Assembly: GCA_000004985.1 (NCBI GenBank)
Contig: GG738852.1
DNA from: Naegleria gruberi
Lineage: Eukaryota
Strand: one strand, 5' to 3'
Length of the DNA stretch: 64,000 nucleotides
The position numbers were made by a program, and so were the translations under genes. Positions 1 through 64,000 of the stretch are shown one piece after another; the first letter of the stretch is position 1, and each line of letters begins with the position of its first letter. Below the pieces are notes generated by a model that had not been told where the DNA came from, did not search any database, and worked only from the letters and a program-made list of their open reading frames with translations.

Positions 1-560
1 TCAATTCCTTTGTTGGATGTGTATTACATAGAGGAACAGCAGTTCCATTCACTCTCCAAATTGACCACAATGTGACTGTATAATCATATCCAGGATCGAA
101 CAAGAAACAAATCTTTTCATTGGTCAATAGTTTCACTTTTTGATTAGAATCATCAATAGCATTCTCACCACAATATTGATCAACCAATTTGTTTGCAAAA
201 TTGCCACTATCCCGAATCAAATCAGAATAGGTATATTTTGTTGTGATAAATTCTTCACTGTTTGCTTTGTTTTGTTCATGTTGGTGGTGATGATGCTTTT
301 CCGAATGATGATGATTGGTAATAATGGCAATATTATCCTGTCTAGAGAGTCCCTTCTCGAATAATTTTGAGGATGAAACTATGAAAAGATGATCAACATT
401 ATGTTACTAAAAACGAAAACATACTGTACAATGTATGATCAAGTCTCTTTTGCAGATTTTCTAACTTGATATTCTTTCCATTCCATATACAATATATTAA
501 TCTATTACCATTTGCCAAAAGTGTTTGTTTCTCGTTAGCCGAAGAGAACAGCTTCCTCAT
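1..560 (-). CDS. AMP-dependent synthetase/ligase (acyl-CoA synthetase family), 5' portion. Exons 560..425 and 378..1; the gene continues past the window start.
   Basis: Minus-strand translation: MRKLFSSANEKQTLLANGNRLIYCIWNGKNIKLENLQKRLDHTLY | ISSSKLFEKGLSRQDNIAIITNHHH...YTYSDLIRDSGNFANKLVDQYCGENAIDDSNQKVKLLTNEKICFLFDPGYDYTVTLWSIWRVNGTAVPLCNTHPTKEL. This matches the N-terminal region of AMP-binding enzymes (TY+eL...fAN.L ... W.iwr.G...VPL). A 46-nt GT-AG intron lies at 379..424 (gtatgt...ttttcatag). It is absent from the ORF track because exon 1 is short and exon 2 has no start codon. Confidence 0.45.
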
Positions 561-659
561 ATTCTTAATATTACAATTATTTAAATTTTTTTCAATTAAA
601 AAAAATATTCCAATATCTCGCTTTGTTGTACGAGCCTATTTAAAATAATCGGAAGAAGA

Positions 660-1055
660 ATGGAAGATCTATTGTTGGATGCTTTGGAAAATAATACTTT
701 GGAAATTGTTGACAAGTTGAATCAATTGTCTATCATGATTGAAAAGTATGATGCAAAGGAAACAAAACCTCACTGGTTTGATACAATTGAAAATTTGGAT
801 AAACAATATACTGATTTGTTGTCCTTGTGTCATCAACATGCCAACACTCCGCTCATGCAAGAACAATATCCATATGATTTATTACAAGTTATTGATAGAA
901 ACGAATCACCTGATCAATACTTGAGAACTGTCACCGAAAGGGCACAACAAAAAATTGAATATGCTAACGGAAAGAAACTTGCTGTCAAACAATTGAGAGA
1001 TGTTATTAGAAGTGAGATTGAAAAGAACTTTTCCGAGAATGATATGAAAGAGTAA
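660..1055 (+). CDS. MED10: Mediator complex subunit 10 (MED10/Nut2), single exon, 131 aa
   Basis: ATG at 660. The C-terminal half PYDLLQVIDRNESPDQYLRTVTERAQQKIEYANGKKLAVKQLRDVIRSEIEKNFSENDM is collinear with human MED10 PLEVFEYIDQGRNPQLYTKECLERALAKNEQVKGKIDTMKKFKSLLIQELSKVFPEDM. The length matches the family. Confidence 0.8.
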   Translation: MEDLLLDALENNTLEIVDKLNQLSIMIEKYDAKETKPHWFDTIENLDKQYTDLLSLCHQHANTPLMQEQYPYDLLQVIDRNESPDQYLRTVTERAQQKIEYANGKKLAVKQLRDVIRSEIEKNFSENDMKE

Positions 1056-1057
1056 TT

Positions 1058-3844
1058 TTACTTTTTTCTTTCGGAAAGTTTTGGCCTTTTATCATTAATT
1101 AGCGTATCTTCCACTACTCGAGGCTTTTGGGTAATTTTGCTTGGAGCACGATTATTACCTACACTTGTATTATTAGTTTTCTTGATAGAATTGCTACTTT
1201 TGGATGTGGAATTGGCTTTTTTCGACTTGTCATCAATAAAATCAGACAGTTTCACACTAATAGTTTTGGATGGGGAGTAGTTATTGACCTCAGTTTCTTT
1301 GAGGATGGCTGAAGTATCTCTCAATGCTGTTGTAAGAATGGTATTGAGAGATTGTCTAGGAGATTCGGGTCTCTTTGGAATTGATGGATTTGTGAGAATT
1401 GGTTGATAGGGCTTGTTACTCTTCTTTAAAGGATTCTTGTTATTTAACACTTTGGGTGTGGCAACAAATTGAGATTGTTGAGGAGCAAAAGCAACAACTC
1501 TTGGTGATGGTCTTGGAGAGGGTACTGAAGATCCCTTAAATGCCTTCTCTAACCTTTTAGGTATGGTTGGAGAAATGAAAAATGAATCATCTTCATTGAT
1601 AAATATTATATCTGGTTCATACTCTTTTGGTTGAGACAAGAGCTCTGGTGAAGGTTTTCTGTTTGGTGTCGAAAGGTCTTTCTTGTCAAGTTCTGGAGAA
1701 CCCATATTGTAATTTAGATTCTTACTTGATTCTGCTCTTTGCTTTTTTAACAATTTGTGAAACATTAGAGTTTCCTCCTCTGAATCTTGTGGTTGAGTGA
1801 TAGCACTGGTTCCTTCATCATTGTGGTAGTTTGGGATATTATTGAGAGTGAAGAATTTTTCAACTTCCTCTTCAATCTCCTTCTCAGTGAACATATCCTC
1901 CTTTAAATCGACTTCTGTTGACGATTTAATAGGCGTTGCAACATTGTACATCGGTTCTTCCTTTTTTTCTTCTATTACTTCTCTTGTAAGTTTGTTCTCT
2001 TCATAAGTTGAAGTTGGTTTTCTGATATCTTGTATTGTGTAATTGGTTGAAAGCATTTCTTCAGTTTCCAATATTCTCTCCTCAATGATTTTGTCATTAG
2101 CCTTGTCCCCAGAGTCTTGAGTGGATTCAGTGTAAATCGATCTCCTTGCTTCATTTCTTAGGAAATTCTCGATATAAGGACCTTTTCCAGTTTTTGGGAG
2201 GTACGGAAACTTGAACGGTTATGGGTGAATAACTTGATCAGAAAACTTACATTCATAAGATTGGATGGCTTGATGTCGATCCATTCTGCATTTCTTAACA
2301 TTCTATCAATATCAAAGGGCAGTTTAATGTTGAGTGCACCAATCTTTTCCAATTCCTTCTTGTGTAATCCCTTAGTGGGTGTGACCACAAGATCCATTTC
2401 ACTCTTCGCTTCTTCTTGAGGTTTACATGCTTCAATAATGGGTTGCATATCCTCAATTGGTGGAGGGCTTAATTCTAGAGTTGATTCATGTATTGGCATT
2501 TGGAATTGATTCGTAGAAGCTAATTCAATTATTTCAACTATCTTTTCAGGAGTCTTTTCTTCAGTTGTGACCTCATCTGTAATACACGGTGATTCCATCA
2601 TGATTGTGAGCTGCTCTCTAACAAGACTATCATCCTCTTCAGTATTTGTCATTGTTGATGAGTCAATTGTTCCACCTTCTTTATGAGCATAAGTGTTAAC
2701 TGTTTGCTTGATTAGCGAGTGAAACTTGCTTAGGGATTTCTCAAATATTTCGAAGAGTGGCTCTTTCTTAATATCATCAGTTGAGTATTGTTTTTCTACA
2801 AGTGTTTTTTTAGAGAAGGCAAAGAATAAATGTAGAGCTCCTTCAAAACCTAGGGAAGTATTCTTTAGGGATTGTTTGTGTACCAGTGCTTCTTTTAATA
2901 AAAAGGCCATTACGTCGTCAGTTACTGCGTTTGGTTTAAGTATTTTCAATTTTAAATAGGAACTTACAATGATCGTAATATGCACTGTTGGAATATAACT
3001 TTTTAGTGTCCAATACTGCCTCTCTCCACAATTTAGGGATAACAAAAGGAGATTCTTCACTTTCAAAGTTGACCAGAATAGAGTTTGATAAGAGATTATT
3101 AACAGATGGACTCTCTGAAAGAAGAGAAACTGATGATTCAATTGCTTTCTTATCCAAGCTATTGTTATTGAAATACTGTTTAAATCTTCTCAATGTGATT
3201 GCTCCCTTGTAGGCTCCTGCATCATTCATTACCTCAAATGCTTGATTAAGGACAAACTCTGGTGTTATTGATTGACCATTCCTAGCATAATCACTTGCAA
3301 TAACAATAACAAGAACAAGTATTTCCTCCAATGATAGTACTGACTTGTTCTCATCATCCAATAGGAAGAATAAATGCTCAACCGATCGGAGCCAATCATC
3401 CGTACATTGCCACTGAAATTTCAAGTCCTTATTTTGACAATTAATTAACATTCCCATCAGAACATCTAACTGATAATCTGTATAATTTTCCATAAAGAAT
3501 TTGTTCCATTCCGACTCCATTATATTATTTCGTTTTTGAGGAGATGAGGCTACATTCTCCTTTAGATCTGTTATTGTAAGTGCTGATTGTTTGGTCCATT
3601 GCAAGAATAGCATATCAAACTCCTCCTCTGAAATCATTCCACCTAATAGCCAATCCAATATTGTTTTAAATTTCTCCAATGATTCAATACTTGCTTTCCC
3701 TCCACATATGTCCAACACAATTTCAATGTACAAGCTTTTTGCATGATTATCCTTAGGATTATTTGTTAGGGACGATGTGAAATTCGAAGAGTTGGGTTGT
3801 CTCTCCGATGATGATGAAATGTGACCATGTCCCTTAATACTCAT
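1058..3844 (-). CDS. Hypothetical ~900-aa protein with a globular N-terminal region and a long Ser/Pro/Lys-rich disordered tail. Three exons: join(3844..2968, 2924..2251, 2209..1058).
   Basis: Three overlapping minus-strand ORFs (2936..3925, 2158..3141, 1058..2071) join in frame through a 43-nt intron (2925..2967, gtaagt...acgcag) and a 41-nt intron (2210..2250, gtaagt...ttcaag). Exon lengths are 877+674+1152 = 2703 nt = 901 codons. The first true ATG is at 3844 (MSIKGHGH...); the track start at 3925 is TTG. No family recognised. Confidence 0.5.
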
Positions 3845-4207
3845 TTGTTTTATATTGGATTTTTTAACGGAAACAAACAAGGGCTCACTTGGGCGGGAAA
3901 ATACTGTTTCTTTGTGTATGTTCAAATTGATGATTATTTCTAATAAATTATCTCAAATTTAGATAATAAATTAAACAGAGATTCTTTAACTCTCATCATC
4001 GACGATGCAGACACGGAACCAATACTTTCTTGCATAATATCGGATAAAAAGTTTTAGTAATTTTAATTACATTGTACTATAGAAAGATAGTGATGATAAT
4101 TTGTTCATTATTAATAATGTTAATACCCACTCCAATACTCATCAACAAGTTAATTGACTCCACCGTATTATTTATTTAATAAATTTATCATCACAGAAAT
4201 TTCTCGT

Positions 4208-5998
4208 ATGCAAAAATACTTCAACAAAAAAATGTCAACAAAAACAACAGCCCTTGACTCTATTCTCAAACACTTAATCGATAAGGATCAACAAGATGAT
4301 TCAGAAGATTCCATCAATAAAAACTTTATAGAGGATTTTGTTAATTCAAAAGTACAAGATAGAATTAAACATTGGATAAAATCATTATATGAATATCAAA
4401 AGAATTCATCATCACAAATAACATCATCGGGAATTAAAAAATTACTAGTAGATGGGTAGGTGTTTTTACATAGTATTTGATGTATTATTGATATTATTAG
4501 ATTTGATGAAGAACAAGTTTGGAGTCAGCTTGCAACATTTCATCAACCTCTTCTTTCACAACTCTCCAACAAGATTGACAAGATGGAAAATTTAGAATCG
4601 ATAGTAAATGACGAAGTTTTGCAATATTTAAGTGATTCAGATGACGAAGAACAAGAAGAAGGAGAAGAAAATGTTGATGAACGAGCACTCCGAAGAATGA
4701 TGTCCATGGATGAAAGTGATGAAGAGGATGACGAAGAAGATGGCATGGAAGAAGATAAACCAACCACAACAACAAGAAATAATAAGAAAACTCTGAGAGG
4801 AGATGAAGCTAAGGAGTATATAGCTGATGATTTTGAAGAACAAGATATCAATACATTCCTTGACGATATGGAAAAGAATATGGATGCTCTTGATGAAATG
4901 GATTACGATGAAAATGAAAAGCAAAATAACAGAGAAGAAAAGAGAGCCATGGGTGAATTATACGGAGATGAAGATATTGATGAAGATGAAGAAGAGGATG
5001 AAGAACCAAGATCAGGAAAGGAACAAAAATCAGCTTTTGAATTGGAACAAGAACGTTTATTGGAAAGAATGGAAGAATTGGAAAATAAGAATATCAGAAA
5101 TAAGGATTGGCAAGAAATTGGTGAAGTTGATGCTAAGAAGAGACCAATGAATTCACTTGTTGAAGAAGGAAAGTTATCATTTGAACATGCTCACAAAGCT
5201 AAACCAGTCATTACTGAAGAAATTACAAAGGATTTGGAAAGTATTATTATTAGCAGAATTGTCAGTGGTATTTATGATGATCCTGTGAAATTGTCTGATG
5301 AGGATAAGAATGAAGATTTAAAGCAAGACATTCAATTGGAACATGAAAAATCCAAGAAATCTCTCGCTCAAATCTATGAAGAAATGTACCTGAAAAAGGT
5401 TGAAGGAGTTGATATTGAAGAAGAAAAGAAGGAAGATCCAGTTGTCAAGGCAACCAAACAAAAAGTTCTTAAACAAGTTTCAGATTTGTTACGAGTTCTT
5501 AACCAAATGTCATCCTTTACCTATGTTGCCCCACCAAGAATTGATTTGGAAGACGAATCTGAAAACAAGACTGTTACAAATACAGTGACAGGAAAGGAAG
5601 AAGGTGAAAAGAATGCTAATGAAATTCTCCCAGCTGTCAAATGGTTACCACAGGCAGGGGAAGAAATGACCGAACAAGATAAGAAGAGAAAGAGAAGACA
5701 ATTCAAAGAAACAACAAGCAAAAAGGCAAAGAAGGCTAATGAATTAGTTGACAAATTGAATCCAGGAGCTTCTTCTCATGCCACAAAATTACTCGATGAT
5801 ATCAATCAAAGAAAGGATAATACAAAGAAGGAAAAGGCTTCAAAGTTGGAAGACGCTTCCGCTGTTGAATCTGACAAGATGTTTGGTAGCTCTAAACAAT
5901 TCTTTAACAAGATTCAAGATAATATTAGAAAGATTCACGGAGCTAAGGCAGCTAAGAAGGAAAAGAGTGGAGTTGTTAATAACAGTAAGGACGAATAA
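4208..5998 (+). CDS. MPP10: U3 snoRNP protein MPP10 (M-phase phosphoprotein 10). Two exons: join(4208..4455, 4501..5998), 581 aa.
   Basis: The acidic N-terminal half and C-terminal block SAFELEQERLLERMEELENKNIRNKDWQEIGEVDAKKRPMNSLVEEGKLSFEHAHKAKPVITEEITKDLESIIISRI...LEHEKSKKSLAQIYEEMYLKK are collinear with the human MPP10 core (KSWQLQGEVTAQKRPENSLLEE..HFDHAVRMAPVITEETT..LEDIIKQRI..LDHEKSKLSLAEIYEQEYIK). A 45-nt intron 4456..4500 (gtaggt...attattag) links the two ORFs in frame. ATG at 4208 (4154 is TTG). Confidence 0.8.
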
Positions 5999-6284
5999 AC
6001 GAGACATTCAAAATATTTTTGTAAATCAAAATCATTTCTGTTGAAGAAAACTACCACAATTATTCATTGAACAATCTCAGTTGTTTGACGAAACTGTCTC
6101 TCCACAAGTGGTTGGAAAGAGATTATCAATTAAAAAAGTACAATTTTAAAAATTGTATTCCTAATGATCTATCTTGGTTGAAGGATTCCTTAATATTTTT
6201 CTCAATCTCATAAGGTTCTCTCTGAAACAATTTTAATCCGATCTAGTAATGCAATATATAACGTACTTCTCTTAATAAAAAAGA

Positions 6285-9141
6285 ATGCTATCAAATGCAC
6301 CACCACTGTTGAATAAAACAATTGGACAGTTGGTTAGGCAGGAAACTGTGGAAAAACCTCTCAATCAATCTTCACCCCAACAACAGTCAAAGAGTGGCAC
6401 CACCTCTTCAGCAGGACAAACTGTTGTCCTCTCCGTTATTCCGGATGATAAGAAGAATTTAGAGAGTAGGGGAGGAAAAACCTTGATGCTCAATGTGGAG
6501 GTTATTGGAGAATCGAAATTTAAAGTACTCTCCAGCACCAAATCCAAGATTTCTGAAGTGTATGAAACGATATGTTCAAAGATTGGATTAAATTCGGAAG
6601 GTAAAAAGTACTTTTCCCTCTCTCAAATTGTCTATGATGAAGATACCGAAATAATGAGTAGGTTAACATAATATTTATTGAGAAAATTATAATTAATGAA
6701 TAGATAGGTTTTTGAATTTTGAGAAAACTGTGGAGGAGGAAAATGTATCATCCTCAAGTACTTTGAATTTCATTATTAAAGTCCTCAAGAAGCCTATTGA
6801 TATTAAGGATCTGCAGGCAGAGATTCTGTTTGTTAAACAATTGCATCACTTCTTCACAACCAGACTTTTCAAGGGCACTGAAAAGCAATCCATCTTGATG
6901 GCTTCACTAATGATTCAAATGAATTTTGGAGATTATGATCATGAAAAGCATAAGATTGGATTTTTAAAGTAAGTAGTGTAAGTTGGCATCAAATTCTCAT
7001 GAGAATAGTAAAATTGAATTGGAGCATCTCATTCCAATAAGTGTGACAAAGCATGATCATGCTTACTGGCAAGCGAGATTACTGAGGCTCTACAATAAAT
7101 GGAATGGAATGTCAAAAAAGGAAGCTGTCTATGCATTTATTGATGTTGCATGCAAGACATCACATTTTGGATTATCATTCTTTAGAGTTGAGGTTGGGGT
7201 GGAAAAGAGAAAGAGAAGTTTAGCAATTGGAGAAGATGGTCTTTTCCTCTTTGACAAGATTAACCTTGTAAGTTTCTTCAAGTTAATAATTAAGGTCTTA
7301 TTTCCATAAATCATCAGAAACCAGAATGTTGGAGATGGAGCAAGATTCAAACTTGGAGGTCAATTGTAAAAGATAAGCAGAATAGTACTCTTGAAATTGA
7401 TATAGTTGGAAGTAAGAATACTGTGTCTGTTAATTCCCCAAAGGAAACCCACCAAATGATTATTTACTTGATAGAAATGTATTATTCATTCCTACCAGAT
7501 GATATGAAAACTTGTAAATTGGATTCGGAAATTGACTCCTCTCCTTGCCTCTCTCTGTATCATAGGCCTCAAAAACGAACATTCATAGGAATGTTCACAA
7601 GTAGAGTTGAATATTTAGTGAGATACTATATGGAAATTAATGCTAGAGGAAGGAATGTACCTTTAAAAACAATTTGTAAACAGCTTGATGATGTGATAGA
7701 CGATGACACCACTCTTACCTCACTAAAAGTTGGTAGAGGAGATTTAGATGATGGAAATGTGAGCTTTTTATTGGATCCTTTGGAGGTTTGTTGTGCATAT
7801 AAGGCAGATATTAGCTTTCCTTGGAAGGAAAATTTGAATCTGACAAGTTTAGATTTTGGTGGAAATATCATAAGAGCCGAATCTGGAAGACTAATTGATG
7901 TAATTTCATATTTTACTAATTTAACATATCTTAATCTTTCTGGAGTGTTCTTGTATAATGAAAAGAAGAAGTTTTTAGAATTTCTCACAGTTAGCAAATC
8001 CTTGGAAGGTTTAGAGTTGTCCATGTGTGGACTGGATCACAAATTCCTCAAAAGTATTATGGAAATTGTAATGGGACCTTCTAGATCCAAGCTGAAAATT
8101 CTTAACGTTTCAAAAAACAGATTGAAAAACAAATCATTAGAGCTTATTTACAATTCTATGGAATTTTTTTCCTATGAGGAATTGAATATTGCTCAGAACA
8201 AGTTCAAAGCAGCCAAAGATAATATGGTAAAGGAATTTTTCAGGAAATTGGAGCCAAATCAAAAGATTACCAAATTGGATATTAGTGGAATGAATATTGG
8301 AGAAAAGATGGGTGAGTACTTGACTGAATTGATTGCTGTCAGTGCTTCACTTCAAGTTTTGAAAATGTCAAATGTTTCAATCAATGGTCTTGTATTTTAT
8401 AGAATTGGAAGAATTCTGAGAACTCATCCCTCCCTCAGTGAAATTGATCTGTCAATGAATAAGATATTCCAAAAGCTTGGAATTGAAGAAATTGAAGATG
8501 CTTTCTTCTTTCTCTCTTCAAACAAGAGGCTTATATCCATAGATATTTCAGATTGCTCTATCAATGAAAAGGAAGGTGAATATATTGCCAAATTTATGAA
8601 GGAAAACACAACAATAGATCGCTTTTCAATTGCTGGTAATACAATTTCGACATCAACATACGATTTACCTCCTATATGGATGGAAATGATTGAGCAAAAC
8701 ACAATTTTAAATTTGTTTGATTTTACAAATTGTAAACTGTCAAGAAGAGGAATCATATCTTTACTAAGTGCAATGAATAAGAGCAATAGTGCAAAGGAAT
8801 TGTATATGGGAAGAAATTTGATCGATTTCACAATTCCTGAAATTAGAGAAAATTTTAAAAAGCTAAAACTCAGAGTTGTGGATATGAGAATGATGTCCAT
8901 AAATGATAAACAAATACCACTAGTTGCTTCCATCCTCACAGAGAATCCATATATTGAAATTGTTAATTTTGAATCCAATCTAGTGACATTCAATGGAGGC
9001 GAAACATTTGTTAAAATTGTGGGAAAGAAGACTAATCTAAAAAAAGTCGTTTTTGTCTGTAATAGAATTAAGGAACCAGAGAAACCAGTTTTATTCAATT
9101 TATTTATTACCCACACTAATATCAATCACGTTGTTTTGTAA
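6285..9141 (+). CDS. FERM domain fused to ribonuclease-inhibitor-like leucine-rich repeats (906 aa). Four exons: join(6285..6657, 6704..6968, 7009..7267, 7318..9141).
   Basis: Exons 1-4 encode FERM_N (KTLMLNVEVIGESKFKVLSSTKSKISEVYETICSKIGLNSEGKKYFSLSQ), FERM_M (DLQAEILFVKQLHHFFTTRLFKGTEKQSILMASLMIQMNFGDYDHEKH) and FERM_C/PH-like (FGLSFFRVEVG...SLAIGEDGLFLFD...KPECWRWSKIQTWRSI...HQMIIYLIEMYY). They are followed by ~16 RNI-type LRRs (LNLSGV.., LELSMCGLD.., LNVSKNRLKNKSL.., LDISGMNIGEKMGEYLTELI.., IDISDCSINEKEGEYIAKFM..). Introns are 46, 40 and 50 nt, all GT-AG with phases consistent; total 2721 nt. Confidence 0.7.
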
Positions 9142-9305
9142 ATGTATAATAAATAATAATACTGTCTTTTTCTTTTTTAAAAAAAATGAACGAAAGAATA
9201 TTGAATGGTTGGAATTGTGAAGAGTTTGATAAGAAGAGAGTGGAGTAGGTAGTGTGCCTGTTTGAAATATATCATTGATATTTATTCTGTTTTGAAAGGA
9301 TTTTG

Positions 9306-9941
9306 ATGGAAAAGAAATTATATTTTGATTATTCATACATGTTCCGATTGATTGGTTCAAAACAAATTAATGTAGCAATTAATTATTTAATTAATTATTT
9401 GGGAATGAAGAGTAAAATAGAAGAGTTCATATCAAATTGGAGTGATGGAAATATATGTGATTGGGAAATTACTTCTCTGGAAAAGTATTACAGTTTTCTT
9501 AAAGATAAATCAGAAGCCTTTCAACATCTTTGGATGAGTTTAATAATTGTGCAATATTTGAGTTTATTACATTTTATAGCTCACAAGGATCAGAATTATT
9601 ATGTGAAAGCTTTCAGTTTATTACAAAAGGCAATTCTTCCAATGTTGGAACATTACGGTAATGAAAGTCTTGGGAAAATGTTAACCTTACTATTAATTGA
9701 TTTTTCAAAGTATGTTTTAGAACATTAGTGGAATTAACTTTAAAGATACTCTCAATTATCAGGTGTTCCAAAATCAATTCACCAGCTCTACTGCGAATAT
9801 GAAGTTTCCCTCAAAAGTACACTTCAGAATTGTATTCCAGAGATTAATGCAATAACCAAGTTTCAATCAGAAGATGATCTATTTGAGTATCTCCACAATC
9901 AATCAGTTAGTATAAACAAACTCAAGAACCTATGCGAATAA
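9306..9941 (+). CDS. Hypothetical small protein (~177 aa). Two exons: join(9306..9657, 9763..9941).
   Basis: ORF 9303..9728 (ATG at 9306) contains a gtaatg donor at 9658 in phase 1. The acceptor ...ttatcag|9763 opens an in-frame 59-codon stretch (GVPKSIHQLYCEYEVSLKSTLQNCIPEINAITKFQSEDDLFEYLHNQSVSINKLKNLCE*). The 105-nt intron contains TTAAC. No family recognised; this model is tentative. Confidence 0.35.
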
Positions 9942-10048
9942 TAGTGGCAAAAGCATTTAGAACTTTAACATGGTTTAGTTCTTGAAGATTAGTATGATCA
10001 AGTTTCAGATAAATAATTAATACAGGATTTTATTTTGGAAAAATAGAT

Positions 10049-11485
10049 TTAACGAATCAGATCATAGTTCTTAATCATAATCTTTTGACAACATTCGAGA
10101 GCATACTTCTTAACTTCATCATTTGGATGTTCCATCAATTGGAGAATACGAGCCTTAGCACCCAAATCAGTGACGACACGTTTACCACGGTTGTGATAAC
10201 GAACAAATTCACCAATATCGTGACAACCAATGGCCAAATTGTCTGTGTTTGATTCATCATCCAACAATTTAATCAATTCACGAAGAATGTAAAAATTATT
10301 TTGTTCCATCTTATCCATATTTTCTTTCCAAAACTTTTCAGAGCTGTGAACTGGAGTCCATTCCAAATGTCCACTCAAAACTTCTTGTCTATAATCATCG
10401 AAGGAGCTGATTTCATCAATGTGTGCATCAAGATTTTCAGAGAGACTCTTGAGTTCCTCAGTAATATCCTTATCTTCGAATGAACGCTTTTGTAAATTCA
10501 ACAAAGTCTTTGGAACGCTAACGTTAACCATAGCAGTAACAAACTTTGGATACTTCATCAAGTTCTTGAAAATAAACAAAATAACTCTAATAACCTTTTC
10601 CTTTTGAGCACACTTTAAAACATCGTGTAACTTTGGAACCAAAGATTCATTTTGGAAAAAGCTGACAGCATTTTCGTGGAAAGTAAGCATCCATAAACAA
10701 GCAGAAACTTCATACAAAATTTGGACATTATTACGATGGACACGAAGTAAATTAACCAATGGTGCAATACCCTTGACCTTGTTCAAAACAGCACGACAAT
10801 CATTACGCTTCAAAAGTCTCATTAAGGCTTTAACACACATTCTTGACTTTCTGACATCATCTCCAGAACTCTTAAGTTGGTTAGAAATTCCTTCAATAAA
10901 GCTTTCAAGTTGTGATTGATATCTATATTGGGTTGATCTTGTACGATTATTTCTTTCGAGTTGTTGTAATTGTCTATACATTTCTTGGTCCTCTGGTGCA
11001 TTCCACAAACTAGTTCTACTTTCATTATCGACATCCAATTCGAACAATCTGCTCAAGCAATTAAAAGCCTTTTCCATGATGAAAATATCGTTTTTGATGA
11101 ACAATGAGAGGAATGGAGTGAAAGGATTATTTTGATTACTATTGTCATTTTGATCGACATCGTGGAATTGTTGGCACAATTCTGGGCAATTTTCAAAGAG
11201 CAAGTCAATCAAATACAAAATGTTAATCAAAGCTTCGTTTTTGTGGACACCGTTAAGGAGTTTGATGAAAAGATAGATGTATTCAATGGTACCAGTTTGT
11301 TTAACAATATCAATTATTTGTTTAACATCCCTTTTTTGAGCACTGATAGCTTCTATACGTTGTCTTTCTAAAGGCGTCAAGATACCAGCTTCTTGGTATG
11401 ATTCCCAGTTAACTTCTGGCAAGTCATCAGCGGAAAACTCTTCAGCTTGGGAAGCCAAAGTATCAGTACTCATCATACGGTTCAT
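10049..11485 (-). CDS. ATP6V1H: V-type proton ATPase subunit H (Vma13/ATP6V1H), single exon, 478 aa
   Basis: N-terminus ...VNWESYQEAGILTPLERQRIEA matches ...VNWQSYLQGQMISAEDCEFIQRFE of human ATP6V1H. C-terminus IGEFVRYHNRGKRVVTDLGAKARILQLMEHPNDEVKKYALECCQKIM matches [48 protein letters not shown]. ATG at 11485. Confidence 0.85.
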   Translation of the reverse strand: MNRMMSTDTLASQAEEFSADDLPEVNWESYQEAGILTPLERQRIEAISAQKRDVKQIIDIVKQTGTIEYIYLFIKLLNGVHKNEALINILYLIDLLFENCPELCQQFHDVDQNDNSNQNNPFTPFLSLFIKNDIFIMEKAFNCLSRLFELDVDNESRTSLWNAPEDQEMYRQLQQLERNNRTRSTQYRYQSQLESFIEGISNQLKSSGDDVRKSRMCVKALMRLLKRNDCRAVLNKVKGIAPLVNLLRVHRNNVQILYEVSACLWMLTFHENAVSFFQNESLVPKLHDVLKCAQKEKVIRVILFIFKNLMKYPKFVTAMVNVSVPKTLLNLQKRSFEDKDITEELKSLSENLDAHIDEISSFDDYRQEVLSGHLEWTPVHSSEKFWKENMDKMEQNNFYILRELIKLLDDESNTDNLAIGCHDIGEFVRYHNRGKRVVTDLGAKARILQLMEHPNDEVKKYALECCQKIMIKNYDLIR

Positions 11486-11709
11486 TTTTTGGATTTTTTT
11501 TAAAAAAATAAATTGTAAATATTTTATTTAATTTTTTTTAACTCCGGTCTCCTTTTGGCAACCTTCCGCAAAACAGTGTGTAAGAAGATAATGTGAAAGC
11601 AAATAATATGACAAAGAAGATATTATTATTATTTATATTAACATTAGAAGAGAGAAGGCTTCTAATGAGTTGAAAATATTAGAAATTCAAACATAGTCGG
11701 GAAAACTTC

Positions 11710-14700
11710 CTACAGATCCTTTAGGTTGGCTCGGAGACGGTTTAGTTTCTCTTCTGTTTCTTTCTTTGCATCTTCTAAAAGTTTCTTCTCCTTCTCAATC
11801 TTGACATTAGTTTCTCTCAATTCTAGAACAAGTTCTGCATACTTTTTTCTCTTTTCTTCGGTTGCTTTAAGGCGAGTAACAAGCTCCTGATTAACAGTCT
11901 CTGTCACAACAAGTTTCTTCTTAATTATTTTTACAACATTCTCTACCTCATTCTCAGCTTTGGATAATTGAATAGTAAGTTCCTTATTGTGTTGCTTTTC
12001 ACTTTCTAAATTTTTGAGGGAGTGACTCAATTGTTCTTTCAATTCATAATAATCATTTTGCAGTTCCGAATACTTGTCCTTGAATGCATCCAGTTCATTG
12101 ATACGTTCATTCAACTCGTCTCTGCAGAGTTGCCTCTTTTTCTTTTCCTTATTAGCAATTTCAACATACTCCTCCAGTTTACTCTCCAATTTTTCCACTT
12201 CATAATCTCTTCTTTCTTCCTCCTTGAAGAAACCTTCCTTTTCTCTAATTTCTCTTTCCAATTCTTTTTCAAGGAATGCAACTCTATCTTTTAGTTTACC
12301 ATTCTCTTCTTTTTGCTTCTTTATAGTTTCATTATTGTCATTTAGCATGGTATTTTTCACGAGAAGAGATGCCTCCTGATCTTTCTTAAAGTCTTCACGA
12401 ATAGATTGAATCTTCTTTTCGTGTTCCTGTCTGAGGGAGCTTTCCTTTTCATTCATTTCCCTCTTCAATGAATCCATTTCTGTTACTAGCTTGTTGAAAT
12501 CATTTTGCAAGGTTTCGAGTTTCAAAATTGTCTCTCCTTTAACTTTGCTTGTCTCTTCAAGTTGAAATTTCAAATTTTCTGATTTTGTTTTGTATTCAAG
12601 GGCTATTGAGGAGACTCGGTCAATTTCTTTGAGATAGCCTTTTTCTTTTAATGAGGCTTCATTCTTCTTCTCCTCATATTGTTTCAAAATCTTCGAGACA
12701 GCCTCTTGTTTTGATTTTAACAAGTCAGAGAGTTTCTCTTTTTGAATTTGGATTAGCTTTTTCAAATCTTCCGTTTGCAATTCCAAACTATTGGAATTTT
12801 TTACATAGTCCGAAAGTGTATTCTTTAAATCGCTTGTCTCTTGAATAAACTCTTTGAGTTTTTGCTCCATTTCATCACACTCAAGATGGTGATTCTTTTT
12901 GATTTGTGAAATTTCATTGCTATGTGAGATGGAGAGTGCTCTAACTTGTGACTCGTGTGTTTCTATCAATTGTTTCTTATCGAAATCTGATTTTTCTATT
13001 ATTTCTATAATTTTCCTCTCGTATTCTCGTTTCATTTGCTCAACCCTTCCCTTTATGTGCTCATTGGAGTTGGAATGCTCTTCCTTTGTTTGCTTGATAA
13101 TATCATGTGCTTCAATATTACTCTTAGAGAGGTTGTCAATTTTCTTTTTTAAAGCCAAAATGATTGCATCATATTCTTTCTTCATAGAGAGCATTTCCTT
13201 GTCTTTGGTTTCTTGAAGAGAATAGGCATCTTTCTTTGTTCGTTCCACTTCTTTTTGAAGTTGAGAATCATGTTCCTTGAGAAGGTTATTTTCTTGTGAG
13301 ATTTGATTCATTTGTTTGTGATTTTCTAATAGTTTTTTCTTAATTTTGGTATTTTGATTCTTAAGCTCCACCATTTCCTCTTCAAGTTTTCTCCTTTTTG
13401 TACTCTCTGTAGCCAGCTCTTGTTCTCTATTTTGAATGTAAACATTTGAAGATCCAATCTCTACACATAACTCTTCAATGTTTTTCCTCAGTTGGGCTAT
13501 TGTTTCCTTGTCAGAGTTAGAGGAGTCTGAACTGGTGGCAGAAATTTCGCATTCTTCCTCTTCCTCTGTTTGTATTCCTGCATCAAACAGATGGATTGAC
13601 CTGAATCTTAACATTTGATCGAATATACTTGAGGAAATATCAGTTTGAGTGTTTTCATCTCTGATGTGCACCTTTACAATGTTTGGACTTGGTGGTGAGG
13701 AGTTGATTTCTTTTTTCTTTAAACCTACAAACTGGGATATCGTCTCAATACTATCACCATTTGAAACTCCCATATCTGGATACGATATAAAGTCATTGTC
13801 ATCGTCGTGTTCTTCGTGAGGGGATGGTGATGTTTCAATGTCTTCCTCTGCAAATGTTGCTGTAGGAATTTCCACCTTCATTTCCTTTTTAATAATATCC
13901 TGTTTTTTAGGGGTATTTACTCCAGTATTACTATTAGTATTAGTGTGACTAGGAATTTCTGGTTCTTCATCCAAATATTTCAAATACTTTCCAATGTACG
14001 GTGTTGTTAATGTATCCATATCAATTTCATAATCGTCACTATTTTTGATATAGTTCAGAATGATTTGTCTATTGTTTGGCCTACTCTGGTCCTTGACAAT
14101 ACTAATTTTGAATCCGTCAAGAATTTCAAGATTGGTGCTCCGTTCTCTGAGAGCCAATTTTCCTAGAATGATGGGCCTATATCTTTCATTTTTACAAACA
14201 GGATTTCCCAGAGACCCATCCAATCCATTTTGAAAATGTATTTCTCTTATTGAATTTAATCCAAATAAATATGTAAGCTCGTTTAAATTTTCTATATTAT
14301 TTCCTCGTACATCCAAGTGTCTGAGATTGTAATTTGGTCCATGAAGAAAATGAAGACCTTGAATAGATGTTATATTATTATAAGCCAATATTAGTTTTCG
14401 TAATTGTTTCAAATCCCCCAACCCTTCAATTTTGGATATCTTGTTGGAGGCCAAGTTCAGAACTCTCAAATTAGATAGTGATCCCAGTCCTTCTATTTTT
14501 TCAATGTTGTTAGATGATAAATTCAACTCGAGTATATTTACAAAATCTGACAGACTTTCCATTTTGGTGATAACGTTTTGGTGGAGGTTCAAAAGTTTAA
14601 CAGCACTGAAAGCTTTTTGCAATGTCTCCTGAGCTACTTGAACAGTTCCATAACTTTTGGAAATAATTAAGGATTTGATTTGAGGAATTGAAGAGATGGA

Positions 14701-15309
14701 GGTATTACAAAATTCAAATATTGATCCATTATCGGAAGTGTGTACATGATGTGATGTAGGGTCATAACTTGTCCCAACACCCAAATCTAATTGAAGGAGA
14801 GATGAAGACGATGGTTGTTCCATTGTGGTATTATTATGAATTATGTTGTTATTTGGTTTTGGTTGTTGTGAAGGTACTCTTGTTGGAGTAGATGATGAGG
14901 TAGTTGGTTGGTTATTATTTGGTCGGGATGAAGGAGGTGTTTGATTTCTTGGTTTTCTATTTTGTGGCTTTTTAATTCTTGGATGATTAGTAAAGTAGGG
15001 ATGAGAAGATAGTCCATCTTTGTGTTCCTCTTCATCACTGCTACTTGATGAGTGAGTGTTATCGTTATTCGGTATTGGTTGGTGATTAGTAGATGTTGGA
15101 ATGTTTCGGGTTGTTGGTTGATTATTAGTTGTATTTCTATTCGGAGATGTTCGAGCATCTCTTAGATCGGTAGGATTTCTTTTCGTTTGTTGTGAAGATG
15201 GCTGTTGTTTAGTTGTGGTATCATTAGTTGTATGTTGTTGTTCAGCCTGTTGCAAACTTCTAATGTGTGCAAAGACATTCCTTGCTTCCTCATCTTCCAA
15301 GTCAGACAT
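11710..15309 (-). CDS. SDS22-type leucine-rich repeat plus long coiled-coil protein (LRRCC1/centriolin-like centrosomal protein), single exon, 1199 aa
   Basis: ATG at 15309. N-terminal Ser/Thr/Asn-rich region, then LRRs (LNLSSNNIEKIEGLGSLSNLRVLNLASNKISKIEGLGDLKQLRKLILAYNNITSIQGL), then ~600 aa of heptad-rich coiled coil (EE..LK..Q.. repeats). This architecture is typical of centrosome/centriole appendage proteins. Confidence 0.7.
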   Translation of the reverse strand: MSDLEDEEARNVFAHIRSLQQAEQQHTTNDTTTKQQPSSQQTKRNPTDLRDARTSPNRNTTNNQPTTRNIPTSTNHQPIPNNDNTHSSSSSDEEEHKDGLSSHPYFTNHPRIKKPQNRKPRNQTPPSSRPNNNQPTTSSSTPTRVPSQQPKPNNNIIHNNTTMEQPSSSSLLQLDLGVGTSYDPTSHHVHTSDNGSIFEFCNTSISSIPQIKSLIISKSYGTVQVAQETLQKAFSAVKLLNLHQNVITKMESLSDFVNILELNLSSNNIEKIEGLGSLSNLRVLNLASNKISKIEGLGDLKQLRKLILAYNNITSIQGLHFLHGPNYNLRHLDVRGNNIENLNELTYLFGLNSIREIHFQNGLDGSLGNPVCKNERYRPIILGKLALRERSTNLEILDGFKISIVKDQSRPNNRQIILNYIKNSDDYEIDMDTLTTPYIGKYLKYLDEEPEIPSHTNTNSNTGVNTPKKQDIIKKEMKVEIPTATFAEEDIETSPSPHEEHDDDNDFISYPDMGVSNGDSIETISQFVGLKKKEINSSPPSPNIVKVHIRDENTQTDISSSIFDQMLRFRSIHLFDAGIQTEEEEECEISATSSDSSNSDKETIAQLRKNIEELCVEIGSSNVYIQNREQELATESTKRRKLEEEMVELKNQNTKIKKKLLENHKQMNQISQENNLLKEHDSQLQKEVERTKKDAYSLQETKDKEMLSMKKEYDAIILALKKKIDNLSKSNIEAHDIIKQTKEEHSNSNEHIKGRVEQMKREYERKIIEIIEKSDFDKKQLIETHESQVRALSISHSNEISQIKKNHHLECDEMEQKLKEFIQETSDLKNTLSDYVKNSNSLELQTEDLKKLIQIQKEKLSDLLKSKQEAVSKILKQYEEKKNEASLKEKGYLKEIDRVSSIALEYKTKSENLKFQLEETSKVKGETILKLETLQNDFNKLVTEMDSLKREMNEKESSLRQEHEKKIQSIREDFKKDQEASLLVKNTMLNDNNETIKKQKEENGKLKDRVAFLEKELEREIREKEGFFKEEERRDYEVEKLESKLEEYVEIANKEKKKRQLCRDELNERINELDAFKDKYSELQNDYYELKEQLSHSLKNLESEKQHNKELTIQLSKAENEVENVVKIIKKKLVVTETVNQELVTRLKATEEKRKKYAELVLELRETNVKIEKEKKLLEDAKKETEEKLNRLRANLKDL

Positions 15310-15368
15310 TTATTTGCATTTTTTGTGGTTTCTTCCCGCCTACAACAGTTAAATTTTGTATTCCAGAC

Positions 15369-16459
15369 CTACTTTATTAAGAACCAACAACTTTTTGAAT
15401 CCCTCTCTTCGAATTGTTCTTGACTATTTTCATTTGGGGTTGGTTGGATCATTGAGTTGGGCAGATTGACTTTAATAAATGATCGAATTTCATTTAGTGA
15501 ATTGGTCTTATCTTGTTCACTCAACTCATAATCACTCAATTCAATAATGAATAGTTTTGATAGAAGGAGATCTATTGATTGACTCCCTTCCTTCTTGGAC
15601 TGTTTTAAATTCTTTCTGAAATTGGAAGGCACTTTTAATTTGAAATTAAAATTTGGCTTTGAAACTAAATTTAATTGGGGTGCTTCTTCAAAGTCGTCAT
15701 CCTCTTCCTCTCCTTCATGAATTGAAATGTCTTCCATGTTATTATTTTCGGATGTAATTTCTGAAAATCTATTCGAAAGTCTTGCCATTAAGAATATTGA
15801 TAAATTAGGTTCTAACATTATTTAAAATAATCATCTTGATGAATACCTACTACAATCAGTCATGAAACAATCAAAACCTCCACTTATAATGCTCCTTATT
15901 ACTTTTTTTGAGAGGTTCGTCATGAGATTATGTTTTTGAGAATTATTAAAATTTAAATGCCAACTCTTTGAATTATTAAACTTGATAATGTACACTTCCT
16001 TTGGGTTTGAGATTGAATTTCCAAGTAATATTGAAAACATATTATTCTCCACACTTTGACATAAAACTTCAATAATATTATCAATCATTCTTGTCACAGT
16101 TTCATATAATTTCACAAGGCTTTTTTGCTTTGACGAAATTTTCTTCCTTTTCGTTTTAGCCTCATCTTTAATCTTGTTAATTTGTAATTCCAATGACGGA
16201 AATAAACTTTCAAATTATTCATTCCGAGACTAGTTGAATTTACCTACCAAGGTATTTGCTGCCTCATAAACAATATATGATGTAAAATATGCTCACACAA
16301 AAACGAGCAACACTCTCCATCCAATGGAATATTAGAAGTAACATTTAAATAATTATATTTCATTTCTATTTGAATTTTAGACAATATTCCTTCATCGGAA
16401 TTGATTTGATCTTCATCCTGTGGAACTGGGATATGAATAAGAGTTTCATCCATTAGCAT
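15369..16459 (-). CDS. Hypothetical acidic protein. Tentative three-exon model joining minus ORFs 16244..16468, 15831..16193 and 15369..15818.
   Basis: Three adjacent minus-strand ORFs are separated by very short putative GT-AG introns of about 41 nt (16203..16243, gtaggtaaat...ttgaaag) and 39 nt (15781..15819, gtaggtattc...aatgttag), with consistent phases. First ATG at 16459 (16468 is TTG). No domain recognised. The 13-bp spacing between ORFs argues they are one gene, but the model is weak. Confidence 0.3.
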
Positions 16460-16744
16460 TTTTTTCAATCATAATTCAGTCAAATTAACAACAATATCTT
16501 TAAATTCAAGTACAAGAAAACGATAAGAAATATTGAGGATATTCCAATAGCTAATGAGCAAACAAATTTAGATTTGAGAAATATTTTCTAGCAATTTAAA
16601 AAAGAGAAAACCAAGAGGACAATTATGATTTGTGGAATAAGTGGAGGAGGACATTACAATTGACAGGAAGAAACCATCTCCTTAGTAAAGTTGGAAAGAT
16701 TTTTTAATTTCCTGTACCCTCTTGGAATCCTGTTGAAGTGTTAG

Positions 16745-17987
16745 ATGCTTCTGGGTGAAAAGAAAAAAATGTCATTCAATCCAACCTTTAGAAATTGCAT
16801 CTTTATTGCATCGAGTGATGAAGAGTTGGCAAAGACCAGAAGAAAACACGACCGTTTGAATGACGCCAGATTTTTTGAGGAATTGAATCAAACTCTGTTT
16901 GTTGCCTTTGATTGGAAATCTTCATTTACCCTGATGATGGAGCAGTATAATCAAAACCCGATAGAGTATTTCGAACAACAGGCATTAGCTAATATTGTCA
17001 ATGAATCCACACAAAACGTAGCGTTGGATGTGAAAAATTGTAAATTTTATTGTGTGATTAGAACTCCTTGGAATTATGTGAAACATTATGGAGATTTCAT
17101 CAAGTGGTTACAAATTATGAATCAATTAGGAAAGGAGGAAAAATTAATGACTTTTAATCATCCAGAATTATTAACGTGGAATTCTACCAAGAGATATCTC
17201 TTTGAAATTCAAGACTCGTGGGAAAATTACTCAATTGTTCCATCTGAGCTCGTTGATAAGGGTATTGCCGAGTCACTTTCCAATGAAGATATTATTGAAA
17301 AATATACAGCAAAATTCAATTGTGACAAGTTGGTTTTCAAACCATTGATTTCAGCTGGTTCTTACTTTACATTTGTTGTCTCTAAACAAGATGAGCATGC
17401 AAATGATTATGCCAAAGAATCATCCTCGAAAATGGATAAGCTTAAAGAATTTTTCCAATGTGAAAGGGATCAAGAATATCTAGATAGAAACATTATGATG
17501 GTTCAACCATTTATGGAGGAAATTGTAAATGATGGAGAGTATAGTTTCCTTTTTATCAACGAGAAACCAAGCCATATGCTTTGGAAGAGACCTAAAGCTG
17601 GTGATTTTAGGTTAGTTTTAATTTGATTTAAGCTTAATATTCCCATGACAATCATATATTGAAATTTATCCAAACAGAGTACAAGGTGATTATGGAGGAT
17701 CGAATACATGCATTCCAAAAGAAAGATTCAACTCTACCATTCTCGAAAATGCACAGAAACTGTTCGACAAGGTTAAGAAGGAAAAATCTCCAAATCACTT
17801 GTTGTTATACTGTCGATTGGATGTTATCATTGATTGGCAAACAAACGAGTTAAAGATTTGTGAATTGGAATTATTAGAACCTCATCTCTATTTTGAAACC
17901 ATTAATCCAAATGATAAATCTGTCGAACTTGCCTGGGAATGTAAACTCTACGAGAGTGTAGTTGCCCTTTCTCACAATACTCTTTAA
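16745..17987 (+). CDS. ATP-grasp fold protein (RimK/glutathione-synthetase-like ligase). Two exons: join(16745..17610, 17678..17987), 391 aa.
   Basis: C-terminal region YSFLFINEKPSHMLWKRPKAGDFR|VQGDYGGSNTCIPKE...LLLYCRLDVIIDWQTNELKICELELLEPHLYF resembles the ATP-grasp core (egdfRsNlhlGGsa ... e.N..P). A 67-nt intron 17611..17677 (gttagt...caaacag) joins ORF 16745..17626 to ORF 17799..17987 in frame. Confidence 0.5.
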
Positions 17988-18213
17988 AATAATTATCAAT
18001 TGGGATTAAATCTAATAAAAATCATCTAGATAACATAAGATATTTTCATCAACCATTCCTTTGCACTAACAACTCAACTCAAAATTGGTAAATTCGCCAC
18101 CACTTGAATCCCTTCCAATCAATATTGTGTTTCCATTACTCATAAATTCATTGAACAAAAGGCAATCAATTTTAAGATTTTAAAAAAATATTTGAAAACA
18201 AAAATACAACAAA

Positions 18214-19065
18214 ATGTTCGCCCCAAAGAGTCGTTCCCTCCTCACCATGATTGGTTCTCGCGCCAGAGTCCACACTTTTAAGAATGTTTTTGCAGCACCA
18301 GCTTGCTCTAGAAATTTCTTTGGTTTTAATAATAACAATAATAATACAGGTTCATCATGGGAACAAAAATCACAACAAACACCACAACAAGAACAACAAG
18401 CTGAAACTAAGAAACCAGAACAAACTCAACAACAAGAACAACAACAAACTCAACAACAAACAGAAAACACCCAAAAGACTCAACAACAAACAGAAAGCAA
18501 GCCTGCTGTTGATGATGCCAGAGTGAAAGAATTGGAAAAGGAAATTGAAAATTTAAAGAATAGCAATGCCAAGTATGACGACCAACTCAAGAGGGCTGTT
18601 GCCGAAATGGCCAACGTTCGTCGTATTGCTAAGAACGATGTCGATAATGCTAAAAAGTTTGCTCTCCAATCCTTCTCTAAAAATCTCCTCGATGTTGTGG
18701 ATAATTTGGAAGCTGGTTTGAAGCACTTGATAGAAGAAGATGTTTCTCAAATTGTTAAATTGGCTCAAAATAATCCAGAATGCAGTGAAGAGATGCGAAA
18801 GAAGGCTAATGCCTTGTTCACTTCAATTGAAGGTGTCAAGAGAACTGAAAATGTCTTGTTGAAGGTCTTGGAAAGAAACGGAGTCACAAAGATGGAAGTT
18901 GCTGAAAAGACACCATTCGATCCTAATTTCCATGAAGCCATGATGAAGGTTCCACCATCCGAAAAGACACCACACAACACTGTTGCTATGGTTTTGAAGA
19001 GTGGTTGGATTCTTAATGAAAGAGTTTTGAGACCTGCCCAAGTTATCGTTGCCATTCAAGATTAA
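18214..19065 (+). CDS. GRPEL1: Mitochondrial GrpE nucleotide-exchange factor (Mge1/GRPEL) with a Gln-rich N-terminal insertion, single exon, 283 aa
   Basis: ATG at 18214, followed by a presequence-like N-terminus (MFAPKSRSLLTMIGSRARVHTF). The GrpE core KELEKEIENLKNSNAKYDDQLKRAVAEMANVRRIAKNDVDNAKKFALQSFSKNLLDVVDNLE...MMKVPPSEK..VAMVLKSGWILNERVLRPAQVIVA is recognisable. The coiled-coil/beta-sheet arrangement and the hallmark motifs are conserved. Confidence 0.85.
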   Translation: MFAPKSRSLLTMIGSRARVHTFKNVFAAPACSRNFFGFNNNNNNTGSSWEQKSQQTPQQEQQAETKKPEQTQQQEQQQTQQQTENTQKTQQQTESKPAVDDARVKELEKEIENLKNSNAKYDDQLKRAVAEMANVRRIAKNDVDNAKKFALQSFSKNLLDVVDNLEAGLKHLIEEDVSQIVKLAQNNPECSEEMRKKANALFTSIEGVKRTENVLLKVLERNGVTKMEVAEKTPFDPNFHEAMMKVPPSEKTPHNTVAMVLKSGWILNERVLRPAQVIVAIQD

Positions 19066-19434
19066 ATTTCTTTTGTTATTTCAGTATTATTTTCATAATT
19101 TTTAATTCCAATTTTCTTCGCATTCCATAGTGTGGCTTAAGCCCAAAGTTTTACCATGTTATCGAAAACAATATAAAGAGAAAGCGAAAGGGTTTAGATA
19201 GATATTATTAACACCAATCCAATTGATTTAGAGCTATTGTTCAATCTTGCTGCAACAGATTTTTATATTGTAGTAATGAATCTTTCGACCTCCGGAGAGT
19301 GCATCTTCATTAAGGCAACAAGGGATAACAGAGGAATAATGGACGCCAAATGATTATTAAATTTATATTTTAAAAAATTGCAATATCTTCTGTTCTGTAA
19401 CATTCTGAAGATGGAAGGCCATCAAATCCATCAA

Positions 19435-21150
19435 ATGAAAAGGCTTGTAATTTTATTATTGATTGCCTTGGTTGTATGTGTAGGCGTGACCAATTCAGCC
19501 AATGGACAAAAACCAAGCTTTCAAAAGATAATTAATAATATTAGAGCAAAATCATGTAATCTTGTCGGTTTGGATGGTGTTTCCAAATGTAAGGACATGT
19601 TAAAGGTTGGAGCTAATGGAGAGAAGAATATTAGGGATCAAATTAAGGCAGGCATTGGCTTTGGTCGTTATACACATGAAGTAATGCTCCCTGTTCTCAA
19701 ATCTAAACAAGGACAAGATGGTATTGTTGCTGGAGGAGTTCTCAATGCTGAATTCATCAAACAAATGAAGAGTCCTAGAGAATTCTATGAGATGATGTAT
19801 CCAAGCGCAACCAATAAGGATAACTCAAAGATTTACAATGGATTATACGCTCGTTCTGCTGGCATTATTTTCGACAGTTATTTTGCTGGAAGTTTGACAA
19901 TTACCAGTGCTCAAAAACAATTTTTTACTCATTATGTGGAAAGTGAAGATGTTGTAACTGATGAATTCCAACAAATTATTGACTTGTTACCTGATGCATT
20001 CGATCAAGATGTTTATAATCTAGTTCTTACATATTTTGGGGATGTTGTTATGACTAAGGTCAGCTATGGAGGTGTTGTTGATCAGACCACTCTCATCAAG
20101 GAATGTTACACTGATCCTAAAATGATGGATTATATCAAGAGTCAATTGAATAGTCTCATTAATAACAAGACTGATACTCCTCCTAATGGTTTTATTAATT
20201 ACAGAAAGGTCGAACAGGTTGATATTGCAGGTGGAAATCCAGAACTCTCACTTGTTCAAAAGAGAATCGCCTCATTTGCTGAAAATCCAGTTCCTGTCCA
20301 ATTCGATGTCAAACCAATATATCAAGTATTTCCTACTGGTACCAAGAGAGAAAACATGAAGAAAGTTTACGATGCGCTTGTTCAACAACAATCAAACATT
20401 GTTAATGACATACTGAAAAAAATTGAAGATAATAAGCTTGTTGAATTCTTAAAGGGACAAACTATTTACATTTACGATGTACAAACAAGCCTATGTAAGA
20501 ATCCTATTGTCTTTTTCAATAATTGTCCTCATCAAAAATTGTGTAGAACTGCTTGTGCTAACAAGTTTGAGAGCTCTATTTTGTCACCAAATGGTGTTAA
20601 GGAAATTGAACGTTACAATATTCACATTTGTGGAAGTTCTGTTACTCGTGATATCATCAATGGCGAATTCACTTCCAATCCTATTAAACATGACAAGGAT
20701 GAATATGTTTTGCATCCTCGTTTGGAATCTGATGAAACTCCAAAGGATAATACCATCACAGAATTTTTGGACAGATTTGGCATTATTGATATCAACAACA
20801 ATGCAAGATCAGTTTTGATGAACAAGACAAGAAGTTCTTCTCCTGGAAATCATGTTAGAAAGGGAACTTCATGTCCAGCTGGTTATGTTGCTCTGGAAAA
20901 GTTTAGAAATGCTGATGGTGCCTTTGGTGTTCGTGTCAATATTTATAATGCCAATGGGAGTGTATGGAAGACTTATTTCCAAACTCAAATGCTCAATTCT
21001 GGATGTGTTGATGTTCCGTATAAGAAGGTTATGCTTTTGGATCCATTTGTTTCATGGAGTGATGACAATTTAAAGTTTACTGCTTGTGCTATGTGTACTC
21101 CTGCTGTTAGTGGTGGAAATAATTTGAGTTGTAATTGCCCTACTTTCTAA
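19435..21150 (+). CDS. Secreted protein with a MACPF-like region and a Cys-rich C-terminus (~571 aa)
   Basis: Signal peptide MKRLVILLLIALVVCVGVTNSANG (ATG 19435; upstream ATG 19411 also in frame). The segment IIDLLPDAFDQDVYNLVLTYFGDVVMTKVSYGGVVD resembles the MACPF signature (..LP..f.......fi..YGTHfv.....GG). Ten or more Cys lie in the last 150 aa. Single long ORF. Confidence 0.5.
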   Translation: MKRLVILLLIALVVCVGVTNSANGQKPSFQKIINNIRAKSCNLVGLDGVSKCKDMLKVGANGEKNIRDQIKAGIGFGRYTHEVMLPVLKSKQGQDGIVAGGVLNAEFIKQMKSPREFYEMMYPSATNKDNSKIYNGLYARSAGIIFDSYFAGSLTITSAQKQFFTHYVESEDVVTDEFQQIIDLLPDAFDQDVYNLVLTYFGDVVMTKVSYGGVVDQTTLIKECYTDPKMMDYIKSQLNSLINNKTDTPPNGFINYRKVEQVDIAGGNPELSLVQKRIASFAENPVPVQFDVKPIYQVFPTGTKRENMKKVYDALVQQQSNIVNDILKKIEDNKLVEFLKGQTIYIYDVQTSLCKNPIVFFNNCPHQKLCRTACANKFESSILSPNGVKEIERYNIHICGSSVTRDIINGEFTSNPIKHDKDEYVLHPRLESDETPKDNTITEFLDRFGIIDINNNARSVLMNKTRSSSPGNHVRKGTSCPAGYVALEKFRNADGAFGVRVNIYNANGSVWKTYFQTQMLNSGCVDVPYKKVMLLDPFVSWSDDNLKFTACAMCTPAVSGGNNLSCNCPTF

Positions 21151-21475
21151 TTGTTTATAGAAAGGGTCATTATTGAATTTAATAAAATTATGTAGAATAA
21201 TGATATTTCGAAAAGAAAATATGTTAACTTAAGAAACGACCAAGGTACGGCAGAAAATAGGAACGGGAATAGGTATGCAAACAAGGCATGGATATTTTTA
21301 CAATTTTTACAAGAAATAAATAAACAATATGAATTTTAAATTAATCGTAATATTATAGAATGAGTCCTTTATTACATAAATTTAATTTTTTACCTGAAAA
21401 GGTTGAACAACTATCGAATAAATATATTATTATTTCATTATTAAATTTTTTTATTGTAAAAGAATTTCAAAATTT

Positions 21476-23472
21476 TTAAAATTTATAATAATTCATGATT
21501 AACATAAATTGATTCAAGTAAAACTTGGAATCAATGTAAACAACTTGGCATCTAGCATTGATATCTTTCCAATCAACGTTTAAATTGGAAGATTTCACTC
21601 TATTCAATTTTCTGAATTGACATACTTGGTGATAATCATTTGTAACAATCCACACTTTTCCAAATTTAACTGTATCTTTTGTATGTGATTGAATACATCC
21701 TATGTATAATTTTCCTTCTTGTTTAAACATTAAGTATTGATTTGGAGCAATTGCTTTAAACCATTGTTTTGATTTCTTTCGTAACCAAGGATATTTAGCA
21801 TTAAGACTGACATGTAACTTTTCAAATGCTGCACCCCGCTTTTCAACATCCTTATGATTCGATCCATCATTAAACTTTTTAAAAAGTTTGTGTTTCAATT
21901 CGAATAATAAAGCCCAAAAGTATCTAGGACTTCCCCATTCTTGACAATCTTCAAATAAATGAGTTACCCAATGGAAATTAACATTATGACATTTGTTTGG
22001 ATATAATTCAACATAATGTTCTCTGAATTGGAGGAAAATAGATTTGGATTTTTCAATAGAAAGAATTGTTACCTCATTTCTTAATAACATACTCGTCCAT
22101 GCAATATGTTCTACCCAACAAACAACATGTCTAGTTCTTTTTTCTTGTGAAATATGTTTCAATTCCTTATTTGAATAAATTAACTTGTAAATTATTGGAA
22201 TACTATAAAAACCAAATTCTAAAAATTCGTCAGCTGAACAATTCAAATAATTTGATGCTCTCATTCTAATTGATTCTCCAGAACTTAAATAAAACTCATC
22301 TATAATATCCTGAAAATCAGAAAATAATCTTGGGTATGAAAAATATTCTATTAATGCAGTCAAATGTCTTCTTAATTCACCTTGAACAAACACATGCATA
22401 AAGTCAACTGTTGAATTCTTAAATACGTCATGATTTCTTAGCTTATACAATGGGTTATCTTGTTTTTCAAGTGTAACACCATTTTTTTTCATTTGAGTGA
22501 GCTTTCTTTGTACAGTATTGTAATCAAATTTTGAATCAATTAATTCAATTTCTTGTTTTGATAATAATTTAAACCCTTTTCTTTCCTTTTTAGGTGTTGT
22601 TTCAATACTTTCATGAATTGAAACAGCTTCATCTACAGTTCTAATGCTAAATGTATGTTCTAAAACTGGTTCATCTTCCATATTATCAGTTTCTTGATTT
22701 TCTTCATCTTGATCATCTTCTTTTCCTGTTTCTGGATTGAAATAATTACATTCTTCATCAATATCATTTGGATTGTGCGTTTGGAGATCAGTTTCAACTT
22801 GCAATTCTTGTTCTGTTTCCGTTTCATGTTCTTTACAGGGCTTTGGTATAAATTGTTTCAAATTTAAAGACGGATTCTTGAAACAGAACTCATTGTATGA
22901 ATCAATTAATTCATCTGGAGTTGAGCTGTACATATTTTTTGGACAATGACATCTGGAGCAAAGATATTGTTCCATGAATAAAGTAAACCATCTTTGAACT
23001 GAATCCCAAATCCAAGGACCTAATACGTATTGAAGAGATATTTCTTTTTGTAAACCTGAATGTTTCACAATAAATGTTTTCCCTTCAATTTCATTATATT
23101 CATTAACAAACATTTCCAACATTTTAAATAAACCCTTAATATTTCTACATTTCCCAAGTAATGAAATGGATTCCATTGAGCTTNNNNNNNNNNNNNNNNN
23201 NNNNNNNNNNNNNNNNNNNNNNNNNNNNNNNNNGAAAAAGACTTTGAACAAAAGGGGCATATTAAGTTGGTAAATGAATCAAAATTTTTACATTCTTGAT
23301 TTTTACACCTAACTTTAATTGCCCTATGAAAATGAGATTTTTTGTTACTTGAACTACAAATTTTGACATCAGTTGATGATTTCACATAATTATTACAACT
23401 AGAACAATACAGTTTTGCTTTTCGAGGGTCAACCCTGTGTGAAAACAATATTTTCGCTTGTGGAATTTTCAT
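21476..23472 (-). CDS. TNP2-like transposase (CACTA/En-Spm, Plavaka/KDZ superfamily) candidate, intronless, ~730 aa, interrupted by a 50-N assembly gap
   Basis: ATG at 23472. N-terminal Cys/His cluster (CSSCNNY..C..H.H..CKNQEC..CPFC), as in the transposase-associated zinc finger of TNP2. C-terminal motif HNVNFHWVTHLFEDCQEWGSPRYFWALLFELKHKLFKK matches the DUF4218/TNP2 signature (H...HL......GP.....WMyPfER....LK). It is an intact 2-kb ORF without introns in an intron-rich genome. Two ORFs (23065..23472 and 21476..23260) are the same frame either side of an N run. Confidence 0.5.
21476..23472 (-). mobile_element. Putative DNA transposon (CACTA/TNP2-like) coding region. Element termini are not defined.
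   Basis: Transposase-like ORF as described above. It is flanked by very AT-rich non-coding DNA. An assembly gap falls inside it, which is typical of multi-copy repeats. No terminal inverted repeats (CACTA...TAGTG) could be identified by eye. Confidence 0.4.
23184..23233. other. Assembly gap (50 N)
   Basis: Run of n inside the transposase-like ORF. Confidence 0.99.
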
Positions 23473-23615
23473 TTATTTTTTTTTCCAAAATTTTGCCGAT
23501 ATTTTAAAAATAGATTGTAAAGTGTTCATATCACCACTGCCAGAGAAAAGTAGAAAAACAACAACAAAAAAATATCAGTAAGTTAACATCAATATTCGAC
23601 TCACTTTCGACCAGA

Positions 23616-24504
23616 CATGCCAGCAAGATCACAACCAACCCCTTCAAATCAATATACCTCACCAAGATCAGCATCTGATCAAGAAGAATCTGATCAAGAA
23701 TCAACTCAAAACAAACAAACTTCACAAGGTACACCACAAAAGAAAGTATCAAAGAGTAAGTATTCTATCTAATTATTACCAGTGTGATAATTCTTATTGA
23801 CAGAAAGAACAAAAAGAATTATACCAAACCTTTCCGATACAAAATTTGCAAGTTTAAATCATACTAGATTAAAAAAGGTTTGGCAAACCAAACATAAAGT
23901 GTAAGTTATTCGTATAATTATTAAATTAAATACAGAATAGGTTTTCCAAAGGTATTATTCAAGGTTTTTACAAATATGTACAAAAACAAGGTTCGGATTT
24001 TGTACTAGATATTTTAAAGAAGGAAGAATTGTTAGTGTCATCACTTTGTAAAATTATTTTCAGAAACTTTGGAAGCAAGAAGTGAAGAAGAGCTTACTGA
24101 AAGAGAGGAAGAAGATTTGAAAGAAATTGTATGTTAATTTTATTTATTTTTAATTAATTTTAATTATTTTTCAAATATTTTAGGGTTTGCATTATTGTTC
24201 AAACATTTTAAGTAAAAAACTTTCTAATTTATCTCAAGGTGTTAGAGTTGCAAAATATGATGATCCTCCTATTTCTGAACACAGTGAAGATGAACTAACG
24301 GATGAACAATCTAAGAAACCAACTAAAAGGTTTGAATCTTATACTAAGGATGAAAATGGAAAGTTTTCAACTGAAGTTTGTTTTCGTGGATCTACTGAAG
24401 AATTTATTACAGAATTTCAAAGGCATATCAGAAACAAATCAAGTGCTAATTGTAACAGAAGAATTAATAGACGAAATAACATTAAACCAATAAATTTAGA
24501 TTAA
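23616..24504 (+). CDS. Hypothetical Lys/Glu-rich protein, multi-exon, exon junctions unresolved
   Basis: ATG at 23616 (MPARSQPTPSNQYTSPRSASDQEESDQESTQNKQTSQGTPQKKVSKS) ends at a gtaagt donor (23756). Downstream exon-like blocks run in the same direction: ...ETLEARSEEELTEREEEDLKEI + gtatgt, and ORF 24187..24504 (KYDDPPISEHSEDELTDEQSKKPTKRFESYTKDENGKFSTEVCFRGSTEEFITEFQRHIRNK). I could not close the reading frame across all junctions. Confidence 0.3.
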
Positions 24505-24574
24505 TTACATTTATTTTAAATTTTTAAAAATTTAACATTCCAAAATTGGATTCACCAAATATAGCATTAACTAA

Positions 24575-24690
24575 TGTTGTTTCTCTTTGTATTTCTTTTC
24601 TCGAGTCTGTACTTGTTTCTTATGACATTACTCTATTTGTTTCTTTTACAATTTCTCTTCATGTGCTTATTAATGTTTCTTTTACAGTTT
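24575..24690 (+). repeat. Pyrimidine-rich degenerate direct repeats (TGTTTCT core; the 13-mer TGTTTCTTTTACA occurs twice, 36 bp apart)
   Basis: Copies lie at about 24579, 24613, 24637 and 24673. They produce the spurious Leu/Phe-rich ORF 24574..24867. The region is ~400 bp upstream of PEX5. Confidence 0.4.
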
Positions 24691-25095
24691 AGTTTTAGAC
24701 ACACAAAAGAGGTGCGGTCAAGGTACGACAAAGGAACGTTAAAAATAACACAAAAAGACCGTGCCTATTCTGCATCTTCTACGTTACTATTGCTCTCCAA
24801 GGATACAAGACAATCTCCTATTGTTAAGATGTCTGCACCTCCCAGTTTAACCTCTGAATTCATTTAACAACTTGGTCTCAACAAGCAGAATGATCTTGAC
24901 ATTGTCCAATTTATTCAAAAACAACAATGTCCTCATCAAATCAATGATTCTCAAAAGCACAGATATTAAGATTTGTTAAGAGGAGTTGAATTAAATCAAA
25001 TTTCGGACAAGAATATTTCCAAAATTTTATTCCTCTCTTCCGATGAAAATAATTAATGGAAAAACGAACAAAAATTTTATAATTAATTATAAAAA

Positions 25096-26668
25096 ATGTT
25101 GCGTGATGTATTTACTTCAGAAAAGGGATCAGAGGGAAGCTCATCCACCTCTCGTGGTGGCAATCCACTCTCCGGTACAATTAATTCAACATTTAATAAT
25201 ATAAGACAACAAGAGGATTTTTATTCAAATTATCAACAGCAAGGTGGTTCATCATCGGGTGTTGGTTCTTCGAGTAGTCATGAACAACAACCATTTTCTC
25301 CCTTCCAATTATCTTCATCATCACATTTAAATAGTAGAAATAATAACATGTCTGCAGTTGATAGAATCAAAATGCGAGAGAGAAGTGAACGTATTACAAG
25401 ACACTTGTATCCCGACTCACAAGCCACAGATATGATTAATGAACAAAATTTAAATTCAAGATTTGGAGGAATGAGTCTAGGTGCTGGTCAAAATAATTTA
25501 CTCAATTCTAATAACATGATGAATATGAGTATGGAAGAGAGTGAAAATTCAAATCTCTTCCTTCAAAATCATTCTATTGATTCATATATTAATTCACTTC
25601 AACAACAATTAACAACTATCGGAAATCATATTAATGCTGGAAGTATTGAATTACATCCTCCATATACATTCCTAACCTCTCACACCACAAATCCCTACCT
25701 CCAACACCAAGATCATCAATATCAAAATTTGTATGAATTGGCCAGAAAATTCCTCTCCGAACAAAATCAACAACAAACATCCAATACTACCAATACAGAA
25801 CAAGCCATTTTGGCTTTGGAAGCTCAAGTCATTTTGGAACCTCATCATGCAGATGCTTGGTACCTGTTGGGTCAGTGTCATGCAGAATGTGATGATGATG
25901 CAAGAGCCATCTCATGTTATGCTGAGGCTGTCAAGCAAGATCCAAATCACTTGGATGCTCTCGTAGATTTGGGTGTTTCAAATGCCAATGAATTACAAAA
26001 ACACTTGTCACTCTTTTACTTGAAACGTTGGATTTCTTCACATCCAATTTATGCAAGTATTGTTGGAGATGTATTCAAAGATACAGATATTGGAGACCAC
26101 TTATCTGCAACAATGGTAGACTTTTATCAAATTTATTCAACTGTCAGACAGGCATTCGAGAAGGTTGTAGAAGAATCCCCAAGTAAGGATGCTAAACTTC
26201 ATACTGCCCTTGGTGTATTGTATCACTTGGTAAATGATTTTGATAAGGCTATTAATCAATTCAAAATGGCATGTCAATCCGATCCAACCAATCATAGTTT
26301 ATGGAATAAGCGTGGGTGCAACACACGCCAATGCCAAGAAACCAGAACTGGCAATGAATNNNNNNNNNNNNNNNNNNNNNNNNNNNNNNNNNNNNNNNNN
26401 NNNNNNNNNGCATTGATGCTACAGAAGAGCTTTAAATTTGAAACCTGACTATGTGAGAGCTTGGGTAAATTTAGGTGTTGCTCACAGTAATAGAGCTGAT
26501 TACGAGAACGCAGCCAAGTTCTACTTGAGAAGTCTCAAGTTATGTCCAAGAAATAATAGTGTATGGCTTTATTTGAGTTTTGATTTTAGCTGTCTGAAGA
26601 GAAAGGACCTGGTTGAAAAGTGTGAGTACAGAAATGTAGATCTTTTCAAGTCTGATTTCCAATTTTAA
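25096..26668 (+). CDS. PEX5: Peroxisomal targeting signal 1 receptor PEX5. Its TPR domain spans a 50-N gap and shows an apparent 1-nt frameshift at ~26318.
   Basis: ATG at 25096. N-terminal GGNPLSG matches the conserved GGxNPLMK box. TPR region EAQVILEPHHADAWYLLGQCHAECDDDARAISCYAEAVKQDPNHLDALVDLGVS...LGVLYHLVNDFDKAINQFKMACQSDPTNHSLWNK is collinear with human [43 protein letters not shown] continues in the +1 frame as VGATHANAKKPELAMN. After the gap the frame is LRLKPDYVRAWVNLGVAHSNRADYENAAKFYLRSLKL (human [36 protein letters not shown]). Confidence 0.8.
26360..26409. other. Assembly gap (50 N)
   Basis: Run of n inside the PEX5 TPR region. Confidence 0.99.
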
Positions 26669-27060
26669 TATATAGACAGTATGTGATGGATTGAACATAT
26701 TGTCATTCAGCCTTAGTCAATATATTTGAGATGCAACACAATAATACTGTACTACACCGATGATTTGTCGTATTTACCACAAAAGAATCCATTCAATGAA
26801 AATCAACAATAATAAATATTTATTATTATCGTAAGTTATTGAATGGCAAATTGATAGACTGTTATTGAGCATGGGATTCTCTTCAAGATGAGAATATTCA
26901 TCATATCTTTTGAATCATCTTAATTGATAATTGATAATATTTCTTAATAGATGTGTTCGTCTAGACTCATGAGAGAATAATTATGGCAGTCGTTATCCTT
27001 TCAGTTACATAAGGACAGAACAACAGAACAAGAAGTTGAATCTGTCGTTCCCATCACCGG

Positions 27061-27123
27061 TTCGCGCCAACCGAATGTTCGTGTAATGGGCAATCAATGC
27101 AAGTCGTAAATTTATTCGCGCCA
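27061..27123 (+). promoter_or_regulatory. Two direct copies of TTCGCGCCA (27061..27069 and 27115..27123), E2F-site-like, ~200 bp upstream of the PDE gene
   Basis: These are the only GC-rich motifs in an AT-rich intergenic region. They resemble the E2F consensus TTTSGCGC(CAAA). Confidence 0.2.
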
Positions 27124-27315
27124 CAAAAATTTACTGGCTAGCAACTTACACTTCATTTTTTTAAAAACTAGAAAAAAACGCCTCCACAGAAGCTTTTTTA
27201 GTCTCTTCTTAGTATCTTTTCTACTATCACCAAAACAATACGGAGGAAAAAGACACAATCCTTTTTGCAACATCTTATTTTTTTCTTAATAATAACACAA
27301 TACAACAAGTTCAAG

Positions 27316-29561
27316 ATGGGCTCAGGAGGTTCAACAGGATACGTTGGAGAAAGAGAACCACCTCTCCATCCTTTATATCAAGTACCTAAAGGAAATAGTA
27401 ACCCTATTGTAACACAACTAGGAACCTTCCAAAAGACATTTTGCGAAATGTATGATAAGGAAGGAGGAGGTAAAAACTATGAAAAGATAAGTCAGCGTAA
27501 TCAGGCAAATAATCAGAATATTCTTGCTTCCAGGAAATTGTGGGTTGGTTGTTCGCCAACGCCCGACCTTGAGAGTCTTATTATTGCTGTTACAGACTTG
27601 AGAGATAGATATTATGAAAAAGTTCTTTCTCAAAAGAGTTTGACTGATATGGTACGTTTCTTAATAATACTGTTTCTAACTTTATGTCCTATTGTTGAAA
27701 TCACCAACAACAACAAAACATGTTGTTCCTTTATTAAACTATTCCCTAATAGAAAAACTCCTTGGGTAAGGAATTAAAATTGGCCAACATGGAATGGAAA
27801 ATGTTCTTTGAGACTCTAAGAGCTTCAATTACTAATTCTAGTAGATTGAAGGTAAATATTGATGGAGCAACAGATCAATGTAAAATCCTCCTCGAGTTAA
27901 CAGCAAACAAGCTCAAGGCAGACATTGCTCTTAAACTTACCAGAGTCGGAGAAAAGAAGGAAAATGATAAGAGTGCAAACTATTGGACACAAATCTTCCA
28001 CTCTTTCATTTATCCACTTTATGGATTTTACTTGTTAAAGACAGAATCAACACCAACAGAAAAGATTGATCAACTTGAACGTGATTTGAAAGTTGTGAAG
28101 GAAAAGTATCAACACTTCCTTCATAGAAGAGAAAAGCTAAGCAACCTGAAGAAGGGTGTAGGTGCTGTTTCTAAGTCTTCAGATGACTCTGCTTCTAAGG
28201 CAGAATTACTCCGCAAACAAAATAGCGAGTTGGAGAAACGTAAGAAGGAAATTGAAAGTTTGATCTATCCAGCCAATCAAGTATCCAAGTACTTGATTTT
28301 GGTCAAGAAGAAGCTAATCAAGAGTAAGGCCATCAATGAAAAGGAACATGAAAACTTTAATGTTGTTACCAATTCACTCAGATTTGACTCCATCCACAAG
28401 ATTGAACACGGAAAGAATTTGAAAGAATATGATCAAGAAGTTATTCAATTTATCAAGGCCAAGTTTGTTGACTCTGCTCATATTGGGGGTAAATCAAAAC
28501 CACAAGAAGATCCAAAGCCACCAGTTGCTGCAAAGGCTGGTTCTGTTACTGACATGTCCTCTGCTGCAAAACCTGGTAAGGAAGAACTCAATAGTGTATT
28601 TGAAAAGTTAGACAAGTGGAACTATGATGCTTTCAAGATTAATGAACTTTCTAATGGACATCCACTTTTCTTTACATCCTATGCTATTTTCCTCAAGTAT
28701 GACTTGTTGAATAAGTTCAACATTAATGAAAAGGTGTTGATTAGCTTTTTACGAGAGGTTGAGGCTGGATATCGCCCAGTTCCATATCACAATAATATGC
28801 ACGCTACTGATGTCACTCAGTGTATGCACTATATTATCAGTAAGGGAGGTCTGTCTCAGTTCATGACTGATGAAGATATTCTTGCTTCTCTCCTTTCCTG
28901 TATAGTTCACGACTACCAACATCCAGGTCTTAATAACAACTTCCAAATGAATTCCCACTCCTATCTTTCCATACTCTATAACGACAGATCTGTACTAGAA
29001 AACCACCACGTAGCCGAAGCATTTGAATTGATGCGAAACAAGGACTTTGATATTTTCCAAACATTATCAGAAGAACAATATAAGGACGTAAGAGAAACAA
29101 TGATTCAAATGATTTTGGCAACAGACATGGCTCTCCATGCCACAATATTAGGTAGATTCAAAACAAGAATAGAGTCCGAGTCAGAAGGTGCAGAAATTGA
29201 TTTCTCGTCTAAGGAAGATGTAAGATTGGCATTGCAAATTGCCATCAAGATTGCTGACGTAAGCAATCCAGCTAGGCCATTAAAGTTGTATCTCAAATGG
29301 GGTAAACGAATTGAAGAAGAATTCTATGCACAAGGTGACAAGGAAAGAGAGCTAGGAATTACAATGTCTCCATTCATGGATAGAAATAAGCCAAGCTTGA
29401 ATGGTCTCCAATCTGCCTTTATTAACTATATCGTTTCTCCAATGATGAAGAGCTATTGTAGACTGCTTCCAAAGATGAACTTTACTATGGAACATATCCA
29501 AACCAATCTAGAATATTGGAAGGAGAACAAGACTGTAAACTTGTTGGATATTCAAGATTAA
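27316..29561 (+). CDS. Class I 3',5'-cyclic-nucleotide phosphodiesterase with an N-terminal MGxxxS myristoylation motif and a coiled-coil region. Two exons: join(27316..27651, 27753..29561), 714 aa.
   Basis: Catalytic domain YHNNMHATDVTQCMHYII...HDYQHPGLNNNFQMNSHSYLSILYNDRSVLENHHVAEAFELM...ILATDMALH carries the HD/PDEase_I signature. N-terminus MGSGGST. A 101-nt intron 27652..27752 (gtacgt...tctaac...ccctaatag) joins ORFs 27265..27777 and 27762..29561. Confidence 0.8.
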
Positions 29562-29877
29562 TTGTACAAAGAATAAAAACCGCCATCACTGTAACAATTA
29601 ATTTGGTGTTTTTTCCTTAAGGAAAAAAGCAAAATGCATTATGGCAGGCATCTATTTAAGAAGAAATAAATAGTAATCAGGGTCCAAGTTTTATCCTCAC
29701 AATATCATTGGAGAAGCAGAATTCTAATTAGTGTTGTTATAAAAGGACCATCATCATGTTTAAACAAGTTTAACTTCATTCCTAATCAACCAGTAACCAT
29801 GTGCTTGTGGAGCTGTAAAGTGTGATTGTGGGAAAAAAATATTTTTCAATTTTAGGGATTTAATTGGTTTTGAAAAA

Positions 29878-31029
29878 ATGCCTTCCCTTCATGATGAAAC
29901 AAAGAGTGAATCACAAGTCATCATTACCGAAGATCAAATTCACAAGTGGACATTTTCCAAACTGTGCACTAAGTTCTCCCAATCAACACTCCCATGGAAT
30001 CCTTTCAATAATCTACTACAAGAGAAAGTTCCCTTCTCAAATTCCTTCAAATCATCCAAGACAATCTATGGCTCTGGTAATTGTTCATCGAGACCAACTG
30101 ATTTTTATCTTCCATTCGATGTAAAAATTTCACTGATTAGTAATTTGATGATTGTTGCAGATAGGGAAAATTTTGCAATCAAGTTTTTTGATTTGAACAC
30201 AAAGGAATCGAAGGCTGTTTACAAGCTTGTTGATCAAAAAGAGAATATGAATGCATTGTGTTTGGAATATTGTCGGTTTACCAACAAGGAATTTCTATAC
30301 GTTAGTTTTGAATCAAAAATTGAAAAGTATAACCTCAAAGAGTTAGTGGAATATTCTATTGTAAACTTTCCAATAATTAGTTTTGGAAGAAAGAAGCAGA
30401 AACCAAATGTTACAACTATACCACCATCAATTAAGGAAATATCACCACTATGGACCCTTACAACTCCTCAATTTCCACTTTGTATGGTCGTTAGGTATGG
30501 AAAATATGAGAATTTATTGTATGTTGCTTCTGCTGGTATACCAATCATTAGTTGTACAACTGGGAAGGTGGTCCAGTATTGTTTAGAGCGCCATGGTGAT
30601 GATAGAAAAGAAAATGTTATTGATTTACCATATGGGATTGATTTGATTGAAGAGGAGGGAAAAGCTTGTAGATTAGCCATTTCAGATAACTCAAAGAAAA
30701 GAGTAGCAATTTTGGAGGAAGATTCAAATTCCAAAGTGTGGAAATTCATCAAATATATTAAGGATGAACAAAATGAGGATGATGGATTCCTAGGAGCTGT
30801 TGGGTTGATACACGACAAGCTTAATGGGCAAATTATATGCTTGGATCAAGAAAGTTGCCGAATCAAAGTTTACAATAAGGACGGAAACAAATTAATCAAG
30901 GTTGTATTCCCACAACAAATTCAAGGACTCAATTTTTCCTTTCAGCCCAGATCATTGGATTTGGATTATCGTACTGGAATTTTATATGTGGCAGATACGT
31001 TTAATCATATCGTGCGATTATTCAAATAA
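29878..31029 (+). CDS. NHL-repeat beta-propeller protein, single exon, 383 aa
   Basis: Repeated NHL-like blades, for example LYVASAGIPIISCTTGKVV, LNGQIICLDQESCRIKVYNKDG and TGILYVADTFNHIVRLF. ATG at 29878. Confidence 0.55.
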   Translation: MPSLHDETKSESQVIITEDQIHKWTFSKLCTKFSQSTLPWNPFNNLLQEKVPFSNSFKSSKTIYGSGNCSSRPTDFYLPFDVKISLISNLMIVADRENFAIKFFDLNTKESKAVYKLVDQKENMNALCLEYCRFTNKEFLYVSFESKIEKYNLKELVEYSIVNFPIISFGRKKQKPNVTTIPPSIKEISPLWTLTTPQFPLCMVVRYGKYENLLYVASAGIPIISCTTGKVVQYCLERHGDDRKENVIDLPYGIDLIEEEGKACRLAISDNSKKRVAILEEDSNSKVWKFIKYIKDEQNEDDGFLGAVGLIHDKLNGQIICLDQESCRIKVYNKDGNKLIKVVFPQQIQGLNFSFQPRSLDLDYRTGILYVADTFNHIVRLFK

Positions 31030-31082
31030 AAACTTTGGAATTATAAGTTTAACATATTGGTGTTTCGTTAATAATGATTTAT

Positions 31083-32351
31083 TTAAACAGATAACCATTC
31101 AAAATCCAAGCTTTCACTACCTCCCATAACAATGGATGGGAAAACAGGTAAATCAATATTTGTGATACTTGTAGATGTTCCCTTGGTTACATTGGTAAAT
31201 GATAGCACTCTCTTATCACAATCTAGTTCCATAATGATTTCATCATTCACAGCAAATGGGAATGAACTTGAAGTATATTTGGTTGGTTCCCATTTGTAAG
31301 AATTTGCTGACATCATGTAACAACCATGACTATCGTATGGACTTACAAAGTCATCGAATATTTCATTCTCAACTCTGTCCTTCAAAGCTACACCTACGCC
31401 CAACCAGAAAGAGAATTTCTGAACCTTGATTTGCCACTTGTATTTTCCAGTTGAAAGTTCAGTCTTGTTGTAACACTTGATATAGGCATATTGACTGGTA
31501 TTACCATCAATTTTAACTTTTTGTGAATTGATTTTGGAGACTGTAAATTCATCATCTCTGAAAAGGAATTCAGTGGTACTATCAAATTCCTTGATACCAT
31601 ACTCTTTGAAACAATCTAATGAATTGCATTTCACCAAACCATATTTCATTTTCTTTTCAATTTCTACCATTTTACTCATAGCTTCCAATCTATTGCTTAA
31701 ATCGTGCAATGTCCAATCAGTGATAAATCTCAACATTGCAACGGTGGAAACTATTACCCCATTGACTTCTGTATTATCGAAAATATACAATATTTGTTCC
31801 GGACTCAACTTGTCAATCAATAATTTTCTAGACTCTTCATTACTATCAATTTCATTAAAGAATCTCTTGATTGAGAAGACTGATCTATTTACAATTTGTC
31901 GATCATAGGTATCTGCATTCTGAGAGATTGCTCTATTATAAATTACAAAAAAGTACTTGATAGCATCGAAAGGTTTCATTTGCTTGATTAAAAACTTGGC
32001 AATCTTCTTTTTAATTGTTTCAAATCCCGAATATTCTACAATGATCATCAATACACCATGAATATCATCACTTGGACAGTTAAATGAATTGTTTTGATAA
32101 TAGTCAAGAATGTATTTCAAATATTCCTCCTTTTCTTTTCCAATTTCAACTACTATATCTTTACTTTTACCAAAACTTTCCATCAAAATGGGAGCATCCT
32201 GCAAAACAGCCTGTCTATTCACCTTGTACTTTTTCTTGCTGGTACTCAATTCAATAGAACAGTCAGATCTTTCAAAGGCCTTCTTACGTGTAAAAGATAG
32301 ACCCTCATTTCCTCCCAATTTATTAAAAGCATTTGTCAACCAACTGAACAT
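31083..32351 (-). CDS. BTB/POZ-BACK protein with a C-terminal SPRY/B30.2-like domain, single exon, 422 aa
   Basis: BTB: DCSIELSTSKKKYKVNRQAVLQDAPILMESF...DIVVEI. C-terminus: GKYKWQIKVQKFSFWLGVGVA...GCYMMSANSYKWE, which is SPRY-like. ATG at 32351. Confidence 0.6.
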   Translation of the reverse strand: MFSWLTNAFNKLGGNEGLSFTRKKAFERSDCSIELSTSKKKYKVNRQAVLQDAPILMESFGKSKDIVVEIGKEKEEYLKYILDYYQNNSFNCPSDDIHGVLMIIVEYSGFETIKKKIAKFLIKQMKPFDAIKYFFVIYNRAISQNADTYDRQIVNRSVFSIKRFFNEIDSNEESRKLLIDKLSPEQILYIFDNTEVNGVIVSTVAMLRFITDWTLHDLSNRLEAMSKMVEIEKKMKYGLVKCNSLDCFKEYGIKEFDSTTEFLFRDDEFTVSKINSQKVKIDGNTSQYAYIKCYNKTELSTGKYKWQIKVQKFSFWLGVGVALKDRVENEIFDDFVSPYDSHGCYMMSANSYKWEPTKYTSSSFPFAVNDEIIMELDCDKRVLSFTNVTKGTSTSITNIDLPVFPSIVMGGSESLDFEWLSV

Positions 32352-33195
32352 TTTTCGGAGGTACTACTAACAGTAACAACTATTTTTGTGATGAAATGTT
32401 CTTCTTGTTCGCGTGATGATGCTTTTTGCACGATCAATTTTTTTTTAAAAATAAATATTGCAATCAAATAGCAAGTTCATGCCAACAACACTTATTGTGT
32501 TTTGTAAAGCAGTTCCTTCATAGAGTGAATATAATAATATTTAAACAAAGTTGTTGCTGTGAATAATTCCAGTATGAATTGTTGAATAAATTAAGTTACT
32601 CACGACTCATTTGACTATTGAAACAAAGGAATGATTAAGTACTCCCTTTTTTTAATATCAAAACAGGTCAGACATGACACACTCTTCACTATCAAAATAA
32701 ACAGTGGAATATCACTAATTTTCCATCTGATGGTCCAATGAGATAACTTTCTTTCTAATAATGACTTCTTTGCATCATAATCTATTCAATCTGAATTTCT
32801 TAGAAAATGTTGATAAATAAGCATTTAACTATAATGTTACAACAGCTTAATAAAAATTGATAAATAGTTTAGTTGCATATTTATAATGACACCAATATAT
32901 TTCAAATTTTGTAATGATTCGAATGAAAGAACTCAAAGTCTCCTGCTTCGTTGATAACATTCTTTTATGGTAACATCTCTCTCCATACAAAACACCTTTC
33001 CTCAATCAAACCCTTTCAAGGATTTTCCACTCCCTCCAAAGTCTCTCCATGATTACGTCCCATCAAAGACCATCAATTATAAAATATTTCATTGCCAACT
33101 CTCTAACTCCTCACTCTCCCTCACTTTTGAATACAAAGTATTGAATCAAACAAGCGTTCTTCAATCCAAACCATTACATCAATGATCATTAAAAA

Positions 33196-34626
33196 ATGTA
33201 CAAACCAAACAATAGCCAACAACCTTTGGGATTTGAGGTTGACAATCAGAGCAAGCTAAGAAACGAAGATGAACAAGAACGAATCAAAACATTTTTAAAT
33301 AATCGTTTGAATGAAAGTTTTGATGGTCATGGATTGTTTAATAGAAATTTTGATACTCCGTCACCATTTACAAGAGAACAACCTCATCATCATCAGGGAA
33401 GTGCATTGACATCCTTGTTGAAGCATCAATTGAAACAATCAACAATGGAGACAAGGCCTACTACAATGAATGAAATTCTAAAGATGGTCATGATGGCAGG
33501 TCCTCTTCCCTCATCCACTCTTGGATTACAACAGCAGAAGGATTCGGTAATGATTGATAAGTTGGGAAGTTATGCTGGCATGATTAATACTCAATCATCA
33601 CACGATCCACAAGTTATTTCAGATTTCAATGATCTGAAATCTAGAAGCCAAGTGTTGGAGAGGGAAATGAAACAAATTACTGAAATGTCATCGAGTCAAG
33701 ATAGATGTTCTCTTAAAGAATCTGTGCTTTCTGTATTGTATCAAATAATAGATGAAGTACTTTCGGATACAACCTCCTCTTTGCCACTCTGTTGGTCAAC
33801 GAGCAATTCTAACAAGGGTGAAAGTGCTGAACAACTCATCAAGACACTCAGTCTTAAATGGAAGAATGACTATCAACAATATTCCTCTAATAATTCCATG
33901 CAACAACATCTTTACCAATATCTTTCCAAACATAGTTTTTTAACGAATCAAGAACTGATAGATTTAATGGTCAATAGCCACAACCTGTTGGATACTGATA
34001 GCAGTATCAAAACATCTGATTCTCAAACCCTGAACAACAGCACATCCCAAAACATTCTCCAAATGGAAACCACCAACATGACAACAGAAGAGGAAATTTA
34101 TTCCCTCTTTCCTTCCGCTGAGGATTTTGATATGGTATTCAAATCGTTGGGAGAGTCTAGCAATGCTCCATTGATTATTTCACTTGATAATTCCATGGAT
34201 GATATTAAGATCACTAGCTCTGCTGGTGACTCAGTTGCCTCCTCAAGGTCGAATAATTCATCTCCACTTGGAACTCCTAATAACATTACTACTGACACAA
34301 TTGCAAACAACAATAGTCCTCCTTCCTTCGAAAATCCTTCCTCCACCAAACAACTAATTGTAAAAAAGACATCTCCAACAAGCTCCAAAACCACCTCCAA
34401 ATCATCCAATGTAGATAAGAATCAACTCTTTGGTTCCTTCCTGTTAAAAACCAGTTCTAGTTTTGATACAACCAAGATTTCAAAGACTAGAAAATCTTCG
34501 AAAAGTGCTCCAGCCCAACTTGTTGATAAACAAAAACTAGAAGTAGATTTTAGTCGAGGTTTTCTCAATTGGAACTGGAAAGAGCAACCAAAACGATCCA
34601 ACCATCACGAACCAGAAATTATGTAA
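33196..34626 (+). CDS. Hypothetical Ser/Thr/Asn/Gln-rich low-complexity protein, 476 aa
   Basis: Long uninterrupted ORF with ATG at 33196. No recognisable domain. It may have additional exons. Confidence 0.4.
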   Translation: MYKPNNSQQPLGFEVDNQSKLRNEDEQERIKTFLNNRLNESFDGHGLFNRNFDTPSPFTREQPHHHQGSALTSLLKHQLKQSTMETRPTTMNEILKMVMMAGPLPSSTLGLQQQKDSVMIDKLGSYAGMINTQSSHDPQVISDFNDLKSRSQVLEREMKQITEMSSSQDRCSLKESVLSVLYQIIDEVLSDTTSSLPLCWSTSNSNKGESAEQLIKTLSLKWKNDYQQYSSNNSMQQHLYQYLSKHSFLTNQELIDLMVNSHNLLDTDSSIKTSDSQTLNNSTSQNILQMETTNMTTEEEIYSLFPSAEDFDMVFKSLGESSNAPLIISLDNSMDDIKITSSAGDSVASSRSNNSSPLGTPNNITTDTIANNNSPPSFENPSSTKQLIVKKTSPTSSKTTSKSSNVDKNQLFGSFLLKTSSSFDTTKISKTRKSSKSAPAQLVDKQKLEVDFSRGFLNWNWKEQPKRSNHHEPEIM

Positions 34627-34902
34627 ATTATTAAATTATTAAATAAATTTAATTTGTTTTACAATGTTATCATTATTATAAAATTATTCAACACATTATT
34701 AATCAAGCTTCAACCAACAAATGTTTCTCCTTCAACAAATATTTTTTGCTCATCTCTTGAAACCTTCTTAGATGAACACCTGACTTCGGTAGTTTATCTT
34801 CCGACACTCCCTTTGTTGCATTAATTGATCATCTTTTTTTACATCGGAATAAAATATTTTATTTTATAATTTTAAAAAAAATTCATTATCCAACAACTAA
34901 CG

Positions 34903-36138
34903 ATGAGTTACGCCAACAGAGAACTTATTAAATCAATTGTTGATTTCTTATCAAAGGAAACCACTGAAGGCACTCAAGTTGCTGCCCAAATGCTCCGTGA
35001 TACATATCAAATTCCTTCCGAAGGAGCTAATACTATTAATTTGGAACAAGTTTGGAGATCAGGTTGCCAACAATTAAATATTGTTGATAATTCTAGTGAT
35101 GAAAAGTTCAAAGCTTTCATGAAGCAATTGGATTCTATGGGATATTTCAAGAATACTACAGCAACCGATACATATGAAATGCGTTATGAAAAGGCTAAAC
35201 ATAAATTCCAAGAAAAGATGAAGGCACACCAACAACAACAAGTAACACCATCCGTCGATGTTGAAAAGGCTGAAAAGGCAAAGGAAGAAGGAAATGAAAA
35301 ATTAAAGAACAAGGACTTTGATGGAGCTGTTGAATGTTACAAGGAAGCTATGAAGTTCAATCCAGAAAATCACATTTATCCAAGTAATATGGCTGCTGCC
35401 TACATTAGTTTGAATCAATATGAAAAGGCATTGAAATGTGCTGAACAATCCATCAAATTGAATGATAAATATGTCAAGGCCTATCAAAGACTTGCTCAAG
35501 CTCAAGCTAAATTGAATAAGAAGAAGGAAGCTATTGCTACCTATGAAAAGCTCATTGAATTGAATCCAGAAGCTGAAGTTGAATATAGAGCCAAGATTGA
35601 ACAACTCTCTGCACCTGCTACTGCTGCCAGTAATCCATTTGCTGGGCTTGGTGGAATGGGTGGAGCTAATCCATTGGGTGGCCTTGGTGGTCTCGGTGGT
35701 CTTGGTGGATTGGGTGACATGTTAAATAATCCACAATTCATGCAAATGGCCATGAATATGATGCAACAACCAGGTATGCAAGAAATGATGGGTAACATGA
35801 TGAGAAATATGGGTGGTGCAGGCGGTCTTGCAAACATGTTTGGTGGTATGGATGGTCAATCAGGTGTGCCAAACTTTGATGAACAACAAAAAGTTGTCAT
35901 GAATCAAATTTTGGAAGATCCAGAAGTTCAACAAAGTGACAAGCTCACTAGAATTTTCACTGCTGCTCGTGATGATCCACAAACTCTCGTGCAACATATG
36001 AGTGATCCAGAAGTTTCTGCTTTTATGCAAAAGTATGCCACTAAAATGTTCGGTGGAAATAATCCATTCTCATCAATGTTTGGAGGTGGTCCAAGAGATG
36101 ATAATGATAAGCATGACGATAGTAATATGTACGCATAA
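34903..36138 (+). CDS. SGTA: Small glutamine-rich TPR-containing protein (SGT/Sgt2 co-chaperone), single exon, 411 aa
   Basis: N-terminal dimerisation region, then three TPRs AEKAKEEGNEKLKNKDFDGAVECYKEAMKFNPENHIYPSNMAAAYISLNQYEKALKCAEQSIKLNDKYVKAYQRLAQAQAKLNKKKEAIATYEKLIELNPE, collinear with human SGTA TPRs. The C-terminus is Gly/Met/Gln-rich (GLGGMGG..GGLGGLGGLGGLG, NPQFMQMAMNMMQQPGMQEMM). Confidence 0.8.
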   Translation: MSYANRELIKSIVDFLSKETTEGTQVAAQMLRDTYQIPSEGANTINLEQVWRSGCQQLNIVDNSSDEKFKAFMKQLDSMGYFKNTTATDTYEMRYEKAKHKFQEKMKAHQQQQVTPSVDVEKAEKAKEEGNEKLKNKDFDGAVECYKEAMKFNPENHIYPSNMAAAYISLNQYEKALKCAEQSIKLNDKYVKAYQRLAQAQAKLNKKKEAIATYEKLIELNPEAEVEYRAKIEQLSAPATAASNPFAGLGGMGGANPLGGLGGLGGLGGLGDMLNNPQFMQMAMNMMQQPGMQEMMGNMMRNMGGAGGLANMFGGMDGQSGVPNFDEQQKVVMNQILEDPEVQQSDKLTRIFTAARDDPQTLVQHMSDPEVSAFMQKYATKMFGGNNPFSSMFGGGPRDDNDKHDDSNMYA

Positions 36139-36230
36139 ATTGATAATAAATTTTGTAATAACAACAAATTAGGAAAATTAGATTTATTTCTTTTTGATTT
36201 CTAAATGTCATTTAAAATTTAGCTCTTTTA

Positions 36231-39200
36231 TTAAGGCTTTTCAGGCTCAACAACGACTTCCTTTTGTGTGAAAATAATTCTTAGTCTAACTTTCAGTGCT
36301 GTATTGGTGCACTTGTCTAGTTCCTTATAGAATGAGGTCAAAAATTGTTGTCGTGAAGGTGGAGAGGTAGAATAGAGAATGTGGAATAAATGTTGGAAAA
36401 AGTAGAGAATTTGTTCTAACATTTCATCTTCAGATATGTCACCATCATTTTGTTTGAATAACGAAGTTGCAACAGTAGAATACTTTCTCTTCTTGGCAAG
36501 AATAATTTCAGGACAAACATCCCATTCAATAGTCAAAAATAAAAGTACTAATTCTTGGAAAGAGGATTCCAAAAGAATCTTCATTTCCTTGTCTTGAGCA
36601 GGACCAGAGTCAGAATTTGTCCACTTGTCACTGTGCAATTTTGGAATGAATGGGGCAAGTAATCTACAGACCATGTAGAATTGTTCCCTTGTCTCCAATT
36701 TAGAGGTTTGTGATTTTCTGGCTTTGGCAAGGAATTTTCTCAAACTAATAAATGATTCGTGACCTGAAGAGTACAGGAATGTCTGCAAGATACACAAGAG
36801 GCATTCAGATGGAGTTTTCACAACTTTTCCCATTTCGTGAGTATTTTCTAAGTCATTTACAAGAAGTGGATGAGGATTAGCATGCAAGAAATGCATGAGA
36901 ATGGCAAAGAGACAATCTGAAACTGATGGGGAGGTAGGAGTTGAGTAATTTGGAAGAGAGGCCAAGAACAAGCCAGTGGTATAGGAGCATTTGAAGAGTT
37001 GGTGTGGTGGACAGACTGATGTGTTCTGGATGAGACAATCCACGAGTTTGGAAATAATTTCTTGGAGAGTTAATGGCAAACACATTACTTCAATAATTCC
37101 AGCATTCAAACGCAATTCGAATGTATTGGAAAATTCATAGAAAATATGTTTTGGATTAATGTAGGTATGATTGGCTCTGGGTTCCTGAATTGTTGGCAAT
37201 ACTTCAGAAATATTGGTAATCAAAGTTAAAAAGTAATGAAGATCAAATGTTTGGTCTATATAGGTCTTTCCTGTCTTTTTGATAAAGTTTGAATCGTCCA
37301 CAGAAATTCCAAAGTGTGATTTGGCAACTGCAGAAAAGCTTGCATCCATATCAGATAACAGATACTTTTCATTCTTGCAAATAATGGTAAAGAGCATTTC
37401 CTTAATTTCAATTGGCAAATCAACATAGTAAAGTAGTAATTCCTTCACAAATGTCATTGGATAATCGTGGTAGGCAAATAATCCACCATACTTATCCAAT
37501 ATTTGACGTAAAAAGTCAAACAAATTCAATTCGCATAAACGTCTACAAATTAAATCAAGTATTGGAATCATTCTCAAGCAAATATTATTGTAATAGGATG
37601 GATTAGCATTCAAAAAATCATCTGTTTTCATTGCACCAAATCCTTCTGGATATTGGGAGTGATACTTGTGGTGAGCAGTGAAATTATCATTTACATCAAA
37701 CAAGTTAGGATTGCGATTAAGATCCAAGAATAAGTCAACTCTCTTGGAAAATTGATTATCAGTAATAATGAGGAGAAGAATATTATGGGCATACTTGTGT
37801 TCGATAGCCTTCTTTTCAGTTGAATCCTCTGTTGGCTTGTTTGATAGATTAGGATCTTCATTTTTAGCTCTATCAATGAGTGCAAGACAAACAGTTTCCA
37901 AAGGTAAAAATTCAAATTCCCAAATCAATTTAGTCAAAGTACTTGAGACTTGCTTAACTTTGACGAATATGGATTCATCTTGATCTCCTGATTCATTCTC
38001 TTCAGATAAAAATTCATCAAGTACATGGTTAATCATCTTGTAAACACTATCCACCAACAATCTTGGAGGAAGTAACATTGGTATCCATTTCTTCCAGAAA
38101 GCAACTTTTTCCTTACTAAATTCTTTCTCAAATACTCTGCTCCAAATAGCGCATAATAAATAATTAGAGTGTGGAATATTCTCAAGGTTTTTCATGGTGC
38201 TAACCTTATCTCGTTTATCCCAAAAGCTATCACAAAGGTTCTCTACCTTTTTGAGAATCTCTTTTGGATCTTCTGGTTTTTTAGGATCGTTTTTCTGTTG
38301 TGCTACTGTTGATGGAGCTTCTGTTTCAGTAATCTTGATATTCTCAAATGATGTTTTAATAAAGTCTGGGTAGAGTCTTGTCTTGGATGTTAGTTTTCCA
38401 AACTCTTCGACTGTTTTTCCACAAACACTCACCAAACGTTGCAATACCTTCTTAGATTTGTCAAGATTAGTTAATTTGATTGGAGACAATTTGAAAACCT
38501 TCATACAAGCACTTATTAAGGTTCTTTTGAAGGTTTCAGAAATTTTCTCTGGAGGTAATTTAGAGGCATTCTTATCGAAAAAGTGTACAACACGTTTAGA
38601 ATCTGTAATCAAGTACAACATGGCCTTGATACAAAAGTTTTCAAGTAATAAATAGAGACGGTGATGGTTATTTTCCAAGGTAGTATTACCAATGGCTAGA
38701 TAAATTTCAATGTACAAGTGGAAGAAAATGTCTCCACCAAAGTATCTCAAATATCTCATCAATCTAAAGTTGATAATTTCCAAAAATACATAATTACAAT
38801 GATTACTACGAGTCTTTCCTTCGAGAAGATCTTTGAAATTATTGACAGCAAATGGCAAACAGTACAGAGTTCTGGAGAGGGTTTCTACAATAGCAGGAGG
38901 AATGTAAGCTTCTGTAAAATTATCTGTTGTTGTTGGTTGAGAGTTGCCACCATCAGTTTTTGGTTGTGGGGGCGTAAGATTTTTCAGGCTATCACACAAG
39001 CTATCAAAGAGTCTGTGTCTGGCATGAACAGACAATACAAGAATCATATTTACACTGAGAGGAACAATTTTTCCTTCAAATGGATAGAACAATTCGATCT
39101 TGCCTGAATCATTAGGAATAGTTTTGATAGATTCGACCAGATCTGGCTTTTTCAAAAAATCAATTAAAAAGTCTGAACTTGGTTTGGTAAAGTATGAGGA

Positions 39201-41258
39201 AAGTAAGAATAATCTCTTCAACCCAATTTCATCGAGATTGTAAAGATTTTTACCGTAGGTATTTCTCCACTCTTCAAATTCCTTAATGTGGGCCTGATCA
39301 TCCTTGTTAAGACGTCTTAGGAGAATGTAAGAATAGTGAGTATTGATCAATTCTTCCTCACTTGGGCGCCACTTAGTATAATTCTTATCTTTCAATTCTT
39401 GTACGAGCTTGATGAATTCTCTTTCGCACAATGGATCATCAAAGAAACGTTTAGCTTCCAATACAGGATGTACTTGGAGGAGGAGCCAAATAATGAAATG
39501 ATCTTTCATATGATCTCCATATAATTCTACGCATTTTCTAATGCTTAACAACTGATAACTTGCTTCAACAGTTGGATCTTTTGAAATGTTAATAAAATTA
39601 CCCTTATGATGGAGAGTGGTTGAATCTGATAATTCATCTTCTCCAAATAATACTATTCTCATATTTAGCATTACTTTACGAGTAATGAAAGCGTACATTT
39701 GATTTGCCAATAAAATCCATTTTCCAATTATTCCCTTAGATACATCAGTAAAGATATTCTCTGCAGCTGGATACATGTCCTTTTCATCGAGTAATTGAAG
39801 AACTCTGAGCACAACAGCTTCATGAAGCATTTCTTTGGTAAAATTTGTTTTACACTTTTCCAATTCTTCTTGATTTTTCTTTTCGGTATTGTATTGAAAT
39901 TTCTTATCCAGAGCAGGAATTACTTCGAATGCATCACAACAAATATGTTGCGAGAGGGCACTGGATAATCTTTGAACTTTTCTAATCCATTCAGTAGAAC
40001 CTCTCTTTGGTGTAAAGAGTCCAAACTTGAAATTGATATCATTCTTAGAAGAGCTTCCATTATATTGCATTGCATGTGAATAGTCACACACAGGAAGATG
40101 TTGCAAAAATACGATTGATCTGGCATTTTCACAACACATGCTAAGCATCTTTCTGAGCTTTTGGGTCTTGACCTTTAAATCTTGAATAATGGAAAGTGGA
40201 AATTGAGTGGCAACATGTTTGGTTGTTAGGGAGTGCACTAAATTCATGAGCTTGTAGAATGGCATCATACTGGCAACTCTATAAACAAGGTCATTTACAA
40301 TATGCTTCAATTCTTCATCTCTTCCATTACAACTTCTATGATTAGTGCTGAGGAACATGATCATGACTCGAAAAACTACAACAAGAGTTTCCAAAATCAA
40401 GTGTTCATCACTTTTTCTAGAGGCTGATTGAGTTGCAAATTTAATACTATAAGTGCAAATACTCTTGAACATGTTGTTGATGAATGAGAGATACCTCTTG
40501 CAAATTTCAATGTCATAGTCAGATTTCACAGTCTTTGGCATTTCTGACATTATTTTCACCAATTCTGTAATGACAAAGTAAGCAGAACAGCTCACAGTTC
40601 CTATACATTCATGAGTTATACAATCATGTAAAAAATCAAATACAGTATCAACTTCATTTGGCTGCACAGTGTTATTAGGATTAAACTCGTAAGGTGAATT
40701 TCTAAATCCATTAACAAAAACATCCTGCATTTCATCATACTCGTAAGAATCCACTTTTTCATTCATTTTGGTAAATGTTGCAATTGATGAAAAATGTCCA
40801 GGTTGTTCCTTGATTGACTTGAAGAAGAGGGAAAGAAATGGTGGTAAAAAGCTTTTAAAGTCCACTTGTTCTTGTCTTAAAAATTCCAAGAGACAAGTAT
40901 TGGCTGTTGGTTTTGTTACGCTATTAGGTCCTAGAAGAAGAGAGGATTTTGGTATTGGTCCAAAAAGTACTTGATCCGGAAAATCAAGAATCAAACCACT
41001 ACTTTTTATCAAGTATATGAGGAAGGGAGAAATAATACTTCTCTTATACGTTGTGGTTACCATTTCATCACCGGGTGTATTCCAATTCGTAGAATATTCA
41101 TCCACAACATCAAGTGATGTAACTCTCAACCTCTTTTGTTCTGATGACTTGATATAATTTGGAAAACCAGTAGAATCATCCTTTCCACCTCCATTATTAT
41201 CATCCGAAAAATTTGAGTGATGACTACCACCATTGGTGAGGGATGATGATGGTAACAT
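36231..41258 (-). CDS. Large (1675-aa) hypothetical protein, single 5-kb exon
   Basis: ATG at 41258, with no stop for 5028 nt. The composition is helical-repeat-like and may be a HEAT/ARM-type scaffold. No family could be assigned by eye. Confidence 0.65.
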   Translation of the reverse strand: MLPSSSLTNGGSHHSNFSDDNNGGGKDDSTGFPNYIKSSEQKRLRVTSLDVVDEYSTNWNTPGDEMVTTTYKRSIISPFLIYLIKSSGLILDFPDQVLFGPIPKSSLLLGPNSVTKPTANTCLLEFLRQEQVDFKSFLPPFLSLFFKSIKEQPGHFSSIATFTKMNEKVDSYEYDEMQDVFVNGFRNSPYEFNPNNTVQPNEVDTVFDFLHDCITHECIGTVSCSAYFVITELVKIMSEMPKTVKSDYDIEICKRYLSFINNMFKSICTYSIKFATQSASRKSDEHLILETLVVVFRVMIMFLSTNHRSCNGRDEELKHIVNDLVYRVASMMPFYKLMNLVHSLTTKHVATQFPLSIIQDLKVKTQKLRKMLSMCCENARSIVFLQHLPVCDYSHAMQYNGSSSKNDINFKFGLFTPKRGSTEWIRKVQRLSSALSQHICCDAFEVIPALDKKFQYNTEKKNQEELEKCKTNFTKEMLHEAVVLRVLQLLDEKDMYPAAENIFTDVSKGIIGKWILLANQMYAFITRKVMLNMRIVLFGEDELSDSTTLHHKGNFINISKDPTVEASYQLLSIRKCVELYGDHMKDHFIIWLLLQVHPVLEAKRFFDDPLCEREFIKLVQELKDKNYTKWRPSEEELINTHYSYILLRRLNKDDQAHIKEFEEWRNTYGKNLYNLDEIGLKRLFLLSSYFTKPSSDFLIDFLKKPDLVESIKTIPNDSGKIELFYPFEGKIVPLSVNMILVLSVHARHRLFDSLCDSLKNLTPPQPKTDGGNSQPTTTDNFTEAYIPPAIVETLSRTLYCLPFAVNNFKDLLEGKTRSNHCNYVFLEIINFRLMRYLRYFGGDIFFHLYIEIYLAIGNTTLENNHHRLYLLLENFCIKAMLYLITDSKRVVHFFDKNASKLPPEKISETFKRTLISACMKVFKLSPIKLTNLDKSKKVLQRLVSVCGKTVEEFGKLTSKTRLYPDFIKTSFENIKITETEAPSTVAQQKNDPKKPEDPKEILKKVENLCDSFWDKRDKVSTMKNLENIPHSNYLLCAIWSRVFEKEFSKEKVAFWKKWIPMLLPPRLLVDSVYKMINHVLDEFLSEENESGDQDESIFVKVKQVSSTLTKLIWEFEFLPLETVCLALIDRAKNEDPNLSNKPTEDSTEKKAIEHKYAHNILLLIITDNQFSKRVDLFLDLNRNPNLFDVNDNFTAHHKYHSQYPEGFGAMKTDDFLNANPSYYNNICLRMIPILDLICRRLCELNLFDFLRQILDKYGGLFAYHDYPMTFVKELLLYYVDLPIEIKEMLFTIICKNEKYLLSDMDASFSAVAKSHFGISVDDSNFIKKTGKTYIDQTFDLHYFLTLITNISEVLPTIQEPRANHTYINPKHIFYEFSNTFELRLNAGIIEVMCLPLTLQEIISKLVDCLIQNTSVCPPHQLFKCSYTTGLFLASLPNYSTPTSPSVSDCLFAILMHFLHANPHPLLVNDLENTHEMGKVVKTPSECLLCILQTFLYSSGHESFISLRKFLAKARKSQTSKLETREQFYMVCRLLAPFIPKLHSDKWTNSDSGPAQDKEMKILLESSFQELVLLFLTIEWDVCPEIILAKKRKYSTVATSLFKQNDGDISEDEMLEQILYFFQHLFHILYSTSPPSRQQFLTSFYKELDKCTNTALKVRLRIIFTQKEVVVEPEKP

Positions 41259-41496
41259 TTTTTTATGTGTTGCTGATTTAAAATTATTGCATTTAAAAGT
41301 TGTTTATTATATATTTGATTTTATTATTGTATTGTTGGTATGGTGGTAAAGTTTTGATTTTATCTTGAATGAAATGAATGTGATTTTAAAATTAGGAATA
41401 AGAGAAATTCAAATTATTGTTCTCTATGAGTTTAACAAATTTCCCGCCAAAATCAAGTACAACAGAGGAAAACTACATCAAACAACACGTAAAAAA

Positions 41497-43807
41497 ATGT
41501 TCAGCAACAACGTAGAGCAACCACCACCAACAGCCAGAAGTGCCATGCCTGGAAGTAGGGCTACTACAAGAGGAGGCGCTCGAGGTGTTTCCTTTAGGGA
41601 ACAAGGACACGGAAGTGAGGAAATCGAAGTGATGGTACAAACATTGAACAAACATTTAAAGATGAATCTTACATTGGTATCTTTTGATGAATTGTCAAGT
41701 TCAAAGCCAAGTAGATTATTGGAAGTTTTGAATTCTTTGGTTGGATATTTATCTCCTGAATATAAAGCTGATATTTCTAAGGAATCTCCGGAAGTAACGT
41801 TCCAAAGAATTAGTCAATTTTTAGTAGTAATATTGGGCATGAAAAATTTGAGACAAGAAAATCAGTAAGTTTCTTTTGATTAGTATCCTTAATTAATCGT
41901 AATTATGAATTGTTGCTGCCAATAATAATTTATAAAAGAAATGAACTTGCCCAAGGAATGGTAAATGGAGATAGAAAGACTCTCTACCCAATTCTTTTCA
42001 GTATCTGTTCTAAAATTGAAGATATGCAAAAGAGAGTTTATTTGGCCAAATATATGGTGGAAATTAAGGTACCAGATGAATTTTTAATGGATCAAGAAGT
42101 TAGCTCTGTCTTTCAACAATACAAACAACTTATTCAAACTTTTAAAACAACTCACCAACAGACAACTGCTCTAAGAGATTCTACCCAAGATCCAGAACAG
42201 ATCAAACAACGTATTCTTAAAATGGAACGTGACAAGGAACAATTAAAAGTTAAAAGTGAAGAATTGACTAAAAAGATGAGAGAATTATCTGTAGGTTTTT
42301 TAAATATCAATTTCCAGATAATTTATTTTCATAATAGAATGATTCTGAAGCATTTATTGAGCTAACAAGTAAATTAAATAAGGAACAAGATGAAAGATTT
42401 TCATTGGAAAAAAGTCAACAAGATCAGCTCCATAAGTTGAGAGAAAGTGAAGATAAATTAGCTGTAGTACAAAAAGCATTACAAGAAACAGAGGAAGATA
42501 TTGGAAATGGTGATGTGGATGGACTAATTGAAGGATTAGAAGAAACTGTTTCCAAGTACAGAGAGGATACCCAAACCAAGTTCCCATTGGAACTTCAAGA
42601 AAAACAATACAAGATTGATATTTTAAAGAAGGTATCAAATATGAGCTCAATGACTGATGCCCTTCTTTCAGTGGATAGTGATATTAGAAGATTGAAGGAA
42701 GAAATTACCACTCTTCAAGACGAATTATCTCAAAAAACAGAAAATCAACAAAATAAGGACGATAACAGACTCACATCAATGGTTAAAGTTGTACAGAAAA
42801 AGAAGCAAGATATGGAAAAAAGGCTTCAAACCAATCAAAAGGAATTGAGCAAAGTTCAACAAAAAATCAAAAAAGTTGAAGAAGACTTGAAACAATACGA
42901 AGGCCAAAAGATACCTACACCAGAAGAATTTGAAGCTTTGAAACATGAAGTAATGTCAAAAGCAAACGTTGCTAAAAAGATGAAGGCAGAACTCAGTGAA
43001 TTGAAGAAGGAAAATCTTGTTTTGAGAAGAACTGAGGATATTTTGAAATCAAAGGATGAAAAGGTGGAAGGTTTCTTACGAAAACTGGAACAAGAAAAGG
43101 GTATTCAAGGTTTTAGACAAATTCAAAAAGAAATTATTGACACTTCACAAACAAAGAACGAGATTGATAAGGAGAAGGGAGAAACTCTTGAAGAAATTTC
43201 CAAGATTGTACAGGAACTTAACGAAAAGATAAATGCTCAAAAAGAACGTCTCAAACAACCAGTCAAGCAACTCAAGATTTTGCGTGAAGAACACCAAGTT
43301 GTAGAAAATGAATTCAATGATAAGAAGGCAGTGTATGATAACATCAAGTTGGGACAAGAAAGTGAAGTCAGCAAGTTAAAAACAGATATTAAGGAATTAC
43401 AGGATGAAATTGATAGACAACAAAGTCTTTACTATTTACTTCAAAGTCAAAGCTGCTTGAACAATGCAATCAAGTCAAGACTGGAAGATGAAAAGGAATA
43501 TTTGGATTCAAAGAATTCTGGCAAGCGATTCAGTTTGGAATATCAATCCTATACCTCATACTTGAAGGGTAAGATTGATAAACTCGAACAATTGAGTAAA
43601 GAATTGAGAGAAAAACAAAAGTACATTAAGGAAACCCACGATCCAAACATGAGACAAATTGAACAATTTAGCAATTTGAGAAAGCTGTTAGAATTGAAAC
43701 TGAAGCTTAATAGAGAAGGTATCACAAACAGTAATAATTTGAGACAAGCCTTTGGTAAATCTGACGCATTCTCTCAACAACAAGGTGTTGACAGATTGGT
43801 TTTGTAA
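41497..43807 (+). CDS. IFT81: Intraflagellar transport protein 81 (IFT81). Three exons: join(41497..41864, 41939..42290, 42338..43807), 729 aa.
   Basis: CH-domain region RNELAQGMVNGDRKTLYPILFSICSKIEDMQKRVYLAKYMVEIKVPDEFLMDQEVSSVFQQYKQLIQTFKTTHQ is collinear with human [75 protein letters not shown]. C-terminal KYIKETHDPNMRQIEQFSNLRKLLELK matches [27 protein letters not shown]. Introns are 74 nt (gtaagt...ttataaaag) and 47 nt (gtaggt...ataatag), with phases consistent; total 2190 nt. Confidence 0.85.
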
Positions 43808-43907
43808 AGTGTATAAAATTTATTGTAATATTTTTTAATCTATTCCATTTACAAATGAAGTACATAAAGAAGAGAAATTATAGTAGCAGTGAAATATATT
43901 CAAAAGT

Positions 43908-45530
43908 TTAATCAAATTTAATACCTTGAGCCAATGGTAAAGTGTTACCATAATTGACTGTGGCAGTAGATCTTCTCATGTATTGCTTCCAAGAATCAGA
44001 ACCACTTTCACGACCACCGCCTGTAGCCTTTTCACCACCAAAAGCACCTCCAATTTCAGCACCATTTGTTGGAATATTAACATTGACAATACCACAATCA
44101 GAACCATTTGGACCAAGCCATTGGAACATGTTAGATTGACTCTTTGTGAATACACTACTGCTCAAACCTTGTTCAACAGAATTATTAATATGAATAGCTT
44201 CATCGAGAGTCTTGAATTTCATAACATAAACAATTGGAACAAAGGTTTCATGTTGAACAACTGGAGCATCATAGGCAATTTCAATAATTGTTGGTTCAAC
44301 ATAATTTCCAGGTCTATCGAGAACATTACCACCATAGAGAATCTTTCCTCCTTGTTGTTTAGCTTGTTCAATAGCTTTCTTATATTGTTGAACTGCATTC
44401 TTTGTGTGCAAAGGTCCACACAAGAAACCAGATTCCTTAATTGGATCACCAATCTTGACATTGGAATAACCCTTCTTTAACTTGGAAATGAATTGATCAT
44501 AGACATTTTCTTGAATAATAAGACGACGAGTAGTGGTACAACGTTGACCAGCAGTACCAACACAAGCAAACAAGACACTTCTGAAAGCAATTTCAAGATC
44601 AGCATCTTCACAAACAATGATAGCATTATTACCACCCAATTCCAATAAAGATTTACCCCATCTATCATCAACAACTTCTCTGACCTTCTTACCAATTTGA
44701 GTACTTCCAGTAAAACTGACTAATCCAATTCTCTTATCAGCAGAAATAGCTTGACCAATATCAGATCCACCAGTCATAATTGTACAAATAGCAGGATCTA
44801 ACTTGTTATCCTTCAAAACTTGTTGAATAATTTTACCAGTTGCAATTGTTGATAATGAAGTTGTTGGAGCACCTTTCCAAACCATAGTATTACCACAAAT
44901 TAAAGCAAGAGCAGCATTCCATCCATAAACAGCAACAGGGAAATTGAATGCAGTAATTGCACCAACAGTTCCGATAGGATTCCACAATTCATACATGGCA
45001 TGGTTTGGTCTTTCACTTGGCATAACTTGACCATTGATCATTCTAGATAAACCAGTTGCAAAATCACAAATATCAACAAATTCTTGAACTTCACCAACAC
45101 CTTCTGGTAAAATCTTACCCATTTCCAAACTAACCAATTTACCCAAATCATTAATATTTTCACGGAGAGCAACACCAATTTGTCTAACAATTTCTCCTCT
45201 GTATGGAGCAGGCTTATTACGCCATTCAATTTCTGCCTTCTTGGTCAATTTCATAGCTTGTTCATATTCGGTAATGGTTGGACCAACAGAAGTAGAAATG
45301 ACTCTATTATCTGATGGTGAAATAGATTGGAAAACTTCACCTGATCCTTTCCATTCTCCTCCAATACAAATACCTGGATTACCTTCTTCAACGAGACCTA
45401 ATCTTGGCAAAAAATCATATTCGGAGAAGGAATATTTTGATGATGAAAAACGCACTTGTTTACTGATAAGATTTTTCACCAAGGAATTGGCGGCTGATGA
45501 TGATTTCTTAGAGATGATTTGTCTTTGCAT
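43908..45530 (-). CDS. ALDH7A1: Aldehyde dehydrogenase family 7 (alpha-aminoadipic semialdehyde dehydrogenase/antiquitin), mitochondrial presequence, single exon, 540 aa
   Basis: Full-length collinearity with ALDH7A1, including the catalytic Cys region ([21 protein letters not shown]), the Glu active-site block ([10 protein letters not shown]) and the C-terminal ...[15 protein letters not shown] at 45530. Confidence 0.9.
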
Positions 45531-45820
45531 TTTTTCAAGTGTTGTAATCTAGAGGTCTTGGGTAAAAGGAGAGCGTTGATTTTTTCGCACCATCTGTGAT
45601 ATTGTAAAAATAGGTGGATGTTTCAATTTAATAGCTTTGTTTTTGAGGGTTCTGTTTTTGTTTGAAGACAAGAATTGCATTTTAATAAATTGAATATATT
45701 TCAAGAGATGGATTAGTGGTTGTAAATTTATTTAAATAAGCAGAGGAAATAAATTCAACAGTCGGCTAATTGAAATTCAACAAAAAAGTTCAAAATAAGG
45801 GATTCGTTATTTGGGATTAT

Positions 45821-47590
45821 TTAAGATATTCTATACCACGTTGAAGCATGTTGTTTCTTTTTAGCTTGATATTCATCTTCAAGATTAGTATTGTAGATTT
45901 GATCGAAAATTTCAAAAGCCTTAATATCTTGATTGAGAAGATCTGAAACCGATTGATTAGTGTACGTTTTAAATCTAGACCGAAGTTCCAAATATCTATC
46001 CAAATCTTCCTCTTGAATAGCTAAACTAGAAAGGGTTAGGAATGGATACGAATTGGTTGGATCAACACTCATAGCCTTCTCCAGTATAGTTGTAATTTCT
46101 TCTTGTGGTCTCCCCATTTTGTGAAGAAGGACAGCTTTCATGTTAAGTAGTGTACACATGTCAGATTTTCTCTCTGGCTCAATTTCAAAACATTTCTCAA
46201 TATCTTTCATTGCCATAAAAGTATCATACATTGAAAATGCTTCTGCTCTGTCCTTATAAATTTGATAATAATCAGGGAAGATTTCCAAACATTTTGAAAA
46301 TTGAACAAATGCCTCTTGGAAATTTCCAGAAATCATGTGCAACACACCAAGTGTCTTGGTACTGTTAACCTTGATAAAAAATTCATCGCTAGGATTGCAC
46401 AATGTGAGAGCCTTGTGAAAACATGAAATTCCCTCTTGCGTCAATTCTCTATTCCCAAACACATTAAATCCTTTCAAATAGCCTATGTTACAATAGGCAT
46501 ATATAAATGAAGGGTCCAATGAATAGGATTCTTCAAAAATTCCAGTCATTGCTTCATTATCTGTACAATCACAAAAGAACATTAATACACCCTCCAAACA
46601 TTTTTGATGGGCTCTACAGTGTCTCCAATGTTTGTCCAAAAATGCATGTGATAATGCAAACATGTCCTTGTTAATATTATTGAGCATGTTTTCCAAATTT
46701 TTAATCTGTCTTCCATTGTAAAGTAATCCAAATTCTGCAAACTTGATACATCCAATTTTTTGGTCTGTTTGTCTATACAGTTCCAAAATGTGATAGTAAA
46801 ACTTTTCCAAAAGAGGATTTTTCCTATACGATGATTCATAGTATCCAATACTAGAAATCAAATGTTGTCTGTAAATGTTCTGTATGGCATCTTTAATGTC
46901 ATCGAACGATGTTTGATCTTTTTCAATTATTTCTCTCATAATTTCCAATGCATGATAGAAAGATTCGTATCTTTGTGTATCCATGTTAACACCACATGTT
47001 GCATGTTGATGTGGTGTACTACTGTGATGCATTCTTTTTACTTTTTTCAATTGAGGCTCTCCACATTCAGAGTTGTTGCATGTTGATGAGGTGAGGTGTT
47101 GCCTTGATTGTAAAAAGTCTAAATATTGATCATGGTAATATTCATGTGCAAATTCTATAACTTCCGTTAATCCCCATGCCTTCAAGTTTTGCCAATCCTC
47201 TTGATTTGGTAATACAGAGCATGTTGTTGTATTTTCTTCAGTGCTAGATATGTGTTGTTGTGATGATGGCCCCACAATTCCATTCAAAATACAATCAATA
47301 GCCATGATGGCCATATCTTTACTCGTCGACTGCAACAAATTCATTACATAAAACTTTTCGCACAGAGAAGAACATGTGGCAAAATCTACCTCTGTCAAAT
47401 TTTGCATTGATTTGGATAGACGATTCCGATTTGTAAATAATGGATTGCCATTTCTACCTGTAATATTTTCACTACCATCAAACAGTGATACTGTTGTTGG
47501 TATTGTTGTTTGTTCTTGTGTTGGTTGGGAATGTGTTTCAGCCTCGTTTTCCCGTTGTTGCTGCTCATGATAGTCCTGCTGATGTTGCAT
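45821..47590 (-). CDS. TPR-repeat protein, single exon, 589 aa
   Basis: ATG at 47590. Several TPR-like helices in the C-terminal half (..AYCNIGYLKGF.., ..GNFQEAFVQFSKCLEIFPDYYQIYKDRAEAF.., ..LEKAMSVDPTNSYPFLTLSSLAI..). The Gln/His-rich N-terminus was not assigned to a specific family. Confidence 0.55.
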   Translation of the reverse strand: MQHQQDYHEQQQRENEAETHSQPTQEQTTIPTTVSLFDGSENITGRNGNPLFTNRNRLSKSMQNLTEVDFATCSSLCEKFYVMNLLQSTSKDMAIMAIDCILNGIVGPSSQQHISSTEENTTTCSVLPNQEDWQNLKAWGLTEVIEFAHEYYHDQYLDFLQSRQHLTSSTCNNSECGEPQLKKVKRMHHSSTPHQHATCGVNMDTQRYESFYHALEIMREIIEKDQTSFDDIKDAIQNIYRQHLISSIGYYESSYRKNPLLEKFYYHILELYRQTDQKIGCIKFAEFGLLYNGRQIKNLENMLNNINKDMFALSHAFLDKHWRHCRAHQKCLEGVLMFFCDCTDNEAMTGIFEESYSLDPSFIYAYCNIGYLKGFNVFGNRELTQEGISCFHKALTLCNPSDEFFIKVNSTKTLGVLHMISGNFQEAFVQFSKCLEIFPDYYQIYKDRAEAFSMYDTFMAMKDIEKCFEIEPERKSDMCTLLNMKAVLLHKMGRPQEEITTILEKAMSVDPTNSYPFLTLSSLAIQEEDLDRYLELRSRFKTYTNQSVSDLLNQDIKAFEIFDQIYNTNLEDEYQAKKKQHASTWYRIS

Positions 47591-48136
47591 AGTTTATAAA
47601 GGTTGAATGGTTTTAGTGCGAGCAGTAATTCAATTTTTTTTTAATGTTGTGATTATTAAGAGATAGAAAGTTAGTGTATGAGAAACATTGACATCTCCAG
47701 TGTAAACAGCACTCAATCCATATTAAGATTGTATTTTACCGAAAGTGAGCAACAAGTTGGAATTATCCGCTGTAGATTAAAGACAAATAACAAATCACTT
47801 TGATTGAGATTTAGCCTCAGGGGTGAAAGTTTGCTTGAATATAGTTCATTGAACAACATGTTTGGGTTTATTGGAGTTTAAGGTGCTGAATGACAACATT
47901 GAGGCAACGTTTACAAAATCTTTCTTGCATTAATATTCTTTCATTTTTATATGAGCATTTTTTTGTATTTACTAGTTTTCAGAATTCTTCTATGATTCCT
48001 TTACAGTTAGTTGAGATAAAGAATAATTCGATTAGCATTATTATTGGTTAAGAATGGAAAATTATTATTCTCCAACTGGCCAAGGAAAGACTACTTTAAT
48101 TTTGGAGGGAAATTTGATTAGATACCACAAATAAAA

Positions 48137-49034
<898 letters not shown>

Positions 49035-49163
49035 ATCTCGTTATCATGTGCTCAGTAATATGGTTGCATGCAAACACAACAACAGAAATAAAACTTAATT
49101 TATAATCTTTACAATTAATTATCATCACTTTTCAATAACTTTGAGTTCTTATGAACATTTCAT

Positions 49164-49886
49164 TTAGACAGACTCAGTTTGAGCCATTTCATTGTTTCGT
49201 GAGAGTGAAAATACCTTTGGTCCCGAAAGGTTTCTTCTGTACATGTATTTCAATGCCAATTGAATACATGCTAAAAACAATCCAATTCCATTAGGAATAT
49301 AAATGGCAGAATTTGAAATTAAATATCCATATAAAAGCCAAGTGAAACTGCAACCAGCACTGGCAGCAGCAAGGAGAAGTTGAATTGATTCGGAATTTTG
49401 CTTTTCCAGAACTTGTTTAATAGTAACAAGAGGACTTCCAAACATGATAACACTTCCAATGGCAGAGATTGCACCCAAATAGCTCACAACCTTATGTGAA
49501 GGAGCAATAAACAATACGAAACTCAATGATAAAATATAAATTACAAGACCAATTGAACATTTTGAAATAAATTCCTCCTTCTTATCAGTAATTCTATAAT
49601 ACAACCAATTATAATAGCAAGCTGCAATAAATCCAACCATATTGGTAATGACCAAAATCATATCCTCGATTATTACTCCATATGTTACCCACAATAATGC
49701 ACTAATACACATTGCAAGATACGGAAAAGGTGTAATATTAGACAAGTCAATGCTTGATTCTCCTAATTCTGTTGTTTTTCCTTGTTTTTGTTTCAGGGCA
49801 CTAGTCAACAATCTATAAGGAGAGTAAAATACAAAGATTGCCAATCCTGTTCCAATCCATCCAATAATATTAATCAGTGCACTCAT
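49164..49886 (-). CDS. SWEET (MtN3/saliva, PQ-loop) sugar transporter with 7 TM helices, single exon, ~240 aa
   Basis: Two MtN3 repeats (IGWIGTGLAIFVFYSPYRLLTSALKQKQ...FPYLAMCISALLWVTYGVII and LGAISAIGSVIMFGSPLVTIKQVLEKQNSESIQLLLAAASAGCSFTWLLYGYLISN) separated by a linker helix. True ATG at 49886 (the track start at 49892 is TTG). Confidence 0.75.
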   Translation of the reverse strand: MSALINIIGWIGTGLAIFVFYSPYRLLTSALKQKQGKTTELGESSIDLSNITPFPYLAMCISALLWVTYGVIIEDMILVITNMVGFIAACYYNWLYYRITDKKEEFISKCSIGLVIYILSLSFVLFIAPSHKVVSYLGAISAIGSVIMFGSPLVTIKQVLEKQNSESIQLLLAAASAGCSFTWLLYGYLISNSAIYIPNGIGLFLACIQLALKYMYRRNLSGPKVFSLSRNNEMAQTESV

Positions 49887-50257
49887 TTCCAATAATTATA
49901 ATTATGATGATCTAATTTTCTCTCCTTCCAAAAGGCTGTTTTAATGTAATTTGTAGATGATGATACAATCGGAAGGAATTTTTTTATGATTTGTTTTTTT
50001 AAAATTGGAAAATTAATTGATAGAACAACTCATCAATTTTAACCTTTAAGTTCTGATTTATTAATTTTATGTTTAATAACAATTATTAATAATAATTTCA
50101 AGATACTTGTAATTACAGTAATTCTCCTCCTCTTTTGTCAATTATCTGTAATGAGAACAAAAAGAAGATCAATGGAACATTTGGCCAAGTTCATTCTCTT
50201 CTTCTTGTTCGTAGGGATGATGATTGTGGATGATGAATTGAAACCAAACTTAAAAAA

Positions 50258-52138
50258 ATGATTTCATCAAAACAACAACATGATCGTGATGATGCTATTG
50301 AAAGAGTGGGTGTAATTGTGGATCAAATTCCTGAGGAAATACTTGCTACGATTTCATCGTATTTGGACTTGAAAACAATTGGATATTGTATGAATGTTTC
50401 TAATAGATGGAGATTATCAATTTTGAAGCATTTGAGAATTTGTTATCCGTATAGTCAAAAGAAGGATGTAATTACATTTGTTTCAAAGGAGGTACTTCAT
50501 TTGGATTCTTTTAGACAGGTTAACAAGTTTTGGTTGGGTGTCAATGAATGTGTTGCAATTGATTTAATTTCTAAAGGGAAGGAAACATTTATTGGTGGCT
50601 CTGTTCATAATTTATTGGAAAGGTTAATTGATGCAGTGAATGAATCGGAAATGTCAGATTCAGATCTTTTTGAATTGTCAATGATTTCAAGTGCTGTAAT
50701 TGGCGGGTTCAGTGGCAGTTTGGATTTCATGTCAAATCAACAACGTACCAGTGCATTGAATGGTAGTTTACAGAGTAATGTTTCCTCTCCTACTCCTCCA
50801 GGTCCTTTGCTTGGTTCACCAACTGGAGTTGGTAACATGTTCACACCTGGTTCACCAACAAATGGCGACATTGATACTTCTAATGAGACTATCATTGAGG
50901 CCCATTCATTCCAGAGAACATTTTTCAAAACTTTTGAATCATTCATGACGAAATCTAACTTCCTTAGAATGTGTTTCACTCATTTGATTGATTTGGATAA
51001 TCAACAAGTAGAGTTTAAAGAAAATGAAAAGAGAAGAAAGATTATCAAGCTGATGCAAGTTTTGAACATGTTCGTTCACTATTGTATCAGAATGGATCCT
51101 AGAGATGAGGAAAATGATGACTTGATTGTAATGCAATTGTCTCAATTTTTAGATACCTATTTGATTAATAGTGTGTCATTGGAGGAGAATAACACAAATG
51201 TTCTCAATTCTGTAAAGTATATCAAGGGCGTTCAAGTGAAACATCATTTGTACAACAAATTAGTAGCATTGGAAGAGTTGAGAAAGAAGAGACAATTCAA
51301 AATTGTCAATCCACTTTCTTCATCCTCACTGAAGCCTCAAGATATTAATCGAGAAGTTAATATTTATACAATAGGTCAAGAAGCTCTTGCAGCACAATTG
51401 ACCATTCTCGAGATGGAACACTATAGAAATTTGAGATCGTTTGAATTTGTTGGATTTCCATGGAGAAAGACACCAAACAAGTGCCCTTCCATCATTCTCA
51501 ACAATAAGCACTTTGAAAATGTTGCCAGATGGGTTGCCAATGAAATTGTCCAACCTAAAACAGTTGAAGAAAGAGCCAAGGCCTTTAAATTCTTTATTGA
51601 TATTTGCGTGAATCACTTGTCGAGTTATCAAAACTTTGGAACAATATTTGCCATATCAGCAGGCTTAATGTCTGCCTCAGCCTTCCGTCTGAAACTCACA
51701 AGACAAGAGGCAGGCAGTGAATATGAGGAAAAATTGGAAAATCTCAGAGAAATTGTCAGTTTGAGAGCTAACTTTAGAGTTTTGAGAGGTATATTAGATT
51801 CTCTCAGATCTGAAGCTTGTATACCCTACCTGGGCATGTTCTTGAGCGATTTGAAAAATCTCCACGATTCTTCCAATCAATTGAGAAAATACGTTGAAAA
51901 ATCCAAAGAGCTCAATGAGCAAGGTATTACTTGTGTCAATTGGTTTGTCATTCAGAGAGAATATCAAATAGTTCATCAACTCATGTATTGGAAACAACTT
52001 TTTGAGGATAAATATTTGAATACACTTCAAAAGGATGAAGTCATTCAACTCCGTTTAGATCAATACCTCAATCAATCGAAAGGTTTTGATGAATTATATC
52101 AAGTTAGTTTGAAACGAGAACCAAGAAATAATAATTGA
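50258..52138 (+). CDS. Ras guanine-nucleotide exchange factor (RasGEF_N plus RasGEF/Cdc25 domains) with an N-terminal F-box-like motif, single exon, 626 aa
   Basis: F-box-like IPEEILATISSYLDLKTIGYCMNVSNRWRLSIL. Cdc25-homology block IYTIGQEALAAQLTILEMEHYRNLRSFEFVGFPWRK...VARWVANEIV...NFGTIFAISAGLMSASAFRLKLT...LRGILDSLRSEACIPYLGMFLSDL. ATG at 50258. Confidence 0.8.
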   Translation: MISSKQQHDRDDAIERVGVIVDQIPEEILATISSYLDLKTIGYCMNVSNRWRLSILKHLRICYPYSQKKDVITFVSKEVLHLDSFRQVNKFWLGVNECVAIDLISKGKETFIGGSVHNLLERLIDAVNESEMSDSDLFELSMISSAVIGGFSGSLDFMSNQQRTSALNGSLQSNVSSPTPPGPLLGSPTGVGNMFTPGSPTNGDIDTSNETIIEAHSFQRTFFKTFESFMTKSNFLRMCFTHLIDLDNQQVEFKENEKRRKIIKLMQVLNMFVHYCIRMDPRDEENDDLIVMQLSQFLDTYLINSVSLEENNTNVLNSVKYIKGVQVKHHLYNKLVALEELRKKRQFKIVNPLSSSSLKPQDINREVNIYTIGQEALAAQLTILEMEHYRNLRSFEFVGFPWRKTPNKCPSIILNNKHFENVARWVANEIVQPKTVEERAKAFKFFIDICVNHLSSYQNFGTIFAISAGLMSASAFRLKLTRQEAGSEYEEKLENLREIVSLRANFRVLRGILDSLRSEACIPYLGMFLSDLKNLHDSSNQLRKYVEKSKELNEQGITCVNWFVIQREYQIVHQLMYWKQLFEDKYLNTLQKDEVIQLRLDQYLNQSKGFDELYQVSLKREPRNNN

Positions 52139-52288
52139 GGTGACTTTGTAAAATAAATCATGATGTATTAAAATCTATTGTTTAATCATACACCAATGTG
52201 CTTGCTATACATATTATGGAGAATCTTATTGAATGTGTTACAAATTATTAATTACAATTATTAATAATTAAATACTTTAAATTAAAAA

Positions 52289-53440
52289 ATGGAACAACAT
52301 GAAACGGAGGAGGAATATTTACCAGCTTCAGAGGAGGAAGATAATCAGCCAGTGGAAGAAGAAGAATACCAAAGAGAGGAAGCCGATGAAGAAAATTCTA
52401 GAATGATGCACGATGATGAAATTATACAACAAAATGATGACACTGAGGAACAACAATCCTTCGGAATGAATGATGAAGAGGATGAAGAACAAGGAGAGGA
52501 AGAGGATCGATTTATGGATCAAGCAGAAATGGAAGAATTAGTAAAGGCTTATCACAGTAAGAAGAGAAATCCACTGGAACATCAGCAAGCTCCCGAAGAA
52601 CAATCACAAGAATTTAATACTGTACACTCTACTAATTCTCAGAATTTAATTGAACAAATTACGAGAAATAAGATTTTCAACTCTATTTATTATAAGGAAG
52701 AATGCTTTGGTTTGAATGCTGCTACAGTAATTGATAAAGCAGAAAATTTGGATTCTATTGGAGGAACTTTTGGAGGGTTGAGAAAACCAACAAATTTTCT
52801 CTCTCTTTTAATGAAAATGTTACAAATTGAAGTGGATTTGGAGTCGACTGTTGCATATATTCATAATGGAGAGTTTAAATACTTGACAGCTTTGGGAGCT
52901 CTCTATTTGAGATTGGTTGGAAATGCTGTAGATGTTTATGAGCAATTGGAACCGCTATATTCAGATTATAGAAAGTTGAGATTAAGACTCATTGATGGTT
53001 CTTGTAAAATTTTGCATATGGATGAATTTATTGAAATGTTACTTACGAGTGATTCATTTTGTGATGTTAAATTGCCATTCCTGCTGAGTAGAAAGGTATT
53101 GGAAAAGAATGGTAAATTGGGTCCATATGTTTCTGCACTTGAAACTAATGAAGAGTATAAGGCAATTGTTGAAATGAAGAATAGAAAGGAAGATCCACAA
53201 CAAGAACCTGAAGAGACTGCTGAGATGAACCCTATAGAAAGTGCCAAACCATCGACTACTACCAAGAAGAAATCTGGATCTGGATTTAAATTAAATTTAA
53301 AGAAGAAATCAACCTCAGCAACCAGTAGCTCATCGAGTACTAATCAAGAAGAATCCTCTGAAAAATCAGGAGATAATTCTCTATCCATTGAGGAAACAAA
53401 CAAATTGAGGATAAGCTTAGGTTTGAAGCCTCTTCTCTAA
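52289..53440 (+). CDS. PRPF38: Pre-mRNA splicing factor PRP38 family protein with an acidic N-terminal extension, single exon, 383 aa
   Basis: PRP38 domain KIFNSIYYKEECFGLNAATVIDKAENLDSIGGTFGGLRKPTNFLSLLMKMLQIEVDLESTVAYIHNGEFKYLTALGALYLRLVGNAVDVYEQLEPLYSDYRKLRL is collinear with human PRPF38A (RIYESKYWKEECFGLTAELVVDKAMELRFVGGVYGGNIKPTPFLCLTLKMLQIQPEKDIIVEFIKNEDFKYVRMLGALYMRLTGTAIDCYKYLEPLYNDYRKIK). Confidence 0.85.
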   Translation: MEQHETEEEYLPASEEEDNQPVEEEEYQREEADEENSRMMHDDEIIQQNDDTEEQQSFGMNDEEDEEQGEEEDRFMDQAEMEELVKAYHSKKRNPLEHQQAPEEQSQEFNTVHSTNSQNLIEQITRNKIFNSIYYKEECFGLNAATVIDKAENLDSIGGTFGGLRKPTNFLSLLMKMLQIEVDLESTVAYIHNGEFKYLTALGALYLRLVGNAVDVYEQLEPLYSDYRKLRLRLIDGSCKILHMDEFIEMLLTSDSFCDVKLPFLLSRKVLEKNGKLGPYVSALETNEEYKAIVEMKNRKEDPQQEPEETAEMNPIESAKPSTTTKKKSGSGFKLNLKKKSTSATSSSSSTNQEESSEKSGDNSLSIEETNKLRISLGLKPLL

Positions 53441-53605
53441 TTTTGTGATTCATTCTTAAATTGGAATCATCAAACTAGGCTCAGCACAGTATTAATAGAA
53501 AATAGATTTACATAAATAAATGATTTGCTATCATTATTCCATTATTCAGGACGATTTAAGGATGCAAAAGATTCAAACAATATCTATAATAATACAAATA
53601 GCCAT

Positions 53606-54727
53606 TCACGAGTTTACTTCAACACGACAAATTGGACAACAAGTAGAGTGATTATTCAACCAATTATCAATGCAATTCTTATGGAAAATATGGGCACACT
53701 TTGTAATCCATCTCACTTCATCTCCCTCTTCAAAGTCACACATACAAGTAATACACATGTCACCCTCAGTAATTTGTGGCATATCTGATTGACATACTTC
53801 TCCAAAATGATTTAATGTACAACATGGCAATGAATCCAAAATATTTTCTGAAACTGTCTTTTTCTTAACAGTATTATCTAATTGTAAAAGAAGATCATAA
53901 TCTTCAGCAGTTAATTCTCTTTGAGTAAGGGCAAGCAATAAATTATATTCGATACCACATTCTCTAGCATAGTCATTGACATGATGATCAGTGAGTGAGT
54001 GAGAAATGGCTTGTTGTAATTGAGCTTCTTCATCCGAATTGCTTCCGTGTTGATGATGTCTGTTATTATTGTTATTCGAATAATTATTATCTGCATATCT
54101 AATAGGTGGTGGAGTGTAAATCTTTGAGGAAACTTTCTCTCTCTTTTCAATTACTTCTTCTTGTTGCTTTTTCAATTCTCTGTGATGAATTCTTCTCTTT
54201 GGATTAATTCTCATTCTCTTAAACTTTTGCTTGACTTTCTTCATATTGGCCAAGTGTTTAAACTTCATTCCTCCCAAACAATGATTGTATTCATATTCTT
54301 CAAAGTATTCTTCATATAAATTATTGTTGTATTCTTCTTCTTCTGCTTCTTCAAAGCCTTCTTCATCTTCATCAATCAATTCTTCCAATTGATTATTGAA
54401 AATATCTTCATATTCAGCATTGAATGGATATTCAAACTTGATAACTTGATATTCAAAATCTTCAGAAGCATTGAACAATTCTTCTTCTAAATCCATAACA
54501 TCACCCCATTCACTTGTATTGGTACTATTGCTATTATTACTCAATGATGAGTAGGTGCTACAATTTGTTTGATCATTAAAATCTTCAAAGAGAATTTCCT
54601 CACTTGATTTGCTCATCTTCAAGGTAACCAATTCTGCTACTTCTATGATATTTTGGTCGTCCTTGTTGCTAAATCCATTGATCATGATTGTTTTGTTGGT
54701 TTTTTTCTTGTTTGAAATTGAATTCAT
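53606..54727 (-). CDS. Acidic RING-H2 zinc-finger protein (probable E3 ubiquitin ligase), single exon, 373 aa
   Basis: C-terminal CITCMCDFEEGDEVRWITKCAHIFHKNCIDNWLNNHSTCCPICRVEV matches C3H2C3. ATG at 54727. Confidence 0.7.
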   Translation of the reverse strand: MNSISNKKKTNKTIMINGFSNKDDQNIIEVAELVTLKMSKSSEEILFEDFNDQTNCSTYSSLSNNSNSTNTSEWGDVMDLEEELFNASEDFEYQVIKFEYPFNAEYEDIFNNQLEELIDEDEEGFEEAEEEEYNNNLYEEYFEEYEYNHCLGGMKFKHLANMKKVKQKFKRMRINPKRRIHHRELKKQQEEVIEKREKVSSKIYTPPPIRYADNNYSNNNNNRHHQHGSNSDEEAQLQQAISHSLTDHHVNDYARECGIEYNLLLALTQRELTAEDYDLLLQLDNTVKKKTVSENILDSLPCCTLNHFGEVCQSDMPQITEGDMCITCMCDFEEGDEVRWITKCAHIFHKNCIDNWLNNHSTCCPICRVEVNS

Positions 54728-54906
54728 TTCCTGTTATTTACGAACAGTTAAAAATAGATTTCAAGGTTCAACTTCCAGGTTGCCATCTCAATTGTCATGG
54801 TTGTAAATGTTCACAAAAGATTTGACAAGATTTTCATTCCTTCTGAAGAAATTTGATAAAGTTTAGGAGATTTTATTAATAATCTTTTCACTGTTTGTTA
54901 TTAATT

Positions 54907-55817
54907 TTATACATTTACAACAGTTGTTCCTGTAGCACCAGTTGTAACAACAGTGATACCACCACTTGGTCCTCCCTTATTTCCTCTCTTTGTTGTATAG
55001 ATTACCAAAGCTGCAATTGCAATGCATGATAAACAACAACAAGCAATAATACCAATAATGACACCAATGGCAATTCCTGTTGCATCTGGTGGAGTTGCTT
55101 CCTTAACATTTCTTGAAGGAGTATCTGAACTAGTGGTTGATTCCAAATAGCCATCCAAATAGCATTTGGAAGTTTCAGAGGTTAATGTGATTGTGAATAA
55201 TTCATCAATATTTGAAGGAGCTACCAAGGAAACTGGTTTGTCTTGGCCCAAAAGACTTAACAATCCCACTTCGAAAGTAAAGAAGTTTCCCTCAGATGTC
55301 TTGATCTTTAGTTTGCCACCTGCAGCAACATGAACAGTTCCAGTATATTTCATTCCCTTTGGAACAAGCATTTTATAGGAACCAGAGCTAGGAATGTCGT
55401 TAGTTCTAGATGTTGCAACTAGATTGTTGATGGAGGAAGGTAAATCAGTTGAAGATTTGTCCTTAAATTCCATAGTAATAACAGTGGAGCAAATATCTAA
55501 TAGGTCTTTTCTCTGAAGTGTGAAAATGTCTCCATCTTTGTCAGGAATTAATTCTAATTCGAGTAATTTATCTGTAACTTGAATGGTCTTGAAGGTTTCT
55601 CCATTTCTAAGAACCAAAATGTTGCAAATAAAAGGGGTTGAACTATGGTCAAGTTAGCCTTCATATTACTTTGAAAAGGAACTGATGAAATAGATTTATA
55701 ATCCCCTCCAAACGTAAAGTACCTTTTGCCAGCTCCAAAATTAACATCACACACAATAAATTCGCTAATCATTAAGGTTGCTGTTAAGGCAAGCAAAAAT
55801 AGTAAGGAAGCTTTCAT
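54907..55817 (-). CDS. Type I membrane protein (signal peptide, Ser/Thr-rich ectodomain, one TM helix, Gly/Thr-rich tail). Two exons: join(55817..55723, 55606..54907), ~264 aa.
   Basis: Exon 1 MKASLLFLLALTATLMISEFIVCDVNFGAGK + 116-nt intron (55607..55722, gtactt...gctaac...ttcttag) + exon 2 RNGETFKTIQV... TM helix IAIGVIIGIIACCCLSCIAIAALVIY, then KRGNKGGPSGG. Phases are consistent, but the donor (GTACTT) is weak. Confidence 0.45.
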
Positions 55818-56403
55818 GTTGAAGTTGTTGAAGTATTTGTTTTGTTTTCAATATATTCAAAATTATTTTGTTCTCTGGCTTTTTAAACCTTTTGCATCCT
55901 TTGTGCCTGCAGGCAGTTTGTCAACGAACGCATTTATGCACTTTTAAAGACAGAGTTTACAACTGTAAATCGAGTGCCCTCCATTACAACGTAAAGTGTT
56001 TGTCGTAAATAGTATTGTTCCTGTAATGAGGTGAGTGTTACGATTACTGAGGAAGAGAATTAAATACGAATTGTGCATATGTGCCTGTTGTGTAAAACCA
56101 AGCATAAGTTGACACTTCATGCATTGTTGTACGATATTTTGATCATTCAATATACACATCTCAAAGCAATTACTTACCATTCACATCGACAATATTAAAT
56201 TGGTGTCAGATCCGGCTACAGGTTATTGATGGCAATCTTAATGAGAACCTATTCTCAAGAAATTTCAATGTCCTCCTATTTTTAATTAACTTGTTTGCAT
56301 TCTTATTGAATTAAAACAATTTTTGTCAATTTCCTTGAAATGATAATATTAATACATTTGAAGGGAAGTTGTAAATTATGTATTGTGTGAACATCCAATA
56401 ACA

Positions 56404-58242
56404 ATGTCCAAAAAAAACCCAAAAAAAATGTCAAGCATTGCCACAACTGTGCATCTTGTGGATTTCCATCCAACACTCACATGCAATCACCTTCATCTCT
56501 TCCGACAATTCATGATGCAAACTCAATCACGCAAAAGTACTTTCCTCCGACTTCGAACAGATGCATTATTACTGGGTGGTTATCATTTACGCACTCTCCG
56601 TATATTGTTGAGTCAAGTAGAAGATGAGTTTCGAAAAGAGTTATTGGATGATGAACAAGTCATGTCAAAATATGTTGATTTTGATGGTAGATTGTATTTT
56701 TGGGCAAGTGATAGATTGAAAGATGATTTTAATTTCATTAAGAGAGCTGTTCAACAGAATGGAATGTTAATATTAAGCATTAATGAAGGACATTTATCAA
56801 GAGATTTGATGATGACAGCAGTTCAAGAGGATGGTTTGGCAATTAAAGCTGGTTTTGATTCAGATTTGGAAATTTGTAGACAAGCTGTCAAAAGCAATGG
56901 ACTGGCATTTGATTATATAAGCGGAGACATGGTAAATAATGAGATTGCTAACTTGGCTTTTGATGATAATCCATTTGATGACCGTTGTTCTTACCTAATT
57001 ACAGATGAACATGTTCGAAATAAGGTGGCTCTCCATTGTGGAATTTTGACAAATGACGTTGGGTCAAATTTTAGAAAGGAAATAATTGAAGAGGTTTTAA
57101 AAATTAGTCCATTCTCCCAACATTATTTATACCAGTTTAATAATCTGTCTGAGGATGAAATATTTGATTTGACTAAAATAGCCATTCAATATGCTGGTGA
57201 TGTGGACGAAATAATTCGTCTCGACGATTTCACAATCGAACAATGTGAAGAATTGGTAAAATATGAAGGAAATATTCTTGGTTTAATTGAGGATGAAGAT
57301 CAAACAAGAGAAATGATTCAAAGTGCTGTGAGAAATTGTGGAACATCTCTGAATTTTGCCAATAAGGAACTTGTTGATGATGAAATTATACTGGATGCAA
57401 TCAAACAAGATCCACAAGCTATTCAATTCACTAAATATGATAGTAATTTCATATTGGATCGTGTGAGAGAGAATGGAGAGGTTCTGGCTCATATTCATGA
57501 AGAGCAACAATTTGGAGAGGACAGAGAAATAGTATTGGCTGCTGTGAGTAATTATGGAATGGCACTGGGGTATGCCTCTGGAGAATTACAAGATGATGAG
57601 GAAATTGTAATGGCAGCAGTTTCAAATTGTGGAGTGGCTTTGGAATTTGCCGATAATCGATTGAGAGGTAGACCAGATTTTGTTCTCAAGGCAGTTTCTG
57701 AGAATGGTCTTGCATTAGAATTTGCCCTTATTCAAAACGAGGAAATTGTAACAACTGCTCTCAATCAATGCGTATTTGCCTTCTCTTTTGTTGAGCCACA
57801 ATGGGTTACTAAGGAAATTGCTATTATGGCAATTAAAAGATGCCCTTATTTGTTCAAAGAGGAAAATATGCTCCACGTTCGTGATAGAGAGGTGACACTT
57901 TGTGCAGTAGCAGGTTTTGGAGGAAATTTGCAATTTGCAGCAGATGAATTCAAGTCTGATTCAGAAGTTGTAATGATTGCTGTGTCAAATTGTGGATCGA
58001 CACTGAGTGAGGCAGATGAAGATTTGCAGGATGATTACGAAATAGTCAAGGCAGCTATAATGAACAATCCATCAAGTCTGGATTTTGCATCCGATAGACT
58101 CAAATTAGATTGGTCACTCCTCAGACTTTATAAAGAATTGCAAGATGCTGACCTTTTCATTCTCAATTCATGGGAAGATGAGTTTGGCTCCACTTTGAAA
58201 CGATACAGAGAGGAGGAAGATGACTTGTTAGAAGGAAGATGA
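56404..58242 (+). CDS. Protein made of tandem DUF4116 repeats, single exon, ~612 aa
   Basis: At least eight ~37-aa repeats follow the pattern (E/D)IVxxAVxxNGxAL(E/Q)(F/Y)A...L..D.E, for example DREIVLAAVSNYGMALGYASGELQDDEEIVMAAVSNCGVALEFADNRLRGRPDFVLKAVSENGLALEFA. First ATG at 56404 (the track start at 56383 is TTG). Confidence 0.6.
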   Translation: MSKKNPKKMSSIATTVHLVDFHPTLTCNHLHLFRQFMMQTQSRKSTFLRLRTDALLLGGYHLRTLRILLSQVEDEFRKELLDDEQVMSKYVDFDGRLYFWASDRLKDDFNFIKRAVQQNGMLILSINEGHLSRDLMMTAVQEDGLAIKAGFDSDLEICRQAVKSNGLAFDYISGDMVNNEIANLAFDDNPFDDRCSYLITDEHVRNKVALHCGILTNDVGSNFRKEIIEEVLKISPFSQHYLYQFNNLSEDEIFDLTKIAIQYAGDVDEIIRLDDFTIEQCEELVKYEGNILGLIEDEDQTREMIQSAVRNCGTSLNFANKELVDDEIILDAIKQDPQAIQFTKYDSNFILDRVRENGEVLAHIHEEQQFGEDREIVLAAVSNYGMALGYASGELQDDEEIVMAAVSNCGVALEFADNRLRGRPDFVLKAVSENGLALEFALIQNEEIVTTALNQCVFAFSFVEPQWVTKEIAIMAIKRCPYLFKEENMLHVRDREVTLCAVAGFGGNLQFAADEFKSDSEVVMIAVSNCGSTLSEADEDLQDDYEIVKAAIMNNPSSLDFASDRLKLDWSLLRLYKELQDADLFILNSWEDEFGSTLKRYREEEDDLLEGR

Positions 58243-58470
58243 TACAGAGACATTCTCACCAACAGCTAAAATTAAGAAATTAAACAGTGATGAATAAATT
58301 ACTTTACTTGTCATCTATACCTCTGAATTCGTGGTTCTTTATTCGAAACTAATCAAATATTTGCCTCACTTCTTTTGCTTTGTCAGCAGAAGGTAGGCAA
58401 CAGAAGGATTCCAACAGATTGCTTAGGACAGTGAATATCATGCTTTGAGCAAGCTCACATTGAACACTTA

Positions 58471-59814
58471 TTACTTCTTTTCTCTATTCTTTCTATCTGA
58501 ATTGTAGAATGGTGAAGAAAAGTCTGTAGTGTCTTGATCTTTGAGATTGGTATACTTAGGTTGACGAGCTCTTCCAGGATTTTTTGTTTGATAATATTTT
58601 GGCAGTAGGTCATAATTGATATGATCCTTACCGGTCGGTGCATGAGCAACTTGGGCTGCCTTCTCAGCAATTTCCTCATCATCCATAAAGAAGGCACCCT
58701 TGTGGTAGTATCTTTGTCCTGTTTTGAATTTTGGCTTTTCAGTGTTTTGAGAATTTGATTTACCCTCCTTATCTGCACTATCCTTGAAAGAGGAATTGTT
58801 TGCTCTCCTTTGTAATTCCTTATCAGATTCGTCTCTGGTTTGTTTAATGAGCGAGAGACGTTTCATTTCTCTTTCAATCCAGGCCATCATTTCGCCATTT
58901 GGATCAATATCATCAGAATCATTCACACTCAAAATATCTTCATCAATCTTGACAGCCTTCTTTCTGTTAGCTTCATTTTCCAATTCTTTATCCAAGAGCT
59001 TGACACTCTTTTCACGTTTTTGTTCTTGTCTCTTTCTTTCCAATTCTAATTGTCGATTTTCTTCTTCCTCCAATTCTTGATCAGTCTTAATAGTTGACCT
59101 CCTATTTTTAGAAATGAAAACTGGCCTAATATCTTCCTCTTCACTGCTACTACTGGAGCTATCACTACTCTCTATTTTGTGGTGATGTTGGGTAGTAATG
59201 GAGTGTTGTTGATTATTGGAAGGAATATTTTGATGAGTTGATTGTTGAATAGTTGATGATTTCACAGGTGATTGATCTTCCTTTTTCACAACCTTTAGTT
59301 TTTTTCTATCAATTTCCAAATCTTCATCATCACTACTTTCATTCATCCTTTCCTTATTCTTGGCTTCTTGAATTAGAGGAGCTGACACATCTTTTTCAGA
59401 TTTCACCACTTGGGATGAATTCATTGAATGTGTACTAGAAGCTCCTCCAAGAAGCATGGCATCCAATGAATTTAAACTAGCATCCTCTTTTTGTTTGGAA
59501 AGAAGACGAGCTCTGAGTCTTGCTCTTCTATCTTCCATATCACTATCTTCTTCATCTGATGAAGATGATTCCGATTCAAATCTTCTCTCCTCATTATTAT
59601 TCTTTGAAATGACTCTCGTTGTTGTATTAGGTTTAATAGCAGCAATAGGTTGTTGTTGTTTTGTTGTTATATTACTAATTGCTTTAGAAACTTGTTGTGG
59701 AGTAAATTGCTTTTGATTGTTTTTAGTTGATGATGCAAATACACCACCATCATCATCCGAATCGGAATTGTTGTTGGCTATTGATGGTGCTTGCCCTTTT
59801 CTAAGTCTTTTCAT
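58471..59814 (-). CDS. MFAP1: Microfibrillar-associated protein 1 (MFAP1, spliceosomal B-complex protein), single exon, 447 aa
   Basis: C-terminal GQRYYHKGAFFMDDEEIAEKAAQVAHAPTGKDHINYDLLPKYYQTKNPGRARQPKYTNLKDQDTTDFSSPFYNS matches human MFAP1 [67 protein letters not shown]. The central part is an acidic, Ser-rich and charged coiled-coil region. Confidence 0.85.
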   Translation of the reverse strand: MKRLRKGQAPSIANNNSDSDDDGGVFASSTKNNQKQFTPQQVSKAISNITTKQQQPIAAIKPNTTTRVISKNNNEERRFESESSSSDEEDSDMEDRRARLRARLLSKQKEDASLNSLDAMLLGGASSTHSMNSSQVVKSEKDVSAPLIQEAKNKERMNESSDDEDLEIDRKKLKVVKKEDQSPVKSSTIQQSTHQNIPSNNQQHSITTQHHHKIESSDSSSSSSEEEDIRPVFISKNRRSTIKTDQELEEEENRQLELERKRQEQKREKSVKLLDKELENEANRKKAVKIDEDILSVNDSDDIDPNGEMMAWIEREMKRLSLIKQTRDESDKELQRRANNSSFKDSADKEGKSNSQNTEKPKFKTGQRYYHKGAFFMDDEEIAEKAAQVAHAPTGKDHINYDLLPKYYQTKNPGRARQPKYTNLKDQDTTDFSSPFYNSDRKNREKK

Positions 59815-59954
59815 TTTTTTAATATATTATTTCTCCACCTTCATTAAATAATATTGATATTACTAAGTAAATTGGTAATAACTATTGTTTTTATTATTTT
59901 CTAAATGTTTGAATTAAATATTCACTAAATTAATTATGAAAAATTAACAAGATA

Positions 59955-61184
59955 TTAATTTTGTTTTCCTTGCTGATAGAAATATTGAATGGTTTGAATG
60001 GCAGATTCCTTAAAGTTGTACTTTGGAGTCCAACCATTGTTGGTCAATCTTCTAACTGATGCCATTGATGCACTGACATCTCCAGCTCTCTTTGGTTTGT
60101 AAATTCTCTTCTTTGCTGGTTTACCTGAAAGTTTAGAACATTCTGATTCAACTAAATCAGCCAATTGATTAATTGTAATGTATGATCCATATCCAACATT
60201 GAAAACTCCAAATTCTCCAATATAGAATGATGCATAAACATTGGCCCAAACAACGTCCTTAACATAGACAAAGTCACGAGTTTGTCTTCCATCTCCAAAA
60301 ACTTCAATAGCTTCATTTTGCTTACAAGCTCTATCAATGAAACGTGGAATAGCAGCTGCATACTGACTGTTTGGATCTTGTCTTTCACCAAAAACATTGA
60401 AATAACGAAGAGCAATGGCAACCATTGGTTCTCCATCTTTGGAATTTTCCAAAGCTTGTTGACTGTGGAATTTACACAAAAATTCACCATCATACTTGCT
60501 TTGAGCATATGGAGATTCACAACTTGGATTCATATTTTCCATCTTTGGAACAGTTGGATCAAAACCATAAATAGCTGCAGAACTACTAAGAACGACCTTT
60601 TTAACATGTCCTGTTGCTCTAGCTTCATCCAATACAATATCAGTTCCAATAGTGTTAATATCAAAATAAATCTTTGGATTGGACATTGATTCCGGTACAG
60701 AAATAAGGGCAGCCAAATGATAAATAAATCTAATTTGGTAAGCTTGGAGAGTTTCTCTTAATTTTTGTCTATCCATAATAGAAGCCTTTACAAAAACGAT
60801 CTTTTTTGTTGAATCAATTGAATATAACATTTCTAAATTTGAATTTGTTTCAACATTTGGATTTCCTGTTGATTGTGCTGTTGAATGTAAATTATCATAA
60901 ATTACAATTCTTTGACATAATGGTTCATTCTTAATAAAATGTTCAGCAATATGTGAACCAATAAATCCAGCTCCACCTGTAATCATTACAGCATAGGCTT
61001 GTGATGGTTCTTTACTCTTCTTTAATTTTCTAAAAAAGTGTGTATTGGCAATACTATTATTTCCTCCCGAAGAATGTTGATCGAATAATAAACGAATGAC
61101 TATGACGATGGCAATGGCAGACACAAGCAGGAGAACCCACTTTCTCGGCTGTTGAAAAACATTTCCAACCATTGATTGTATCAT
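59955..61184 (-). CDS. Membrane-anchored (type II) NAD-dependent nucleotide-sugar epimerase of the SDR family (UDP-glucuronate 4-epimerase / WbpP-like), ~409 aa
   Basis: Rossmann motif MITGGAGFIGSH, catalytic YAQSK, and C-terminal RAGDVSASMASVRRLTNNGWTPKYNFKESAIQTIQYF (compare plant GAE [39 protein letters not shown]). N-terminal TM helix KWVLLLVSAIAIVIVIRLL. First ATG at 61184 (the track start at 61277 is TTG). Confidence 0.75.
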   Translation of the reverse strand: MIQSMVGNVFQQPRKWVLLLVSAIAIVIVIRLLFDQHSSGGNNSIANTHFFRKLKKSKEPSQAYAVMITGGAGFIGSHIAEHFIKNEPLCQRIVIYDNLHSTAQSTGNPNVETNSNLEMLYSIDSTKKIVFVKASIMDRQKLRETLQAYQIRFIYHLAALISVPESMSNPKIYFDINTIGTDIVLDEARATGHVKKVVLSSSAAIYGFDPTVPKMENMNPSCESPYAQSKYDGEFLCKFHSQQALENSKDGEPMVAIALRYFNVFGERQDPNSQYAAAIPRFIDRACKQNEAIEVFGDGRQTRDFVYVKDVVWANVYASFYIGEFGVFNVGYGSYITINQLADLVESECSKLSGKPAKKRIYKPKRAGDVSASMASVRRLTNNGWTPKYNFKESAIQTIQYFYQQGKQN

Positions 61185-61497
61185 TTTTAGAGTTTGAGAA
61201 GTTATTGTTTGTGATGTTGTTTTTTTCTCTCTGAAGAGTTGTGTTGATTCATTACTGTGTGTTGTGTCATCCAACAACTATTTTCTTTCCGTTAGGAGAA
61301 GAAGATGACGATTAGTTATTGTATCATTATTTTACTAGATCCCATTCAACATTAGTTTTAGAAAATTGATAAAACAATCATCATGTATTAATAAATCAAA
61401 AACATGTAGTATATACAAGCAATTTACTGGAAAACTTTGATTGAACAAAAATAGCTTTTGCAATTCCATCAGCATCATCAACAATAAGATTAAAAAA

Positions 61498-62940
61498 ATG
61501 TTAAAGCGTTCCGTACAAAGTGTTAATAGATTGAGAAAGACATCACAATTGAACAAGCTTCAAAATCAATTGTTGTGTTCATTGATTGTTAGATCCTATC
61601 AATTTAATTCAAATCCTACAAAGAGTGAATTTACTGTGGGAGGAAATATTTCTACTCATGGAACCATTCCTGGTCTTCAAATTTCTGGTAGTGAAAGTTA
61701 TTCCGAAAGATTGAGAACAACTCTTTTGAGTGTAAGTGTACTCTGATTGATCAAATTTTAATCAATATTTAAATATTATTTAATTAATATTAATATGGAA
61801 TTAATTTGTATCTTTTTATATACAAAATCCTACTAATTCATCAATTCATTAACATCAAATAACACTTTATATATTATGGAATTAAATTTTATAATTTGCA
61901 TGAATGAATTTAATGATCAAATCATCATCATCAATAATTATACAAAATAGCCAATTATTATTGTACCACACGGTGAACAATGGGTTGTTGAACGTTTTGG
62001 ACGTTTCTGTAAAACATTGGACAGTGGTATTCACTTTTTACTCCCATTCTTAGATACTGTCTCCTATAAACACACAACAAAGGAAATTATATTGGAAGTT
62101 AACAAACAAACAGCCATTACAAAGGATAACGTTCAACTCTCTTTGGATGGTGTCTTGTATACAAGAATTACTGATGCCTATAAGGCCAGTTATGAAATTG
62201 AAAAGCCATTCGTTGCCATTATGAATTTGGCTCAAACTACAATGAGAAGTGAAATTGGTAAAATTACACTTGATAATACTTTTGCTGAGAGACAACATTT
62301 GAATGAAAAGATTGTTCAAGGTATTGAAAAGATTGCTTCTGGATGGGGTATTAGTATTCAAAGATATGAAATCAGAGATATTCAAGTACCAACTCAAATT
62401 AAACAAGCGATGGATCTTGAAGCTGAAGCTGAACGTAAGAAGAGAAAGACTGTTCTTGATTCATTGGCTGAAAAGGAAGCTCAAGAAAACGTTGCTAAGG
62501 GTAGAAAGACTGCTGTAGAATTGATTTCTGAAGCTAACATGATTGAAGAACAAAATATTGCTAGAGGTAGAGCTTTTGCTATCAAGGCTAATGCTGAAGC
62601 TTATGCTGAAGCTATTGAAAGATTGGCAGCTGCTATCAGTAATGAGAATGGTGAAAAGGCTGTTGCTTTAAAGATTGCTGAACAATATATTGAACAATTT
62701 GGTCATTTAGCAAAGGCTGGTAACACTGTCATTATTCCAAACAATGTCAATGATATTTCTGGACAAGTTACACAAGCTGTCACCATTTTTGATCAAATTT
62801 TCAACAAGACAAAGAACCAAACTCCAGCTCTTTCAAAGGAACAAGCCTTATTGAGGTTAAAGGAAATCAGTGGTGTTGAAGAACCAACTCATGTCAATGT
62901 CACTGAAGCTCCAATTAAGCCATCATCAAAACTTAATTAA
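61498..62940 (+). CDS. STOML2: Stomatin-like protein 2, mitochondrial (SPFH/band-7 family). Two exons: join(61498..61731, 61951..62940), 407 aa.
   Basis: Exon 1 encodes a presequence-like N-terminus (MLKRSVQSVNRLRK...). A 219-nt intron runs from gtaagt to caaaatag. Exon 2 PIIIVPHGEQWVVERFGRFCKTLDSGIHFLLPFLDTVSYKHTTKEIILEV...LDGVLYTRITDAYKASYEIEKPFVAIMNLAQTTMRSEIGKITLD is collinear with human STOML2 (VVLFVPQQEAWVVERMGRFHRILEPGLNILIPVLDRIRYVQSLKEIVINV...IDGVLYLRIMDPYKASYGVEDPEYAVTQLAQTTMRSELGKLSLD). Confidence 0.85.
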
Positions 62941-63044
62941 TTGTTGTAAATTAAAGTTAGATTTATTTATTGAGCTATTTGGGAAGTTATTGTCCTAGTT
63001 AAATTTAAATTTTGCAAGTTAGTGGAGGAGTGAATATAGTACAA

Positions 63045-64000
63045 TTATTTTTGATTTGAAGAAATTAGTAATTTTACCCTTGTTAAATTTGCTCTCACAA
63101 TATAGGTCAGCACATCGTGATCAAATCTCACAAATCCTCCCACAAAATCATCCCAATATTTCACACTAAAGTCTCTTGTTGGTAGATCTGTAATTTTCAA
63201 TCTAATTTTTGCAATTAATAGAGAAGGATCACAATTCATCAAATGAACACTATGATAAATCATCACAGTTTCATCTCTGAATGTGACAAAGAAGGCAATA
63301 GGTGGTGAATGCTGTATCTCATCTTGGATTCCTTGTCTTTCTGATAATGTACTTGTATCATTTAAATGTTGATTTCCCTCAATCCTTGATATTTTCATCA
63401 ATTCATCCTCTTCCATTTTCATTACTTGTCTTCCCATACTTGTTGCTTGACTTGAATTCATCATTAATAATGAATCATTCACTTGTTTTGGTTGTTCCTC
63501 TATTTGTGATGATAATATCGATGATGAGGATGGTGTTATTGGCTCATTATGATCGGAATTATTCACATCCAATACTATAATATTTGATACACATTCCACT
63601 CCTCCAACTGCTTGTGATAAGGATGCATCTATTGAATGCTTAATTTCATTTCCAATTTTAATTAATTCAGAACTAGCTAATTGAGAATTATTCAATGAAT
63701 TTGAATTATTACTTTTTTCCTCCGTAGAACTTCTATCAGAGAGTGAACTAGATACATGATGATCATCCATATTAATAATTGGTGGTGATATTACACTTGT
63801 CGATTCCGAAGGTATTATTGAAGAAGTAGTAGTAGTAGTAGCAGTACTATTAGATGAAGATGACGATGAAATTAAATTATTCTCATCATTAGTATTATTA
63901 TTAATAATAGGTTGAGGTGATGAGGGAGGATTCAGTTTCTTCTTCTTTAACAATCTCACCGATGAATGAGCAAATGAAGTGGCAATACTAGCACTTGTAA
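63045..64000 (-). CDS. PB1-domain protein, 3' portion. The 5' end lies beyond the window end.
   Basis: C-terminal IAFFVTFRDETVMIYHSVHLMNCDPSLLIAKIRLKITDLPTRDFSVKYWDDFVGGFVRFDHDVLTYI fits the PB1 fold pattern (..vKvky.d..r.f......eL..ki...f......f.lkYkDedgdlv.l.sDeDL). Upstream is a Ser/Thr/Asn-rich region. The reading frame stays open from 63959 to the window edge; the track start at 63959 is GTG. Confidence 0.45.
   Translation of the reverse strand, partial: TSASIATSFAHSSVRLLKKKKLNPPSSPQPIINNNTNDENNLISSSSSSNSTATTTTTSSIIPSESTSVISPPIINMDDHHVSSSLSDRSSTEEKSNNSNSLNNSQLASSELIKIGNEIKHSIDASLSQAVGGVECVSNIIVLDVNNSDHNEPITPSSSSILSSQIEEQPKQVNDSLLMMNSSQATSMGRQVMKMEEDELMKISRIEGNQHLNDTSTLSERQGIQDEIQHSPPIAFFVTFRDETVMIYHSVHLMNCDPSLLIAKIRLKITDLPTRDFSVKYWDDFVGGFVRFDHDVLTYIVRANLTRVKLLISSNQK

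Follow-up and report, generated by a model that had tools for sequence, protein, structure and literature searches.

A 64,000-nt stretch of Naegleria gruberi DNA (contig GG738852.1, assembly GCA_000004985.1; hereafter the window) carries on its minus strand an open reading frame (ORF) that an earlier note, made from the letters alone, took for a TNP2-like transposase of the CACTA or Plavaka-KDZ type. The locus raises two questions: to which group of transposases the protein belongs, and whether the DNA around it is a mobile element, the remains of one, or a host gene derived from one. In the reading favoured here, to which a probability of about 85% is assigned, positions 21240-24802 are a copy of an autonomous DNA transposon of the cut-and-paste class, from a branch of the CMC/Plavaka/Transib ('CMCT') group found in heteroloboseans. 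The element would consist of an intronless transposase gene encoding about 950 aa and a small divergently transcribed gene upstream of it (Table 1).

Table 1. Features of the putative element and its surroundings in the window
Feature	Position	Strand	Description
Whole transposon copy (putative)	21240..24802	-	3563 bp assembled; ~4.4-4.5 kb if the gap hides ~0.9 kb
10 nt, TAAGAAACGA	21230-21239		between host breakpoint and CCAAGG tip; uncertain origin
Element 3' terminus, CCAAGGTACGGCAGAAAATAGGAACG...	21240..21299	+	read inwards; imperfect gapped inverted repeat, ~40 nt, with the 5' end
Transposase ORF, post-gap part	21476..23182	-	568 codons and stop; 0 internal stops
C-terminal beta-rich domain	21479..21769	-	strands at residues 556-631 in the paralogue model
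LLFELKH, predicted catalytic Glu	21890..21910	-	invariant E723; 20 residues beyond the second His
FHWVTH, H(3)H zinc motif	21959..21976	-	invariant H699/H703
Acidic low-complexity insert, KEHETETEQELQ...DDQDEENQETDNMEDE	22655..22834	-	between CxxC and the helical insertion domain
CSRC, C(2)C zinc motif	22949..22960	-	invariant C442/C445; 15 residues past the second Asp
GPWIWD, predicted second catalytic Asp	23003..23020	-	P0002 D212, N. lovaniensis ORF D427; invariant column
Assembly gap	23184..23233	.	exactly 50 N; placeholder
Transposase ORF, N-terminal piece	23236..23472	-	79 codons, ATG start, stop-free; Cys/His zinc-finger cluster
Small multi-exon gene	23617..24504	+	from the ORF listing; putative exon structure; inside the strain-specific segment
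Element 5' terminus, CCTTGGAGAGCAATAG	24787..24802	-	sequence given for the transposase strand; falls at the strain breakpoint

The open reading frame and its assembly gap

The ORF corresponds to gene model NAEGRDRAFT_64044 of N. gruberi (100% match), and this JGI model covers the final 485 codons of the post-gap part. Together the visible pieces amount to 647 codons without a stop, in sequence of 28% GC. Across the 50-N placeholder they fall in different frames, which has no meaning because the size of the gap is nominal. In full-length relatives, including an 870-aa ORF of Naegleria lovaniensis, the motifs CPFC and ESISLLG are 306 aa apart; the gap therefore probably conceals about 0.9 kb of coding sequence, or some 300 codons, among them the one for the first catalytic Asp (Y-x-D-x-F motif). 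The claim of an intact ORF of about 2 kb broken only by the gap holds for the visible pieces, but intactness is unproven across the third of the protein that the gap covers.

Two other points raised earlier did not stand up. The gap had been read as the trace of a multi-copy family that the assembler could not resolve. A second, identical 50-N gap lies at 26360-26409 within an unrelated gene, which leaves the gap uninformative on repeat collapse, and in N. gruberi the protein's 90% cluster is confined to one contig, the sole other relative being 35% identical. An intronless ORF had also been thought unusual in an intron-rich genome; long intronless ORFs are in fact usual here, with 29 of 250 aa or more in the window (up to 1199 and 1675 aa), and only 47% of N. 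lovaniensis genes bear introns (PMC6125883).

Relatives, conserved residues and predicted fold

The HMM comparison that had been proposed as a check gave no support to the assignment. Pfam scans of both window pieces, of the N. gruberi paralogue (P0002) and of the N. lovaniensis ORF found no Transposase_21, DUF4218, Transpos_assoc, Plavaka or KDZ domain at E <= 10, and the window protein lies below the gathering thresholds of the first three models and of Plavaka (PF18759, 26.3 bits). Homologue searches based on a word index returned almost nothing outside N. gruberi, and an exhaustive search was required: hmmsearch with a two-sequence profile gave 154 matches at E <= 1e-3, 45 of them at E <= 1e-10, with full-length relatives of 830-930 aa. 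Among 53 relatives the Pfam domains detected were Transposase_21 (7), DUF1258 (3), Plavaka (2) and DUF4218 (2).

Several of these relatives connect the family to known models. P0027, found by the family profile at E 2.7e-19, clears the Plavaka gathering score (40.1 vs 26.3 bits) and matches the family profile with a probability of 100% (E 7e-67); two more members match Plavaka weakly, and P0007 matches DUF4218 weakly (E 0.014). A thrips protein with a Transposase_21 domain (P0158, 63 bits) was matched at E 1.4e-11. In its hhalign comparison with the family (406 columns, probability 96.9%, E 1.5e-10) both Asp residues, CxxC, HxxxH, GP and Glu are all in register. The Asp of GPWIWD aligns with 'CDTPAK' of a TNP2-domain protein and the Glu of LLFELKH with 'PLEN' (hhalign). 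Homology to the TNP2/Plavaka group is visible only by profile and fold comparison.

In an alignment of 14 full-length members D340, D427, C442, C445, H699, H703 and E723 are invariant, in the order D…D…CxxC…HxxxH…E. D340 falls within the gap in the window copy; the post-gap part contains all the others and the C-terminal beta domain. Both motifs quoted in the earlier note were located in the window. The N-terminal Cys/His cluster (CSSC at 23395-23406, CKNQEC at 23290-23307, CPFC at 23248-23259) aligns with C..C / C..C....CP.C of 13 full-length relatives and is the zinc finger of this transposase family. The C-terminal 'DUF4218-like' block, FHWVTHLFEDCQEWGSPRYFWALLFELKHKLFKK at 21875-21976, is the HxxxH...E portion of the catalytic core. 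The acidic insert has no counterpart in the paralogue.

For the fold, P0002, which is 35-38% identical to the window protein, stands in for it; an AlphaFold run from a two-sequence alignment was unusable (pLDDT 37). The P0002 model (pLDDT 90.9, pTM 0.89) has an RNase-H-like core of the RAG1/Transib type. RAG1 core accounts for each of its best 22 matches in the PDB (E down to 1.7e-11, TM 0.5-0.6, alignments of about 620 columns) and HzTransib comes next (E 1e-5); all 25 matches at E <= 0.001 are one or the other, and no other match falls below E 0.01. PDB sequence searches with profiles of 2 and 54 sequences gave no match. The C-terminal beta domain forms a small barrel in the model with a weak likeness to the Sm/LSm fold (E 0.02-0.2).

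Profile comparison, conserved residues and the fold of the paralogue all point the same way, and the ORF very probably encodes, as had been claimed, a DDE transposase of the TNP2/CACTA/Plavaka group. From the N-terminus it would have a zinc finger, then a DDE core of RNase-H-like fold into which a CxxC/HxxxH zinc module is inserted, the arrangement seen in RAG1 and Transib, and lastly the C-terminal beta domain. By analogy with the family, it would bind CCWWGG-tipped inverted termini, its D-D-E site would excise the element, and reinsertion would leave a 2-bp target duplication.

A mobile sister element in Naegleria lovaniensis

The genome of N. lovaniensis contains an element of 4391 bp that encodes a protein of the same family (28% identity to the window protein). 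Its six copies (L002-L007) lie in six distinct gene neighbourhoods, are at least 99.6% identical (0-14 nt differences) and each carry the intact 870-aa ORF. Every copy has perfect 12-bp terminal inverted repeats, CCTAGGAGCAGA; the terminus reads CCTAGGAG, with tips CCTAGG...CCTAGG, and 2-bp target duplications flank six of six copies. Multiple unrelated insertion sites, inverted repeats and target duplications are the marks of an autonomous cut-and-paste element; this one is mobile, and judged by their sequences its copies look active.

The sister element resembles the window copy in its length class (about 4.4 kb in total for both), in its CCTWGGAG tips and in a 5' region of about 1.3 kb that holds a small divergent gene (1290 bp upstream of the ATG, vs 1330 bp in the window copy). 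It differs in its six near-identical copies with clean ends, in contrast to the lone window copy and its degenerate ends, and its non-coding parts and small genes have no detectable similarity to those of the window copy. The N. lovaniensis terminal repeat was sought near the window ORF and was not found.

The small gene of the window diverges from the transposase with an ATG-to-ATG distance of 145 bp, and a Pfam scan of it detected no domain. Three other elements have a small divergent gene whose distance upstream of the transposase is 137-184 bp. Compared with one another and with that of the window, these small genes showed no sequence similarity.

Boundaries and strain polymorphism of the window copy

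The element extends beyond the ORF coordinates noted earlier, to 21230/21240-24802. A metagenomic contig (L011, strain unspecified) matches the window on both sides of the locus by blastn (1-4617 vs window 16593-21236, 98.7%; 4739-5050 vs window 24802-25116, 97.5%) and lacks 21230-24802, a segment made up of the ORF with 1.3 kb on its upstream side and 0.24 kb on its downstream side. GC in 21240-24802 is 28.2% vs 33.4% for the window. The suggestion of a recently active element is judged correct, and its lineage is one outside the curated models. The polymorphism argues for a recent event, the copy having probably entered, or survived only in, the lineage of the sequenced strain. The empty site is not clean. 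L011 has about 128 unrelated bp at the position of about 10 bp in the window, and because of this an additional deletion or filler event must presumably have taken place there.

At the 5' boundary the sequence reads CCTTGGAG, which resembles the N. lovaniensis tip. CCTWGGAG is common to this terminus and the N. lovaniensis terminal inverted repeat; 7 of 8 nt are alike, in a local alignment that is not significant. The 5' terminus CCTTGGAGAGCAATAG is present once in the window, and JGI metagenome contigs contained neither a second copy of it nor close relatives of the protein; one copy of the element is known in N. gruberi. The tips of the window copy are CCTTGG and CCAAGG. The gapped local score of the inverted repeat between its ends is 26, vs 15.3 +/- 3.2 for shuffled sequences, and 5 of 500 shuffles reach it (p ~0.01). 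At the window copy, which has GA and AT next to its ends, no target-site duplication can be seen; its empty site is rearranged.

Ungapped inverted-repeat searches, confined to the short intervals that separate the ORF from its apparent neighbour genes, gave nothing above chance. A reading of the locus as a gene without termini was dropped, the element being larger than had been assumed and taking in the 'neighbouring gene'.

Alternative explanations

The window copy could instead be a dead relic whose transposase is non-functional through lesions in the gap and which is immobile through a damaged end. One third of the ORF is concealed, the ends match poorly and lack a visible target duplication, the site underwent an extra rearrangement (128 bp vs 10 bp), and the otherwise invariant Pro before HxxxH is Val in the window (NVNFHW vs PNFH), all of which fit this explanation. 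Against these stand the 647 visible stop-free codons in 28%-GC sequence, where stops arise easily, the retention of all visible invariant catalytic residues and zinc ligands, and a strain polymorphism that points to a recent event; a relic is on balance unlikely. Under the favoured reading as an autonomous transposon, the sequence suggests a copy that is still catalytically competent. Its poorly matching ends and the absence of a visible target duplication are reasons to think that it may have lost its mobility.

That the gene had been domesticated, as the earlier note allowed, would make it a single-copy host gene without functional termini, under selection for a cellular role such as those of RAG1 or PiggyMac. 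That the gene has one copy, confined to one contig, at an identity cut-off of 90% would be expected on this reading; so would the poor terminal inverted repeats with no target duplication, the retention of every visible catalytic residue, and the open frames of both old paralogues (35% identical). Domestication is nevertheless disfavoured because the whole segment, the gene with 1.6 kb of non-host flank, is missing from a 98.7%-identical strain, with breakpoints at transposon-like tips. No syntenic orthologue was found in N. lovaniensis, where the matching region is rearranged and uninformative as to an empty site, and the closest homologue in that species lies elsewhere, is frame-broken and is nearer to the other paralogue. 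The segment is also 5 GC points below its surroundings and the sister element is clearly mobile, and a domesticated gene is accordingly considered improbable. The KDZ (Kyakuja-Dileera-Zisupton) label has in its favour an N-terminal Cys-rich region in a large DDE protein, and nothing more specific. None of the 53 relatives has a KDZ domain, although Transposase_21 and Plavaka do occur among them. The CMC/Plavaka/Transib clade is marked by CxxC and HxxxH motifs that lie after the second Asp and before the Glu, in a RAG1/Transib fold, together with 2-bp duplications, and target duplications are 7 bp in Kyakuja and 8 bp in Zisupton (PMC12730594), vs 2 bp in the N. lovaniensis element. Membership in KDZ is very hard to maintain.

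Position among known transposons

The family adds a new branch to a transposon type already known and does not amount to a new kind of system. Motifs, profiles and fold place it in CMC/Plavaka/Transib, inside or beside Plavaka; the estimate of about 85% applies to this placement and the autonomous cut-and-paste reading jointly. The CMCT motif set D427, C442xxC445, H699xxxH703 and E723 is present in the window as GPWIWD, CSRC, FHWVTH and LLFELKH. CMCT elements have target duplications of 2-5 bp, which the N. lovaniensis copies show and the window copy does not visibly show. The 5'-CA..TG-3' termini found 'in most cases' are absent, the ends being CCTAGG...CCTAGG in N. lovaniensis and CCTTGG.../...CCAAGG in the window.

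With Plavaka (PF18759; PlavakaA/B of Agaricomycotina) the Naegleria elements share the D-D-CxxC-HxxxH-E order, a large intronless transposase gene, a member that passes the gathering score (P0027) and 2-bp duplications, which are those of PlavakaA (PMC12730594). They differ in proteins that fall below the model, in CCWWGG termini rather than TGT..ACA or CATCA..TGATG, in a heterolobosean rather than fungal host and in the lack of a TET/JBP gene. The likeness to TNP2-type EnSpm/CACTA and Mirage-like (DUF1258) elements lies in the aligned catalytic and zinc residues of the hhalign comparison and in the C-terminal block, which corresponds to the DUF4218 region; direct Pfam matches, CACTA termini, 3-bp duplications and a recognisable TNPA-like protein are lacking, and the family is not CACTA/EnSpm in the strict sense.

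RAG1 core and Transib (6dbo, 6cg0, 6pqn) are the sole significant structural matches and cover nearly the whole paralogue model. The motif order is the same, as is the distance from the second His to the Glu (H942-E962 in RAG1). Sequence identity is 9-11%, without a sequence-level match; a RAG2-like partner is absent, the Naegleria elements duplicate 2 bp of target and not 5 bp, and the zinc finger at the N-terminus and the beta domain at the C-terminus set the Naegleria proteins apart.

Implications

A wider reading is that Naegleria harbours an undescribed, still-active branch of the RAG1/Transib/CACTA/Plavaka assemblage with CCWWGG termini and 2-bp duplications that is invisible to Pfam. 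Its basis is that N. lovaniensis has six intact copies that are nearly identical and that the N. gruberi copy is strain-polymorphic; it is tentative, its chances being put at slightly below even. Naegleria transposons are poorly catalogued: published surveys state no more than overall amounts (0.1-0.3% of the genome; 1.25% for unclassified DNA transposons), and among the papers searched none ties Naegleria to CMC or Plavaka elements. If true, the wider reading would mean that a genus without genetic tools already has a cut-and-paste vector of its own, and would be evidence for RAG1-like transposase architecture deep in eukaryote evolution, in Discoba.

The accepted view of how such elements work is unchanged by these findings, which extend the host range of RAG1-like transposase architecture to Discoba. 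As a possible tool, such an endogenous element could serve insertional mutagenesis or transgenesis in Naegleria, also in relatives of the pathogen N. fowleri. The window locus and its N. lovaniensis sister together form a fully delimited reference element for the annotation of heterolobosean genomes. Among the 'hypothetical proteins' of Naegleria and Willaertia, several are fragments of this kind of element.

Absence of the element from a closely related strain

A homologue of the window's GrpE gene, 96% identical to it, lies on L011, a metagenomic contig of 5 kb. This contig is 98.7% identical to window 16593-21236 and resumes at window 24802-25116 (97.5% identity), with only about 128 unrelated bp between the two matching blocks. 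Since both flanks are matched and the sequence between them is skipped, L011 represents a very close strain without window 21230-24802. This strain polymorphism is the decisive result on the window copy. The absent segment comprises the transposase ORF, 1330 bp upstream and about 240 bp downstream of it, and the upstream part includes what appeared to be a neighbouring multi-exon gene (23617-24504). Counting the ~0.9 kb inferred to lie in an assembly gap, the segment measures about 4.4-4.5 kb, which is the size, with the same layout, of a sister element found in Naegleria lovaniensis. The element is poorer in GC (28.2%) than the window as a whole (33.4%).

The two strains also differ at the site itself. 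About 128 bp of L011 (4611-4738) have no counterpart, while between host flank and transposon tip the window has about 10 bp (21230-21239); the site has therefore been rearranged as well as occupied. There must have been an extra event, either a flanking deletion or filler insertion with or after the insertion, or a repaired excision in the other strain. No target duplication is readable at the window copy.

A search confined to the narrow intervals separating the ORF from its apparent neighbours yielded no inverted repeat beyond chance expectation. At the boundaries defined by L011, the 24802 end reads CCTTGGAGAGCA on the transposase strand, to be compared with the terminus CCTAGGAGCAGA in N. 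lovaniensis, and at the other end CCAAGG lies ten bases inward of the breakpoint; the terminal likeness between the two species is short and, taken alone, lacks significance. The two ends pair as a gapped, imperfect inverted repeat of ~40 nt (score 26 vs 15.3 +/- 3.2 for shuffled sequences, reached by 5/500 shuffles). Judged by sequence, the boundaries look like transposon ends. The nonamer CAAGGTACG occurs exactly twice in the 64 kb, at 21241-21249 and 24719-24727 (+), on the same strand and near both element ends. When one mismatch is allowed there are 9 matches, of which 4, including those at 23725 and 23987, lie within the 3.6-kb element. The nonamer could be a subterminal binding motif, or a product of chance.

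One N. gruberi copy is known: its cluster at 90% identity maps to a single contig, and the one other relative known in that species is 35% identical. Neither close relatives nor the terminus were found in the JGI metagenome contigs scanned.

The transposase ORF and its assembly gap

The window is DNA of Naegleria gruberi, whose gene model NAEGRDRAFT_64044, annotated as a 'predicted protein', covers the last 485 codons of the ORF (100% identity, 938-kb scaffold). That the two ORF pieces are out of frame across the 50-N placeholder is uninformative. In alignment, the N-terminal piece matches the N-terminal C..C / C..C....CP.C cluster of full-length relatives and the second piece opens at the ESISLLG motif of the family. 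In the relatives 306 residues separate these landmarks; by this measure the gap replaces some 0.9 kb of coding sequence, with the first catalytic Asp in it.

Both motifs quoted in the earlier note are present in the ORF, and its reading of the ORF as free of internal stops holds for the visible two thirds, while the remaining third is hidden in the gap. The note had also set the lack of introns against an intron-rich genome. However, 29 ORFs in the window reach 250 aa or more, the longest having 1675 aa, and in the sister species N. lovaniensis introns occur in fewer than half of the genes (PMC6125883), so an intronless ORF is ordinary here. Nor does the gap point to a multi-copy family, as had been proposed, because an identical gap interrupts an unrelated TPR gene. 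After the CxxC motif the window protein carries an acidic low-complexity insert of ~60 residues (E/D/Q/T-rich); its N. gruberi paralogue P0002 is without it.

Coordinates of the element, its relatives and neighbouring genes
Feature	Sequence	Position	Strand	Description
Transposase, N-terminal piece	window	23472..23236	-	79 codons from ATG, stop-free, Cys/His-rich
Transposase, second piece	window	23182..21479	-	568 codons, stop-free; stop codon at 21478-21476
Assembly gap	window	23184-23233		exactly 50 N, between the transposase pieces
Second assembly gap	window	26360-26409		50 N, inside TPR-repeat gene (ORF from 25096), unrelated to the transposon
Acidic insert	window	22655-22834	-
C-terminal beta-rich domain	window	21479-21769	-	P0002 residues 556-631
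Small gene, head-to-head	window	23617-24504	+
Small gene, head-to-head	L004 (sister element)	4778-5480	-
Small gene, head-to-head	L008 (another family element)	890-1504	-
Small gene, head-to-head	contig of relative P0004	1283-2034	-
Sister element	N. lovaniensis GCA_003324165.2, L002-L007 (six contigs)	4328-8718 (locus coordinates)
Degenerate family member	L001, N. lovaniensis PYSW02000058.1	9032-10921		three reading frames, three gene models (238, 121, 308 aa)
GrpE gene	window	about 18214-19065
MACPF gene	window	19378-21150	+	590 aa
MACPF gene, related strain	L011	2795-4531
Phosphodiesterase gene	window	27312-29570
GrpE/phosphodiesterase pair	L012, N. lovaniensis	6920-10933		head-to-head

Relationship to known transposases

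The Pfam check proposed in the earlier note fails at face value: at E <= 10, no Transposase_21, DUF4218, Transpos_assoc, Plavaka or KDZ domain was found in the window protein, P0002 (35% identical to it) or a full-length N. lovaniensis relative. An exhaustive search of 1.84 billion representatives with a two-sequence profile returned 154 matches at E <= 1e-3 and 45 at E <= 1e-10. Many of these are proteins of 830-930 aa from metagenomes, N. lovaniensis, N. fowleri and Willaertia magna. Among 53 matches scanned, Pfam domains were Transposase_21 (7), Plavaka (2), DUF4218 (2) and DUF1258 (3). One relative, P0027, scores above the Plavaka gathering threshold, and its alignment to the family profile reaches E 7e-67. 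The profile also aligns over 406 columns with a protein from a thrips whose Transposase_21 domain scores 63 bits (96.9% probability, E 1.5e-10); both Asp, CxxC, HxxxH, GP and Glu are in register.

Seven residues (D340, D427, C442, C445, H699, H703 and E723 in N. lovaniensis numbering) are invariant in 14 full-length members. They constitute the D-D-C(2)C-H(3-4)H-E signature, common to EnSpm/CACTA, Mirage, Chapaev, Transib, Plavaka and RAG1 (PMC12730594). Homology to known transposases is thus real despite the absence of direct Pfam matches. The 'DUF4218-like' C-terminal block of the earlier note is the HxxxH...E segment. The window copy may still be able to move: all its visible catalytic residues and zinc ligands are retained, but an otherwise invariant Pro before HxxxH is Val, and a third of the ORF is hidden.

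No sequence-level match to solved structures was found. An AlphaFold model of P0002 (54-sequence alignment; pLDDT 90.9, pTM 0.89) was compared with the PDB by Foldseek. The top 22 matches were RAG1 core (E to 1.7e-11, about 620 aligned columns), followed by the HzTransib transposase, with no other match below E 0.01. The predicted fold of the paralogue agrees with transposase homology. The C-terminus of the family's proteins is a beta-rich domain some 90 residues long; in the P0002 model its sole structural matches, to Sm/LSm barrels, are weak (E 0.02-0.2).

If the enzyme acts as its homologues RAG1, Transib and CACTA-type transposases do, its core and zinc-finger N-terminus would bind the CCWWGG-tipped ends. 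The D-D-E site, to which the CxxC/HxxxH zinc module would lend support, would then excise the element and join it to a staggered 2-bp target.

The element works like the CMC/Plavaka/Transib group and is homologous to it. It falls short of the Pfam TNP2, DUF4218 and Plavaka families by score, and unlike CACTA elements it has no CACTA termini. The KDZ assignment is not upheld, with the domain found in 0/53 scanned relatives. The nearest named family is Plavaka, and the element may lie inside or beside it; 2-bp target duplications are reported for PlavakaA (PMC12730594), matching those of the N. lovaniensis sister element. A search of the available literature found no description of such elements in Naegleria.

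The sister element of N. lovaniensis

One family relative is encoded at six places in N. lovaniensis, in different gene neighbourhoods. All copies of the element measure 4391 bp and differ from one another at 0-14 nt. Its termini form a perfect 12-bp inverted repeat, CCTAGGAGCAGA, and all six copies are flanked by a 2-bp target duplication (AT, AA, TT, TT, AA, TT). The ORF (870 aa) is intact and intronless, a small gene lies on the opposite strand within 1290 bp upstream of it, and the annotation records merely a 742-aa 'hypothetical protein'. This is a textbook cut-and-paste transposon, evidently a recent one, and from its sequence it looks currently active. Fully delimited and apparently active, it is the most useful by-product of the analysis. 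A 186-aa 'hypothetical protein' of N. fowleri, FDP41_013229, falls in the same 90%-identity cluster (that of relative P0017), so this pathogen carries at least a fragment of a very similar transposon.

In four family elements a small gene stands head-to-head with the transposase, the start codons being 137-184 bp apart. No similarity among the four small genes was detected, and none has a Pfam domain.

Genomic neighbourhood

The window ORF has no positional orthologue in N. lovaniensis. The closest homologue there (L001) lies among unrelated genes and is nearer to P0002 (37-44% identity) than to the window protein; it is degenerate. The N. lovaniensis GrpE neighbourhood is rearranged and therefore provides no empty site.

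The MACPF gene adjoining the element encodes a MAC/perforin domain (Pfam MACPF, E 4e-8) and is conserved in the related strain. Both N. lovaniensis and a Naegleria-like organism (L009/L010; GrpE 80% identical) have GrpE and a phosphodiesterase gene arranged head-to-head. In N. gruberi the two genes share one orientation and lie 8 kb apart, separated by the MACPF gene, the transposon and the TPR gene; this points to a local rearrangement.
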